This document shows, in pieces, positions 1-64,000 of a stretch of DNA of 64,000 nt. The DNA lies in NCBI GenBank assembly GCA_047967505.1, contig CM106538.1. One strand, 5' to 3'. Numbering within the stretch: position 1 is the first letter of the stretch; each line of letters begins with the position of its first letter. This stretch comes from Dipteris shenzhenensis (lineage: Eukaryota). The notes under the pieces were generated by a model, which did not search any database, had not been told where the DNA came from, and saw nothing but the letters and a program-made list of their open reading frames with translations. The translations under genes were made by a program, and so were the position numbers.

Positions 1-820
1 GAACTGATAGGTAGGGGTTTTTGGGCGTCCGGAACGCAATGGGACAGACGGTTTTGGAAATCGTGGTCTCAATCACTGGGTCCAACACACGGACTGAAAA
101 ACGTTTTTGGAAACAGAGCTATCTGTAAACTCCACCGGAGTGCGAATGATGAGCAACATAGAAGTTTTAGGACCTCCTGAGTCCACCGGAACTGATAGAT
201 CTGCAAATGGTTGCTCCAAACTTGAGTTCCAACACCCGGGCAAAAAACGCAGGAACTGATACAGTGACTCAGAAATCCAATGAAATGATCCCAGATTCAG
301 GAATGAAGGTGTTTCCAGGCTCCTGAAGTAATGTGGACACCAAAAGCAAGCAATAGTTGCCTCTACAAGTCAATACGGAGTCTCTGTCATCGAACGGAAC
401 AGGGAAAAGCTCAAAAAACGACTTTTTCTTTGAAAGCTCTTAACAGGATCTCAAAACCACTTCGCAAAGCCAAAGTGACTTTTCCAAATGTTCCTCCAAG
501 GTCTCTGCACACTCGGATGCAAGTAAAGTCACCCACAAAGCTTCCCACAGAGCTTCTCCTTCCTCCCACAGAGCTGCTGAGCTTCAAGCATTCACGGACG
601 CTCAGCTAGATCACCCGGGCTCTGATACCAGTTGAGAGTGCTCTCAACGGAAGCAAGAACGGAAGAAGGAGAGAGAGAGACAGAGAGCCACACAAGTTTG
701 GTGGGTGCAGAACCACCCTAATCTTCTTTTTCATTCATTTATATATGTGTTTGAGTATTGTACATAACTGGGGTTAAGGCACAGTGACCTTTAACCCCCA
801 CAACCCTTACAACCTTTACA
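1..820 (-). mobile_element. 5' end of an LTR retrotransposon (5' LTR 633-820, PBS, leader running off the left edge)
   Basis: GCTCTGATACCA at 619-630 is the reverse complement of the tRNA-iMet PBS TGGTATCAGAGC. It lies 2 nt from an LTR that reads TGTAAAGG...CACTCTCA on minus and contains TATATAAA. The outer LTR boundary at 820 is inferred from TG..CA only. Confidence 0.75.
619..630 (-). promoter_or_regulatory. Primer binding site (tRNA-iMet)
   Basis: Exact TGGTATCAGAGC on the minus strand. Confidence 0.9.
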
Positions 821-829
821 AATCAGTGA

Positions 830-1500
830 GGGAGTTGCAAGGAGCCATGAAGGAGGGGAGAGATGGGAGGAGAGAGAAATGTACCTTAGAGCAAGAAAGT
901 CCAAAAAAGCCAAGGAAAGGGTTCAAGAAATATGGAGTGGTAGGATCGAGGACTTGGTAGTGGGTATGATGGTTGCTGTGTTAGCAACAGATGATCCTAG
1001 TGGATTTCCTTTTTGGAGCTAAAGTTGTGAAAGTTGAAAAGGAAGGTTCAAACACCAAGTTAATAGAGGTGCATTGGTTTTTCACCAAGTCCATGGATGC
1101 TTTCATGGGTTGATATAACCCATAGATGGTGGTAACAAGGAAGTGTGGCCAAAAAGAAAAGAGGGCGACAAGGAATTGTCCAAGAATTGATACTCTACAA
1201 TTGGATGAGGTAGATATTTTGGTATATGCAGTTTAATTAACACAAGTCCGGCATTTGCCAAAGGAGACACAATACATAATATCCCAAAAAGTTCCAAAGA
1301 CATTAATCGGATGCAATGAACAAATGAAAGGCAAGACACGCCATGCAAAAAATAGGGTGGCAGCTAAACTTGCCCAGGTTGTTTGACTTGGAGAATGTTC
1401 TAGTGGGGGATAGCCTAGAGGAGGAAGGATCTTCAACTTCTACTGCACAAAGCTTAGGCTCTAGTGCATTTGAAGGTGTAGGATCAGAGGATGAGTACTG
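830..1500 (+). pseudogene. C-terminal fragment of a DUF7869/Sola-like transposase, interrupted by the LTR element
   Basis: Translates with frameshifts to VAVLATDDPSGFPFW-AKVVKVEK...IEVHWF...EVDILVY, which aligns with MIATLA*EDPLGHPF*IAKVVEIQK...IVVQWF...EVDILVYD at 27530-27830. Confidence 0.65.
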
Positions 1501-1841
1501 CTCTTTGTAGGATTGATGGCATGTATATTTTTGCAACAATGTGATTTGTACCTTTTTAGGATTTTGAAATGTGTTATGACATGGTCCTTTTATGTGCATT
1601 GGATGTATACGCCCTTATTATATTGGTTTTAAAAAATTAATGTATTTTTTGAAATTTTGGTATTCCAAGTGTAGGTGTTTGTGCCTGTTTTCCAAAAAAA
1701 CTTTGTCGGCAAAATTTCATAAAAGCATGGTTTTTATGTATTTTTCCAAAAATCATCGCGCAAAAAGGCCATCGTTTTTCAGATAAACATAAAATTCACA
1801 TGAAAAAGAGGGAATCTTTCAAACATTTTCCTAGAGTTCAG

Positions 1842-1971
1842 GTTATACTGTTTGTAATGTGGTGCTATTTCACATGCAACAGGATGGAAGGGTGCACAGT
1901 TCTTGAATTAGATGTTATACTGTTTGTAATGTGGTGCTATTTCACATACAACAGGATGGAAGGGTGCACAG
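1842..1971. repeat. Direct duplication of about 58 bp (period 72)
   Basis: GTTATACTGTTTGTAATGTGGTGCTATTTCACAT(G/A)CAACAGGATGGAAGGGTGCACAG at 1842 and 1914. Confidence 0.9.
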
Positions 1972-2009
1972 GGAATGAGATTTGTCCACAGTGGTCTAGA
2001 ACTTGCGGA

Positions 2010-2848
2010 TCTCTTTAAGTGCCTTCATGCCTAATTTCTTGCACCTCTTAATTTTTGGGGGACCCTGCACCCAGCCTATGGACATGGCTCCATGGCCGCT
2101 TGTCCACTTTGAACTTCTTTCACCTCTCCTCCCTTGCAACCTCCCCTTCAGACTCCTCTTCTTGTGTCTGGTGGGTCTGTCATGCCGAGGTGGCCTCTCT
2201 CGCCTAGGGGTCTTCTTTGTCCTTGTTCACTTTCCCTTTTGGTGAGGTTGTGAGTTGGGGGCTGATGCTCTTGCTTAGCTCGTACTAGAGGCTCCTCATA
2301 TGTGAAAATCTTGAGGCACAAAGGGTTGATGGTTCTCTTTCGTGTGGTCTACTTGGTTGGAGGATTGGGGCCAAGGTTCATGATCTACATTGTGGCCCCT
2401 TTAATCTCTCCATCTCCTCGCTTTGACTTTCTTGCTCCCCTTGTTAGTCTAGATGCTCCATGCTAGGACCCCAAGGAGGAGGGAGGGGTAATTGATCACG
2501 ATTGATTGGACTATTTTGTCCCTCTTGGGAGAACTTTCTACTTCCATAGTTAGTTGTGTGGAAGGACTGAGAGGACCCCTAATCATGCTCGGATCCCTCA
2601 TTGTGCCAAGATCCCTCATTGTGATGATGAGATCCCTGGGATCCCCTATGAGAGTTGGATGGTTGGGACTCATGTTGCTGGGAGTCTTGATGAAGAGAAC
2701 TACATTCAGATGCCCGCTGATCATTGCCCAGTTGGCCATTGGGGCTCGTAGTGTGTTCAGAGTCCATGTAGTTGTGAGGAGGAGAGTGGGTAGCATCTAA
2801 ATGGCGGCATCTAGTGGGTCTAGCAGCAGGTTGTTTAACTTGTGCCAT
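2010..2848 (-). pseudogene. Low-complexity accessory ORF remnant, probably transposon cargo
   Basis: ATG at 2848 just downstream of an AAACCCTAA/TATA-like AT-rich segment; short internal repeats (HNEGS); broken by stops; no recognisable domain. Confidence 0.3.
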
Positions 2849-3329
2849 AGAAATGAGAAATTTTAGGGTTTTGAAGTGCTTTATATAGTCTTATTAAAAG
2901 CACTTTAGGGTTTTTATTTAATGGCCTTTTTAAATTAATGTTTTTTTAGTGCACTCACCCCCCCTCCCCCCGTCGGTCGTTCGTCGCTAGTTCGATAATG
3001 CTAGATCTTCACCACCCTCCCTCCCAACCCACCCACCCCTCCACCCTGCCATGTCACACATGCACATGCACATGCAACTCTGCAATTTCCAAACAAATTT
3101 GTGATTTTTGGAATATGTAATTGACTCAAAATAGTGTTACCTTTATCCATCAAACATTTTACATTTGGGGTTCTCTTATGACCCAACGCCTCCCCTATCT
3201 GACTCTATGTTGCAACCAAAGTGCAACCCCTTGACTCCTTGTTGAGGACTTCCCAGCAGCACATCTCCTTGTCTTCTTGACATGTTGAACCACTTTTGTG
3301 AGACTTGAGACCTCTACCTTGTTGCATTT

Positions 3330-5366
3330 GAGAGTCCTGGCCTATAGACATCTATAAAACATGTCGAACATTTCATGTAGTGCATTGCTTTGCGCAATAC
3401 CACCCCCATGCCTTGTATTCTTGAAGTAGTCTTCCTTTGCTCTATAGTGCGATTTCTCCATTCCTTGAGTATTCCAAATGGATAGAGGGCCCCATGGCTC
3501 CACAAACCACGGTGGATGTGCATAAAGAATATGCTAAACATAAAATAACTCAAGTTTAAATCTCAAAATTTCAACCTAAGGAGATTACTATGTAATGTGT
3601 AATATGTGACTCCCCCCATGCTTCTACCATCAATGATATGAAATCTCCCAATGCTATCTTGAATCTATCATAATAAAGCTCATCTATTTGACCTTGTCTA
3701 AGCAACTTTATAAATGCATCAAGCTTTTGTCCACAATTTTGCTCTCAAACTAGCAATTTGCAGAGTTCTCTCCAAAACCCACTTCAATGACTCGTGGCAC
3801 TCCTTTGGGGTCTCAAAGGCTACAAGCCACCATATGTCCTTTTCAGATTGGTGGACTCAGAACACCTACTCAACTTCCTCATCTCCTTGAGCAAAATCCA
3901 AGGCGTCATTCCTAATAAAAATGCTCACCCTCTCTAGCTTGTGCTCTTTTACCAGTTGAGCTTCATCCATTTTTATAACAAATACTAGCTTGCCATCTAT
4001 ACAATGAAAGAGAAATACAGTAAGGATATAGAAATGAGAAGAAGTAAAGTTGAATGCGAAGAGGGAATTTCTTTTACCTTCTTCTCCCATCCCATAGAGT
4101 TTGACCATGGCTCTCTGCAAATTCTCTACATCCATGTAAACATTATTGAAAGCATTCATCTCAAACGTTTGGATGGAAGATTTCTTTTCTTTTCCAAGTC
4201 ATTGTGCCACTTACACAATAGTATTCTCCAAGCTTTTCTTTAGCACATTGGTTTTTTTTTTGACTTGCAAGCCTTACAGACTAGGGTGTTGGCAATGGCA
4301 TTATAGATATCTTATACTTTTCCTCCATAGCAGACTTGAAAAGTTTAAAAACATAGTTGTAAGCTTCACAACTTACACCAGTAGCATCACAAGCTCCAGG
4401 TACCTCCTTTGCTTGCATATGAGGCCCTTGAAGTCCTTCATTACCTTTCTAGCAACTAGTTCACCTAACCCTATTTAGGGTCCTTCAACACTTCAATGAC
4501 ATCACTTGGCTTTATTAAACTTCTTAGAACATATGAAGGATCACTATCATCCATTTCCATTGTTCCCATCACATCCTCCATGAGATTCTTAAAGTAGAAT
4601 ACAAATGAGTCTGTGGAAACAATGCAACACCATGAATATTTTGGAGTAAGAAATTTCATTGAAAAATTGGGGAACTAACCTTGCAGCTTGAACTCTCCTC
4701 TTTTGGGAACCACTATTGGTTGACAATGCATCCATAGATTGCAGTTGCCTTTTCCTCTCCTTCAGTCCCAAAGGTGTTCCCTTCAACTTTTGTACTCGTT
4801 CTATCGACTTCCCTCGTTCCTTCTCCACATCACATTGAACTTGGCCATACATAGACATTTCCAAATCTTGTTTGCTTTTAGCGAGCTTATGGATTGATTC
4901 TTCCAATTCTTGTCACTCCAAGTCCAGTGCACGTGCTTTGTCACTGAGTTCCTTGTTTTGCAATTGGACATCATGCAAACTATTATGCATTGCCACAATA
5001 AGCAATATTTCTCAAATGTGCAAGTTCTTCTACTTGGGCTCTCTGCACCTAGCTTGCTTGCATAGCCAATGTTTGAGAATGGTTCAATCGATTGCAATAA
5101 CCAAGCAATCCAACATGTCTATTGCCAACAAACTGAGCAACATCATGCAATATATGAAAAGGAGGACTCTTTTGGGTGGCGGGGTCTAGAGGATACAAGA
5201 TTCGATCCACCCAAAGATCAAGATGCTTCTTCCCTTGCAATTGAAGAATGTGGAGCACACTTTGAGGAGTTCTACAAAATCCCAAATGGCATGTGCTTGC
5301 GTATTCAGCCTCCAGTTGTTGTAAGTTCACATGGTACTTGTTGGATATGTCCTTGAATGGTGCCAT
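3330..5366 (-). pseudogene. Spliced RAG1/Transib-like (CMC group) DDE transposase pseudogene
   Basis: Minus strand gives AWGESHITHYI|HILYAHPPWFVEPWGPLSIWNTQGMEKSHYRAKEDYFKNTRHGGG across a GT-AG intron (3534-3588). This resembles RAG1 [42 protein letters not shown]. A candidate first catalytic D lies in LVFVIKMDE (about 3965). Multiple stops; the middle part appears to be missing. Confidence 0.6.
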
Positions 5367-5419
5367 GAGTACTCAAGGAGAGGTATCAGTGATGTAGGCT
5401 GAAATGTAGGGAAGAGATG

Positions 5420-5850
5420 GCAAAGATGGAGCAGAGAGAGAGAGAGAGTAGCAAGGAAGAGGGGGGACGAGAAGTAGGTTAGGGCAAGAGGAAGAGGAGG
5501 AGGAGAGTAGGACGGCTGGTGTAGAAGGGATGGAAGGAGCTACTGCAGAAGGGAGGAGGAGGGGAGAGTTGCTACAAGAGGGAGGAGGAGGGGAGAGATA
5601 CTACAGGAGGGAGGAGGAGAGGAGAGGGAGTAGGGCAACTAGAGAGGGAGGGGAGAGGACGGAGGGAGGAGGAGGATCATAAAGGAGTAGGAGGAGGGGA
5701 GAGGGAGGAGGGAGGAGTGGGAGCAAGACGGAGGAGGGGAGAGGAGGAAGGGGGGAGAGGGAGAGGGAGAGGGAGAGGGAGAGGGAGGAGGAGGGAGGGA
5801 GGTGGAGAGAGAGGAGGGAGGGGGAGGGAGAGAGAGAGAGAGGGAGGTAG
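5420..5850. repeat. GA/GGA-rich low-complexity tract
   Basis: (GA)n, (GGAGAG)n and GGAGGA runs. Confidence 0.9.
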
Positions 5851-5884
5851 GGAGATTTGAAAATTGAAATTCAAATTTAAAAAA

Positions 5885-6041
5885 TTGGCCCCCTCCCATC
5901 ATTGATGGGGGGATAGGTGGGCTTAATTGTGGGCTTAACCTACCTAGGTTGGGTTGGTTACAAGCCCCTTGCTTTAGCCCATTAAGAATTCCTAATCCAT
6001 TCCTTATGAGGCCCTTTTGAGACCTCGATTCTCCCTAAATG
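5885..6041 (-). mobile_element. Putative DNA-transposon terminus, copy 1
   Basis: GAGGCCCTTTTGAGACCTCGATTCTCCCTAAATG ends at 6041 and is similar to 22626-22659 and, more weakly, 32411-32440; similarity stops abruptly after it. Confidence 0.5.
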
Positions 6042-6249
6042 TTAAATTAAACTAGATGAGGTCTCATGGTGATCGTTTGATGGTTAAGAAATGGTAGAAG
6101 GAACAACGTACTCCTCAGGGGTTCGGGGGTAGCGTCCCTGATCATGGGGGTCTAGGGGCAATGCCCCTAGTGGGGGTTCAGGGGCAGCACCTAATCAAGT
6201 TGACTCTCATGTACATATGGCAGTCTCTACAAAGTGTGACTAATATAGT

Positions 6250-6890
6250 CCGAAGCTGTAATGTGATTCTACTAGAAAAAAATATGATGCAACACATGAG
6301 AGGCAAATAGGAAGAAATTATGCATCTTCACCACAGGTAGTGCTTATTTATGTGATCATGGTGATCCTACAAGGACTCCAATAGACCACCATGTTGTACT
6401 TCAATGGTATTTTGATATGTTTCTTTTGGCCAATGGATGAAGGTAGACTCACCTACTACTTTCGTAGGTTTTTGATAAGGGTCAGGGCCATGATGCAGAA
6501 GATGTTGCTAAGATGATCTTTTTGAGAAACTTGTTACCAGTAGCAAAATATTTACCACATCATACACACATGGTGATTGGAGTAGTGAGGTTTCACTTTG
6601 AGGGCTAGATGCACTTAGACTTGCATCCTAGCAACATCTTGCTAGACATCATAGAAAAGTTTGTGCATTGAATAGCCATATGTAGGGGATCGACATGGAG
6701 TTCTCAGAGATATGAAAGAGTTACAGAAAACAAAGAAGCACTCTTTAGAAATGGATGAAGGCTTTGTTAAATGAGTTCATAGGAAGGAGCAAGAATAGAT
6801 GAGAAATAAGTGACTTGCACATGAGCCACGATGGCATTCAACATTGAAGGAAATCTATATGTCTCGAATGGAAGTATACATGATAGGTGG
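6250..6890 (+). pseudogene. Degenerate protein-kinase-like fragment
   Basis: HLDLHPSNILLD starting at 6612 resembles a kinase catalytic loop (HxDLxxxNIL); the surrounding frame is broken. Confidence 0.35.
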
Positions 6891-6901
6891 ACCTAACAAA
6901 A

Positions 6902-8160
6902 TATGAAGAGGGGAGAGGAGAAGAGTGGAGATGAGAAGAGAGGGCACAACTAGAGAGCACACCACAAATGACTAACTGTACACTAGATTTAGTTGAAAAT
7001 GTAGAATATATACAAACCCCTTTAGGATTAGGGTTAGGGCATCTAACCCTTTCCTTTATAGCACTCTATTGGGTTAGTGATATGCACATATGATCACATA
7101 TTGGTGCTATGCACATATGATCACATGATGTTGAGCATGATCTCTCAACACCTTCCATCAAGATCAACATCATAAAGTAGGTCTTCCCTCAAGATGATGA
7201 TTCTGGGGAATTGAGAAGGACTGAGCATTACATTGCATCACACCCCTTTAATGGGAATTCCCTTCCTTTGCATCAAACCAAGAGCTTGTCGGTGTTTCTC
7301 GAAAAGCTCTTTATGAAGTGGTTTGGTAAAGATGTTTGCAACATTCTCTTTGCTATCACAATGCTGCAGTTTGATGTCACCAAGTAACACTCTTCCTCTG
7401 TTGAAATGCTCCATGAAATCTATGTGCTTTGTCTTGGAGTGATTTCTTGGAGTGATATACTGGATTCTTGGCCAATGCTTGAGATTGGGTGTTATAGTAT
7501 ATTGTTGTTGGCTTTGATTTGTCAAAGTAATCTATTTTTGACATTAGTCTTCTGAGCCATATAGCCTTACATGCACCTGTAGTGAGTGCTCTATATTCTG
7601 CTTCAATTGAAGACAAAGAAACAATTGGCTATTTGTTGGACAACCATGATATAGCACCTTGACCAAGGAAAAATGCATATCCCTCTATGGATCTCTTGGT
7701 CTCATGATCTCCAACATAGCCACTGTCACAATATCCATGAAACTGTGGGTGGCTTCCTTTGTATTCTATCCCAAATTGTCTTGTACCTCTGATGTATCTC
7801 AAGACTCTTTTGGCTACATTCTAGTGAGATTGTTTTGGATTTGCCATAAACTATGCAAGTGAACTTACTCCATAACAAATATCTAGCCATGTGATAGTCA
7901 GATATATAAAGAGATCCGATGAGCTACCTGTAGTACCTGTCGTTGACTGTAGGCTTTTCTGAATCTTTGGTAAGTTTCAATCTCTAATCCATGGGAGTGG
8001 TTGCAATCTTGCAATTTACCATATGAAACTTCTTCAGGAGACTGTCAACATATATGAGCTGACTCATAAAGGTCCTATCTGAATCTCTCCAAAACTCAAT
8101 TCCAAGACAATTGTGCATAAGTCCAAAATCTTTCATGTCGATCTCTATAGATAAGTCTTG
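6902..8160 (-). mobile_element. Ty1/Copia fragment: 3' LTR (about 6902-7150) plus RNase H and RT remnants
   Basis: SSIEAEY, LAKNPVYH, TKHID, ANIFTKPL and MKDFGLMHNCLGIE motifs; LTR-like segment ending TCTCAACA. Confidence 0.8.
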
Positions 8161-8825
8161 TTGGTTAGGTGTATTTGACCTTGGGTCAACCAAGGGATAG
8201 GGTTGGTTACATAACCTAGGATCAGGTTAACCCAGTCAGGCTAACCCTAGTGAAGTATGGTTAAACTTGTGACATGTGGCACCCTTATCTTCACTGCCAT
8301 GTCACCATTGATACCTGAGCAGTCAAAGTCAAAGTGCCATGTCACCTTTGACTAGTCAACAATCATGTGGCACACACAGTGCTAGCTAGGCACACTTACC
8401 TCTCCACATGCACTTCATGTGCACCTGATACCACATCACCATAGTACTCCACTGGCACACCTCTTGCTAAGCACAGTGCCACATCATCACTGCATATTTT
8501 CACTCTTTTTTGACCCTCCACCTAGATTTGCCCCTCCACATAGATCAAGCCGTATCTCGATCCAGGAGGGATTTGAGGGTGCTACAAAAAGGTGAAATGA
8601 TTAATTTTTTGTGCTCTACGCGCTTGTTACATCATGCGGACATTTTGGCACAAGTATCACTCAATTTTGAGGCTCGCCAACAAATCCATTTCCTACAGGC
8701 ACATCAGCCTCTACATCAACGCATCTCAACCAGTTCATAAAGGAAAATAAATTATTTGCTGTTCTTCATCGATCGATCGTTAGTATAGATTTATATTAGA
8801 GTAGACTAGATTGCCATAGAGGGGA

Positions 8826-9179
8826 TGTGAAGAGAGTGGGAGAGAAGGAAGGAGTCTCACTAGTAGCTTTATCACATACACAATGAGGGAATAAACACAA
8901 AGGTGGGGGCTGAAAAATAGTTTTCCTCTTCTTAGTTGTGAAAGCCAAAAGAACTCTAAGTACAAAAGAATAGGTGAACCCTATATGTGGGTCTCAAACC
9001 AAACCTAGCTAACTAAGGTGGCATACTAATTGAGCCACTAACTAGAGTACATAAAGATAGCTATCATCTAGCTATTATTCATGGGCAGTGTACCAACCGC
9101 ATTTGCAGCTAACAAATATGTGACATAAATGCACAACGGTTACCCTGGCATATCACAAGTGGAGCTCAATATATCAACA
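8826..9179 (-). repeat. LTR copy A (about 354 bp)
   Basis: TGTGAAGAGAG...TCAACA; highly similar to 13359-13712 and 16852-17209. Confidence 0.9.
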
Positions 9180-12100
9180 CTCCCCCTCGAGCTCAATCCC
9201 AGGTCTCTGAACTTGCGTAGCTTCTCTATACCCAATGCCTTCATGATTATGTCAGCAACTTGATCCTCTATGCTGACATAAACTAGATCAATAAAACCTA
9301 CTAGAACCTTCTTCTGCACATAGTGATAATGCACCTCAATGTGCTTTGTTCTAGCATGATAGACTGGGTTATTTGCTAAGTGTATACTGCTCATCTTGTC
9401 ACAATAAATGACAAGTGGCCCATCTGTAGACTGATGCATATCATAAAGTAGCTTATGCAACCAAGTTGCCTCACATACAACCATTGCTACACCCCTGTAC
9501 TTAGCCTTTGTGCTCGACAAGACAACTTTAGCTATTTCTTGCTGCTCCAAGTGACTGCAGCACTCCCAAAAGAGAACACATATCCACTAGTAGATTGTCT
9601 ATCAGAAATACTACCAGCCCAATCAGCATCAGTGTATCCTACATCCAAATGCGGTTTCCTTGAAGCCTGCATAAAATGACTTACCAAACCAATATCATAG
9701 CTCAAATCTAGCCTGGTAATAGTCATATAAATCAAACTTCCTACTATGCATCTGTACATAGTAGGGTCTTCCAGAAGCTCACCTGCATCTGTGCTCGGCT
9801 TCACATTCTGCTCTAAAGGAACTGAAATAGGCTTACAGCCTATCATCCCATATTTGGATAGAATGTCCAATCCATATTGCCTCTGCAAGAGCGATATCCC
9901 ACTTGTGGATCTAATCACATCAATGCCCAAGAAGTAACACAGCTCTCCCAAATCCTTCATCTCAAACTTCTGCCTCAATAGCACTTTCACATGAAGGATA
10001 TCTTCATCACTGTCACCTGTGATGATCAAATCATCAACATAAATGACAAGTAGCATAATACCTGTCTCTGTTTTTCTCACATAAGATGAAAAATCTGCCT
10101 TGGAAATCTGAAAGCCAATAGTGACACTTTATTGTCCTATCTTGTCAGACCATGCTCTGGGTGCTTGCTTCAAGCCATACAAGGCTTTCTTCAATCTGCA
10201 AACAAAACAGCATGAACATAATCTGGTGGCTGCTTCATATAGACCTCTTCCTGCAAATCACCATGCAAGAAAGCATTCTTTACATCCTTCTGATGTAAAG
10301 ACCATCCCTTTGATTTAGCCATAGCAATGACTACTCTTACGGTTGCCATCCTTGCAATTGGACTGAATGTTTCTCATAATCAATGCCATATGTCTATGCA
10401 TACCCCTTGATAACTAATCTTGCCTTGTATCTGTTCACAGAACCATCTGCATTGTGCTTTACCTTATAAACCCACTTGCAGCCAATTGCATTCTTGTCTT
10501 TAGGCAAAGGCACCAATTATCATGTAGCATTTCTTCCAAGGCATCCATTTCTTCATCCATGGCTTTCTCCCATTTTTCTTTTCCCATGGCTTGCTCAAAA
10601 GAAGTGGGTTCTGGTTCATGTATCACTTTGACCATATAGGCATAGTGAATGGCTATAAATCCATCATATTTCAGCCTATCCACAAAATACCTAGCTCTAG
10701 TAGACGTGTGCAAAATAGGCTCACTACTAGGTGCTCTCAAAACATCCCTTGTCTTCCTTACTCCAGGTGTAACAATGGAAAGAATACCCAATTCATCATC
10801 AACGCTATGCTCTGAGCCACTAGATTCACCATCCACATAAGAGTGACCTGCATTCACATCAACCATGGGCTGATCTACTTTCTCTTTTCCTTTTCGTAAT
10901 ACTTGCATACCACTATCTGCATTGCTTGGAGGAGATCCTCTTGATCTCAATCTACCTATCCATGGCGAAGTATGTGAACCACTTCTAGAAGACACTATAG
11001 GTCCACCAATATTTTGTGATTGCTGCTATGAATTCTGTGCAGCATTACCATTTTGTGCATCTACATCATCAATCACATTTACTGGTTTATACTAGCTGCT
11101 CATCTCATCAGAAACATCTCTGCTCACTATAAACTAAGGAAAACAAGGGTTATAGCATCTATACCCTTTCTGCTGCAAAGAATAACCAATAAAGATGCAC
11201 TTCTCAGCTTTTGGATCCAACTTGGATCTCAACTCATCTGGCACATGAACATAGGCAATGCAACCAAAAACTTTCAAATGAGAAATATCTGGTTTCCTAC
11301 CAGTATACCTCTCCTCTGGTGTCACGCCATGTATTGTTGCACTAGGAATCGTGTTCATTACATAGACTGTTGTGGCAACTACTTCAGCCCAATAATAATG
11401 TGACAGGTCTTTTTCATTGAGCATGGCATGAGATACCTCTCCAATATGCCTATTTTTCCTTTCTATAAGTCCATTTTGTTGTGGGGTATGACTGCATGAT
11501 TATTGCTGCTTTATGCCGTGCTCCTGCAGGAAACTTGCAAACTCATTTGAGAGGTACTCTGCCCCTCCATCTGACCTTAGGCATTTTATTTGTAGGCCTG
11601 TTTCTTTTTCAACCATAGCTTTAAAAGCTTTGAAATGCCCAACACTTCACTTTTCTTTTTCATAAAATACACCCAAACTTTTCTGCTATAGTCATTAATA
11701 AAAGTGACAAAATAATGACAGCCTCCAATAGATGTAGCTTTAGTATTCCACACATCAGAGTGAATCAATTCCAATGGCCTCTTACTCTCTTGAACATGTC
11801 TAGGAAATGGTTTCCTTGCCTATTTTCCAAATTGATAGGCTTCACATACCTTATGGATTTTTGCAGTTACCTTGAACTTAGGCAATCCTGTAACAATATT
11901 TTGGGCCTGCATTAATTTAAGTCGCTGTACATTAACATGACCAATGCATTTATGCCAGATATCAATATCGGCAACTACACCGGTCCCATGTGCAAACATT
12001 GCTACACTCAACTCAGGCATGTCCACATCCAACATAAACATCATGCCCTTCTTCTTCACTTTTGCTATCAAGCAACATTTATTTTTCATATTCTCAACAA

Positions 12101-12574
12101 AGCATCCATGAGGATTAAATCTGACCTGCAAGCCTTGCTCAACCATTTGACCAATAGAAACCATGTTCTTGGTGATATTCGGGACATGAAATACATCAGA
12201 CAGGTATTTCTTTTTTCCATCTTGCATAGATAAAGGAATTTTACCAATCTACACAATAGGATGTGTAGTATCATCACCAGTCTCCACAAATCCTGGTCTT
12301 TCCATTTTCTTTACATCTTGCATCCATTCTACATGACCTGTCATGTGGCTTGATGCACCTGAGTGAATATACCACACATCATTGCTTTGTTCTACACTTG
12401 TCATAGAATTTGTCATGTGCTACACCATAAACAGATGCTCATTTCTGTCATCACCCTATCTACTAGAGGATGCATAATTGCCTTGCTGCCATTTTCCAGT
12501 CATGATGTCATTTTGCTTTTTATAGCAGTCTCTAACCATATGACCCATTTTACCACCGTAGTAGCATTCAATAG
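8826..12574 (-). mobile_element. Ty1/Copia copy A: 3' LTR 8826-9179, PPT, then RH, RT, INT, PR and the gag zinc knuckle; 5'-truncated
   Basis: [41 protein letters not shown] and CYYGGKMGHMVRDC motifs; PPT AGGGGGAG at 9180-9187; many stops and frameshifts. Confidence 0.95.
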
Positions 12575-12661
12575 AATACTCAAACACATATATAAATGAA
12601 TGAAAAATCAGAATAGGGTGGTTCTACACCCACCAAAAACTTGCGTGGCTCTCTGTTTCTC
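12575..12661 (+). mobile_element. Internal piece of the LTR family seen at 633-820, in opposite orientation
   Basis: AATACTCAAACACATATATAAATGAATGAAAAA...GGGTGGTTCT...TGGCTCTCTGT is the reverse complement of about 677-759. Confidence 0.85.
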
Positions 12662-12689
12662 TAGAAGATTTCAGCTATCAACTGGACCA

Positions 12690-13325
12690 AGATTAAGATC
12701 CTTGGTACATTAGCAACGGTGCATCATCTCACATGACAAATCATCAAGAATGGTTCACAGAGTTGAAACCATTAGAAGATCAAAAGAATGTCATCTACAT
12801 AGCACATAATACATAGAATCTAGTTCAAGGGATAGACATTATCCCTATGAACAATTTCACTAGTACGAAAGGATTGATGAAAGATGTACTCTACGTTACA
12901 AAGCTCAGCAAAAACCTTTTTTCAATAGGTCAAATGACGGAACACAACTATTGAGTCATCTTCGACGGAGATGAATGCACTATCAGAGACAAATCTAGAA
13001 GATTTCAGCTAGTAGGAAAAGGTGTCAAGGAAGGATGCTTGTATAGAATACTAGCTACAGTACCAGATTTGCATGCCATGTTAGCTCAACTACAACAGAT
13101 GCCACTATTTGCAAAATGGCACAAGAGATATGGTCATGTCAATTTCAAGAGCTTGCTAGATCTCAGGAATTAGAATATGGCAATCGGGATTCCTAAGCTA
13201 CAGTTTCTTGGAAAAGTTTGCAAAGCATGCTGCTTTGGCAAACAAAAGCGAACCAACTTTGGTAGAAGCACCTCTTGAGCACGAGATATTCTTGATTTGA
13301 TACATGCAGATGTATGGGGTTATGC
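12690..13325 (+). mobile_element. Ty1/Copia fragment of a different family (protease, GAG-pre-integrase, start of integrase)
   Basis: WYISNGASSHMTNHQEWF, KWHKRYGHVNF, ACCFGKQ and LDLIHAD motifs on plus. Confidence 0.8.
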
Positions 13326-13358
13326 CTAGCATTAGGAAAAAAAGGGAGCTCATTTTGG

Positions 13359-16300
13359 GGTCGAAGAGAGTGGGAGAGAAGGAAGGAGTCTCACTTGCAG
13401 CTTTCTCACATACACAATCAGGGACTATACACAAAGGTGGAGGCTGAAAACAATTTTCCTCTTCTTAGTTGTGAAAGCCAAAAGAACTCTAAGTACAAAA
13501 GAATAGGTGAACCCTATATGTGGGTCTCAAACCAAACTTAGCTAACTAAGGTGGCATACTAACTGAGCCACTAACTAGAGTACATAAAGATAGTTGTCGT
13601 CCAGTTATTATTCATGGGCGGTGTACCAACCGCATCTGTAGCTAACAAGTCAGTGAGATAAATGCACAACGGTCACCCTCGCATATCACGAGTGGAGCTC
13701 GATATCTCAACACTCCCCCTCAAGCTCAATCCCAATTTCTACACACCAAGTAGGTCTGTGAACTTGCGCATCTTCTCTGCACCCTATGCCTTTGTGAATA
13801 TGTCAGCTACCTGATCCTCTGTGCTGACATAAACTAGATCAATAAAACCTACTAGAACCTTCTCCTGCACATAGTCATAATGCACCTCAATGTGCTTTGT
13901 TCTAGCATCATAGACTGGGTTATTTGCCAAGTGTATAGTGCTCATGTTGTCACAATAAATGACAACTGGCCCATCTGTAGACTGATGCATATCATAAAGT
14001 ATCTTATGCAACCAAGCTAACTCACATGCAGCCAATGCTGCACCCTTGTACTTAGCCTCTATGCTCGACAAGGCAACTGTAGGCTGTTTCTTGCTGCTCA
14101 AAGTGACTGCATCACTCCCAAAAGAGAACATTAATCCACTTGTAGATCGTCTATTAGAAATACTACCAGCCCAATCAACATCAGTGTATCCATGCAACTG
14201 TATCTGAACCCTAGTCTCATAAAATACTCCATACTGCAATGTGGACTTCACATACCTCAGTATGCGTCTAGCCGCATCCAAATGCGATTTCCTTGGAGCC
14301 TACATAAACTGACTTACCAATCCAACACATAGCTCAAATCTGGCCTGGTAATAGTCATATAAATCAAACTTTCTACTATGCGTCTGTACATAGTAGGGTA
14401 TTCCAGAAGCTTACCTGCATCTACACTCAACTTCAATTCTGCTCCAAAGGAACTGAAATACGCTTACAGCCTGTCATCCCATATTTGGATAGCATGTCCA
14501 ATCCATATTGCCTCTGCAAGAGTGGTATCCCACTTGTGGATCTAATCACCTCAATGCCCAAGAAGTAACACAGCTCTCCCAAATCCTTCATCTCAAACTT
14601 CTGCTTCAATAGCATTTTCACATGAAGGATATCTTCATCACTATCACTTGTGATGATCAAATCATCAACATAAATGACAAGCAGCATAATGCCTTTCTCT
14701 GTTTTTCTTACATAAAGTGAGAAATATGCCTTGGAAATTTGAAAGCCAATAGTGACAAGATACTATCCTATCTTGTCAGACCATGCTCTTGGTGCTTGAT
14801 TCAAGTCATACAAGGCTTTCTTCAACCTACAAACAAACTCAGGATGAACATCATGAACATAACATGGTGGCTGCTCCATATAGACCTCTTCCTGCAAATC
14901 ACCATGTAAGAAAGCATTCTTTACATCCATCTGATGTAAAGACCATCCCTTTGATGCAGCCATAGCAATGACTGCTCTTACGGTTGCCATCCTTGCAATT
15001 GGACTGAATGTTTCTTCATAATCAATGCCATATGTCTGTGCATACCCCTTGACAACTAATCTTGCCTTGTAGCTGTTCATAGAACCATTTGCATTGTGCT
15101 TCACCTTATAAACCCACTTGTAGCTAATTGCATTCTTGTCTTTAGGCAAAGGCACCAATTCCCATGTAGCATTTGCTTCCAAGGCATCCATTTCTTCATC
15201 GATGGCTTTCTACCATTTTTCTTTTCCCATGGCTTGCTCAAAAGAAGTGGGTTCTGGTTCATTATCACTTTGACCATATAGGCATAGTGAAGCATTGTAA
15301 ATCCATCATATTTCAGCATATCCACAGGATACCTAGCTCTGGTAGACGTGTGCAAAATAGGCTCACTACTAGGTGCTCTCAAAACAGCCCTTGTCTTCCT
15401 TACTCTAGGTGTAACAATAGAAGGAATACCCAACTCATCATCAAGGCTATGTTCTGAGTGACTGGATTCACCATGCACATCAGAGTGACCTGCATTCACA
15501 TCAACCATGGGCTGATCTACTTTCTCTTTTGCTTTTCGTGATACTTACATACCACTATCTGCATTGCTCTGAGGAGATCCTCTTGATCTCAATTTGCCTG
15601 TCCATGGCGAAGTATGTGAACCACTACTAGAGGACACTATAGGTCCACTAATATTTTGTGATTGCTGTTGTGAATTCTATGCAGCATTACCATTTTGTGC
15701 ATCTACATCATCAATCACATTTACTAGTTTATACCAGCTGCTCATCTAATAAAAAACAACATCTCTGCTCACTGTGAACTTACGAGTAGAAGGGTTATAG
15801 CATCTATACCCTTTCTCCTGCAAAGAATAACCAATAAAAATGCACTTCTCAGCTTTTGGATCCAACTTGCATCTGGCACATGAACATAGGCAATGCAACC
15901 AAAAACTTTCAAATGAGAAATATCTGGTTTCCTACCAGTATACCTCTCCTCTGGCATCATGACATGTATTGTTGTAGTGGGAGTCCTGTTCATTATGTAT
16001 AGTATTGTAGCAATTGCTTCAACCCAATAATAATCTGGCAGGTCTTTTTCATTGAGCATGGCACGAGATAGCTCTCCAATATGTTTGTTTTTCCTTTCTG
16101 CAAGTCCATTTTGCTATGGGGTATGACTACATGAATATTGCTGCTTTATGCCATGCTCCTGTAGGAAACTTGCAAACTCATCTGAGAGGTACTCTCCCCC
16201 TCCATCTGACCTTAGGCATTTTATTTGCAGGCCTGTTTCTTTTTCAACCATAGCTTTAAAAGCTTTGAAATGCCCGAATACTTCTTTTTTCTTTTTCATA

Positions 16301-16587
16301 AAATACGCCCAAACTTTTTCTATTGTAGTCATCAATAAAAGTGACAAAATAATGACAGCCTCCAATAGATGCAGCTTTAATAGTCCACACATCAGAGTGG
16401 ATTAATTCCAATGGCCTCTTACTCTCTTGAACATGTCTAGGAAATGGTTTGCTTGCATGTTTTCCCAATTGACAGGCTTCACATACCTTATGTATTTTTG
16501 CAACCTTGAACTTAGGCAATCCTGCAATAATATTTTGGGCCTGCATTAATTTAAGTCATTGTACATTAACATGACCAATGCATTTAC
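13359..16587 (-). mobile_element. Ty1/Copia copy B: 3' LTR 13359-13712, PPT, RH, RT, INT; 5'-truncated
   Basis: [35 protein letters not shown] and HSDVW motifs; same family as copy A. Confidence 0.95.
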
Positions 16588-16589
16588 AC

Positions 16590-16851
16590 AAACACTCATG
16601 TGACTCCCCTAGATGCACACATGCACCATAGAGCAAGCCCTTGATCATACTTATCCCAACAATGTATTATGAAAGTTTCAAGATGGCTATGAAAGAGTTT
16701 ATGCCATTAATGGTGGTAAAAGCATGGGGGGAGTCGCACATTATGCATTATATTATGGTACTCTTGGAACCATTGTAATATTTAGCACTTGCTTTATAAA
16801 TAGTTTTTGCTGCTCTTGAAATGATTCTCATCATGTCTGTAGCATATTCTC
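16590..16851 (+). pseudogene. Fragment of a second RAG1/Transib-like transposase
   Basis: YYESFKMAMKEFMPLMVVKAWGESHIMHYIM|gt..ag|HLLY matches YYDRFKIALGDFISLMVEAWGESHITHYI|gt..ag|HILY at 3522-3675 (minus), with the same intron position. Confidence 0.75.
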
Positions 16852-18325
16852 TGTGAAGAGAGTGGGAGAGAAGTAAGGAGTCTCACTTGCAGCTTTCCCA
16901 CATACACAATGGGGGAATACACACAAAGGTGGAGGCTAAAAACAATTTTCCTGTTCTTAGTTGTAAAAGCCAAAAGAACTCTCTCTCAGTACAAAAGGAA
17001 TAGGTGAACCCTATATGTGGGTCTCAAACCAAACCCAGCTAACCTAGGTGGCATACTAATTGAGCCACTAACTAGAGTACATAAAGATAGCTATCATCCA
17101 GCTATTATTCATGGGTGGTGTACCAATCGCATCTGCAGCTAACAAGTCGGTGACATAAATGCGCAACGTTCACCCTGGCATATCATGAGTGGAGCTCGAT
17201 ATCTCAACACTCCCCCTCGAGCTCAATTCCAATTCTTGCATACCAAGCAGGTCTCTGAAGTTGCGTAGCTTCTCTATGCCCAATGCCTTCATGAATGTGT
17301 CAGCTACATGATCCTTTGTGCTAACATAAACTAGATCAATAAAACCTACTAGAACTTCTCCCGCACATAGTGATAATGCACCTTAATGTGCTTTGTTCTA
17401 GCATGCTAGACTGGGTTATTTTCCAAGTGTATACTGCTCATGTTGTCACAATAAATGACAACTGGCCCATTTGTAGACTGATGCATATCATAAAGTAGCT
17501 TACACAACCAAGCTACCTCACATGTAGCCATTGTTGCACCCTTGTACTCAGCCTCTGTGCTCGACAAGGCAACTGTAGGCTATTTCTTGCTGCTCCAAGT
17601 GACTGCAACACTCCCAAAAGAGAACACATATCCACTGGTAGATCATCTATCAGAAATACTACCAGCCCCAGTGTATCCATGCAGCTGTATCTGAACCCCA
17701 GTCTCATAAAATAGTCCATACTGCAATGTGGACTTCACATACCTCAGTATGTGTCTAGCCACATCCAAATGCAGTTTCCTTGGAACCAGCATAAACTGAC
17801 TTACCAACCCAACATCATAGCTCAAATTTGACCTAGTAATAGTCATATAAATCAAACTTCCTACTATACATCTATTCATAGTAGGGTCTTCCAGAAGCTC
17901 ACCTGCATCTGCGCTCAACTTCACATTCTGCTCCAAAGGAATTGAAATATGCTTACAGCTTGTCATCCCATATTTGGATAGCATGTCCAATCCATACTGC
18001 CTCTATAAGAGCCATATCCCACTTGTGGATCTAATCACCTCAATGCCCAAGAAGTAGCACAGCTCTCCCAAATCCTTCATCTCAAACTTCTGCTTCAATA
18101 CCATTTTCACATGAAGGATATCTTCATCACTATCACCTGTGATGATCAAATCATCAACATAAATGACAAGCAGCATAATGCCTTTCTCTGTTTTTCTCAC
18201 ATAAAGTGAGAAATTGGCCTTGGAAATCTAAAAGCTAATAGAGACAAGATACTGTCCTATCTTGTCAGACCATGCTCTAGGTGCTTGCTTCAAGCCATAC
18301 TAGGCTGTCTTCAACCTGTAAAGAA
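16852..18325 (-). mobile_element. Ty1/Copia copy C: 3' LTR 16852-17209, PPT, RH and part of RT; 5'-truncated
   Basis: Same LTR and PPT as copies A and B; YVDDL; breaks off within RT at about 18325. Confidence 0.95.
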
Positions 18326-18329
18326 ACTC

Positions 18330-19103
18330 ACCTTCCCCTCAGCCTGCCCCTCAACCTTCCCCTCAGCCTTCCCCTCAGCCTTCCCGTCGGCCTTCCCCTC
18401 CCCATGAGAGCACTCCCCTGATCGAGCAAAATATATTTGAGAATCTCCCTTCCCTTCAGCCTCCCCCTCCCCATGAGAGGACTCCCCTGCACAAGCAAAA
18501 TGTATTTGATAAACTCCCTAATATAGAGAGGCTTCCTGAGGGCCAACAAACTACTAGGAAGATCACAATCTTCCTCTCTTAGTGAAGAGGGTAAAGCAGA
18601 TGCCGAGGAATCCCCATCCCAAAGAAGGACAAAGCTCAAGACATCCGTGAGAGGGGGATTCAGAGGAGGATCAACATAAAGAAGAGAAGCGTAAGAAATT
18701 CAAGGCAGACAGGAGGCCATCGAACCATGTTCGGGTACCTGTAAAGCCTCCACCAAGAATCAGGAAGCCATACAAAACAAAGGCAGGAGCACGGGTCCTA
18801 AGGTAGATCAAACAGATGTAGAAGACCACTGACAACCTAATCTCCCGTGCTCCCTTCCAATGTGTGGTATGGGAGATAGCACAAGGATACAAGGACGATG
18901 TGTGATTCAGCACAGGATCTATGGGGGCACTCCAAGAGGCTACGGAGCAAGTGACCATTGCTTTGTTTGAGGACACCAACTTGTGTGCCATCTATGCAAA
19001 GTGTGTCACGATCATGGACAAGGGACATGGCTTTGCCGAAGCGGCTATGGGGTTACCCAAGGTTGAAGCCTGAGATTCTCTTACAGCCCACCCTTATGAC
19101 TTA
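18330..19103 (+). pseudogene. Divergent histone H3-fold pseudogene with a long Pro-rich/charged N-terminal extension
   Basis: From 18762: [84 protein letters not shown](+1)[10 protein letters not shown], colinear with H3 [50 protein letters not shown]...[30 protein letters not shown]. Not listed in the ORF track because of the stops. Confidence 0.9.
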
Positions 19104-19605
19104 GACCACCCTCTGCCCTTGAAGACACTAGATTCTTGTATATGAGGCCCAGGGCCAATCTTTTTAATAAAATATATCCACATTCTCTACACTATCGCAT
19201 TGTTGTGTATTCTCCATGTTTATGACTGAAATTACTATTCATTTCAATGTAAGTTTGGAATTCTATCAAATCTTGAAGGAATTTCACCATCGCATAGATA
19301 TCCAAGATGTTGCTAGGAGCCTAGAAAGCCTAAAACCCGCCACGGCGTGAATTTGGACATTCAAATTTGTGCCATGGCAGGTTTTAGGCTTTCTAGGCTC
19401 TTGGTGACATCCCAAACACTTTTCCCTTCTGCGTCATGATGAAATTTCTCCAGGATTTGATAGAAATGAACTTTCGATACCCAGAATTGGTGAAAATGAT
19501 ACTAAAATATTATGAATTCATGATGAGCAATGATAACTTAAAACATATAATAAAGACATGTCGTTAAGTATCAATTGAAATATATGTTTATATATACAAA
19601 AGGCC

Positions 19606-21079
19606 TCACAGGCTATCTTTCTTCTTGGCTAGTTTGAGTACATTGAGAATAGGGGTCTTTGAATCCCCTAGTGGATTCCTAGATATAAACCTAGCCACAA
19701 CAGCACTAACATCCTCATCTCCTACTACCAAAGACATAGCTATTGCCGTCAATGCCCTACCATAAATGTTCGATCCAAAGGCATTGATAGCAGCCAGGTA
19801 GTGTACCAAAATGACTTTGTCGGCATTCCGAGTAATGTTGGAGTATCTGATAGCTCGAGTTTGATAGTACGCGACAATGCCTTGCACTTCAATAGCTTTG
19901 AAGGACCTCGAGGAGAAAATTTGTTGTGGAAGACCACGATGTGCTCTGCGACTTTGCCAAGGTAATGGGCCAAAGAATGATCTCGCCCAAATGCACTACG
20001 AACATTACCCCATCGAGATGAGAATTCATCAAGCTCAAACGCATCGTGTAACAATTCAACAAGCATTAGAATACCGACAACAAATTATACTGAAAGAACA
20101 TCAAAATAAAAAATATTGTTCGAACCTACCACTATAGCATCGTTGGCTTCTATCCCTTCCTCATTTGCAATGTTGATGGAACCAGGTGCTGATGCTCCAT
20201 TTGGGAGGTGGATGCTTTCTCCTGACCTGTGTTGGAGGTAGAAGCTTCTACATGAGAGGGATATGCATCATATATGGACATGTCTGCATCCCTCATTGAA
20301 ACCAGCGTCATCAAGAGAAACTCTTCCATTGTCTGGTCTTTAGAACCAAAAACCTCGGGATCTTTGACACTTGTGTCAACATCGAACCTAGATAGGACTC
20401 CAAGTGTCTCATCCTCTCATAGTCCAAAAAGAACCTCTATGTCATGGAGGAATACGTACTCTTCTCCATCGATGATGAGGGGGGAAGGGGACCATAATTT
20501 TGATTCTAGGTCAGTGGTCTCCGATGTAGATTCTTGCTTTACTAGGGGCTCTTGAAGTAGGCTCAATGCTTGAGCTGCTTCTAGCTCCTCTCTTGCATCA
20601 TCAAGACTCTCTTCCATGTATATGTCCGAGTCTAGTCTAGGGATGAGCAGATCAACAGTTCTACTAGAGGGGGGGCTAGACGATGAGGCTTCTTCCTCTA
20701 AATTTCCTTCTTGGAGAAGGAAGATGAATGTCATCTCCCATGAAAGGAATTTTGTGCCTATATTTCCCGTGATCCCCACGTCTAGGATGTCTTTAACTTT
20801 GACCATCCTAAACCCTTCCTCTGTAAGGTTGTCACAAAAGTGGGCCAAGTGCTTTACAAACTTGGGTTCCTCTAGGAACAGATACTTTATGTAATCTATG
20901 GGAAACCATCTCTTTGAAGAGTGGTCAAGTGTATAAACAAAATTTGAGAAATTATCTTGCATGTAGAGGATGAGATCTAAGAAATAATCCTTGGCTTGCA
21001 TATATGTGCCTAAGACATCTAAAGTCCTATCAAACACTAGAAATAGCCCTTCCTCACACAATCTGCAAATGCAATTCAT
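19606..21079 (-). pseudogene. Uncharacterised ORF remnants (220 aa at 20417-21079; frameshifted 19606-20100), probable transposon cargo
   Basis: Long protein-like open frames downstream of a TATATAT/AACCCTAA-type upstream segment at about 21230; no domain recognised. Confidence 0.4.
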
Positions 21080-21338
21080 GAGATGAAGTAATGGAACATA
21101 GTTCTAATTGAATCTAGGGCAAATAGCAGCAGCAGCTGATGGAGGGAGTAACTTTTGAGGGGGGGAGTTTCTATGGCTCTCTAAACGTGAAAGTGAGAAT
21201 GTGATGTAAAAAGGGCTCTAACCCCTTAATATATATCAAAACCCTAAAAATTGAAATTAATCATAAAATCCCCAAATTTTTTGAAAAACATTTACCATGA
21301 ACTGAAAGGAGATAACATTAAAAGAAATAACTTTTAAT

Positions 21339-21950
21339 TTAATTGTCCATCATCTTTTGAAGCAATAACCAGGATTTGACAAACAAAAAATTAAATGCTA
21401 CACTAATCTTCAAAGTGCAATCCATGTCTTTAAGTTGTGGTGGTGCAATGGTTTGTAGACGGCCATAGCTTGATGATATCGTTGGAGTGATATATGTTGC
21501 ATTATACCAATACACATTCTTCATTTGCAAGGAGGCCAACTTCTCCCCGACATGCATTTGCTTACATAAATCCTCATGAATCGCAGTGAGCTTGCCTATG
21601 AATGATTCAACTAGTTCCCATTCCTTGAAGTCCGAAGGGAAAACATCTGCCACCATGAATAAGAGCTCTTAGAAACCAAACACAAAATTTCCAAATGGAC
21701 TCATTACACTTATAGGTGAAAAAGGTACATAGATGGAAAGGCTCACAGTGTGATGGTATCCTAGATTGATTGAATGATGGAGGAAACTGCATATCTTTTC
21801 CCGTGTAAACATGTTGCACTTTTGCAAGCCATCCTTTCTTCCCAAACTTGAACTTCAAGATGTGCCCCTTCCACTCATGCAAGATCTCACCTCTCTTGCT
21901 CTTGGGAAGCTTATGTGGACCTTTGGCCAATCCTTTCATCACTATCCAAT
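21339..21950 (-). pseudogene. Spliced gene remnant with BAH-like motifs
   Basis: EWKGHILKFKF...AKVQHVYTGKDM, then a probable GT-AG intron (about 21647-21746), then DVFPSDFKEWELVESFIGKLTAIHE...VYWYNATY; resembles BAH ELF.S...D.I...SI.GKC.V. Confidence 0.35.
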
Positions 21951-22140
21951 CATTTATGTTATACACAGAGCAAATCCAACAGAGGCACAAAAGAGGGAGA
22001 AGGAGAGGGATAGAGCAGCAGCAATAGAGGCACAGGAGAGGGAGAAGGAGAGGGACAGAGCATCTCCAATAGAGGCACAAAAGAGGGAGATGGAGAAGGA
22101 TAGAGTAGCACCAATAGAGGCACAGGAGAGGGAGAGGGTG

Positions 22141-22142
<2 letters not shown>

Positions 22143-22226
<84 letters not shown>
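22143..22226. repeat. (GA)n microsatellite, preceded by three degenerate ~45-bp repeats (21980-22140)
   Basis: About 40 GA units; AGAGGCACA(A/G)(A/G)AGAGGGAGA recurs. Confidence 0.95.
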
Positions 22227-22369
22227 GGAGCTGTAGCAAGCAGGCCAGAGCAGGAGGGAGCAGAGAAAGAGGGGGAACAGGGAAAATGCATGGGATTTGG
22301 CAGGCTAGACTAGAACACTGGGGGGCAAAATCCCTATAAAGAGGGAGGGGAGAAGGAAAATTCGCCAGA

Positions 22370-22659
22370 AGGGCCCTACCATCCCATTGAAGGTAGTTTT
22401 GGGCTCATGTGGGGGAGGTGCACCTCATAGGAGGGTCAAACATGGGTTAAGAGGGTAGGGATGGTTTGGGTGGTCCCTAGTGTAAGGGGAGCAATCAATA
22501 GGGGCTATCTACTACAGGCCTTCCCATCCTCCACCTCAACATACCATTGCCCCACACCTTCTAGCACTTTCATTGGTATACCTCAAATCACTCTCTAATC
22601 CCTTGAAATTATGAAACACTAATTGGAGGCTCTTTTGAGACCCCATTTCTCCCCTAATG
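22370..22659 (-). mobile_element. Putative DNA-transposon terminus, copy 2
   Basis: GAGGCTCTTTTGAGACCCCATTTCTCCCCTAATG ends at 22659; also shares GGCCC(T/C)..C..CATTGA with about 5888-5905. Confidence 0.5.
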
Positions 22660-23109
22660 AATATCTGACATCCAAACATGCAACCTCATAGAGAATGTGG
22701 GTAGTGCATTGGCCATTGTGAAAAAAAAAAAACTCCAAAGATTAGTTGTCTCTAAAGAACAGTGCATTATCTATTATGATGATTTATAATCAAGGCATTC
22801 ACTTATCAAAGGTCTCACAAGTCCTTAAAGTTCCAAGTTGTAGCTTGTATCATGCAATATTTAGAATGCATGCCTAGGCTGATGATGTTAATGGGTCTTG
22901 TTCTAAGTTGAAAGTAACACCACACTAGCCCATTCATCAATGAAACAAAGGAGATTGTACCCTTATTTTGGGAGGCTAAGATAGGTGTTTCCGCAATAAT
23001 GATGTTTTCCAAAAAAATAGCCGACAAAAGAATCACATGAAGCACCCAGTATGCCTACACAATGAGCCTTATGTACAAACTTGTAAAGTGCATTATACAT
23101 GAAGCACAT

Positions 23110-24060
23110 TATGTTGTGGTTACCATTGTCATATGCTAGTTAGCACCTGATGTGTTGGTTACTATTGTCATATGCTAGTTAGCACTTGAAATGCCAATGG
23201 AGACTATCTTATGCTAGTTAATACTTGCAAAGCTTGATAGTGCCTAGTTGTCTAGTTACCATTGACATATGCTACATGGATGTTTTTATTGAAGCTCTAC
23301 TTATATATTAATGTAAAATCCAAGAAAAAGTTTATCAATCTAGTTTTTTTAGTTTCATAATATTGATGGAGCATAGTACAATTTTATATATTTTCTTTTG
23401 AATTTTGAAGTGAAAGATGTAAATCTTGGCAAAACTTTACTTTTTTCCATAGAAAAGTTTCAAATCCAAACGAACATTTTAAACATTTATATTTATTAGG
23501 GCATACAAACTTTTGATACCATTTTAAAAAGTTCCACTTTTTAACAAAACTACATGAAAAAATCAGCTATGTTCTAGTATGCTAAGATTTACAAGTGTCA
23601 TATGTTGGTTACCACTATCATATGGTGGTTACTACTCTCACTTCTACCTATTTACCATTGTCATATGGTAGTTAAAAATGCTTGTTAGCACTGTAATAAT
23701 TTCTAGGCACCTACATTGCTAGTTACAATTTACCACTATTATATGCTTGAGAGAATAGGCAATGTTGGTTAACATGTCATATGCTAGTCATCAGTAGTAG
23801 TGGTCCTACTAGCTCCCACCATCACACTCAAGCTAGCATGTGCATTCTAGTTAGCACTTGCAATGCTATGCTAGTCAAAACTTGCAATGCTATGCTAGTC
23901 AAAACTTGCAATGCTATGCTAGTTGGCACCTACAATGCTGGTTAGCAATTGGAGTAATGTTGGTTAATATCTACAATGTTATGTTAGTTAGGACCTGCAG
24001 TATTGGTTACCACTAGAATGCTGTGTTGGCTAGCACCTGTAATGCTAGTTAGTACTTTCA
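23110..24060. repeat. Degenerate satellite built on ATGCTAGTTAGCAC / GTTACCA motifs
   Basis: Recurring motif, including a 24-bp unit CTTGCAATGCTATGCTAGTCAAAA at about 2.8 copies (23857-23923). Confidence 0.75.
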
Positions 24061-25599
24061 ACAATGCTATTGATAACTGGATAAATATTTAGAGTAGAAT
24101 CTGGTGGTAATCCATCCTTGAAGAATTACCCACGAGAGTTCTATCGATACAACCCACAAGCCCACAACAATCTACCATGATAGGTAGCCCATACATCAGT
24201 GACTGCGGCCAATCAAGTGGCCATTGTTCTAGGAGAAAAACAGCATGTGGCTGAAATTCAGCAGCGTAATAATTGGAACTAGCAAGGCAATTGGAATAGT
24301 ACCGGAATGGTTGGGGCCAAAACTCTGGATCTGATAAAGATCACAATTACTGTCAAGTAAGTGGGCATCTGGCACGTCTAGATTGTCTGTTATGGTGCCA
24401 GTCAAACAAACAAGGGTTGGAGATTGTGTAATGGCCACAGCGAGGACAAACACAACTGAATCCACTGCCAACATAGACTCATGCCATCTTAGATGAAGAG
24501 ATTGGCAGCCGGTCCATTTGCTTAGATGAGTCAATGCCTAGGCCCTTTGCCTTCCCAAGGACCCACTCTTCAGACACCTCTGCCACCACCACCTTTCAGT
24601 TTGATGTGTTCGTGACTACATGGTCCAAGGGCTCGGCTCTGGGGGCCATCAAAAAGGTGACCTCTCATCAGAAGGAGAAATGGCTACATTGGGATGATCA
24701 AGAACGGGGTACAGACTACAACTTTAGAGCAATTTGTTAAGTTATATAAAGTTGAGAAGCTAAAGGACAAATGGCATCCGGTCATTCCGTTTTGTGACTC
24801 AAAAATGCAGGAGGGTTAAGCAAGTCAATCCCTAGAATAGTGGCACACCCCGAATCCTTTGGACTCATCTTAGATACATGTGGATTGCTAGGTGGACCAT
24901 TCCTCAACTCCTACCGTACCATCAGAACTGGGACTTGACAATTTTTATGACAACTTGTTCAAGGCATTGAAGAAAATGGAGGAGAAAATTTCAGTGGATC
25001 GGTTGCTTCACATGATCTCGGTGGATGTGTGATGCCAACTCATGAGGGAGCTAATGTGGCCACATCTGCAATTCATTCCCTTGAACTCATTCCGATTACA
25101 CCTTTAAATATGGGGAGGAGCATGCAAATAATAGGTTGGCTTGGAGAGACCACTGTGGTGGTTTTTGGCATAATAATGAGACACAATCTATCATTCTGAG
25201 CATCGCCTCAATGTAGTCTCTAGCCTAACGACCTGTCAATTCAGTTGTAAGAATGTATCTCTGTCCTTGTTTGAACACGTTGTTGAGCAAATGAATCTTT
25301 GAGTGCCCTCATATGAGCCAAAGTCTTTAACAAAGATCGAGTCTAAACAAGCAATGAAATAGTTCCAAAGTTGCCATCACCTATCTAATGTTCATTCTAC
25401 TACTATATAGAATATAAATGCACAATTGTCTCTATGATTGCTCCAATCTTATGTCTTTTTCTTCAGTAGTTGAACAAAGTGCATGTACTCCTCCCAAGGA
25501 CCTAATAAAAAAGGGAAGGATCCACATTGATAAAAGATCCATGAGTTACTTTAAGAGAAGAATGCAATTATTAACATCTGTCGCTCAGTTAACGCTCAA

Positions 25600-28008
25600 T
25601 TAAAGGAGACTTGCACTACTATGTGTTGTGTTTAAAATTGTTTGGGAAGATTAGGTGTAAGCAAGCTGAGGACAGTGAGGGCACAATACTTTGGTTTGAG
25701 TTCTAAGAAACAAGATTATTACTTGAGTGCAACAATCACCCCCCTAAAGAATGAGCAGGTGGAGTATCAGTTAGAGTATGCAAATTTGTAGACCAACCTT
25801 TAAAAACATTAATATCTCAGGAAATGCAAGGCTAACACGCATACAAAAGAGAACAATGTGTTTTAGGAATCCACGTCTAATTGGGCCTATTGGACATATG
25901 GTCGTATCATGGATGGAAATATATTTTGATTTGAATTCAAAAGTGAGACCCACAACAAGAAAACTGCACTTGATGGATAATTACACAAGATTTGAGGTTT
26001 TCACACTCTACAAGGAGGAGATGTCAGAGAGCAATGAACGGTTTGATAGCTATAGTCATTTTAATAGATTGTGGAAGAACTTCTTCAATAATGTGAAGAT
26101 GATCCCCCCAAAAAGTGCGATGGGGGTATGTAATGTATGTGCAAACCTCAAAAGTCAATGGCAAAGGGCTAAAACAACCTCAAGTGAATGAGGTACCGGG
26201 GTATTTTACATGTACATTTTGATTCTCTAAAAGATTTTGGGTGTGTGAATTATTTGTGTGTTTTGACATGCATATCAAATCAATAGTGCTCTTAAGCACC
26301 ATCGAGAGAAACATGCCAAAGAATGATCAAAACTGGCAAAGCATAGAAGAAGGTGCTTCAAGAATCCCTCTAAGTATCTTGGTCTCTTTATGGATAGTAT
26401 AGATAAAAGGAAGACCAATCTGTCTCACTTAAAGAGAATTTCAAAAGATGTGAAGGAAGAGACAGTTGTGCGAATGCATCTCATGGGGGGTTCATGGGAT
26501 GTCACTTATATCACAAAAAGTTCCAAGCTAGGGTATTTTTAATTATCTAGATTTGCATAGTAATGCAAATATATTAATCATAATAAATCATTGCATTCTC
26601 ACATTGTGGGAAGGCCCCCTTCCAAGAACACTATATATCCATCTCGACAATACAGGTAACATCAAGAGAAAACAAAAACTAGACATTCTTCCATAATGTG
26701 TATGTTTGTGGATAAGCGAATTGTTGATAAGATCAAAGTTGGATTCCTATTGGTTGGTCAAACTCACGATCACATATATTAAATACCTAGTACATTCTCC
26801 AAGAAACGTAGAAGAAATGATGCATTCACTTTAGTGGAGATGATGGATAGATTGTGAAAGAATCTTATATTTCACAACCTGAAGTTTATCACTTGAAAAA
26901 GACTTACAATTTCATGAGATTTATTCAAGGTGGACTAGGTGATGAATTTTGTATCAAGAGGTTGAATGAGAACTTTCAACATTAATTTCTCATAAAGAAA
27001 AAAGCATATCAAAGAACATATCTATATGGTAAGAAATATGCCTCTTCTTTAGATTGGGTATCCATGGGTGGCTTACAATTCCTATCTTCTTTTGGACTAG
27101 CTAGTCCGTGAAATTAATGCTTCAATGCTAGAACCTCTAGTGACTGAGAGTGAGGTAAAATAGGCACAAGATCAAGGAAGGAATTTGACTATGAAAGGTG
27201 CATGTCAGAGAATAGAATTTTGATAGAGAAGGCAAAAACATACTCTAGAAGTGTAGACAATGGAATGTGGCAGAATAACTTTTTTGAATACCAAGCCCTC
27301 ATCCTTGAATGGTTCAAGAGTAACACTACTACTTTGTGCAATGATTTTGTATGGCCAACATATCATCCTCATTCAGAAAAGTTATACCACCTAAAAGTCT
27401 ATCACTTGAGGTTGAAGCTTTAATCAACATATATGCACGAGAGATGTATCTTGGTGCACGACTATCTTGCCAAAAGATGAAAAGAGCTCACTAAAATGTG
27501 GTAGGTTTTGTACAAGATTTAAAGTGTGGATCGATGATTGCAACTCTTGCTTAAGAGGACCCTCTTGGACATCCATTCTAGATTGCAAAAGTGGTAGAAA
27601 TTCAAAAGTCTATGCAAGGCTAGGTAACTTCCATTGTTGTGCAATGGTTTAGGACTACACATGCTAATCCATTGAAAGGAAAATATGCTCCTCAAATAGT
27701 TGCATGTCCAAAACAGAAAAGGAAAAGAAGGGACACCAAAAACCAACCATGATTGGATGTTCTTACTTAGAGAAGTAGACATACTTGTTTATGATCTTCA
27801 ACTTACAAATGATGGATGCCTAAGGAAGAAGAAAATAGATGTTCTCTTTGAGAAGGTTCCACCCTATGCAACACATCTTGTTGGATCCTCCTCCTTTAGA
27901 CTCTCATGGTTGCAAATGGAAGGGGCACTAGGCCTTCACAGGGACAAAGAGAATGTTCTTGTTAATAGTGTGGAGGAGGATGGATCATCCACTTCTGGAT
28001 CATCATGA
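25600..28008 (+). pseudogene. DUF7869/Sola1-like DDE transposase pseudogene
   Basis: SYSHFNRLW...CNVC (CxxC), LFMDSIDKRKT, LYIHLDNT..RENKN, IKVGFLLVGQTHDHI and a C-terminal PF*IAKVV...VQWF domain; many stops. Superfamily assignment is from motif recall. Confidence 0.7.
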
Positions 28009-28189
28009 CAATGACCTTGATGATAATGTAGCTATAGGTGTTGATACATATTAGGATGCACTTGTAGAGTGAGATAGTGCATGTACACTCTTTGGTTATG
28101 TAGGAATCTCATAATGTTCATCTTTTTTTGAATATTAGTGTATCAAACAATTGCCTAGCTTTTCAATTCCTCTGATGAAATTACCAAAC

Positions 28190-30946
28190 CATAACCTGCT
28201 GCTGAGTCTCCGAGCGCCCTGATCCTATGCAAGTATGTAACTGACTGAAATGCTGCATCTAGCGCTAGGGGTGTAGCTCCGAACTCTGCGAGCATAATCT
28301 GATGCGGTACCGTGGCTTCGCTCTGATCAATCTGGAGAACATGATGATCTGTAACCTCTCTACTCATCTCCAATCTGCAACACTGAGATCTCCTACCCAA
28401 AAGGGGCTAGCATACATGGCTGTAGGTCTCACCAGTGTATCGAAAAGTAAGGACTTCGTGTCGGGATGCTGAAAATGTGACTGTGCACATTGCCTCTCGA
28501 GAAGAGCCAAGGCGGCATACCCTCTACTGATCCTATCTCGTGCTGCATGCGTCATGGTGAAGACTGGACCTCTAAATGTGGCACCCAAATATGTATACTC
28601 CCTGACTAGCTCCACCTCCTACCCATCAAATGTGAAAGAGAACTCGCCTCTCCTATAAACCTGGTATGACGTGTTGAAGACCATGACTTTGGTCTTCCCA
28701 AGGTTTACAGACAACCCTCTGTCCTGACAAAAGTTGTGGAGTGCATGGAGATGTGCCTGTAAACCCGGTTGGGAGGAAGAAATAAGAACCACGTCATCTG
28801 CATAGAGGAGAATCGGTATCATGGATCCTACCAGTAAAGAACCTGTACCACCCATCGTCTATATGTACATCTCTAACTCATCGATATAGAGACCAAAGAG
28901 TGTCGGAGACAAAGGACACCCCTGCTTCACCCCTATCATACTGCGTACTTCCCCCGATAGCCCCGCCCGTGTCCTGACTCTACCTGTGACTCTCTCATAC
29001 AAGGCCATGATCGCCCATTGAATCTCCCCACTGAATCCCAAGTCACGAAGTCGCTGGAAGAGTCTGAAACGCGGCACAGTGTCAAATGCCTTTCTGAAGT
29101 CCACGAAGCAACAATAGAGCCGTTGCTTACGTGACTTGGCCTCCTCAATCAAAGCCCTGAGTGTGAAGATATGATCTAGAGTTGAGTGCTCTGCACGAAA
29201 TCCTGCCTGCCCTCTAGCTCTCATACCTGTCGCCTCGGCATGGTCATTTATATGTCCTTCTAGAATGGTCGCATAAATCTTGGCCATGACATGGCCAATC
29301 ATAATGGTCCTATAGTTCGATGCCTCCAAAGGATCCCCCGACTTGTGTATGGGTACTATAGTATTTTCTAGCCAACTAGGTGGAAGACCTGTACAAATGG
29401 ACTCGTTAAAAAGACGGGAGAGGACTATAGCTAAGGCATCAATCCCATGGATTACATACTCCGCTTGCAATCCATCATGGTCCTTAGCTCTCCTAGTCTT
29501 CAAACGATGAACTGCTGCTCGGACACTACTGGATGAGAATAAGGCAGAGGAGGTGGGTCTAGGCATATGGGATAAGTCGATCTGTGGCTGGTCTGGAATA
29601 TCATATAAAGTGGAAGTATAGGCAAGCCAAACCTGCGGGTCTGTAAGAGGAGTTTGAGATTTCAAGTGAAGGAATTTCTTCTAGAATTCCTTGGAATCAC
29701 AGCTAAAAAGTAAACTTCTCAGCTCCTCCTCATTCCGGGCTAGAAATTGGCGCTTTTTGCGTCACACCAAACGCTTGTTACAACTCTTCTTGGTCTCAAT
29801 GAGGAGGGGAGACTTCTCCTGTGTCTCAAGGCAAAGCTTCCTGTGGAGTTCTTTACACTCCTCATCATACCATCCATTACAAGGCACAAGACTGACTGGT
29901 GGAGGACTGGATGTGTGGCAAGTGACGAGGAAGGACTTGTGGGCTGCCGAGATGATGGAGGTATGTACAAGGTCCCACCGATCCTGTGTGGAGGATAGGG
30001 CATCGAGAAGGTGCGGATGGAGAAGACTACTCGGGTGCTGGCTATAAATATCATTGAACTGGTGGTCAAAATGAACCTCATAGTATGGCTGACGCTCATG
30101 ATGTCTAGAAGGGGGGGCATGAGGAATCTGGGTAAGAATAAAGTGCAGACATGCATGATCCGCTCAAGGCATAAGAGGGTCGACTGTGAGGTTATGTACA
30201 AAAGGGATTAAAGTCGGGGGACCCAAGACGTAATCAATGACGCTCGTACCACCACCTGCGAAGGGAAAACATGTGGCTGTGGATGAATGCGGCCACTGTC
30301 GAAGTCCATTATAAATGACCATGCCATGCGATGAGAGAAGCTCCAATAGGTGATGTCCCTGATCTGTCACCTCTACCCCTCTATCTGAAGATAAGCATGG
30401 AAAACTCTCATCTGGGGCAGCTAGAACTTTAAAGACTGGATCCTCAGCAAAGTCCAAAATCTATGCCTGTCTGTCTGATGTCCTCGTGTTGAAGTCTCCT
30501 AAAAGGATGACCTCTCCGCAGCGTGAGTACTCCAATACATCGGCTGACAAATCCTCAAAAGGTGACTGTCCTGGTCCATCTGAGGCATAACGAGTCTGTC
30601 TCAGGGGAAAGTAGCATACTGCAATAAAAAAGTCTCTCAGGCGGGGTCTTCTGATCCGTACCCAAAGATATCTGGCCTGATGGTCTCTCCTCACGACTGT
30701 GAATATCGATCTGAGATGCTCTCTATAAAGAACTGCCACAACGCCAGATCCTCTGACTCCTCCTGATCGTCTAGTCTGCTGTTGAAAGACAAACTCCCAG
30801 GCATACTCTGTCACCTGTGGCAAGCCTCTCTCTGGGCTCTCATGGGTCTCTGTAAAGAAGACGATGTCCTGATCAAAAAAGGCCTCTCGTAAGTTGCCAG
30901 GCTGAGCTGTGAGGGAACCATTACAGTTCCAAACTGTGAAACTCAA
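28190..30946 (-). pseudogene. LINE ORF2 (endonuclease and reverse transcriptase)
   Basis: Consecutive ORF pieces separated by single TAG/TGA stops (30458-60, 28856-58, 28616-18) and a few frameshifts. Confidence 0.9.
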
Positions 30947-31054
30947 GCTATCTGGTAGGCTACATGTCCCATAGGCCTCGTGTCGTCAACTGTGGACTCC
31001 AGCCGGTCTAGATCACATAGCTCCTATCAAAAGTCTACCCTCTCTGATCACGGC

Positions 31055-31830
31055 TCACTTGCCCTCACGACGGGCAACATCCCTCTGTGCAATGAGACGT
31101 CTATGCTCCTCCCACTGAAGAGCTGTAAGGTCCTCATCCATGTGAATCTGTGGATGGTCCCTCAATCTGGATCTCCTCCGTAATACTGCGAGATGGGCCT
31201 CAGCATCTCTGAATCTGATGATAAGTGGCTGGTGCCGTGCTGGATCCCGGCCCACTCGATATGCAGCTACTATGCCATGATCCTGAACTCCGAGTGTCCC
31301 AGATACGAAATCTGTCGCCTGATCCATGGCTGATCTCGTATCTGATCGCTCAACTCCACGGATGCGGATGTTGAGGGCCTTCTGAGCTCGCCGCTGACTC
31401 TCGGCAATAGTCTCAGAGACTATGGTCTGCTGGGCATGTGGGGCTCTATGCACAACGTCCACCCACTCTGAGGTCTTCTGTACCTCTGTCTGCAGTGTGG
31501 CCAGCCTCTCCTCAACTGCTGCACTAGCTGGAGGAGCTACATGCAGCTGCTAGAGGCGATCATCGCATGCCACAACATGCTCCTGAATGCATGCCTCCAG
31601 CTGCACTATGCGCTCAGCATGTGTCCGTAATTGGATGTCTCGATCAATATCTCTAGTATGAAGTTGGCGAATATGGGAGTCCTGATCAGATCTATGACTC
31701 TCAACTGTCGATAGCTGAGCAATCAGTGTGTGTATCTATGCTGTGAGAGACTGAATCGCAGCGCCCTGAAGTCTGCAAGTCTCCATGCACTGCATAACTA
31801 AATCTCTCAAGCGCAGATTATCTGCCAGGA
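31055..31830 (-). pseudogene. LINE ORF1 (coiled coil plus RRM-like domain)
   Basis: ORF 31055-31462 plus an upstream Q/E/L-rich frame broken by TAG stops. Confidence 0.75.
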
Positions 31831-31989
31831 CTGCTTCCGCTGTGGAGGGTGAAGGGGAGAGGGGGTACAAGGATGAGGGGGTAAGAGGGTAAGAAGGCGA
31901 GTAAAGGAGGGGTGCAAAAAATGGAGGTCCTGAAGAGAGAGATCCGGTAGGAGGAAGTAGGGAGTCAGGGACCGAAGAAGAGCCTACAC

Positions 31990-32332
31990 TAGGGGAGGAA
32001 GGGGCTGAAAGGGAGGGTAGGTGGGAAGATGCAGGAAGAAGCTAGGTAGGGACTAGGGGAGGGGAAGAAGAGGAGGGAAGAGGCTGGGTAGGGAATAGGG
32101 AAGGGGAGGAAGAGGAAGGAAGAGGATGGGTAGGGACTAGGGGAGGGGAGGAATAAGCAAGGGAAAGGGCTAGGGAGGAATGAACGGGAGCAAGAGGAGG
32201 AGGTGAAGCTGAAGGAGGGGGAGGAGGAGGATTGAGTAGAGGAGGTGGGTAGGAAAGGGTTGGGATTGAGGCAAGGGAGGTAACCAGAAGTGATGGGGGA
32301 GATGGAAATAAAGGAGATGGGGTAGGAGCCAC

Positions 32333-32372
<40 letters not shown>

Positions 32373-32440
32373 CATATAGTAAACAAGGTGGGGATCCCAC
32401 TATGGCCCTACCTTTTGGAGTCTCATTATAAGTCTAAGTG
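31990..32440 (-). mobile_element. GA-rich tract and putative DNA-transposon terminus, copy 3
   Basis: GA-rich tract, then GGCCCTACC, then CCTTTTGGAGTCTCATTATAAGTCTAAGTG ending at 32440 (minus: CACTTAG...); same layout as the ends at 6041 and 22659. Confidence 0.4.
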
Positions 32441-33222
32441 TAAGTAGCTCGATAAATATTTTGAATAACTTGTGAAAGGAAACGATAGGTGTAATTGGAA
32501 GGAAAGGAAAAGAGAAAAGCAAGTGAAGGTGAAGGAATATCGGGAAAGGTACATGGGTGAAAGAGAGGAGAGAAAAGACGTGAAAAGGTGTATGTGTGTG
32601 TGTGTGTGGTGGATGGGCCATTAAATAAAAGTGGGGATGAGTGCCTATTTTGGAGAAAGAAATATCAATGTGGTGCCATACAAGAGCAAAGAGAGCCTCC
32701 ATCTTTAGAGAGAGATACCTAACAAAAGACAAAAGCTTTAGGATTAAGACCAAAAAACATTTAGGACCTCCACAAGCAAACCAAAACCATAAACCCTAAA
32801 CACATTAGAATTCCTTAAACTTCTACCTGAGACTTCTACTAACCCACATTTAAACCTCATACTAACCATAATTTGCAAGGTCAAATTGACCAAATGAACT
32901 AATTTCAAAACTATGGCCCTTATTAGCAACTCACTTAACCAAGTCATCCCTTAGGACCCTTGGAGGGGCAAAAATACACACACACATATATATATATATA
33001 GAGAGAGAGAGAGGTTGCTAGACATTGGGTGGGATGGGTTTTACTAATACAGCGAGAACTAATACAGCGAGAATAAAGAGGAACGAAGTTTGCTGCAAAT
33101 AGTTATCATGAAGAAGTCCTTAGTGAATGGACCAAGGGAGTCCATTCATGTGGGAGACAAAAGTGCGAATGAAACAGAAAAGGTGAAGCAAATGAGGAAG
33201 GTGAATCAATGATCCTGTTGTG

Positions 33223-34373
33223 TCACAAGTCTTGGAGCTGGAAGTAGCCCACAAGCTCATTCCAGCATTCACAAATCGATTGGTGCTTGCAGAGTGCATC
33301 GCTTCCTTCCATCATCAGCCACAAATCATGATTAATGTGATGGTTGACTACTTCGTCAGCAGATTGTTCGTGCGTGCCTGTGGTTATCAGATTGCTGCAT
33401 CCAATATTGATCTGTTCCTTGGAGTCGTGTGCGCAGAAATTAGCACTGATATTGCTGCCGCAGAACGTTAATTCGCTAGACGGTTCTGCAATCTGCACCT
33501 GCTTAGTTGATGAATCGGTGCTCGTTGCTACCGTTATTTTATTGGTTATGCGATCGATCCACATTGCCCATTCCGATGCTATTGAGACTTGATTCACGGT
33601 CCTTGCGGAATTAATTGCTAGGGCCTCTTTCGCATTGATCTGGGTGTCCGGAGAGATAATCCACTCTCCAGAAGTACCCTCAGCATCAAAGAACGATGTG
33701 AACACAGTTCGCAGCACGGGAATCTTCGCATGACAAACAGGGTTCATCCCTCTGCTGCCATACTCTTCTTTCTCAATCGCGCATGGGGTTTCACTCTTAG
33801 TTGATTCTGTTTTATCGATGCTAATTGTCGTCCTCTGTTTCTGTTCTTGTCTCCTCATGAAAATGTGCCACATGTTCTTCACATCGTTGTCTGTTCTCCC
33901 CACAAGATGCGCAGCTATCTTGGTCCATCTGTTGTGAGAAAGAACATTTGAGGCAGCGATGTAGCAGTATTCATTGAGTGTCATCAGTTAAAAGTGGAAT
34001 CTCATCAATCATAGCAAGTACACTCTTCCATACCAATACCTGTTTCCATAGAGTTTTTGCAGCTCATATACATGCATCGCTTCCTCCATCGAAAATTTCC
34101 CACGCTTTATGCCTGGTCTCAAGTGGTTCATCCAACGTCTCCTACAGCTCTTTCCGCATCTTCCCAGACCTGCTCAGCATCGCAACTGTAAGCCATTTCC
34201 AAAGGAACCTATTCAATCGGCTATGACAGAGATATATATATATATCTAGCAAGGATCCTCTCACCCGCTTTACGAGCTATGTCGCTCCAAGTGAGGTGAG
34301 TTCGCGGCTCGGCCAGGATTCTCAGCAGCTTTTCATCCTCTTCGGGTGACCAAAGAGCTCTCATGCTTACCAT
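33223..34373 (-). CDS. R2R3-MYB transcription factor, 3 exons (34373-34265, 34169-34040, 33928-33223), 314 aa, apparently intact
   Basis: [17 protein letters not shown]...[38 protein letters not shown]...[29 protein letters not shown] introns at the canonical R2R3-MYB positions with the typical 130-bp exon 2; 945-nt open frame. Confidence 0.93.
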
Positions 34374-34518
34374 TACCGATGATCCAATTCAGATGTTGAG
34401 TTTAACAGATATTAATGCACGATCGCGAGCTGCAATATAGCTCAGAGAGACTGATGATATTTTGCTATCTTTACCAATTCCCACGACGGTCTAGTTCTAG
34501 TTCTAGCTTTACTTCGAG

Positions 34519-34686
34519 ACTTGAGCGACTAACCTTTTACGACCGTCAACGAAGATCTCTACGAGGAAGCACACTTGAGCGACTAACCTTTTACGACCGT
34601 CAACGAAGATCTCTACGAGGAAGCACACTTGAGCGACTAACCTTTTACGACCGTCAACGAAGATCTCTACGAGGAAGCACACTTGA
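34519..34686. repeat. Perfect 54-bp tandem repeat, 3 copies, in the MYB promoter
   Basis: ACTTGAGCGACTAACCTTTTACGACCGTCAACGAAGATCTCTACGAGGAAGCAC at 34519, 34573 and 34627, plus ACTTGA at 34681. Confidence 0.97.
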
Positions 34687-36559
34687 TTGAATTAGTAGTT
34701 GGACTGTGCGTCAACACTGATTGAATATTGTGTTAGGCTGCGCCTTGTGGCTGACGCCGTTCACAAACCGTGAAAACACGCTTTGGGACAAGGAAGCACT
34801 TTCTTCCTGTAGGAATGTTGCGGCGCCAGAACGCCAAAGGTTTGAGACTGTGCTTGTTGCTGTCTTATGATATCATAGAGCACGGATCACATTTCAATGG
34901 ATATCCCTGGACAGTCCATGCATAATTTGTAAACCCATGTCACAGATCATCAGGGTTCAGAAATATCGAGTCAGGAAAGAGTTTTCCGGTCATGAGATGT
35001 CTGGTGGATGTTTGGCCAACACAGAAAGCCAGTGGTCTTGCTGCTTTAATGCACGGACTGATGTGAATGCATAACAAACTATTAATGTAGACGTATGTGC
35101 AATCCAGCTTCCAGGTGCTAGGACCGAGCTGGATTACGATGAAGAGCCGGCTCCACGAATGGCGGTTTGAAACTCGCATCACCCCGGCCGCTGGCTCAAG
35201 CCACAGTCTTTGCTCGATCCATTTTTCACGCAAACATGCTGATTTCAACAATAACGACGTGCAATCTATCTGTGCTTTCGACAAGGCAATCTGAGTCCAA
35301 TCATTGCCGTTGTCATAGTTTCTGCCAGAGATTCGTCGAGCAAAAGCATCAGAGATTCAGAGGTTGCAAGTCTTTGACTGAAAAAATATGATTCGAATAG
35401 ATTAGACTGTATAAGTTGATTCTTCAAATGGTTGAGAAATTGTTTTCATAGACCTCGGGAATGATTTGCAAGAATTGACAACGTCAGATGACAACCGAGA
35501 CTGAGCAGTTGAACGGTTTACGTGTGGCTTCAAGCTTCAATGGAGTGTTAGGGCCTGAGGGGGGGCCTTCCTGAAATGTGCAGGTTTGAGTGATCGCCCG
35601 CTTAAGTGTTCTGCTGCCTGTCAACGTAATCCACTGGCGGTTGTGTCCCTCGTAGATGCGGGAATTTTTTATTAAAAAACTCAAATTTTAACTACTCTTT
35701 ACCTCACTCTTAAGAAAAACTCTTTAAGAGAAATTCTAACAAGGTGAAAGCTTTCACAAGGCCTGCCAAAATGAATCACAAGGCTAGCTATTTCATCTCT
35801 CTCCTAAAAAGATGTATTGGTCCCATCATTAGTTCCCATGAAGTCTAAAGTAGATTATAAGCCAAGTCGAGTGTCCCATGCAGCATAGACAAGCCACAAT
35901 GCATAGCTTCAATCCACGATTTTCCCTTCCAACCAAAAGAAACAAATGATATAGATTGCAAGAAAGAGGCCTATAGGAAACGAGCTCGTAGGTCTCCTCA
36001 CAAGTAAAGCAACTCCTTTCGAGGAGGTGAGTTGCCCATCTTACATGACACTTCTGTTTACCAAGTTTTCAAAGGGCCGCTTCTATGCTTACATGCATTT
36101 CTCAAACAATAGCTAATCTACTCGAGCCTTCGTTACTTATTGTCGATCTGAGCTCCTACGAGTATGTAACTGATAGGAAGCAGATCGTGCATTCTATAGA
36201 GGGTACGGTCAGTCATCAAAACAAGCAAAAGGTGTGGAGGCAAGCTGGATTCAAGACATAGGATGATAAGAAGCGAGTCAAAAGATGATTTAGTGGTGGA
36301 AAGAGCATAAAGAAGCCTCAAAAAGATGCGAAAACAATGGAGAACTTGTTCACTACCTTGAAGATAATTCGAAAGGAGGAGGGGGGATGCACGTTGCTAT
36401 GCCCTCTTCTCTGATTAAGCTATAGATACACGCAAGTTAAAGATTGAGTTGAAGCAGTTGAGCAGGTTATGCCCATGGTGACGACCTGTGTCAAATGAAA
36501 CTACAACAAAAGCTGAAGGGGATGACTAGGTAAAGGTGGAGGAGGCAATGTGTGAAGAA

Positions 36560-36753
36560 AAGCAAGAAGAAAGTGAGAGTAAGGTGAAAAATGACGGGGT
36601 AAAAGTTATGGCAATGGAAGGCTTGAAAGGTTGTGGTTATGAAGAAGAAGAAAGTGAGAGTAAAGTGAAAAATGAAAGGGTAAAAGCTGTGGCAAAGGAA
36701 GGCTTGAAAGATTGTGGCTATGAAGAAAAAGAAAGGCGCTCCCACTACATTTT

Positions 36754-36790
<37 letters not shown>
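36560..36790. repeat. Degenerate ~81-bp duplication followed by (GA)n
   Basis: AAGAAGAAAGTGAGAGTAA(G/A)GTGAAAAATGA occurs twice; GA microsatellite 36757-36791. Confidence 0.75.
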
Positions 36791-36794
<4 letters not shown>

Positions 36795-38720
36795 ATTATT
36801 CTAGTGACATATGGCATAGCCATGCTTGTAATCATACGGTTGTCATATATGCTATCTTCAAGGGATTGTTGCTCTAGTTTTGTATCAATCCTTCTATGCA
36901 ATTCAATAGGGCACACCTTTTGATAACTACTTTTTTTAATTGATTCCATGCAATTCAATAGGGCATACCTCTTGATATATACTTTTTGTTATTGATTTCC
37001 TACAACTTAATATGGCACATTTGTTGATATGCATTTTTTCTTGTTGATGATTCCTTTTAATCCACAATCCAATAGGGGCCAAGGCAACTCATGCATAGAT
37101 CTTTTCTTCACAACAACCGAGTCTCAAATCTCTCTCCCTTTCGAAAAATCACACTCTTTAGGCTTATATTAATGCCTACTCTATTCTAATCACTTGTACT
37201 ATTGTAATCATTAAAGATCTATGAAAGTGTCCAATCTAGCCAAGTATTACCTTGCCATTGGGAGGAATTGCCACATGCTACTTTAGCTTTGAATTCCCTT
37301 TTCTTAGAATCAATGTGACATACCACCCTACCATAAGACCACACATCTAGGCATCTTACCACTTGGAGAAGTAACTTGTGGCACCTTCACATTAATTTCA
37401 CTTCCTTTTCATATATAAAACTGATAAGACAAAAAATTTCCATCTATTCCAAAAAAATAGATTAGAAGATCATAGATGAAAATTTTACAATCCATCTCAT
37501 GTCAACCTGAGTTTTTGAACAATGATTTATGGTATTGCTTTTTAAAAGTACTCCCTCCCCCAAACATAATTCAAGGCATTTAATTATTTTATGAGATGAA
37601 GGTTGCAGCTTTGTTTTGTAAAAAGTGAGGATTTTGCATATCTGCATTGAAATGCACTTAATCTCAGCAAGGGATTAGTGCGTCTATTGTTTGTGAAAGA
37701 AAGTGAGTCTTAGCTCACTTAGGTCGCATTTTTGGGCCGATACAGAATTGGATATAGCCAATCGAGGAGCTATTTCTGGAGCATTTTTTGGGCTATGCTG
37801 TGATGTGCTACTAGGAGAGATTTCAAATTCAAGGTAGTATGGCACTCTCATTGGGGTTTTTTTCCAATGTATTGATTGCCACACTGGCGTAATGATCATG
37901 CACATGACTTGCAAGAACTTGCTAGTGTAATCATTCTGAACACCTAGTAGAGCTTGACACATAGTACTCTAGGTTTTACTCCATGGGCATATAGTCATCC
38001 TAGAAATAGTGCAGATCTCAACATGTGCCACTCCACGCCTTCACCCTATGGAGCCTGTACTCCATGGGCATACAACTATTTCAAACATGGTATAGAGCTT
38101 GACATGCGCCGTGTTGGCTTACAGTTCTATGACCACCACACTTGTTCAAAAAGAGAGCTACTTTAGCATTTTTAAGGTCATTTAAAACCACCAAGGTGGT
38201 ATGAGGAGCTTCTTTCATAGCTATTTGGTGTAAAGAAGTAAATTAACCACTATTTTATCTTATGATGTACCAAATTTTCTCTGAAAATCATTGCCTAAAG
38301 CAAGAATTTTGTGCCCCATTGCATAAAACAAAAATTCTAAAGTTGAATGCTGCCTGGAGGGTCCCCAACCCACAAACTAGTGTAGGAGATAACCAAGGGA
38401 ATAGATCTCTTGAAATGACCTTTGGAAGGCCTGGCATAGATGTAAGCCTAGCAGTCTAAGTAGCATGCCAACCATGGCGGTGGCTAGAATGCACTTTTTA
38501 GCACTTTTAAAAAAGTTTAGACAATTTTTAGGGCACTTTTTAGCTCTCTTAGAGCATGCTCATGATTGCATAGAGACTAACACAAAGCAAACAAAAAGAT
38601 CACACAGAGTTACTCATATTTTATATAAAAAACTAGACTATCATGTGCATTCAATGGTATATTACTAGAAATCCATTAGCACCCCAGTAGTGGCATACTC
38701 TACTACAAGATAATAGTCTA

Positions 38721-39000
38721 CTATAAAAATTTTATTAGGATAGTCTAAGTAGATTAACCATTTGGAACTGTTTGAGAGAATATGAGAAAAGAGAAATATG
38801 TTTGTATTTTTACAAAATTGGTAAGTATTTTAAAATTTTGGCAACCTTGGGCCTAGTGTAATATAAAAATTTTATTACAATAGTCTAAGCAGACTGACCA
38901 TTTGGCACTTGTCAAGAGAATATGAGAAAAGAGAAACATGTTTGTATTATTTTAGAATTTGTAAATGTTACCCAATTTTGGCCACCTTGGGCCCTATTTA
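38721..39000. repeat. Diverged ~140-bp direct repeat, 2 copies
   Basis: TATAAAAATTTTATTA..ATAGTCTAAG.AGA.T.ACCATTTGG.ACT...GAGAATATGAGAAAAGAGAAA at about 38722 and 38862. Confidence 0.8.
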
Positions 39001-41479
39001 CAATTAGCCATTTGCATCCTGAGGTACAATCTTGGACCATATGTACAAAATTTTGGCCGTTTGCATCCCTCAATGCATCCAGAAGGAAGTCAAAAATCAA
39101 AACAAGGCACCTTTAACTTAAAAGGAATAGTGCCCCACCTTCAACTCAAAAGGAATACTGCCCCACCTTGCAAGCCTTTGAAGGAGGTCGGACATCAACA
39201 AGGCCACCAATGGAGCTCCGTTTCAAAGGCAAGTACTGCCTTGCCATTCAAGCCATTGAAGCAGGTTGAACATAAATGTAACATAGATGCTAAGGAGCAT
39301 AAGCAGAAAAATGAGCAAAATATTCCCAAAAAATTCAAACTCCTTGATCAATGTCTGAATGGGCTCCATAGAAAAGAACTCAATGTAGGCCATCTGCATT
39401 TATCCATGTTAACTCCTCAATCTTGAGACCAATCAAAAACCCCTATTGAACATGAAGCATGAATACAACACATGGCATTAAAATCTTTGAGCAATGCGAT
39501 GTGACCACCTTGAGGAAGAAAGAAGATATAATATGGATGTTGTTGGTATAAAGAATGTTGGAAATAGTAGGGGGTCAATACAAGAGTGGACATGGTGGAG
39601 GGGGGAGTAGTGGAGAAACAGGCAATGAGCAGTGGAGAGATAGATTCTAATGATGATGACTAGGGGGTCTGATGAGAAGTGGGAAATAGCAATGGAGGAA
39701 TAGCATTAGTGGAGAAATAGAGTTCTTGATGGCAAACAAGGGAGCCAATAAGCAGTGGAGAAATAACATTAGACGCATGAAGATGAGGGTGCTTTTTTAT
39801 GCATAGTCTATGTATTACCAGCCAGTTGAACATGTGGCATTTGATCAATTGGCATGTCCAAAAAATCATCAATGGATTTCAAACAATCAAAATGGCCTGC
39901 TAATTAATCACTAGCCAACCTGGTGGCATGTCCAGCTAATCATGAGTTGCCTTTAATCAATCTATCTATCAATCATGTGCCCAATGCATGCTAGCCAAGT
40001 GGATTTATTCACCACACCAAATTAAAATTTAAGTCTTGATGATTGGTAACTAATTACTCACCTTACTTACTCTACATGCAAGCCCAGTGTTTGTCATCAT
40101 GTCTAAAATTTGAATCATCATTGCATTCTTAAATTGGTACAATGCTTGCAAAACTCAATTCAAGCCATATAAATGCCAGCAAGGGGGCTCCATGCCCAAT
40201 GGTTGGGTCATCAAATTAAGCCTCAATGACTAGTAAATAGCTGCTCACTCTATTTACTCCACATGCAAGCCTAATAGTGCATGTAAGCTTGGTGATTATC
40301 ATCGTGACTCATAATTAACTACTCATTCTACTTACTCTACATGCAAACTCGATGGTTTCATTGTGACCAGCAATCAACTGCTTGGGTCCATGGATGATTT
40401 TTTCAAGTTAGTTTCGTTAAGGAGCTAAACTTTTATATTGGTGTTGAAAGTTTGTATGCCCTAATAAAAATAAATGTTTAAAACATTCGCCAGGATTTGA
40501 AACTTATATGCAAAAAATAAATAAAATTTCGCTAAGATTTACATTTTTTCCTTTAAAATTCAAAAGAAAAAATATAAAACTCTCTCTCTCTCTCTCTCTC
40601 TCTGTGCAGTGTGAGCATCCTACTAACTCCATGTCAGTCTCTAAGATTCACCTCTGAGCATCACCTGGAGTTGCTATCTTGCTATATAACCTCACTTGTT
40701 GGTGTGTTGTCTTTTAGTCTTGTTAGAGTCAGTTGACTATGATCTTGTTGTTAGATATCAATGCTCCTCTCGTGTAACTATGCAGGAACCAGCTAACTCT
40801 ACTTGTAAGCCCCCCATATGAGGAGAAGGCATTTGAGTAGCTCGATTATCCGGTAGGTTCTGGTTTGGATACAAGATGGGGGCCATGTGTGGCCTGATAG
40901 CTGGACGGCTTCAGATAGAGTTGGCACACTACCAACTAGGCTACATGCAAGTGCAGGAAGGCATCCCATGACTGATCGCACTAAGGTAGATGGAGCATTT
41001 CCTGGGGCAGCCCACTCTCGGGTTGCGAGGCTCATTTGGAGTCGCAGATGATCTCGGATGGGCTTTGGGGCTCTGGGCCGAACGGATAACCATAGGTCAA
41101 TTGCTCTATTCTGTGCCATGATTCTAACGTGTGGTCGGTGGCCTATTTTGGGATTGGGACCGACCTCTAATCGACCGTTTTGGGTGGACTTGGTCGGTAT
41201 CCCAATTGGGTCTAACCGACTGCAACTGGTGGCTATATAAGAGCAAGCCCGTGAAGCCCATAATCATCACTGGCTATACCAACCCTGATTCCTTAGCATC
41301 CAGCCTCCATCCTCTACTATTTCTAGCATGCCATCGAAGCTTCTCACATAGGAGTGCACGGCTGGGAGGCAACACCATCTATTGTATCAATTTTATAGTA
41401 ATCAAAATTTTGAATCTCCATACTATCTTCTTTTTTCTCTTGCATACGAGATCTTGTTATCTGTTGAGCATAGACGTTG

Positions 41480-43076
41480 TATTGTTTTCTTACATTTCTT
41501 TCATCTACATGTCAGTGATGATGAACTGAGAGAGCAAGAGTGTTTTGATTTAAATAATTGTTATTCTAATAGTTGTATCAAAGGAGTTGTTGATGTTCTA
41601 GTGAGTTGTCATGTACGTCGAGGTTTGTGAGTTGTTAGGAGAGAAATATAAGGCTAGTCCAAAGTCAATAAGTCTATTTTGGTTGAGTAATCTATCGTGA
41701 AGTTTGACAAGAAGAACTTTCCCTCATGGAAGTTATTTCTTTAGTTGCTTCTTATGGAGAAAGCACTCAAGGGGGTTGTGTCGGGATTTGGAAAGATGCC
41801 TGCAAATAGCCAAGGGTTTGAGAAGATCTAGATGTGGGAACTAAAGAATGAAAAAGGTATGGGGTTGCTTGGTTGTGCTCTAGGGATAGACTATTTTCAT
41901 CATGTAGATGTTGCAAAGATAGTTGGTTGAGATTGGAACATGTTGGGACCACTTTAAGGATCAAAGGTCAAGAATTCTTTGATAGTCATAAAGCAGTTGT
42001 TCGGTCTGCATATGGGGGACAAGAAGTCCTTGGGCACATATTTGAATCACATGCAGTCATTGATGAAGCACTTACAATCGCTAGGGTGGAAGGTTAATTA
42101 TGACAATGCAAAAGCAATACTCCTTCATGGTACTTGGAATTGTTGATGATACTAAGAATAAACTTTGATTCTCTTGATTTTCATAATATTGTGTCGATGT
42201 TATTAAATGAGCAGCATAGGATAGAAGCAATCTTGCTTGATGGAGACATTACCTACGTAGTAAAAGATAAGGGGAAATTAAAGAATACTGGGAGCAAGAA
42301 AGTGCTTGTTTGTGATTTCTCTGGTAGAGAAGGACACCTAGTAGGATTTTGCTTCAAGAAGGCATGTGACAATCAATGCAAAGATTCAACTTCAAAGGCA
42401 TGCATTATTGAAGAAACACATTGCGGATAATATTGCAATGTTGGTTTAGACAGATATTCCAGCGATTGAGATCAATGATGAATTTGCCTTTTGAGTTCTC
42501 TTTTCAAGTTTCAAGTGCATGATAGTTTTAGAGTCTCTATGGGTGGTAGTGTGATTTTCTTATTGTGCTTCTTTTCAACAAATCCTATGTGGATGGTTGC
42601 TTTGACTTTTAGCCTTTTTATTTTTATCTCTGTACTTAGGTTAAGGGGGTTTTCTAGTGCATGGTGTAAACTAGATAGAGGTTTTTACCAAAGGTTTTAG
42701 AGGCTATGCCATCTAAGTATGGGATTGGCCATGCAACAATCAATGCTCAAGGTTATATACCAATATTCTTTCGAAAGGTCAACTCTCTCTCCATGTGGTG
42801 CGAGTAGCCTGACTCCATGAGAATCTCCAAGAGCTGTCTCTTGAGCGTCACTTGGAGTCACTATCTTGGTATATAGCTTCACTCTAGTGTGTTGTCATTC
42901 AATCTTATTAGTGTTAGTCAGATTGTATGTAAGTCTATCCTTTGTACTCTACAACAAGTTCCATAGAAATGTGTAGAGTACTTATTTCACTGGTTTCTTT
43001 CATCTACCTATGTTGAATTTCGGTGATGAGCTAAGAAAGCAAGTGGGTATTGATTTAAATCATTGTTATTCTAACA
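41480..43076 (+). mobile_element. Old Copia-derived element with gag only and no pol; left boundary uncertain
   Basis: Matching LTR ends TGATTTAAAT(A/C)ATTGTTATTCTAA(T/C)A at about 41545-41569 and 43051-43076; degenerate PBS TTGTATCAAAG; gag motifs KFDKKNFPSWK and CDFSGREGHLVGFC; PPT-like AAGGGGG at about 42643. Confidence 0.65.
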
Positions 43077-43549
43077 CTAGTGGTACTTTGCAAAGTCCTC
43101 ATGGGCTAGAAGAGCTTTCTTCTCAAAAGGTAGCATTAATGGGTTGCTTTAGGCCAAAATGTTGCAAAGTACAGGCTTGACATTATGTGATGGAGCTCAG
43201 CTTATAATTTGCCAAAGCATTATCGGGGGCAAGGATTCAACCATTTGTCATCCAACTAGTTGAATAAAAAATCACTCTATAAAATGTATGTAAATATAGA
43301 TTAATAATTGCATCAATCATAGTAATTAACATGTATATGTAAAAAAATTTAAAAAATTGGGTGTTACCTTGTCTCAATGGATGGTAGCACAAATATATCT
43401 ATTTGATCAACCCAGAACTTGATGAAGTCAATTGCAAAAAAAATTGGATTCATTCACTACTACACACGGATCCTATTGTGACATTTACGTACCGACATTT
43501 AGCGCCTGCTTAGCGTTAATCGTCGGTATGAAAAGCGGGTTTCCTAAAT

Positions 43550-43670
43550 CATCGCTATATAGCGACTGTTGCTAAAAGTCGCTATATAGTGACCTTTATA
43601 AAAGTCGCTATATAGCGACTTTTAAGTGTCGCTATATAGTGACACTGATATACAAAATATTATAGCGATG
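43550..43670. repeat. CACTA subterminal palindromic motifs (GTCGCTATATAGCGAC variants)
   Basis: At least four copies here; the motif recurs at 45001-45036 and 47051-47099. Confidence 0.9.
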
Positions 43671-43978
43671 TTTTTACAGAGGTTTTTTTTTTTTATAGGC
43701 CTTAAAAGTTAGTTTTTTCCAATGAAATTTTTTTTTAATTTTTCATACATGTTTGAGCTCATAGAGAATTAAAAAATGAGAGCATGTACATCAAGCCTTT
43801 GAAGCTCATATATTCATGTCCAAGTTTGAGATGAGAAAAATCAAATAAGAGCATTTACGTCAACTGTTTCATCTTGAGCCAAGTCTAAGGAGCCAAACAA
43901 GTCTATCTCCAACTCTATACCGAGTTGATCTCCTATATCATCATCGTACTCTAGCATCGTACGTTCACCTAAAAGTAT

Positions 43979-44950
43979 TTAATCATGTTCTTCAATAAAG
44001 CTTAAATGTGGTGATTCTTGATGATTATTGTCTTCTTCCTCAATATCATGATCTCCATCCTTCTCCCATGCGATGTCATTATGCGCATCTTCCTCTTGGC
44101 TCATATGGTTATCTACATCTTCTTCACTAGATTCATCAATTGGATCCGGCATTGGTAGTGGCATCTCCATATCCACATCTCGATCTTCAAAAATTTGCTT
44201 ACTTCGTGGTGCAACTTGGATCACGTACCACCATCTTGGATCAGAACGATCTGGATGAAAAACCACCTATATTCAAGATGAGTGCCAAATGTCATCAATT
44301 ATATATATGAAATTATGCTCAAGTACATGTATCAATGGACTTAAAAAATGAAAGCTTTGACTAATTAAATCATTAGTATGCACCTGCTCACAGTGCTCGG
44401 GAAGAACAAAAGTATCACTTTCATCGGTCCAATGTTTGGTGGAGTCTATTGCAAAGAGACCGCTACTATCTTTTCTCACTATCGCATGGGGACCATTGTA
44501 AATAGTTCTAAACCATTTTACATCAAGAATGAAAATAGTAAATCATCTGAAATCAATTTCATAGATGTCGCGTATGGTTCCACAATAATCCAACTGTGAG
44601 GAGAGAAGATTGGTATCTAAAGCACTTGCTCGGCTATCTTGTGTAAAGTTAGCCGTGACTCCACAATCATACATGACTCTCTTTGAATCGATGCATTCCA
44701 TGTGAAAATGTCGTCCATATGACCATAATGCACTGTACTTTTTGTACTGTAAAAGAGCAATATTAAAACAATGAAGATGCATCTATTTTATAGCATATAT
44801 TGCCACAAATAATTACTTAATTACATCAAGAGGTAAGAAAATTACATGCACCATACATCCAGATGATAACTCTCTCGCGCTTGTTTATTGTCTCTCCATC
44901 ACGTTCGGCTTTACGTAGAGCCAGTTGTAGCCAATCAAGTGACATGTGAG
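43979..44950 (-). pseudogene. CACTA transposase C-terminal part (DUF4216-like)
   Basis: YCGTIRDIYEIDF...LDVKWF...DSSGLFAID...DTFVLPEHCEQV|VFHPDRSDPRWWYVIQVAPR, with introns. Confidence 0.8.
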
Positions 44951-45036
44951 TAGGGAGTAACTTTTAAGGCTTATAAAAAAAAAAGCCTCTGCGTAAAAAC
45001 GTCGCTATAATATTTTGTATCAGTGTCGCTATATAG

Positions 45037-46200
45037 CATGAGCTTATGCTTATGCTTATGCATAAGCATAAGCTCATGCTTATGCTCATGCGGAAGTAGA
45101 GAAGGAGCTTATGCAGAAATAGAGAATGAGTTTCCACATAAGATTCTCTCATTCTCTATTCCCGCATAAGCTCATGCATAAGCATGAGCTTAGGTGGAAA
45201 CTCAAGCATAAGCTCATGCGGAAGTAGAGAAGGAGCTTATGCGGAAATAGAGAGTGAGTTTCTGCATAAGCTTCTCTCATTCTCTATTTCCGCATAAGCT
45301 TATGCGGAAACTCAAGCATAAACTCATGCGCATGCATGAGCATAAGCTCAGGCTTATGCTCATGCGGAAGTAGAGAAGGAGCTTATGCAGAAATAGAGAA
45401 TGAGTTTCTGCATAAGCTTCTCTCATTCTCTATTTCCGCATAAGCTCATGCATAAGCATGAGCTTATGCGGAAACTTAAGCATAAGCTCATGCTCATGCA
45501 TGAGCATAAGCATGAGCTTATGCTTATGCTTATGCATAAGCATAAGCATAAGCATAAGCTCATGCTTATGCTCATGCAGAAGTAGAGAAGGAGCTTATGC
45601 GAAAATAAAGAATGAGTTTCCACATAAGCTTCTCTCATTCTCTATTTCTGCATAAGCTCATGCATAAGCATGAGCTTATGCGGAAACTTAAGCATAAGCT
45701 CATGCTCATGTATGAGCATAAGCATGAGCTTCTCTCATTCTCTATTTCCGCATAAGCTAATGCTTATGCTCATACATGAGCATGAGCTTATGCTTAAGTT
45801 TCCGCATAAGCTCATGCTTATGCATAAGCTTATGTTGAAATAGAGAAATAAAGAAGGGGAAACTTAAGCATAAGCTCACGCTCATGCATGAGCATAAGCA
45901 TGACCTTATGCTTATGCTTAAGCATTAGCATAAGCATAAGCTCATGCTTCTGCTCGAGAATGAGCATGAGCTTATGCGAATGAGAGAAGGGGGAAATAGA
46001 GAAGGGGGAAAGAGAGAAGGGGGAATGAGAGAAGCATAAGCATAAGAGAATATTATGCTTATGCTTATGCTTATGCTTAAGCATTAGCATAAGCATAAGC
46101 ATAAGCTCATGCTTATGCTCATGCATGAGCATAAGCTTATGCGAATGAGAGAAGGGGAAAATAGAGAAGGGGGAATGAGAGAAGCATAAGCATAAGAGAA
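45037..46200. repeat. Complex satellite of GCATAA/GCTTAT/GCATGA hexamers with larger ~150-180-bp repeats, in both orientations
   Basis: Directly visible; recurring AAGTAGAGAAGGAGCTTATGC and TCTCTCATTCTCTATTTCCGCATAAG. Confidence 0.95.
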
Positions 46201-47199
46201 TAAGAGGGAAAGGAAATAGAGAATAAGAGGGAAAGGAAAGAGAGAAGGGAAAAGACTCATGAGGGGGAAATAGAGAAGGGGGAAAGAGAGAATAAGAGAA
46301 GAGGGAAAAAAGAGAAGGGGGACAAAAGAGAATAAGAGAAGGGGGAAGAAGGAAAGAGTGGGAGGGGAAGAGAGGGTTCCTATGCCCATCACTGCAGCTA
46401 GCGCTTAAGGTGCTAGCTACAGGCCAATGCAAATAACAAAAATAATAAATGGAAAAAAGAGGAAGCACTTACCTGAAATAGTATGTCCTGCTCGGTGTAG
46501 TGGACTGGCCCTACAAAAGAGAGAAAACAACCCGTTTTTTCAAACAAGATGTTAGTGGAAGGAGGAGATTACAAAAGCAACTTCTTGAAGGGAGGAGATT
46601 GAGGAGACAAGGAAAGGAGGAGATTGAGGAGACAAGGGAAAAGAGAAGGAAGAGAAAAACAGAAAAAAGAGGTGAGTTTTCTTTCTTTCTTGAAATCTCG
46701 TTTTTTGTTTCAATCCTTTCAAAACAAGCATGAAAATTAGTTTACAGGTTTAGCAATACAAGAAGAAACACTCACAAAACTAAAGCTAACAAACAAACAA
46801 CCTACATTGTTATAACAAACTCACCTCTTGAAGAACTTTCTTTCAAGAAACCAAAGAGGGAAAAGGATAGAGATGGAGTACAAGAGGTAGGAGAAGGGTG
46901 AGGAGTGGAAAATAGAGTGGGAGCTTACTTGGAATAGATGGGAGGTCATCAAAATAGGTGGGAGGAGATTTTGGGTTGCTTACTTGAGAGATTAGGGAAT
47001 GGAATGAGCAAAACGCTGCGCGTTTCGGTGTTTCAGGTTTTAACCCACAGCGTCGCTATATAGTGACGGAACAGAGGAAAGCGTCGCTATATAGCGATGT
47101 TTACTGCCATTTTTTTGATATGGTATCAAGAGAAGCTCAAACATGCTTTTTTATAATTGTCAATATGTCCTCCTCATGCTTATGTTGTGATTTTATGTG

Positions 47200-47412
47200 T
47201 AGATGGAAGGGACGAGTGGAAGCTCGTCCGATGATGCGCCAATGCCCGGGAGCACGAAGTGGCTTACGGAAAGGTTATACTGTCATTGCACTCATTGCAA
47301 GCGAGAAGTATGACATCAACGTCGTATTATCATGTGCCACTTGCGGATGTATGGGGAGGAACCAGAACCAGTACCCCCCATTGGTGTTGCACATGTTGAT
47401 GGCTCATCGGTA
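47200..47412 (+). pseudogene. CACTA transposase-associated N-terminal Zn-binding domain remnant
   Basis: RLYCHCTHCKREV*HQRRIIMCHLRMYG matches the CxCxxC...HL...G pattern. Confidence 0.55.
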
Positions 47413-47642
47413 AGTCAAAGCTATTTAAGTTCGCAATCTTATTGTATACTAGGAAATAGAAGATCTTATATTTACACGAAATCTTAAAACAGGATGAGGA
47501 GGGTGACGAGGGTACACATATACCTTCTCACTTTCAGCTACATGGGGTATGTATTTGTGTATGGCCTCAAAGCCTAGCTACATGGGGTTGAGACTCTTGT
47601 GTCAGCATGGTAATTCACTTGTCACTCGATATGTGGACACTC

Positions 47643-48950
47643 ATGTAGCATTTTCTTTTTGGTAGAATTTGATTAAATTTTAGTTTATAAGAAAAATTAT
47701 AAAATGCATTTTAATGTTTTTTTGAAATTTATGAATTACGAGATTTTTTATTTAAAATGTGAAAATTAAAATTTTTTTTTAAATAGAGCTTTTTTTAGTA
47801 AATAAAAAAACGTTCATATTAATAATTATAAAATATTTATAAATTTGAAATGCATTTGTATTTTTTTTTTTTTTTAAATTACGACATTTATAATTTAAAA
47901 TGTGAAAATTTTAAATTTAAAAAACGTAATTTAAAATTTTAGTTTATAAGAAAAATTATAAAATGCATTTTAATGTTTTTCTGAAATTTATGAATTACGA
48001 GATTTTTTATTTAAAATGTGAAAATTAAAATTTTTTTTAAAATAGAGCTTTTTTTAGTAAATAAAAAAACGTTCATATTAATAATTATAAAATATTTATA
48101 AATTTGAAATGCATTTGTATTTTTTTTTTAATTTTTAAATTACGACATTTATAATTTAAAATGTGAAAATTTTAAATTTAAAAAACGTTTAATGAGGCAT
48201 TTTTTATTCAAAATGTGAAAATGTTCAATATTTCTGTTTTTTTTATGTAGCATTTTCTTTTTAGTAGAATTTAATTAAATTTTAGGTTAAAAGAAAAATA
48301 ATAAAAAATTTCTAAATTTCAAATGCAATATAATGTTTTTTTGAAGTTTATGAATTACGACATTTTTTATTTAAAATGTGAAAATGAAAATTTTTTTTCA
48401 AAATAGAGCTTTTTTAGTAAATAAAAAAATGTTCATATTAATAATTATAAAATATTTATAAATTTGAAATGCATTTGTAAAATTTTTTTACATTTTTGAA
48501 TTACGACATTTATAATTTAAAATGTGAAAATTTTTAATTTAAAAAACGTTTAATGAGGCATTTTTGATTCAAAATGTGAAAATGTTCTATATTTCTGTTT
48601 TTTTTATGTAGCATTTTCTTTTTGGTAGAATTTAATTAAATTTTAGTTTATAAGGAAAATTATAAAAAATTTCTAAATTTATAATGCATTTTAATGTTTT
48701 TTTGAAATTTATAAATTACGACATTTTTTATTTAAAATGTGAAAATGATTTTTTTTTTTTAATAGAGCTATTTTTATTAAATAAAAAAACGTTCATAGGA
48801 ATAATTATAAAGTATTTATAAATTTGAAATGCATTTGTAAATTTATTTTTTTTTTTGAATTACGACATTTATAATTTAAAATGTGAAAATTTTTAATTTA
48901 AAAAAGTTTAATGAGGCATTTTTAATTCAAAATGTAGAAATGTAAAAATT
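47643..48950. repeat. AT-rich tandem repeat, ~360-bp unit, about 4 copies (first two shortened)
   Basis: ATGTAGCATTTTCTTTT at about 47643, 48245 and 48607; the AATAATTATAAAATATTTATAAATTTGAAATGCATTTG block occurs four times. Confidence 0.92.
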
Positions 48951-48970
48951 AGGTTTTTAAAAATCATCTT

Positions 48971-50708
48971 TAGGAATGGCCACTAGTTGAGGTGGATTGC
49001 CCAACCAAAATAGGAAATGAAGATATAAGACATTTTGTATAAGACTCACTCAACTTATCAAATTAATACACAAACATAAACCTACTAGTCAACTATTGGA
49101 GTTGGACATTAAAGATTGACTAGTGACATGGTTGGTGACCAAAGCTTGAAGTTGACTAGACACTTTGGGACAAGCAAGTTCTTTAGAAGGAAACTAGGTT
49201 TAAGCTTGGGTAATCATCCCTAATATATTGGGACATTACTAATGATAAATCATCCTTTAACTATTTGGCAATTAGTAAGGATCGATTCTACTAGGAAATA
49301 TGTTGAAGGCATATGTCCCCTATTAGTCAATAGATTGATTAGACTAAGCATGCATGATAAGGCTATAGCTTGGAAATGCCTAGATAGTGGCTTAGTCCAA
49401 ATCTTCAATATCCCTTAAGAAGACATGAAATAGTGGCTTAGACCTTAAGAAGACATGGAATAGTTTGCAAATGTCTAATTCTTCTAAGTTATGCATAGAC
49501 TCTAGCATAACTGAGAAAAGAATATTACAAGATTGAGAATATTTGGATGGGTCTTCAAGAACTCGAATATTACGGTCTGTGCCTATAAACTATTTGAGAT
49601 TCTTATGCTATCACTATGGCATGCTTTAGATCTAGCACTTTGATCATGTTTGTTGTCTAGTTCCATAATTCATCTACTTCTCTTATATGTATAAGAAGAA
49701 AGAAATACGCCATAGAGAAACTGAAAGTTTAACTAGAATACCTAACATTCATTGCACATGGGACTCTACTGGATCTATATTCATTCCACATTCATGCTAA
49801 TATATGCAAGTGTTTTGATCAACTATAGACCTAAGTTCAACTAGAGCCTGTTAATGACTGAATCTCTCCTAATCATCCCTTAATGATCATAGATAATAGT
49901 ATGGGCCACTATAAGGATTGGTTAGGAGCTATTTTTAAAATGCCAAACTTTGAAATGAAGTCAATATTTATTGTGTTGAGGAATTTTTGTCGGGTGGATC
50001 TAGTTGAAGAGAGAAATCCATGTTGCATAACATTTGTCTGAGTTGAGCAGCCTCAAATCGACTTAAGAGAGAGAGAACTCCATAACCTTCAAGAGTCGAC
50101 ATTTCAAGCATCCCATTCCATGTTGTTTGCTACATGGCAGCTCGCCATGTGGCACACATACATCCCTTTTTGCACTGTAGGGAAACCTATGACTAATGTT
50201 AACAACATTTATCTTGTCTTTTACAAATGACTAAGATGTTTTCCCAAAAAGACTTTGTAACAATAATCACGTGAACCACCTCATAACCAAAATAGTATGG
50301 ATGCTACATATCTCCTTTCCCTCGTTGAAACTATGTCACACATGGAATGTCAACCACATGCTCAAGGAATTATATGCTAGTTTCATTGTAAGCAAGGGTG
50401 GTCTCTTTCTTGCTAGTCCAACCATAGGCAACGGTGACGCTTATTACTTGAGCTCAACCAAAATTAACATTAGTTATCGTATGCAACCCTTCCCATTGCA
50501 TAGGGACATCCAAGGATTTAATTTTCAAAGTTTTTGAATCCTCTTCTAGGGATCTTGTGCCCTTTGTTGTTGCTATGTATGTGGATGATCTCATTCCAAA
50601 ACTATTTTTACAACTAGAAGTCGAGTGAGTCTTATACAAAATGTCTTGAACCAAGTGATGATCTATAGGAATGGCCACTAGTTGAGGTGGATTGCCCAAC
50701 CAAAATAG
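48971..50708. repeat. Identical 43-bp direct repeats 1.7 kb apart
   Basis: TAGGAATGGCCACTAGTTGAGGTGGATTGCCCAACCAAAATAG at 48971-49013 and 50666-50708. Confidence 0.9.
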
Positions 50709-51281
50709 ATAATATTGAAAAGGCTTAATTATTTTCTCAAAGTTCTCGCTTTAAAAGGTCTGTAGTGTGAGCCCGCTCTCTTTTTTAATGTGTAGTCCGA
50801 GAAATACTAGATGCGCCTTGCTTGTGTATCGTTCAAAGTAATGTATTAGGTATCCTTCTATCTCCTCCATATCTATTGCAAACCCAAGGCAGTAAAGCAT
50901 TCAAAGAAGGTCTTAATAACCAAACCTCTCCACTATCTGTCCTTAGTATAGGGGCCATTAGTGGACAATGTGGTCCTTACACCACATGTGGAAAAGTTTC
51001 ATATTGGATAAAAAGTGAAAAAAGGGAAACATATAAGGAAAAAATATTTGAGACATCTAAGTTTAAAAATGCAACAACTAGAGTGAAAAAATTCTAATCA
51101 AAATTAAGAATTATTAATAATATTGATTAATATTGAGCCACACATTTGGCCCATCTACCGGTAGGTGCATAGGATCTACCTCATCAAGGAGTACGTACAA
51201 ATAGTTTTCATTACGTAAATAGATTATAAGTCATATTGAATAGAATATTATTTTCATTACCCAAATAGAATATTAATTTCC

Positions 51282-53210
51282 ATGTGTTTTTTTTGTGCAT
51301 GCGCCAGCCAGTGCACAGGTTCTAGCACCACTATTCGTATGCAGATAGAGATGCTGAGAGCTGAGATGAGGGCACTGCAGGATGCTAGGGCACCCCCTCA
51401 CTTGGTTGCGAGCCTGGATTTAGTTATTGAGGCTCTGAGTCGATTGGACACAGTTGAGGACGTTGTGGATAGCTTTCAGGCACAGGCTGAGGCGGAGATC
51501 ACTGGTGGTGGCTTGGATTGGAGAGCCATTCGACAGTTGTTTGAGCGGGAGTCACATCACAGGGAGGCCTTGGAGGATATGTTTTGGGATGGTCACACCG
51601 AGGTGATGCGACCACGATCAGGGCTCCCCTTGCATATTTTACGGTGTAGGCACCCCATCATAGCAGCACACATTTATCCGAGATATCTTACTGCGAATGG
51701 TGGTCGATTGCCTCACAACCGCCAGATAGCCAGGTCGTTTGCCATGCAGCTTTACGCTGAGTTTGTCCTTGGTCATCGGGTGGACTACCTGGGGCGTCAG
51801 GAGCGTCAGATTGTAGGTGTTCGGCGTCGATGCGAGGGACCAGAGTTGCACACCATCCCTGCACCGGCATTGCGAGCGGTGGGAGGACAGATTAGGGGGG
51901 ATGTTCATTCAGTGGCATCATCCTTGCAGCACATGGTCTCTGCCCTATCGAGATCTATTGCGATTCCACCTCCCCCACCTCGATCATCGATGGAGCATCC
52001 CACATCTACAACACCTCCCACATCTACGGTGCCTCAGCATGAGTTGGAGGCTCGAGACAGATGGATTGCAGAGTTGGAGGCATTGTTGGCCGAGTCTAGG
52101 GACGAGGTTAGTTATTTTGATTATGTTAGTTTATTTTTTTGTAGCATGTTTTGAACTGAAGTTTTTTGGTTAATTCTCACCATGTATGCGACATGTTTGC
52201 ATTGCAGGCACATCTATTGCGTCAGGAGATGGAGTCTCGCGTACGACTGTTGCAGACAGATTTGGAGGAGCAAAGGATTCGGACACGCATAGCATACCAT
52301 CGCACAGAGCACTATATTTTGTAGTTGAGGCATATTAGTCATGATCCGTCGCGCCATAGGATCGACCCCAGTGTGGCCCTATACCCTAATCCTCCTGTAG
52401 ATGTGCCGACTAGGATACCCATAGACGCAGTAGTCGTAGCGAGGCTTCCTACTACCACTTGTGTCCTCTGCCACGAGGACTTTGACACCGTAGGGTGGTT
52501 TGGACTAGGGTGCGGCCACATCGCACATCTCCATTGCATGACCCGCCACATGGTGGCACGTTCAGTGTGCCCTGTATGCTTTGCTGACATTGATGTGGCG
52601 ACATACAGAGGACTGTGATCTATATCCTGGTCATCGTCAGGCTGTTGATCCATTCGCCCATGTAGTCTTGACAGAGCACTATAGGGAGGAGGCACAGAGA
52701 GCGTTGTTGATGCAGGAGGGTGCGGATACATCGGTGGTTGCATCATGCATTCCACGACGCTTTTCGTATGGTGATTTCATGCCAGGTGACGAGGCACGAG
52801 CGGAGGAGGCATGCCGGATTGAGCGAGAGGCAGAGCTGCAGACATCATTGCAGCAGTGGGTGGAGCAGCAGCTAGGGCGGGGCCGAGACTAGCGTCTTTC
52901 ACATGTAGAGACGATTACTCGCGCTGGATTTGAGGCACGAGTATTTGCAGATGCACAGCTATGGGAGCTGAGACGCGCGTACATAGAGGAGGCGAGGGAG
53001 GCAGAGATGGCAGCAGTGGCGCGTGCAGCATGCCCTCCTCTTCATCAGGATGAGGCTGGCCCATCTCATGCAGGTGATGAGGCTGGCCCATCTGAGCCGG
53101 CTTTGCCTGAGGGCACACAGCGGACGGTTGGGCAGCGGGTCATACAGGAGCCACGTCAGCGTTCCACTAGAGGATCATATGTAGAGTTATCAGATTCAGA
53201 TTCAGATTGA
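51282..53210 (+). pseudogene. Spliced gene with coiled coil and RING-H2 finger, disrupted, probable transposon cargo
   Basis: Long exon to 52106, GT-AG intron 52107-52207, then CVLC-x13-CGHIAHLHC-x10-CPVC (52460-52579); in-frame TAG/TGA stops; ends VELSDSDSD*. Confidence 0.7.
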
Positions 53211-54668
53211 TTGTTTAGGCTTCACACATTTCTTGTATAGGGATGCACTTTTGCAGCATGATGATGATGATGTATAGATTCATTTTGGTACTTTCATGAT
53301 ATTGTTCCCACTTTTATGATGTATGAGCATTTTCGTACTTTCATGATGTTCTTCACACTTTGTTTATCTCAGTTTATCTCAGTTTATAGTTTGTTTAATA
53401 CATAAGGTATTTAAAAAAGAATGCCATGTGAAGTAATTGTAAACATTAAACATTAATTGTAAACATTAAACATTAAACATATCAAAATTCATCTTTTTTT
53501 GGATGAAAATTTTATTTTGCTGATAAAAGTTTTTCATTTTTTAAACAAAAATTTTATTCTATTCATGTTTGTCAATAAAGTGTGTTTCAAAATCCAAATT
53601 TTCATCAATTTTTCAAAAAGACAACTATTGTCATATTCATGCTTCCAAATCTAGCCTTCCGATCTTAATATCAAAATATGTTGAAATTCAACCATTTGAT
53701 AAACTAATTTGTATAAAAAGAAAATTACCTTTTTTAGACAATGCCATAGCCCAATGTAAAATTGTTTCATCAAATGAAATTAGATATTAAAGTAACATCA
53801 ATTTTACCAACTTTCAATTTATGCTATTTACAAAAAGTATTCTAGAAATGTATATTGGTACAAAACTTATCCATGACTCCGAGGGCAATGTTGTTACCTA
53901 TGTGTAAATCAATTGATAAAAAATTCTTTCAACACCAATGAACTTGAGGGAATGTGTGATCTAGAGATACTTAAACAACATGACAAAAGGAAAAAATTCG
54001 AGAAATCACCAATGTGTGGACATGCTTAGTTTGTAGGGTGTAGAAATTCTTGTATATGGATTTGATATGGGCACTTGCATAGAAAACAATTGGTATTTCA
54101 AAGAAAAAGCTCTAGCAACTCTCTTAGTTGAATGAAGCAGTTTCTTCTCCTTTGCAATTTGTCATGTTTTTTAAATTAAAGGAGAGAATACTTTTTGCAA
54201 ATGATAATACTAGACATTTTTAGGTTCTGCAATAAAATATAAGTAATATTTTATGCATTCTTTTTTCACAATTCTAGTTTTTTAATATTATTGACATGAA
54301 GCGTATATTTTGTCCCTACAATTTTTAAAAAATATAAATTTTTTGGGGATTTTTTTCAAAAATGGAGTTAGACTTGTCCTTTGCATGATTTTGCTGTTAT
54401 TTATTATGACTCAGTGTTTAATTTGTCTCTTATTGTTAACAATACTTGTGCTAATTGGTGATCAAAGAAAACAAGACCTAATTATTTGTCATATTCGAAC
54501 CACAATCACATGTGCCTTCCAAATCACAATCGCATATGCCTTCCAAGTTTCTAAGGACTATTTCAATTTCCTTAATATGACATTTGCCAATGCACCAATC
54601 TAATTATTATGCATGTATAAAAGATAATGAACATAAAGAAGAGAAATCAACACAATTGGCAATTAATG

Positions 54669-54957
54669 CATGTATATGGGAATACAAGGAAGGTGTGGCA
54701 TGCTAGCCCACCATTTTATTTCACTATTTTCTTTTGCATTTAGTGGTTTATGTACAAGAGAAAGGATTGGCGGTTGGTATAAGGAAAAGTGTTGGTATTT
54801 GGTTTATGTAAAAAGAAAGGGTTGTTGTGGCTATGCACCAAAAAAATATACACATATTAACAATCCCACTTCTCCCTCTTAAACTCTACTCATGTATGGG
54901 AGTACAAGGAAGGTGTGACATGTTAGGCCACAATTTAATTTTACTATTTTCTTTTGA
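54669..54957. repeat. Diverged ~68-bp direct repeat, 2 copies
   Basis: CATGTAT..GGGA.TACAAGGAAGGTGTG.CATG.TAG.CCAC.ATTT...ACTATTTTCTTTTG at about 54669 and 54891. Confidence 0.75.
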
Positions 54958-54979
54958 CTTTGGTGGTACGCTAACGTGT

Positions 54980-57262
54980 AGTCGTGCTAGTAGGGATTGC
55001 TTCTACGTGGCGCAAACCAAATCAGTTGGAGACCAAATCTTGCGTGGATGTACGTCTAGGGTAGCTTAAGAGGCGTGTGAAGTTTCGTCCCCAACAGGGT
55101 TTAGGATTTAGGGTCCAGGGTTTAGGGTTTAGGGTTTAGGGTTTAGTCGTGCTAGTAGGGATTGCTTCTACGTGGCGCAAACCAAATCAGTTGGAGACCA
55201 AATCTTGCATGGATGTACCTCTATGGTAGCCTAAGAGACGTGTGAAGTTTTGTCCCCAACAGGGTTTAGGATTTAGGGTCCAGGGTTTAGTTAGGGTTTA
55301 GGGTTTAGGGTTTAGTCGTGCTAGTAGGGATTGCTTCTACGTGGCGCAAACCAAATCAGTTGGAGACCAAATCTTGCGTGGATGTACGTCTATGGTAGCC
55401 TAAGAGGCGTGTGAAGTTTTGTTCCCAACAGGGTTTAGGATTTAGGGTCTAGGGTTTAGGGTTTAGGGTTTAGGGTTTAGTCGTGCTAGTAGGGATTGCT
55501 TCTACGTGGCGCAAACCAAATTAGTTGGAGACCAAATCTTGCATGGATGTACATCTAGGGTAGCCTAAGAGGCATGTGAAGTTTTGTCCCCAACAGGGTT
55601 TAGGATTTAGGGTCCAGGGTTTAGGGTTTAGGGTTTAGGGTTTAGTCGTGCTAGTAGGGATTGCTTCTACGTGGCGCAAACCAAATCAGTTGGAGACCAA
55701 ATCTTGCGTGGATGTACGTCTAGGGTAGCCTAAGAGGTATGTGAAGTTTTGTCCCCAACAGGGTTTAGGATTTAGGGTCCAGGGTTTAGGGTTTAGGGTT
55801 TAGGGTTTAGCCGTGCTAGTAGGGATTGCTTCTACATGGCGCAAACAAAATCAGTTGGAGACCAAATCTTGTGTGGATGTATGTCTAGGGTAGCCTAAGA
55901 GGCATGTGAAGTTTCATGCCCAACAGGGTTTAGGATTTAGGGTCCAGGGTTTAGGGTTTAGGGTTTAGTCATGCTAGTAGAAATTGTAAAAATGTATGCA
56001 TTTGTCCTTCCACGTGGCGCATACCAAATCAGTTGGAGACCAAATCTTGCATGGATGTACGTCTAGGGAGGCTAAGAGGCGTGTGAAGTTTCGTCCCCAA
56101 CAGATAAGTCCATGTGCATATTTCATTAGTACGTGCGCCATTTTTCATATGTAGTCGTGCTAGTAGGGATTGTAAAAATGTACGCAACTGTCCTTCCATG
56201 TGGCGCATACCAAATCAGTTGGGCACCAAATCTTGCGTGGATGTACGTCTACGGTAGCCTAAGAGTCGTGCGAAGTTTCATTCCCAACAGATAAGTCCAC
56301 ACGCGTATTTCGTTAGTACATGCGCCATAGCTCATACGTAGTCGTGCTAGTAGGGATTGTAAAAATGTACGCATTGTACCTTCCACGTGGTGCATACCAA
56401 ATCAATTCAGACCAAATCTTGCGTGGATGTACGTCTATGGTAGCCTAAGAGCCATGCAAAGTTTAATCTCCAACAGATAAGTCCACATGCATATTTGGTT
56501 AGTACGTGCACCATTTCTCACACGTAGTCGTGCTAGTAGGGATTGTAAAAATGTACGCATTATACCTTCCACGTGGCGCATACCAAATAAGTTGGAGACC
56601 AAATCTTGTGTGGATGTATGTCTAGGGTGGCCTAAGAGTCGTGCAAAGTTTCATTCCCAACAGATAAATCCACATGCGTATTTCGTTAGTACATGCGCCA
56701 TAGCTCATACGTAGTCATGCTAGTAGGGATTGTAAAAATGTACACAGCTGTCCTTCCATGTGGCGCATACCAAATTAGTTGGGCACCAAATGTTGCGTGG
56801 ATGTATGTCTACGGTAGCCTAAGAGCCGTGCAAAGTTTAATCTCCAACAGATAAGTCCACATGCATATTTGGTTAGTACGTGCGCCATTTCTCACACGTA
56901 GTCGTGCTAGTAGGGATTGTAAAAATATACGCATTATACCTTCCACGTGGCGCATATCAAATAAGTTGGAGACCAAATCTTGCGTGGATGTATGTCTAGG
57001 GTGGCCTAAGAGTCGTGCGAAGTTTCATTCCCAACAGATAAGTCCACACGCGCATTTCGTTAGTACATGCGCCATAGCTCATACGTAGTCACGAGTGCTA
57101 GTAGGGATTGTAAAAATGTACGCATTGTACCTTCCACATGGTGCATACCAAATCAATTCAGACCAAATCTCGCATGGATGTACGTCTAGGGTGGCCTAAG
57201 AGTCATGCAAAGTTTCATCCCCAACAAGCAAGTCCACATGCGTATTTCGTTAGTACGTGCGC
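54980..57262. repeat. 13-unit tandem array: six 158-169-bp units containing TTTAGGG tracts, then seven ~187-bp units without them
   Basis: Unit starts (AGTCGTGCTAGTAGGGATTG or variant) at 54980, 55145, 55314, 55479, 55644, 55809, 55967, 56153, 56340, 56526, 56713, 56900 and 57087. Confidence 0.97.
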
Positions 57263-57596
57263 GAATTTTCTTAGTCACGTTTTTAAAATGTCCTAATGCA
57301 CAAAACAAATTACAACATTACTACTAATAAACAATTTTTTGTATTACAAACACAACAAATCCCATTGAGAAGACATCGGACATCATGTTAAAAATAGAAT
57401 CTAATACAATGATGTGTATGAACGTGTATACAGCCATCATAGTGAAATACAAAATATGAGTCCATGAAAATTACAATGGTACGGTCACACAGTGAGCCTA
57501 TACATATCGAATACAAAAAAGTGTAATCAACTAGTGATACCCAATAAAAATCAATCTGATCAACTGATGATCCCAAAAAATATGATATGTAATGTG

Positions 57597-60566
57597 CTAC
57601 TCCTCAGGATCAGCTCTCATGCCAATAGTTGCAAGTATGCTCTCGTGATCCGCCACTGCAAGGCGCCATCGTGGAGTGGACGTCGCCTTGCGAGTGCGAA
57701 CACGACTCAAAGTAATCTTGATCCCAACAACAAGATGAGAATACATGTATGCCTCCGGATCCGCCATGTACTCCTGGAACTCAATATAGCGACCACGCCT
57801 CTGTATCTGCTGAAAATAGTGGCCACCTACGATCATGCTATGAGCATTGAAGTGCATCCCATGCCCATCCACTGTATCCTCATTTAGCACACTCTTCAAC
57901 ATAGAGCATCGCAACAAGTAATAATCCACACCCTCCTCATTGCCCTCCGAAGCAATAACCGCGAAGATATCACCAATACGCAAAATATCTGTAAGCTGGT
58001 CATAATCTCTAGAGGAACTGAATCCCGCATCCTGATCATCATGTATCTCCTCCCAAGGCTGGAAGGGAGAAAGCACTTGCCGTACCCATGGATCGGCCCA
58101 TGGTATCATGGAGCACCCTCCCCAATCATCATCAATGCATGCAGAGCAAAAACATGCAAACCGTCGAGAAAAGATCGCGGGGTGAGACTCACCTATGCTC
58201 CTGATGGAATGGAAATCAAGAGTGCCAGGCACAGAACGACAATCAAAAGGCCTCGACCGATCAAGACTCCCAATGTCCACGCACCAAAAATACCGGCTCA
58301 CCACCCTATCGTCACGCGACTAAAACGAGGACGTAGCACTAGTGGATAACTGCTGGCTGCACCACCGCACCACATCATGTGCATCCTTGAAGCGATCGGC
58401 ACTGTGACGCAACTGGTATCGATGCAAAGCATGCTTCACGCAAGCACCTGCACCATCGTGCTCTCCCTTACCGTGCCTTGTCTCGAAGTAGCTCCATGTG
58501 ATCGGAATGCCTGTCTCACGGTGCCATCTGCAGAACCAATAAAACTGTCTAGCGGATTTGAACTGACCACCGCAACGTCTGACCAGATCCAGCGCCGCTG
58601 CCATGTGACACCATGATCCCTCAAGAAACTATCATGCAAAGTGAAGCAATGCTGCACAAAATGGGCATCATGCGATCGATCATCACTAATGTAGAAGTGA
58701 TACTCTCACACAATGATGCGTGAGTCCATGATGCTATCAATGCCATCCACATGAACCTATGCATGACGATAGCTAATGTGCACAAATATAGCAACCTGCA
58801 ATATGGCATTGAAAAAAAAATATGACTATTGAAATAATTCAATATAATGAGGCGGGGAAAAAATCAATACTCAATCACACGTCACCTGTTCGGAGAAATA
58901 ATACTCTGATTGGATCTCATGCTGTGGTGCAAAGGTGTAATTCTCCGCAAAGTCCACCACTGAGACAACCACCCCTATAGGAAATGTCCTCAAACATGCA
59001 CGAAACTGATGATCCTCCCATTTCGCAGTGTGCGAGTGGCATATGTAGCGGTACAGCTTCCCTCGAAAACAGTCAATGAATACAACACGTGGTGTCTCCT
59101 TCCCCACAAGCTGCAACCTCCTCGACTGTGCACCACCATCTAATGTCAAGGTACAGTACTCATATTGCTGCCAACGAACCATCTGCACATCACAAGTATC
59201 TAGTGCAACTCGTGGCACTCTAGCAAAGTCACCACACAAAGTACACGTGCCTTCCACACAATCAAGGGAGTGGAATAAAGCATCACCATCTCGTGTACAC
59301 AATATGGAATGAATGAAGTCGCGAGGGCTAGTAGGAACCACTCCCCTATGACCATCAAGGGAACGAAATACGTCATACATCAATCCAAAATCCACATGGT
59401 AGCAACAACAGCATGTGTCACGCTCCTGAGAGCATCGCACAAACCATGGCCTGCATCGCTCAAATGACCTCTGCCCAATCTTGAACTCCAGGTGCGCCTC
59501 TACAAACTGAGTGTACAACTCAGTCTGGGTACACTCCAAAAGACATGCACCATGCTCAATGTACACACCGCGTGACACCCTCTTCCGCAATGCCTTCTTG
59601 AACATCGGGGATGCTCTGCAATGCTCCTCCCAAAACTGTTGTATGAAGGACCTAGTGGAATCATCCAACAATCGATCGCTGCGAGGTGCACGACCACTCG
59701 AAGCCCAAAGAGCATCAGTCTCACTATCCTCTAGACTCTGCCTCCTAATGATGCCTGCTCGCAATGTGCGCGGTGCAATCTGAAGAAGACGTGAAGCGGT
59801 CAGGAAGCGGTACGCACATGGCCTATCATATGAGGTCTACTAATGGCAGCCACAATAGCACGACGTGCTGCCAAGGCATCACTGGAGTTCCTATGCTTAA
59901 TAGAAGCATAGGAACATCGAACACTACTAAGGACCTCGCTAGATACAACCCTATCTCTACGTGCACCAAGACCAGCAAGCCTCCTACACTCTACCAAGTC
60001 AGGGTGATCAATCAGGGACGTAAGAAGAGAAGACTGCGAAGCTGGTGTGAGGTCACAAAAAAAAGACTACACAATCTTGCTAGTACGACGACGGATAGTG
60101 GACTTCGGCAAGTCACGTCGTGAAGCAACACTGCTGCTGCAAGGTGGGGCAAGGGGATCAATGGGAGATGGTAGGGTGGACGGGGGAAGGGAGGCGCCAA
60201 GCGGAGCGGGGGGAGGGGGAGGGGGGAGGGTGGAGGGGGAAGAGGTAGAGGTGGAGGCCAAAATGTAGGTGGCTAGGGGAAGGGCGGAGGCTAGAGGTAG
60301 GGGAGCAGATGAGCATGGGGGGACAATGGAGGTGGGGGTGGGGGTGGAGGTGGGATGTAGAGGTAGAGCTGGAGGTGGATCAGTGGTGGCAACGCGAGCT
60401 CAAGCTCTAGAGGCTCTCTTGCGCTCACGAGCCTTCCGCTTGCGCTCCTCGTCAATGAGATTTGGGGGGGGTTCCTACATCTTTCACGTCTACTAGCTCT
60501 ACGGCTTTGAGAACCCATTCTCAATGAAAGTAGGATGGAAGGTGTGACAAAGTGATAAGGAGGCAA
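57597..60566 (-). pseudogene. Sola2-like DDD/E transposase gene, spliced and lightly disrupted; 5' boundary approximate
   Basis: VVDFAENY...QHEIQSEYY...QV, then an intron at about 58796-58885, then YISDDRSHD, WIWSD-(G)CGGQFKS and WSYFETRHGKGEHDGAGACVK; Cys clusters TCCCCYH, CVEGTCTLCG and ACFCSAC; frameshift at about 58575. Confidence 0.75.
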
Positions 60567-63099
60567 GAATGGCTAAGAATGGGTGAAATGAACCAAAACG
60601 TGGTGTCTTATAGAGAGCCTCAACTCATCCACTAGATTGCTCTTCATTATTATTGGTGGAGAGATGCTAAGATTGATACTAATTGGCTTAGTTTTGGTGG
60701 AGAGGTCTGCTATGCCCAGAGCCCCGATCAAACCTTATACCTCGATTTATTTTTAATATTCTTTGTTGATCCTCTGAGGAGTAAAAGTAAAAATTAAACT
60801 TCAATCTTCCTAAATCTAACCGTTGGATTTGGGATTTGATGATTCAACCACACACCCTTATGTGCCTACTAACCTTCCACCGAATTGGATTTGCTTAATT
60901 ATTCAAAATACTAAAAAAATGGGGTGTGCTACTAAAATGCATGTATTTTATGACTTTATTTATTATAAATAATTATTTATAATTAGATAAATCATTCAAA
61001 AAATTATCAATAAATCAAGTTAAGCTCTACATAATGCAAAGAGACCACTTACAAAGTTTCAATAACATTTAATCTAAAATGAGTGAGAAATTTAGAATTT
61101 AATATGACACTCTTTGTTCGTGACAAACGTGTGACCACCCTGGAACCATGCCGTGTGACACAAAGAAATTTTTTGTGTGTGCATCGAATTTTCGATCAGA
61201 CTATATGATTGTGTGCACAATAGCAAGTGTGATGTTGTGTCAAAAGACTTCAAAGACTAGATCCATAGGGAAGTAGGTGAGATTTGCATTTTTGTGTGCT
61301 AAAAAGCTTGTTTTTCCACCTCCTTAGGATTGGGGAGTGAACAAAAAGTGGACACCCTTAGCTTGCTACCACCCAACCACCAGTCCGGTTTAGTAAAATA
61401 ACAACATATTGCTTTTCTATTGTGAAATATATTGCTGTTAATTTCTACTCAACCAGGCCACCGGGATGGTCAATAACTAATCTTTGTTCAACCATGCTGG
61501 TTCAGGACAATTGCATAACTAGTGATTAAACCAGTGTACGATAGCATGATGGTCCAACCACTGGGCTTCACATTTAGTCCAATCTTAGTTTGAGAAATGA
61601 AACAAATAAACTATCCCAAATCTCAATCACAAACAACCACCGAGCTAGTTTAGGCACCACTGACCTACGTCGTATCAAGCATGTGTATGATGTACTCCTC
61701 AAATACTTTGCATCCCATCCACTTTTTACAGATGTATAGCATCATAAATAGGCACAAATGCTACGGGGAACAATAGACAAACAATACACATAACATCCAC
61801 GACAACGGAATACAAATATGCAAAAGAATGATAGAACACTGAAGAACACTATATTCCAGAGCAATAGCTCGCACATATTTGTACACAATGACCTCGAAAT
61901 GCTAGTAATAACATGTGTACAGAACCGTCTGACGGTTAGAGAGCAACCGTTGAAGACTACAACCACTTGGAGATCTGAACCGTCAACCCTTGCGATGGCT
62001 AACCTACCCTCACACACCCCTCTAGGTCACTACTGCTAACCCGCATGGTTATGCAATAACACATGGCACTCACGGTGGACTGTGCAAACCACACATGCAC
62101 ATCCTCAGACTGAAGTCAGATGCCTGACATAGTGCAAAGTGTATGTGCAACAATCATTTTAGGCATAGCCTCGGCAAAGAACTAGGTGCGGTAAGTTAAA
62201 CCTCACCCTACACTCCGTACACAAGAATTACAAAGCATCTCATTTCGAAAAAAAATCCCCAAAAAAATCCACTCTCTGTAGTCGCAATGCTTGTCTGAAC
62301 GTCCTTTTTTTATTTCTCCTCCCTGTCCAAAAGCATCCCCGCATTCCAGACATCTTCGATGTTTCTTGTCCAAAAGCAACCACTATAGTGACGTATGCGC
62401 TTAGCTGCACAATGACACTTTATTCTACAAGGCCCTTTTGTAGCCATCGCCATAGTTCTACTCTTCATCCGAACTAGAAATGTACTAAACAGGTGCAACA
62501 ATGCCACCCCTCTTGCTCAGTCTCGCATCGCTACTCTCAAGCAACTCTGTCAGCAACTACGTCGTCACTCCACTCGAACCAGGATCTACAGTCGGCTCTA
62601 GCTACTGCTTCCACATGAACATCTTCACCTTTCGTACCTCACTGGGCATCATTGTGGACTTTGGTAGAGACATCAATAGTGGCTCCTTCATCACCAACTC
62701 GCAAACTTGGCGTTGCACGTGTTCCTGAGCTGACCAATCCAGCATCTTGTCACCATTAGCAAAGTAGAGATTTAGAGGCCACTCAAGTGTTAGTAGACCT
62801 AGTTGTAGAGGTAGCACGCCTACAAGCAGAGAATATAGAGCATAAATAGTTCAAAGAATACAAAGCATAGATAGTTCAACCAAGGTTACAAAAATCGCCT
62901 CCGCACTCTCAAAAGTGTTATGAGGGCTGCAAGATGGACACCCCGCCAAACGATTAAGGAGGGACCCCCTCTGTAACAACCATGCTAGGCAAGGTGGCTC
63001 GCACATCTAGATTGAAGATGTTTGGCTCTTGGTGTGCTTAAACTATTAGAGCTACATGGGCCCCCTACACCCAACATGTTTTGGAGGTTTCAACGGCCC

Positions 63100-64000
63100 G
63101 CATGCCCTTAATGCTAGATGAGGCAGACAATATCGGGTAGTCGCCCATCAAAAACGGACCCCCATCTCCAATCGAAGTCCTCTTTGAAGGTACCTTGGAG
63201 CCTCCTTGCCTAGTCGCCAAGCCCCTATCTCCCTCATTGGAAGTCCTACCCCCACGGCTCTGTACATGCTGACATACATATTCTACACCATCCTTGGTAA
63301 GGAGGACTTTTGGGTTACAACTTACATACAGGACTATGGAATTAGCTTCCAATATTCCCCTCCAAGCCCAAGTTTTGTGTCAACCACCAGCTTGAGTCAT
63401 TCCTCTTGAATACTTACTGACAGAACTCTCCTTTTACCACTGAGTTACACACGAATACGATAAGCAATAGGCCACTAACAAGGATGAGCGTTGGACAATT
63501 TTGCAAAATATATTCGAACTAACCCATCCCACTTCCTCCACCCTACCTGATTATTTAAAGTCTTTACTTCAACTGATAGAGAAGTTGCTCTAGTTAGCTA
63601 CAACCAAGAACATCGGTTTGTGGCACGTTTTGTCTAGGTATGTTGGTATACAATCATTGAGCTCATTGAGCCACAGGTGCACCAAAAGAGGTACAAGTAC
63701 AAGTATGCGCACCTAGGACTCACAGACCCGGATATAATCCATGTAGTGGTGCAATGGAAGGAGGAATTGCTAATCCACCCCAATGAAGTATAGTGTCAAT
63801 GCCTTGCATCCATGGCCACCAAATCCGGTACCACATCGCCTTGGTCTGCTCCATACCTATCTCTTTTATCAAGATGTCCAAGGCCCTTGCTCGCTTTGAT
63901 CTCTAGCCCCAGCACGACTGCGCTAGATCTGAAACCCCCAAGGTGGAATAGGTGGCTTCAAGATGCTTCAAGTCTCATAGATCCTCAATTTTGAAAATCG
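63100..64000 (-). mobile_element. Possible degenerate L1-like LINE ORF2 3' region
   Basis: ALDILIK...HWGGLAI and a downstream GWCRICMSAC motif resemble the post-RT GGLGI and zf-RVT regions; heavily decayed. Confidence 0.3.

Follow-up and report, generated by a model that had tools for sequence, protein, structure and literature searches.

The window analysed here, 64,000 nucleotides of contig CM106538.1 from Dipteris shenzhenensis, contains a transposase pseudogene that spans positions 5366 to 3174 on the minus strand. Its upper boundary coincides with the start codon of 'MAPFKD' (ATG at 5366), and tblastn homology to relatives (cited below by protein number) extends to 3174, slightly past the start at 3330 given in an earlier note made from the sequence. 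The copy is surrounded by retrotransposon debris. Its recognizable parts are as follows.

5049-5366, minus strand: N-terminal conserved segment (tblastn: P0215 3-108, P0187 11-87, P0205 9-71, P0208 12-74)
4673-4798, minus strand: basic segment beyond the coiled-coil region, 'GTPLGLKERKRQ...SGSQKRRVQAARL' (tblastn: P0187 175-216, P0205 163-204, P0215 166-207)
4477-4590, minus strand: helical segment in a third frame (tblastn: P0187 216-251)
4200-4418, minus strand: helical region resembling a DNA-binding/dimerisation region (tblastn: P0187 274-343)
3761-4189, minus strand: pre-RNase H region and first half of the RNase H domain (tblastn: P0187 349-467, P0189 152-288, P0205 341-455)
3761-3777, minus strand: internal-deletion junction (overlapping tblastn segments 4171-3761 and 3777-3583)
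3589-3744, minus strand: penultimate exon, ending '...MVEAWGESHITHYI' (ORF; tblastn: P0187 685-759, P0189 550-599)
3534-3588, minus strand: 55-nt GT..AG intron (sequence read; comparison of relatives with and without the insert)
3174-3533, minus strand: last exon, with H-x4-H, the catalytic Glu, 'TRHGGG' and the C-terminal tail (ORF; tblastn to relatives)

State of the window copy

The N-terminal segment holds 'DLWVDRILYPLDP' (5219-5181) and 'GLLGYCNRL' (5111-5085) and terminates in an in-frame stop at 5051-5049. The coiled-coil stretch that follows (5048-4799) is degraded by stops and a change of frame, and three-frame reading places the basic segment at 4673-4798 in a frame different from that of the N-terminal segment. 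The helical region at 4200-4418, whose counterpart in a predicted model aligns with RAG1 from about residue 459, contains an in-frame stop (4283-4281). In the segment at 3761-4189 the first catalytic Asp lies within 'VIKMDEAQ' (codon 3967-3965), at a column conserved in the family alignment A4; the same segment includes an 81-nt GT..AG insertion or intron (4077-3997) and stops at 3868-3866 and 3859-3857. Alignment of the window to P0187 by tblastn is colinear with one jump, from residue 467 to residue 685, and about 217 residues are missing. Motif positions in P0202 show that the deletion removed the second catalytic Asp (in 'HLAGDLKTLKC') along with the C(2)C pair and the CxxH motif, 'VHxCTLH'. 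A stop (3747-3745) stands immediately upstream of the penultimate exon, and two others (3344-3342 and 3197-3195) interrupt the last exon, where the His codons are found at 3533-3531 and 3518-3516 and the Glu of 'GMEKSH' at 3458-3456. In-frame stops number 7 in all, and the copy is frameshifted at least twice; it keeps the first Asp, H-x4-H and the Glu, and the second Asp, C(2)C and CxxH are gone. Because of the deletion, the stops and the frameshifts it is enzymatically dead: an internally deleted pseudogene, unable to make an enzyme. On its own it is ordinary genomic debris.

The earlier note had excised a 55-bp intron and read the flanking frames as one, and the minus-strand read bears this out. 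The 55 nucleotides at 3534-3588 (GTAATC...GTTTAG) form a canonical GT..AG intron, and their removal joins '..ITHYI' to 'HILYAH..WGPLSIWNTQGMEKSH' in frame. The upstream ORF (3571-3744, minus strand) ends with the residues listed above for the penultimate exon, followed by 'VISLG*', and the downstream ORF (3342-3533, minus strand) begins with 'HILYAHPPWFVEPWGPLSIWNTQGMEKSHYRAKEDYFKNTRHGGG'. In the intron-less relatives P0024, P0017 and P0046, 'THYMHILYAH' or 'THYIHILYAH' is continuous across the junction; P0008, P0012, P0016, P0036 and P0001 show a read-through insert at the same point, a position that is conserved in the family. The motif described from this region, ITHYIHILYAH followed by six residues, is real and RAG1-like in its spacing, but the spacer from 'AH' to 'WGPL' has 7 residues (PPWFVEP) rather than 6, and it is this length that yields the exact RAG1 spacing H-x4-H-x8-G-x4-W-x5-E. 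The H-x4-H..E motif is not a product of chance, since the last exon of the copy is 81% identical to the database protein P0001 (E=5e-29) and matches 41 proteins at E<=0.01.

The family, its motifs and its presumed mobility

A homology search with P0008 recovered 255 representatives at E<=1e-3, and a closing search with profile A4 added just two further proteins. Among these database matches the named family members come from ferns only, and no named moss protein was found. Full-length relatives are about 900 amino acids long and have the motif order D, D, C(2)C, H, H(4)H, E, represented in P0202 by D411, D508, C528/C531, H586/C588/H591, H761/H766 and E785; D411, D508 and E785 occupy alignment columns common to both family lineages. 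P0202 and P0208 are apparently intact full-length copies in which the catalytic and zinc-site residues of RAG1 type are all retained, and they belong to clusters (90% level) of 25 and 62 sequences, respectively. The E motif is present in 80 of 217 collected relatives, with exact RAG1-type spacing in 57 of the 80 and H-x4-H in 61, and C(2)C lies 10-22 residues past the second-Asp motif in 37 of the 42 proteins that have that motif. Where H-x4-H or C(2)C is missing, the protein is a fragment truncated at its N terminus, one of a small number of decayed copies, or a member of one divergent lineage. All five of the proteins lacking C(2)C are in this lineage. Of these five, four reach the E region and are without H-x4-H as well, and the remaining one, P0217, is a 261-residue fragment. 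The divergent lineage is intron-less and has lost both zinc-ligand pairs, and a model of its member P0117 predicts that the fold has been kept.

There is no Pfam model for the family, and annotations of large plant genomes, those of ferns included, lack it; gene predictors there join pieces of it to neighbours such as histone H3. A histone H3-like pseudogene in the window (18.65-19.07 kb) was considered as a passenger of the element and set aside; it lies 13 kb off, on the opposite strand, and is about equally close to canonical H3 (27/44 identical) and to the fern fusion proteins (20/35).

The Transib superfamily is marked by a 5-bp target site duplication (TSD) and RSS-like (CACAATG-type) terminal inverted repeats (TIRs). 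For the wider CMCT clade (CACTA-Mirage-Chapaev-Transib), the available part of Kojima (2025) gives 5'-CA..TG-3' termini and a TSD of 2-5 bp as usual, and some Transibs have TSDs of 2-3 bp according to the accessible text of a 2026 preprint, so the TSD is a variable feature. A TIR/TSD search around the window copy returned low-complexity matches only and no convincing inverted termini, and no terminal repeats were seen in the related contigs L001-L003, which were found with P0194 and are short (1.8-3.3 kb) and flankless. Because termini and TSD were not found, we infer the mobility of this element type from its copy number and decay. The missing termini, together with the conserved intron and the long N-terminal extension with its coiled coil, would suit a domesticated RAG1-like host gene, of which the window copy would be a fragment. 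We give this reading very little credence: the family consists of hundreds of diverged, fragmentary copies, with 90% clusters of up to 62 sequences and copies on at least three Ceratopteris chromosomes, and the window copy itself is internally deleted and riddled with stops amid the retrotransposon debris.

Resemblance to RAG1 in sequence and predicted fold

The earlier note had named best matches to CACTA, hAT or P-element profiles as grounds for abandoning a RAG1/Transib-like reading. The best curated-profile match of any member was instead to Pfam RAG1 (PF12940), by P0046 (E=0.0038, profile positions 553-593) and P0017 (E=0.049), both scores being under the Pfam gathering cut-off and limited to these 2 of the 60 members scanned. 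When P0046 was compared with PDB sequences using phmmer, all 15 matches at E<=10 were to RAG1 (best E=0.0024). The similarity is local, about 65 residues, and its alignment, ungapped over 35 residues, places H176, H181 and E201 on mouse RAG1 positions 937, 942 and 962. At the level of sequence the link to RAG1 thus comes from a single phmmer-matched member and a pair of weak Pfam matches; profiles A1, A2 and A3, protein P0202 and the last exon of the window copy alone had no RAG1 or Transib match among PDB sequences. Transposase_21 (PF02992) and other CACTA-associated Pfam models matched none of the 60 members at E<=1, none of the 13 longer members at E<=10 and none of the 8 ORF pieces of the window at E<=10, which matched no relevant family, and hAT, P-element and KDZ models were without a match in any of these scans. 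Language-model neighbours, taken as leads only, placed RAG1 clusters at 0.96 (203 shared features) and Transposase_21 clusters at 0.87 (121-133 features).

These searches bear on the possibility that the copy is an ordinary, divergent plant CACTA/EnSpm relic whose likeness to RAG1 is merely the general resemblance within the CMCT clade. CACTA elements are the common CMCT members in plants, and the available portion of Kojima (2025) describes C(2)C and H(3-4)H as motifs that CACTA has in common with RAG1. Nevertheless, we consider a CACTA relic improbable, given the lack of CACTA-associated Pfam matches in the members and ORFs scanned, the greater distance of the Transposase_21 clusters and an H-x4-H...E spacing that is the same as that of RAG1 throughout the 35 ungapped residues.

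An AlphaFold2 model of P0202 had a pLDDT of 75.4 overall and above 85 for most of the core (about 370-780). At E<=1e-3, all 49 Foldseek matches of this model were RAG1, BbRAGL or HzTransib chains. In VIA comparisons it aligned with RAG1 at Z 20-20.9 (454-464 residues, rmsd 4.1-4.6), with HzTransib at Z 19.3 (424 of 480 residues, rmsd 4.1) and with BbRAGL (ProtoRAG) at Z 19.1; the next fold beyond RAG1/Transib reached Z 10.1, and the P element, ISCth4 and Hermes fell at Z 7-10. Omitting the Foldseek prefilter and searching 48,161 chains left the ranking unchanged. Residues 240-847 of the model align to mouse RAG1 459-1008 and to positions 21-479 of the 480 in the HzTransib chain. The model of the divergent P0117 gave similar results (RAG1 Z 20.2, BbRAGL 18.6, HzTransib 14.9, P element 10.1), and the two modelled lineages are mutually 27% identical. 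Retroviral integrase cores can be aligned too, more weakly, which indicates an RNase H fold in the predicted structure; the earlier note had regarded the lack of such a fold as evidence against its reading, and the models contain it within a RAG1/Transib core at Z about 20. The training of AlphaFold2 included RAG1 structures. We know of no solved structure of a CMC transposase, and the fold match is therefore unable to separate Transib from CACTA, Chapaev and Mirage. As modelled, the family has the architecture of the RAG1 core, which may not be exclusive to Transib.

Placement of the family and comparison with known systems

We assign a probability of roughly 85% to the reading that the sequence at 5366-3174 is a decayed copy of the transposase of a cut-and-paste transposon, of RAG1/Transib-like DDE type and belonging to the CMCT clade, from a family of non-seed land plants. 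The results support membership of the family in that clade, nearer to RAG1/Transib than to CACTA by every comparison run. In the part of Kojima (2025) that was available, the clade comprises EnSpm/CACTA, Mirage, Chapaev, Transib, Plavaka, ESTA as well as Lanisha, and RAG1-type matches are reported for lineages other than Transib, ESTA having an HHpred match to RAG1; the placement is for this reason made at the level of the CMC/Transib group, and not securely inside Transib. The earlier proposal of a plant CMC/Transib lineage distinct from CACTA is thus supported by the RAG1 matches, the predicted fold and the lack of CACTA matches in the members scanned, but the lineage is less new than was assumed. 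RAG1/Transib kinship is rarely documented in land plants: plants were at first said to have no relatives (Kapitonov & Jurka 2005, in the part available), 39 plant Transib-like proteins are mentioned in the accessible text of Tao et al. (2022), and our literature search for Transib in ferns or bryophytes gave no usable report among the matches listed.

One alternative is that the family corresponds to Lanisha, a proposed superfamily of cut-and-paste transposons from Ceratodon purpureus, a moss (GenBank MT647524, Repbase Reports 2020; named 2020-21). The finding would in that case be the fern form of a CMCT lineage that already has a name. According to the available parts of Carey et al. (2021) and Kojima (2025), Lanisha is a CMCT lineage of land plants without a Pfam model; our family is likewise a land-plant CMCT family and has exactly the motifs of the Lanisha clade, C(2)C and H(3-4)H, and Lanisha is poorly described in the literature searched. 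Yet Lanisha is characterized as 'showing similarity to EnSpm' in the portion of Kojima (2025) at hand, whereas our family has no Transposase_21 match and RAG1 is its only sequence match, and named moss proteins are missing from its matches, an absence that repeat masking before annotation could explain. On balance we regard identity with Lanisha as rather unlikely.

A more specific suggestion is that land plants (the named hosts being ferns) have a transposon lineage of their own, placed within Transib/RAG1 or as its sister group, and not in CMC. We put this forward tentatively, as a possibility at somewhat less than even odds. If true, the RAG1-type recombinase would have a living, possibly active plant branch with complete catalytic and zinc-site residues, and the sister lineage without zinc ligands would demonstrate that the fold can outlast the zinc site. 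The recruitment of a transposase into adaptive immunity has its textbook example in RAG1 and Transib. A family in plants would extend the range over which this architecture is known, provided that phylogeny bears out three points, namely the RAG1 alignment over the His pair and Glu, the predicted match over the whole core, and the lack of a Pfam model. The family would then offer additional sequences with which to root the split between Transib and CMC, and the lineage in which all four zinc ligands have been lost together would be a natural test of the zinc site.

An intact protein of the RAG1/Transib-like type proposed here would combine helical DNA-binding/dimerisation and pre-RNase H regions with an RNase H domain bearing two Asp residues, a large insertion domain and the Glu. 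As in RAG1, a single zinc ion would be held jointly by the C(2)C pair that follows the second Asp and by the H-x4-H pair 20 residues ahead of the Glu. Homology suggests that active copies would be nicked at the element ends, with hairpins formed on the flanking DNA, and integration with a short staggered cut would presumably follow.

Plant CACTA/En-Spm elements (Transposase_21) share with the family the motif set of the clade and a plant host, but none of the members scanned has a match to their Pfam model, and the His spacing is H-x4-H in the family and H-x3-H in CACTA. Compared by description only, Lanisha is similarly a land-plant cut-and-paste CMCT lineage without a Pfam family; it differs in being said to resemble EnSpm, RAG1 being the detectable similarity of our family (Kojima 2025, available part). 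The family agrees with the CMCT clade in general in its DDE triad on an RNase H-like fold, C(2)C and H-x4-H, except for the one divergent intron-less lineage without either zinc-ligand pair. The order D, D, C(2)C, H-x4-H, E is that of RAG1, RAG1L and Transib, and the whole core of the P0202 model aligns with RAG1, ProtoRAG RAG1L and HzTransib at Z 19-21. The spacing H-x4-H-x19-E is identical to that of RAG1, and the distance from the second Asp to C(2)C is 20 residues in P0202 and 19 in RAG1, from D708 to C727. Unlike RAG1 and Transib, with which it shares about 15% identity in the structural alignments and neither of which is detected by the family profiles, the family carries about 240 additional residues at its N terminus, including a conserved 'DLW..G..YP.DP' block and the coiled coil, and its hosts are land plants.

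The window copy and its surroundings

The 3' part of the transposase pseudogene is read from two minus-strand ORFs, whose frames fuse once a 55-nt segment is taken out.

3571-3744, minus strand: upstream ORF, C-terminal part '...MVEAWGESHITHYI' followed by 'VISLG*'
3534-3588, minus strand: intron of 55 nt, GTAATC...GTTTAG, with canonical GT..AG ends
3342-3533, minus strand: downstream ORF, N-terminal start 'HILYAHPPWFVEPWGPLSIWNTQGMEKSHYRAKEDYFKNTRHGGG'

The motif frame described in the earlier note after removal of this intron is therefore correct, but the spacer from 'AH' to 'WGPL', given there as six residues, counts seven. The motif is unbroken, as 'THYMHILYAH' or 'THYIHILYAH', in the related database proteins P0024, P0017 and P0046, which lack the intron or are correctly spliced, and several other relatives carry read-through inserts at precisely the intron site. 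Thus, the intron is real and conserved. When the window copy was mapped by tblastn against full-length relatives, the matching segments were found in colinear order.

Segments of the window copy matched by tblastn (relative and residues)
5315-5085, minus strand: P0187 11-87
4798-4673, minus strand: P0187 175-216
4584-4477, minus strand: P0187 216-251
4412-4200, minus strand: P0187 274-343
4171-3761, minus strand: P0187 349-467
3777-3583, minus strand: P0187 685-759
3533-3174, minus strand: last exon, P0208 755-885

Of the limits proposed earlier, 3330-5366, the upper one holds, 5366 being the ATG of 'MAPFKD', but homology extends beyond the lower one to 3174. The homology skips from residue 467 to 685 of P0187, so that about 217 residues are gone with no remaining DNA to encode them; among the losses are 'HLAGDLKTLKC' with the second catalytic Asp, the two cysteines of C(2)C and the motif 'VHxCTLH'. 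Seven in-frame stops fall inside the aligned segments (5051, 4283, 3868, 3859, 3747, 3344 and 3197). The reading frame also changes at about 4477/4412 and at 4200/4189; these are frameshifts rather than introns, since the matching stretch of the short related contig L001 is one unbroken exon. An 81-nt GT..AG segment (4077-3997, minus strand) splits the pre-RNase H region in frame; relatives, L001 among them, lack this segment, which is an insertion or else an intron specific to the lineage.

The window copy is a dead relic with an internal deletion, part of the genomic debris. Intact members of the family would, by homology, excise by nicking followed by hairpin formation on the flanking DNA, and would insert through a short staggered cut. 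Riddled with stops and deprived of a catalytic Asp and of half the zinc site, the window copy would move, if at all, solely in trans. It shows no sign of surviving ends, and inverted termini or target-site duplications were found neither around it nor in the short contigs L001-L003, which lack flanks.

The pseudogene lies between two low-complexity tracts. One, at 2950-3050, is C-rich when read on the plus strand; the other, at 5380-5860, is purine-rich (GGAGGG type). With arms at 3006-3024 and 5790-5808 the two form weak inverted repeats, and in the relative P0003 the downstream tract also seems to follow the stop. Both tracts may belong to the UTR or to the subterminal part of the element, or be mere simple repeats. 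Repeat debris surrounds the copy, including a Ty1/copia reverse-transcriptase fragment at 9532-10128 (Pfam RVT_2, E=2.3e-19). Two minus-strand fragments, 9140-10128 and 17643-18227, seemingly belong to one Ty1/copia family and have near-identical '...IMLLVIYVDDLIITGDSDEDILHVK...' reverse-transcriptase ORFs. A proline-rich low-complexity tract (18322-18582) lies ahead of a pseudogene that resembles histone H3 and is interrupted by three in-frame stops (18651-19070, plus strand; Pfam Histone, E=1.5e-8 for 18906-19070). The four named fern relatives (Ceratopteris P0039-P0041 and Adiantum P0215) are annotated as transposase pieces fused to an H3-like domain, which could represent either a passenger gene or an artefact of annotation. 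In the window, the H3-like piece is about equally close to canonical H3 (27/44 identical) and to the fern fusions (20/35), and no link between this pseudogene and the transposase element is shown. Farther along lie a minus-strand RVT_1 reverse-transcriptase ORF, probably of a non-LTR or other retroelement (28859-29680, E=2.7e-17), a minus-strand ORF with a weak Myb-like match (33223-33987, E=2.9e-5) and a strongly AT-rich stretch (48001-50000, GC 0.247).

Family members and sequence matches

With the last exon as query, 41 of 43 candidate proteins matched at E<=0.01, the top match with 81% identity across the whole exon (E=5e-29). The relative P0008 (411 aa) retrieved 255 cluster representatives at E<=1e-3 and 123 at E<=1e-10. 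Judged by these matches, the window motif is part of a genuine gene family and no chance motif. The majority of the matches are unnamed fragments in public assemblies, and the named hosts are ferns only: Ceratopteris richardii, with three proteins (chromosomes 20, 24 and 26), and Adiantum nelumboides, with one among the family matches. Full-length relatives were found in P0202 and P0208 (898 and 900 aa), with 25 and 62 sequences, respectively, in their 90% clusters.

Pfam scans were made of 8 window pieces and 13 longer members at E<=10 and of 60 members at E<=1. No Pfam family covered the transposase family in these scans, and CACTA (Transposase_21), hAT, P, MULE and KDZ gave zero matches. 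The sole recurrent meaningful match was RAG1 (PF12940), at profile positions 552/553-593 of 653; it was found in 2 of the 60 members, P0046 (E=0.0038) and P0017 (E=0.049), both under the gathering cut-off. A phmmer search of all PDB sequences with P0046 gave 15 matches at E<=10, all of them RAG1 (best E=0.0024). The alignment runs without gaps from '..VTHYIHILYAH' through 'GMEKSH' and pairs H176 with position 937, H181 with 942 and E201 with 962 in the full-length RAG1 chain of the mouse; in RAG1, 937 and 942 are zinc ligands and 962 is the catalytic Glu. RAG1 or Transib was not found in PDB with family profiles A1, A2 and A3, with P0202 alone or with the window exon alone. At the sequence level, the signal toward RAG1 is real, yet thin and local.

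Predicted fold

P0202 was modelled from a 42-sequence family alignment, with no templates, by AlphaFold2, which has already seen structures of RAG1 (mean pLDDT 75.4; >85 for most of the core, about 370-780). All 49 Foldseek matches in PDB at E<=1e-3 were chains of RAG1, of the ProtoRAG RAG1-like protein BbRAGL or of the Transib transposase HzTransib; the next fold was the P element (E=0.014). Structural re-alignment with VIA superposed residues 240-847 on RAG1 459-1008 with Z of 20-20.9 (454-464 aligned, rmsd 4.1-4.6), and gave Z of 19.1 for BbRAGL and 19.3 for HzTransib (424 aligned of 480), followed by ISCth4 (10.1), P element (9.8) and Hermes (8.0). Over 48,161 chains without the Foldseek prefilter, Z was 17-20.3 for RAG1, 18.9 for BbRAGL and 13.6 for HzTransib, with ISCth4 (9.7) and P element (9.6) next; just 8 chains reached Z>=8. 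A second model, P0117, from a divergent lineage that shares about 27% identity with P0202 (12 sequences, pLDDT 66.6), gave in the wide search RAG1 20.2, BbRAGL 18.6, HzTransib 14.9 and P element 10.1. To our knowledge, no structure has been solved for CACTA, Chapaev or Mirage, so the fold match is unable to separate Transib from CMC.

Zinc site and placement of the family

Conserved residues in P0202 are D411, D508, C528/C531, H586/C588/H591, H761/H766 and E785. Among 217 family proteins, the second-Asp motif was present in 42, with C(2)C 10-22 residues downstream in 37 of these; the E motif was present in 80, with H-x4-H upstream in 61 and at the exact RAG1 spacing in 57. The five proteins without C(2)C (P0096, P0117, P0124, P0126 and P0217) are members of one divergent intron-less lineage. 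Four of them extend to the E region and all four lack H-x4-H, P0217 being a 261-aa fragment; P0130 and P0216, of the same lineage and extending as far, likewise lack it. Other proteins without H-x4-H are decayed copies or fragments beginning within the motif. In RAG1, C727/C730/H937/H942 hold one zinc ion, and joint loss of the two pairs is expected if both bind a single ion here as well. The lineage retains D, D and E, and P0117 models as RAG1-like (Z 20.2). These seven proteins are apparently intron-less, and the longer ones have acidic C-terminal tails.

Language-model neighbours, which are leads and not tests, were topped by RAG1 clusters (0.96; 203/256 shared features), followed by unnamed or DUF1280-tagged cnidarian and fungal clusters (0.94-0.95), and lower down by Transposase_21 (0.87; 121-133 features) and Plavaka (0.84). 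It is secure that the family is a transposase of the CMCT clade. Evidence for a position closer to RAG1/Transib than to CACTA is that sequence matches are to RAG1 only, the spacing is identical, Transposase_21 is never matched and the language-model neighbours agree; a place inside Transib proper is not established. The earlier proposal, of a plant lineage that falls within the CMC/Transib group and is separate from ordinary CACTA, is supported at that level.

Lanisha, a CMCT-clade group, was reportedly the subject of a 2020 Repbase Reports note by Maumus and colleagues. It is called a 'previously undescribed superfamily' of the moss Ceratodon purpureus by Carey et al. (2021) and in the corresponding preprint. 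Plants are described as apparently free of Transib in a statement of Kapitonov and Jurka (2005), one sentence of Tao et al. (2022) mentions 39 'potential Transib-like proteins' in plants, and Kojima (2025) reports that an HHpred match to RAG1 led to the recognition of ESTA. The family, though of interest, is thus not without precedent. It has the catalytic and zinc-site residues of RAG1/Transib and shares their predicted architecture.

Follow-up and report, generated by a model that had tools for sequence, protein, structure and literature searches.

A decayed multi-copy plant repeat that carries a histone H3-derived pseudogene and is probably a non-autonomous DNA transposon

The segments 16587–16854 and 18331–22659 of the analyzed window (the whole stretch of 64,000 nucleotides) probably represent one old, degenerate and non-autonomous copy of a gene-capturing ('Pack-type') multi-copy interspersed repeat, most likely a DNA transposon to which no superfamily name is given. 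This copy, here named copy B, would carry an intronless H3-derived sequence with four premature stops on one strand. On the opposite strand its cargo would comprise a copy of a conserved protein family, here referred to as family X, with one premature stop, the remainder being ORF-like sequence of no detectable family. It would end in a subterminal tract rich in purines, followed by a short terminal motif that is conserved, and any movement would have needed a transposase supplied from elsewhere. With an H3 gene taken up and now dead, and with neither a transposase nor a BAH reader recognisable, this decayed many-copy plant repeat is nothing more unusual than mobile DNA that has captured a gene. 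Most sequence features of the original prediction, which had proposed a large transposon with chromatin cargo, were present as described; most of the assigned names, however, failed.

The H3-derived pseudogene is located at 18600–19073 on the plus strand, with an ATG at 18600, a terminal TGA at 19071 and a divergent N-terminal tail. The histone fold was detected above the Pfam cut-off (PF00125, 63.1 bits at a cut-off of 26.4, E 4e-17, profile positions 20–113 of 122). Sequence searches of the PDB retrieved H3 chains at E 1.9e-11, and identity to an H3 was 45% over 96 aa. The predicted plus-strand H3-fold sequence, convergent with minus-strand ORFs, was thus found, but the gene is not intact: four in-frame stops are present at 18648 (TGA), 18804 (TAG), 18819 (TAG) and 18903 (TGA). 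At 18648 all six covering contigs, two in each of three DNA runs, read C, which gives CGA (Arg).

The tail of canonical H3 bears the motif ARTKQTARKS... at the N-terminus. Here the tail, if it ever was coding, would read MPRNPHPKEGQSSRHP*EGDSEEDQHKEEKRKKFKADRRPSNH..., and its part from EGDSEE to SNH is present again in a second copy within the window (copy A). The unusual tail is common to both window copies and to other genomic copies. Upstream of the H3-like sequence two 69-bp tandem units were found by repeat search (18379–18516, plus strand, 86%), where contigs from other copies omit 69–88 nt. A palindrome at 19255–19470, its outer limits set by eye, may be a small insert of foldback or MITE-like type. 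The two arms of its core (19306–19355 and 19362–19411, 50 nt each) are 82% complementary, and contigs switch between strands at 19224/19228–19467 and at 19375–19514.

The family X pseudogene spans 20150–21103 on the minus strand. Its premature TGA (20417–20419) occupies a position that is Arg in relatives, with GL*EDETLGVLS aligned to GLREDEALSVLA. A search at E<=1e-3 gave 21 representative clusters of the family, whose full-length members are 350–407 aa long, and all eight of eight relatives lacked a Pfam match above the cut-off. The AF2 model reached a mean pLDDT of 73 with no convincing fold match; its confident core resembled Dachshund/Ski-type DNA-binding domains weakly and not significantly. 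A conserved, unnamed family of unassigned function, with neither Pfam domain nor clear fold, accompanies the repeat. Since both the H3 copy and this best-conserved neighbouring ORF are pseudogenes, the locus encodes no present histone mimic or reader, contrary to what had been proposed for the element. Two further overlapping ORFs of 129 and 111 aa (19606–20084, minus strand) belong to no recognisable family and gave nothing above the Pfam cut-off. Their best PDB match, topoisomerase V at E 0.05, is not credible.

Short contigs from three DNA runs of one organism (X1, X3 and X4) were matched to 18331–21960. They amounted to 105, 123 and 134 contigs, respectively, mostly 80–95% alike (88, 105 and 113 below 95%), and covered 30 of 30 bins in each run. 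The H3 tail was covered by the contig pieces 18585–18851 and 18728–19023. These results agree with a multi-copy family carrying H3-derived sequence; instead of being single-copy, the H3-like part is multi-copy in the contigs and has its second copy in the window. Among the 32 contig pieces listed (405 more were present), none spans both the H3-like part (to 19073) and family X (from 20150). Differences between window and contigs were transitions in 68% (270/398 in X1). The window had A or T against G or C of the contigs at 155 positions and the reverse at 115, a bias which fits C-to-T decay of the window copy.

Two oppositely oriented H3-like copies at a distance of 16 kb, with the same unusual tail, could also arise if no mobile element were involved and a host H3-variant pseudogene had been copied together with its neighbours by local inverted segmental duplication. 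However, more than 100 contigs per run matched at 80–95% in all bins, including the H3 tail. As this number is far above the expectation from two local copies, we consider such a duplication highly improbable.

The interspersed repeat is represented in the window a second time by copy A (about 1852–6041), which is partial, more decayed and inverted relative to copy B. Its truncated H3-like remnant (1852–2161, minus strand) retains the tail and continues through alphaN to alpha1, after which it breaks off; a short stretch is duplicated internally, and stops are present as well. Identity was 50–65% in tblastn/tblastx; by blastn, 18650–18892 aligned inverted with 2159–1924 (63%, E 1.4e-15), and 18847–18892 also matched 1897–1852. 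The fragment to the left of the truncated Copia (16587–16854, plus strand) recurs inverted in copy A as well, where 3590–3740 on the minus strand is the counterpart of 16632–16778. Here, 16665–16753 matched 3675–3590 inverted (76% over 89 nt, E 1e-14, blastn), and residues 8–29 of P0017 matched 3732–3667 on the minus strand at 73%. Residues 30–93 of P0017 match the X gene, and by such similarity both pieces read like the N-terminal part of an X-family-like gene. A second copy in the window is thus supported; the H3-like piece and this small fragment are all that copies A and B have in common; the other ORFs are absent beside the 6041 terminus.

The predicted truncated Copia between the repeat pieces was confirmed. 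This Ty1/copia element (16855–18330, minus strand) is the last in a row of three adjacent Copia pieces and interrupts or abuts copy B. It contained RVT_2 (E 2.5e-15 at 18003–18227) and formed direct repeats with its two neighbours at 8829–13362 and 13363–16586 (86–95% DNA identity, the repeat blocks reaching 88–95%); 18228–18330 was 87–89% identical to Copia. Overall, LTR and LINE elements dominate the window.

The subterminal tract of copy B (21965–22300, plus strand, 85% purine) is composed of 45-bp tandem repeats (21965–22143) followed by (GA)35 at 22143–22212. The 34-bp terminal motif at 22626–22659 (plus strand) forms the boundary of the copy and matched 6008–6041 on the same strand, with 82% over just 34 nt and E 0.002 in a comparison of 4.4 kb with 6.1 kb. 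The end of copy A (5400–6041), likewise on the plus strand, has a purine-rich tract at 5400–5860 (89% purine). Thus, both the GA-rich tract inside the 22659 terminus and a related terminus at 6041 behind the same kind of tract were recovered. Inward of the termini a weak further similarity was seen (local score 15, shuffles 10.1 +/- 1.7, reached by 6/300 shuffles). Outward the flanks are unrelated, with a score reached by 95/300 shuffles. A repeat boundary at or near the putative termini 22659 and 6041, outward of which similarity stops, is therefore supported.

Between copies A and B the internal modules are inverted while purine tract and terminal motif are direct, and therefore the family's ends are arranged as inverted repeats. 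Each copy shows one end only and no single copy shows both, so that neither an inverted-repeat pair nor a target-site duplication is visible. A purine-rich tract near an end is also readable as a retrotransposon feature. Copy B could accordingly be part of an LTR retrotransposon with gene fragments, be it a long LTR or internal sequence without coding function, its tract being polypurine-like beside an LTR. The abundance of LTR and LINE elements and the nearness of such a tract to the boundary would suit this reading. However, the terminal motif is oriented oppositely to the internal modules between the copies, which indicates inverted and not direct ends. The boundary is not TG...CA, and neither gag/pol domains nor a primer-binding site are found next to 22659 or 6041. 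An LTR retrotransposon is therefore unlikely.

In Helitron families the sequence held in common is confined to the final ~30 nt of the 3' end, and varied captured fragments are present in either orientation. Their 3' end is CTRR after a hairpin, insertion occurs between A and T, and autonomous copies encode Rep/helicase. The two termini might accordingly belong to two different plus-strand elements of Helitron type. End-to-end similarity is indeed limited to about 34 nt, gene fragments lie on both strands, and the end of copy B is CTAA followed by T; that of copy A, however, is CTAA followed by A. The small hairpins upstream of the ends are only weakly stable (-4.2 and -2.6 kcal/mol; z scores, -1.35 and -0.17), and Pfam searches in six frames of 18300–22700 and 2001–6200 recovered neither a Rep nor a helicase domain. 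We regard a Helitron as decidedly unlikely.

The hAT superfamily is characterised by hAT transposase domains, short TIRs and an 8-bp TSD, and its member Ac ends in TAGGGATGAAA. The ends TAGGGGAGAAA and TAGGGAGAAT resemble this Ac end. The six-frame Pfam search gave no hAT domains, which a non-autonomous member would lack anyway. The motif TAGGGRNGAAW was observed twice in the window at an expectation of 0.61.

With regard to coding capacity, Histone was the sole Pfam family above the cut-off in six frames of 18300–22700, where only a sub-cut-off Atrophin-1 row was found in addition; 2001–6200 gave 0 families. Neither the six-frame searches of the two regions nor the searches with individual ORFs at E<=1 revealed any transposase. 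The predicted BAH-like gene (21339–21960, minus strand) consists of two overlapping ORFs in different frames whose family is undetectable. Neither of them (21339–21668 and 21607–21960) matched BAH (PF01426) or another Pfam family at E<=1 for the ORFs or E<=0.1 in six frames. No BAH chain was retrieved from the PDB at E<=10, and in the Atlas the best value was 0.85, to unnamed clusters, leaving the assignment without support from any of the three. The single-sequence AF2 model was of low confidence here (mean pLDDT 41.2) and therefore unsuitable for a fold search. Additionally, contigs from other copies depart from the window at 21416 and carry a different sequence for 21519–21790; the right-hand part of copy B may combine pieces of different repeats.

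The names RAG1 and Transib fared no better. The supposed RAG1-like plus-strand fragment at 16590–16855 had no RAG1 match, the best PDB match of 16632–16778 being EAF3 at E 1.1. Near 6041, where a RAG1/Transib-like transposase had been proposed, the ORFs 5049–5372 and 4801–5118 had no PDB match. PDB sequence searches at E<=10 with these three sequences and the two ORFs of the BAH-like region returned chance-level rows at most. Transib elements have TIRs with a CACAATG-type heptamer and a 5-bp target-site duplication. The one end seen per copy here reads CATTAGGGG on the inward strand (also given as CATTAGGGGAG), which is no heptamer of that type.

The original prediction had combined these parts into a large autonomous RAG1/Transib-like transposon whose BAH reader and functional histone mimic would serve anti-silencing or targeting. 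In its favour are the H3-derived sequence within a multi-copy repeat, the terminal motif shared after purine-rich tracts and the consensus of other copies, which removes at least one stop, that at 18648. However, the absence of RAG1, Transib, BAH and transposase domains in the above searches, the lack of PDB relatives, the four stops of one H3 copy and truncation of the other, and the deviating terminus all stand against it. At this locus the model is largely refuted, and we consider it extremely improbable.

A long shot is that master copies of the repeat were, or young ones still are, inverted-end DNA transposons which encode an intact H3 variant with its private tail together with family X, and thereby mark or shield their own chromatin. 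If so, the window would hold the burnt-out remains of two copies of a transposon equipped with its own nucleosome component and, given intact young copies, the use of an own histone by a plant transposon would become testable. As found, the non-autonomous repeat is one more case of capture and subsequent decay of a gene in a repeat-rich plant genome. For annotation it calls for caution, as H3-like and ORF-like stretches in regions of this kind are dead cargo.

Among known systems, VANC of the VANDAL Mutator elements is an anti-silencing protein, encoded by an intact and expressed element gene. The locus resembles it as an idea only, that of a transposon-encoded protein acting on host chromatin, whereas every candidate here is broken or unrecognisable. 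In Dothideomycete fungi (Pseudocercospora fijiensis and Pyrenophora tritici-repentis), hAT elements captured and amplified histone H3 (PMC6710886, PMC3538342). There, a hAT transposase domain, 20-bp TIRs, 8-bp TSDs and inactivation by RIP are described (PMC6710886). Compared with the fungal elements, the plant-like locus has no transposase, no paired TIR/TSD, as one end per copy is seen, and a divergent H3 tail. It shares the H3 coding sequence inside a DNA repeat of several kb, the many copies and the later inactivation of C-to-T type. Transposon capture of histone H3 has likewise been published for gymnosperms, so that the general phenomenon, for which the original prediction knew of no description in plants, is already in print. 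From that H3 case, which its report covers in a single sentence, our locus differs in carrying no superfamily assignment and agrees in being a non-autonomous repeat with pseudogenised host-gene pieces on both strands in a TE-rich setting.

The block at 18331-21960 belongs to a repeat. It lies within copy B, which would span 18331-22659 together with a fragment at 16587-16854 across a Copia piece. In three DNA sequencing runs of one organism, 105, 123 and 134 contigs matched the block; 88, 105 and 113 contigs, respectively, were less than 95% alike on it, and 30 of 30 bins were covered. Besides family X and the right-hand block, contig pieces also covered the H3 tail (18585-18851 and 18728-19023). 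The differences from the window in one of these runs (X1) were transitions in 68% of cases (270/398), with A/T in the window and G/C in the contig at 155 positions, against 115 the reverse way. Contig depth, which does not equal copy number and was used only qualitatively, peaked at 18936-19056. The contigs of this peak matched only about 18966-19017 and had loose ends like ordinary H3 genes.

On the plus strand the block carries a histone H3-like frame, from an ATG at 18600 to a TGA at 19071. Histone was the sole Pfam family above its cut-off in the six frames of 18300-22700 (63.1 bits versus a cut-off of 26.4, E 4e-17), and an Atrophin-1 row below cut-off was the only other row. In a PDB sequence search, solved H3 chains were matched by the C-terminal 55 residues (E 1.9e-11). 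The H3 homology of the gene named in the original prediction was therefore confirmed, but the gene is not intact: the frame is interrupted by four in-frame stops (TGA 18648, TAG 18804, TAG 18819 and TGA 18903). Judged from its sequence, it is a pseudogene. At position 18648 a C was present in all six covering contigs, which turns the stop into an Arg.

The H3-like sequence is intronless and shared 45% identity over 96 residues with ordinary H3. In the alignment with ordinary H3, read by eye, the changes were often Arg-to-Cys/Trp and His-to-Tyr, the kind expected of C-to-T decay. Its N-terminal tail appears unlike the canonical H3 tail. A homologue search with this sequence scored 14 candidates and brought back four ordinary H3s, which is uninformative for relatives with the odd tail.

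The best ORF of the block lies on the minus strand at 20417-21103, and beyond one TGA its frame extends as far as 20150. It is a pseudogene of a protein family here named family X. At the TGA site the relatives carry an Arg (GL*EDETLGVLS versus GLREDEALSVLA in the alignment). At E<=1e-3 there were 21 representative clusters of family X, whose full-length members are 350-407 aa long; it is a small, conserved family. None of eight relatives scanned had a Pfam family above cut-off, and no source gave a name for it. An AlphaFold model based on 15 sequences reached a mean pLDDT of 73, and its confident core spans roughly residues 40-135. Foldseek found nothing for this fold (best E 0.56), and the best hit of the wide structural search VIA (Z 6.5) was under the noise level of 7-8, as were Dachshund (Z 5.7) and Ski-like (Z 5.0). 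The Atlas was uninformative as well (best score 0.79). Next to the pseudogene, anonymous minus-strand ORFs at 19606-20084 had no recognisable family in Pfam or PDB. In a metagenome scan, the protein P0001 gave 95 pattern matches, none of which was confirmed.

Very deep contigs were observed in runs X1 and X4 on a piece of about 40-60 nt (20705-20767) within the family X pseudogene, with a depth of 264-651 in bins 20630-20871 versus about 20 nearby. Since these contigs were unlike the window on both sides, the piece belongs to some far more abundant sequence.

Two further components of the original prediction, a BAH-like gene and a RAG1/Transib-like transposase, found no support. The former corresponds to two minus-strand ORFs (21339-21668 and 21607-21960) that overlap in different frames. 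Neither had a Pfam match at E<=1 or a solved BAH relative in PDB, the best Atlas score was 0.85 with unnamed, uninformative clusters, and the AF2 model was unusable (pLDDT 41). As for the transposase, the six-frame Pfam search of 2001-6200 returned no family. Pfam was also empty for three ORFs just inside the terminus at 6041, as was PDB for 5049-5372 and 4801-5118, and the ORF at 16632-16778 had only chance-level rows in PDB. Pfam and PDB supported no other transposase in either copy.

A second, more decayed partial copy (copy A) is located at about 1852-6041. It contains an H3-like remnant on the minus strand (2161-1852) with the same odd tail, and 18650-18892 matched 2159-1924 by blastn (63%, E 1.4e-15). 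The fragment on the left side of the Copia piece also recurs in inverted orientation (16665-16753 versus 3675-3590, 76%, E 1e-14). Because one database protein (P0017) has a look-alike of this fragment fused directly to the family X N-terminus, the fragment would derive from an X-like gene.

The related terminus proposed at 6041 was borne out: the terminal motif at 22626-22659 recurs at 6008-6041 on the same strand (82%, E 0.002), and a purine-rich tract precedes each end (85% and 89% purine). Inward of the motif there was weak further similarity (6 of 300 shuffles reached the score), and outward of it there was none (95 of 300 shuffles). The metagenome scan gave no match to the motif. As the modules are inverted and the terminus is direct, the left end would be seen in one copy and the right end in the other, in an inverted-repeat arrangement. 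On the basis of 34 nt and two partial copies, the ends look like those of a TIR transposon. They can be read as hAT-like (TAGGGGAGAAA), by resemblance to the Ac end, or, with a shift of a few bases, as MULE-like. The end can also be read as a Helitron 3' end, with CTAA|T in one copy and CTAA|A in the other; Helitron-type hairpins at the ends were weak.

Among the matches listed (32 pieces, with 405 more beyond) no piece bridged the H3-like part and family X, which counts against a single element. In run X2 of a second organism, which is RNA only by guess, 20 of 30 bins were covered, all from 19541 rightwards, and the H3-like part had no cover; this run was counted neither for nor against a single element or any other reading. 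Other copies departed from the window sequence at 21416 or had 21519-21790 replaced, so the right-hand block may be a mosaic.

The window as a whole is rich in TEs and has a plant-like character. On the minus strand, 8829-18330 is occupied by three adjacent Ty1/copia pieces arranged head to tail, whose starts are about 4.6 and 3.5 kb apart. Both the second and the third have lost their 5' part, each to a different point, which in the third (16855-18330) lies within the reverse transcriptase. This is an unusual tandem rather than simple nesting. At 621-632 on the minus strand, TGGTATCAGAGC follows an LTR-like stretch. This is the primer-binding site for initiator tRNA-Met that is typical of LTR retrotransposons, which places a retroelement between the left edge of the window and copy A.

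A LINE-type element is located at 28859-31549 on the minus strand, with RVT_1 (E 2.7e-17) and Exo_endo_phos endonuclease (E 1.7e-12) domains within 28859-30985 and an upstream ORF. Three consecutive long, cysteine-rich ORFs of 321, 102 and 240 aa (57597-59836, minus strand) carry motifs such as VVDFAENY and HGKGEHDGAG and look like a large element-encoded protein. They had no Pfam family or PDB relative, and no paper was found on the motif DFSENY/DFAENY/DFSENF. A G-rich, proline-coding stretch (60067-60572) accompanies them. A plus-strand 138-aa ORF (25775-26191) ending in a C..C motif (GVCNVCANLK) had no Pfam match and was unrelated to them by tblastx.

Long, GC-rich plus-strand ORFs follow one another at 51240-53210, and 52325-52618 among them encodes a RING-H2 finger (zf-RING_2, E 1.1e-6); this may be a real gene or a further element protein. 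A 254-aa minus-strand ORF (33223-33987) contains a partial Myb DNA-binding repeat at the cut-off (E 2.9e-5). The region 48001-49000 is very AT-rich (GC 15.5%, versus 32-53% elsewhere in the window). By tblastx, 23359-23571 and 40389-40602 are copies of a short repeat, inverted relative to each other, the latter closed by a (TC)11 run.

Most likely, this repeat is old and non-autonomous and has captured genes, and its cargo, H3 and family X, has decayed. While its movement lasted, it would have depended on a transposase encoded elsewhere. The boldest reading, in which a working H3 variant and family X were encoded by master copies to serve the chromatin of the element itself, appears very improbable to us. 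A literature search found no paper on a transposon-encoded histone. A gene-capturing repeat with H3 cargo is an already known kind of thing. A report on Pseudocercospora fijiensis describes a hAT element that captured histone H3 and was amplified to hundreds of inactivated copies (PMC6710886). Likewise, a second source presents gene-fragment capture as widespread and ancient and places a gymnosperm capture of H3 on record (PMC13477047).

Follow-up and report, generated by a model that had tools for sequence, protein, structure and literature searches.

The stretch at 18500-19071 on the plus strand of the analyzed DNA (the window, 64 kb in its full length) is a long-dead, intronless pseudogene of an H3-type histone variant, denoted copy 1 below. 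We consider it probable that the variant was lineage-specific and belonged with a group of proteins typified by P0144, and that copy 1, now an old and non-functional relic, comes from a gene that had diverged at the protein level before it died. As a pointer, copy 1 would indicate that the lineage once possessed a strongly divergent H3 variant with a tail of its own, and seemingly unbroken relatives of this variant sit in public data without a name.

Read from position 18558 on the plus strand, with X at the stops, copy 1 yields exactly the peptide that an earlier, sequence-only reading had quoted as lying in frame upstream of the fold, followed by an H3-type fold. The Pfam Histone profile (PF00125) matches residues 51-155 with an E value of 6.9e-19 and 68.7 bits (cut-off 26.4), and among the 174 PDB sequences of solved structures that match copy 1 at E<=1e-3, the best 60 are all H3 types. 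The best of these solved-structure matches, H3.3 and H3.6 (E 3.7e-24), align to copy 1 without gaps over 98-100 residues, from alpha-N to alpha-3. Given the Pfam match and the gapless alignment to solved structures, the gap-free H3 fold at 18759-19022 (plus strand) is real, and both the profile and the best matches place copy 1 in histone H3. The fold had also been described as complete, but for this to hold one has to read through a +1 frameshift near 19023; by our own reading of the sequence and its translations, the frameshift consists of one extra G after M-D-K. In the shifted frame, 19024-19071 encodes a 16-residue H3 C-terminus that matches the family type, with a score against P0277 that is reached by 31 of 5000 shuffles and a score against P0267 that is reached by 217 of 5000. 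An AATAAA, read directly from the sequence, is located at 19166-19171 on the plus strand, about 95 bp past the coding end; a run of A after it was looked for and none was found. The whole coding stretch is intronless.

Copy 1 does not retain the open frame of a functional H3 gene. Along with the +1 frameshift, it contains four internal stops, and a full reading has to pass through TGA 18648, TAG 18804, TAG 18819, TGA 18903, and TGA 19071, with TAG 18804, TAG 18819, and TGA 18903 lying inside the fold; a second frame change occurs near 18572. The suggestion that the stops and the replacements of arginine by cysteine or tryptophan are mostly explained by C>T decay applies to all three such arginine replacements in the fold (residues 102, 105, and 149), each being one C>T step from an arginine codon, but only to two of the four internal stops, TAG 18819 and TGA 18903, whereas TAG 18804 requires a G>T change from a glutamate codon and TGA 18648 is without a clear origin. 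The observed/expected ratio of CpG is 0.40 in copy 1 and 0.41 in the window, and TpG plus CpA are in excess, which fits long-term C>T decay of methylated DNA.

An index-free search of 1.84 billion representatives with copy 1 as the query returned 7296 matches at E<=1e-3, and word-indexed searches with the same query found nothing closer than about 50-57% identity. The top protein match, P0002 from carrot (120 bits), was rejected as the closest relative, because its score is high only through the fusion of two H3 domains in one gene model; multi-stretch proteins also occupy the top rows of the representative search. P0144 (132 aa) is a single-domain match, and its residue 2 aligns to residue 39 of the query, so that the tail is covered; it and its kin came to light in the index-free search alone. 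When P0144 itself was used as the query, 15 clusters with 76-100% identity were retrieved, all of them from ENA contigs of 540-1253 bp and some holding up to 9 member sequences. The P0144-like family, as delineated here, consists of P0144, P0267-P0278, P0314, and P0382; two of its members, P0268 (189 aa) and P0269 (188 aa, with the C-terminus cut), are longer and have tails of up to about 128 residues. Some P0144-like copies are decaying: P0272 is frameshifted, and its out-of-frame tail reads TCVPSMQS, as in the alternative frame of the window; P0274 reads through its stop; and P0273, P0276, and P0277 carry changes of arginine to cysteine, histidine, or tryptophan. Because the relatives are available only on short contigs and several of them are themselves decayed, an intact parent gene under selection is something that we infer.

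Copy 1 shares with the P0144-like proteins the tail motifs RKKFK.D.RP and PP.[VI][KR][RK], derived residues of the fold, an M-D-[KR]-D motif, the extended C-terminus, a loop 1 of H3 length, and the lack of introns over the coding stretch. It differs from them in that the identity is only 45% over 123 residues, in that it keeps the canonical R82, F117, L125, and T140, among others, where the family has cenH3-like residues, and in its stops, frameshifts, and the lack of about 35 of the tail residues of P0269. A metagenome scan with the family alignment gave 133 pattern matches, two of which were confirmed, each at 41% over 41 residues and unrelated to the family. A word-based, sequence-blind search of the literature found no description of a variant with this tail, although the supplement of PMC4357034, with 230 plant H3 genes, might contain relatives. 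Separately, P0003, P0009, and P0261, from metagenome and representative records, are unrelated long-tailed H3 variants that contain the copy 1 motifs KTTDNLI.RAPF and AQGY[KQ]; since they do not have the copy 1 tail, the shared motifs are probably due to convergence.

The long N-terminal tail of copy 1 (18573-18761, plus strand, with an in-frame TGA at 18648-18650) is homologous to the tails of P0144, P0267, P0268, and P0269. In a Smith-Waterman comparison with shuffles, the copy 1 tail alone (67 residues) was aligned to the tails of these four relatives alone, giving scores of 69, 74, 95, and 79, respectively, each of which was reached by none of 2000 shuffles. The nine control tails, from five plant cenH3s or cenH3-like proteins and four long-tailed H3 variants, gave scores that were reached by 10 to 465 of 500 shuffles, none of them significant. 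With tblastn, residues 33-173 of P0268 match 18588-19022 in a single frame (E 5e-30). Given this homology, copy 1 has the family-specific N-terminal tail, that is, the variant's own, and there is no fusion to a non-histone N-terminus, as had been proposed; the methionine of "MPRNPH" is internal to the copy 1 protein and is not its start. A word search with residues 1-82 of copy 1 produced 9 candidates, none at E<=0.01.

The PSPQ repeats, which had been described as lying in frame further upstream, originate from a 12-bp simple repeat (CTCAGCCTTCCC x 6.2) at 18327-18400 that begins exactly where the copia homology stops. This repeat is in another frame than the fold and upstream of the probable ATG at 18500, and hence is probably non-coding. 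A 69-bp tandem duplication (18379-18519, plus strand; two units, 86% alike) spans the presumed start-codon region. The candidate ancestral ATG, at 18500-18502 on the plus strand, comes from our own reading against P0269, and this ATG together with the loss of one base just after it would fit the M-L-F start of that protein. In another frame than the fold, the N-terminal segment at 18505-18571 (VFDKLPNIERLPEGQQTTRKITI) weakly resembles residues 2-27 of P0269 (LFEGLGDIQDLGSTVPIKQTARKSVI), KQTARKS included, with a score that is reached by 274 of 5000 shuffles; within it, 18545-18571 reads QQTTRKITI and aligns weakly to the N-terminus of P0269 that carries IKQTARKS. If this reading of the start is right, about 35 tail residues of P0269 are absent from copy 1 at about 18572, the site of the frame change.

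These alignments bear on the modification sites of the variant. P0269 keeps an internal KQTARKS (IKQTARKS), that is, the K4 and the R8-K9-S10 context; a KAARKS (K27) motif was not seen in the tails of the P0144-like family. Copy 1 contains no intact ARTKQTARKS, in agreement with the sequence-only reading, and might at best carry a decayed relic of KQTARKS. Considering that the family has this motif internally, the absence of ARTKQTARKS needs qualifying, and the conclusion drawn from it, a histone unable to carry canonical silencing marks, is not upheld, P0269 having kept the motif and putative relics of it being found in both copy 1 and the second copy described next.

A family HMM run on the six-frame translation of the 64-kb window matched two places only, copy 1 (iE 1.2e-36) and copy 2 (5e-8 and 6.3e-6), the next match having an iE of 0.74. 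Copy 2 (1842-2384, minus strand) is a decayed and truncated relic of the same variant in which the N-tail, alpha-N, and alpha-1 are spread over three frames; it stops past the start of loop 1 and is without alpha-2 and alpha-3. Family members match copy 2 at 1984-2283 (minus strand), across stops and two frame changes, and a KQTARKS-like stretch at 2384-2319 (minus strand) is 45% identical to residues 9-30 of P0269 (E 1e-3 in a small search). Repeat finding revealed a local 58-nt duplication in copy 2 (1842-1899 and 1914-1971); no tandem repeats were found in copy 2 by TRF. The string 'PPHER', which occurs upstream of both copies, was considered as a sign of homology and dropped: it matches poorly at the DNA level (10 of 21 bases by our own count), and what reads PPHER in copy 2 is the KQTARKS-like stretch in a different frame.

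The two relics are 16 kb apart, in opposite orientations, within 64 kb of TE-rich, plant-type DNA, which would be compatible with an H3-variant gene that was captured by, or carried in, a transposon or retroelement, spread with it, and then decayed. The 15 clusters at 76-100% identity to P0144 on short ENA contigs, with up to 9 members, would fit such a passenger, as would the arginine replacements, frameshifts, and read-through among the relatives, which look like a repeated, decaying family, and the intronless state of every copy seen over the coding stretch. There is also a precedent, the H3L genes of Pyrenophora tritici-repentis, which, according to Manning et al. (2013; PMC3538342), are transduplicated on hAT elements, are flanked by terminal inverted repeats and a hAT transposase, and are near-identical to one another. 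Both cases involve multi-copy, divergent H3-like genes that include frameshifted copies, but here the copies are ancient, and element termini and a transposase were not found. Specifically, terminal inverted or long direct repeats bracketing copy 1 were not found in 18200-23000; the sole DNA match between copies 1 and 2 is 75% over 64 bp, inside the coding region, with no similarity found between their flanks; and no transposase was found beside either copy, the two open frames downstream of copy 1 having no Pfam match. The element that adjoins copy 1, a truncated Ty1/copia fragment with an RVT_2 domain (16855-18330, minus strand), runs in the opposite direction and is just cut off at the junction: its homology to the copia copies at 8826-11952 and 13363-16586 stops at 18326-18330, so that it abuts the H3 unit and ends exactly where the 12-bp repeat starts. 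With no bracketing repeats found in 18200-23000 and no flanks shared between the two copies, copy 1 lacks the marks of a transposon-captured gene of the transduplication or Pack type, and we regard carriage by a mobile element as unlikely.

The two copies and the 15 ENA clusters could, on a tentative and somewhat doubtful reading, represent an undescribed multi-copy, intronless H3-variant family with a tail of about 130 residues, an internal KQTARKS, and a fold between H3 and cenH3, which would be either a lineage-specific germline or centromere-related histone that sheds copies or a gene on a mobile element in a large plant-type genome. Should an intact, expressed member exist in the host, it would be a candidate specialized nucleosome component, germline or centromere-related, or, alternatively, would join the Pyrenophora H3L as the second known instance in which mobile DNA has multiplied a histone gene. 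Should there be no such member, copy 1 would be one more decayed plant 'H3-like' gene of a kind already catalogued.

Centromeric H3 variants (cenH3s) are distinguished by a loop 1 that is longer than in H3, by the loss of the glutamine in alpha-1, and by F-to-W and T-to-A/S replacements in the fold. The possibility that copy 1 is a processed (retrotransposed) pseudogene of the organism's cenH3 has to be weighed against these features. In copy 1 and in the relatives, loop 1 is as long as in H3, apart from a single additional residue in P0144, and copy 1 keeps the alpha-1 glutamine (Q101), F117 at the F/W position, and T140, the T in LFEDTN; the P0144-like family also keeps the glutamine but has W and A at the F/W and T positions. 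In view of the H3-like length of loop 1 and the retained glutamine, two features in which the family departs from cenH3s despite some cenH3-like residues, we do not file the variant as a cenH3. Its likeness to cenH3, CENP-A, and Cse4 consists in a long, divergent tail and several cenH3-like residues in the fold, the relatives sharing ALQEIR, IP.A.F, EIS, RW, AIQEAAE, LFEDAN, and VTLM. At the columns that split canonical H3 from seven plant cenH3s, the family agrees with cenH3 at 14, with canonical H3 at 11, and with neither at 25, whereas copy 1 is mostly canonical, agreeing with cenH3 at 4 and with canonical H3 at 14. In the phylogenetic tree, the family forms a 100/100 clade that is sister to P0279, an unnamed long-loop H3, and groups weakly with the seven plant cenH3s (63/18).

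Plant cenH3s also appear among the next-best matches of P0144, at 53-57% identity, and a feature-based comparison in the Atlas puts the cluster 'H3-like centromeric protein CSE4' nearest (score 0.92), which serves as a lead only. Retrotransposition of a cenH3 transcript would further accord with the absence of introns from copy 1 and with the presence in the window of a LINE-type element (28859-30985, minus strand) with long open frames, a reverse transcriptase (RVT_1, E 2.7e-17), and an endonuclease/exonuclease/phosphatase domain (E 1.7e-12), but the poly(A) run that would be looked for after the AATAAA is absent, and the best solved-structure match of P0267 is H3.3 (E 3.6e-29), with S. pombe Cnp1 behind (2.2e-27). 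Taken with the unlengthened loop 1, the retained glutamine, F, and T, and the mostly canonical diagnostic columns, this makes a cenH3 retrocopy decidedly improbable in our estimation.

The variant represented by copy 1 and the P0144-like family fits the heterogeneous 'H3-like' class of plants, and divergent 'H3-like' plant genes are already known. According to Cui et al. (2015; PMC4357034), members of this class have a degenerate or absent canonical N-terminus, deviate from both the H3.1 and the H3.3 signature at positions 31, 41, 87, and 90, have or lack introns, and often carry substitutions at K4, K9, and K27. Copy 1 has P, T, G, and G at 31, 41, 87, and 90 (residue number minus 33), in line with the class as PMC4357034 defines it; the members described there are near H3.1 or H3.3 in the fold, whereas copy 1 is only about 50% identical and is a pseudogene. 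By description rather than by sequence, the variant family also resembles the generative-cell H3s of Lilium, gH3, gcH3, and leH3, which Talbert et al. (2012; PMC3380720) discuss as lineage-restricted, strongly divergent histones that are not clearly separable from cenH3s in trees. The living variant would be a nucleosomal replacement for H3 with some cenH3-like residues.

Over 94 codons, copy 1 is identical to the canonical H3 consensus at 47, can be reached from it through C>T or G>A steps at 16, and is otherwise different at 31; the corresponding numbers for the family consensus are 42, 17, and 35. Eight residues of copy 1 agree with the family and not with canonical H3 (T90, N93, R97, A98, V103, S118, Q131, and D154), and for six of these a canonical codon would need two or more base changes. 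A single C>T step separates four more (S96, T119, T133, and I134) from the family residue, and copy 1 is canonical at 11 sites where the P0144-like family differs, a combination that would fit an early branch of the variant lineage. The derived residues that copy 1 has in common with the family support divergence as a protein before death. The same had been suggested from changes other than C>T in, among others, KTTDNLISRAP, STGSMG, and EQVTIA, and it gains weight from the relatives, given that these stretches contain the family-shared T90, N93, R97, A98, S118, and Q131.

Relative to canonical H3, copy 1 requires at least 62 replacement changes in 88 codons, with a transition/transversion ratio of 0.68. 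The local copia copies, which served as the neutral reference, differ by 327 transitions and 163 transversions, a ratio of 2.0, and by 36 gap events per 490 substitutions. At that rate, a fold decaying neutrally from canonical H3 should have picked up about 7.7 indels over its 88 codons; none is observed (P ~0.0004). When each codon is compared with the nearer of canonical H3 and the family, 38 changes remain, 18 of them in the C>T or G>A direction, with a ratio of 1.71; about 4.2 indels are expected from this nearer ancestor and none is seen in the fold (P 0.015), which means that either some of the copy-specific change took place under constraint as well, or the calibration is imprecise. Both calibrations are indeed rough because the copia pairs overlap and are not independent, and because replacement sites intrinsically have a lower transition/transversion ratio than all sites.

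Placement in a tree, which had been recommended as a check, gives a more equivocal picture. In the fold-only tree (37 rows, 136 columns), copy 1 falls among the canonical H3s, in an unresolved polytomy and with an end branch of 1.57; a constrained tree that joins copy 1 and the family is not rejected (AU p 0.348), and the fold is 45% identical to the family and 46-55% to canonical-like H3s. The scenario that had been named beforehand as refuting, in which a canonical H3.1 or H3.3 gave rise to an ordinary old pseudogene, the upstream frame is unrelated, and all differences are due to neutral decay, would be in keeping with this placement, with a number of stops about that left by neutral decay to 50% identity (a rough estimate, not a computed one), and with an intronless fold like that of plant H3.1 genes as characterized in PMC4357034, but we find it hardly credible in the face of a tail homologous to that of the variant family, the eight derived residues, the family-type C-terminal extension in the shifted frame, the ratio of 0.68 against a local neutral 2.0, and the missing indels.

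The history that we favor for copy 1, as a relic of a P0144-like variant gene, would begin with a parent protein of about 190-230 residues, in which a long N-tail was followed by a histone fold with the length of H3. The tail would have contained an internal KQTARKS-like motif and a lysine/proline-rich stretch (RKKFK.D.RP...PP.[VI][KR][RK]), and the fold would have gained its family-specific substitutions while still under selection at the protein level. Copy 1 would then have died and, no longer under selection, accumulated roughly 0.2 substitutions per site, in a mode rich in C>T and G>A and accompanied by CpG depletion, probably in a methylated genome. This decay would account for the four stops, the two frame changes, a deletion of about 35 codons from the tail as compared with P0269, and the 69-bp duplication at the start. 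Copy 1 is now inert, without any role.

Elsewhere in the window, the three partial Ty1/copia copies are arranged as direct repeats over 8826-18330 (minus strand) and are about 88-91% alike; the first two share internal endpoints, and the arrangement resembles the outcome of a segmental duplication more than that of three separate insertions. The segment 19261-19465, some 190 bp beyond the end of the H3 relic, is an imperfect palindrome (about 205 bp) in which one inverted repeat is nested inside another; the arms 19306-19355/19362-19411 are 82% complementary and the arms 19261-19290/19436-19465 are 87% complementary. It resembles a foldback or MITE-like insertion. Long open frames (228-321 residues) that lack a Pfam match are present at 20417-21103 (minus strand), 51240-52154 (plus strand), and 57597-59836 (minus strand) and may be unclassified transposon proteins. 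There are no Rfam matches within the 64-kb window. A 254-residue open frame at 33223-33987 (minus strand) starts with a DNA-binding repeat of the Myb-like type (PF00249), whose E value of 2.9e-5 lies right at the cut-off, and may be an exon of a host MYB gene. In two tandem arrays, units of about 290-360 bp fill about 1.3 kb (47643-48943) and units of about 165 bp fill about 2.3 kb (54976-57270), and the stretch at 48-50 kb is very AT-rich, with a GC content of 0.25.
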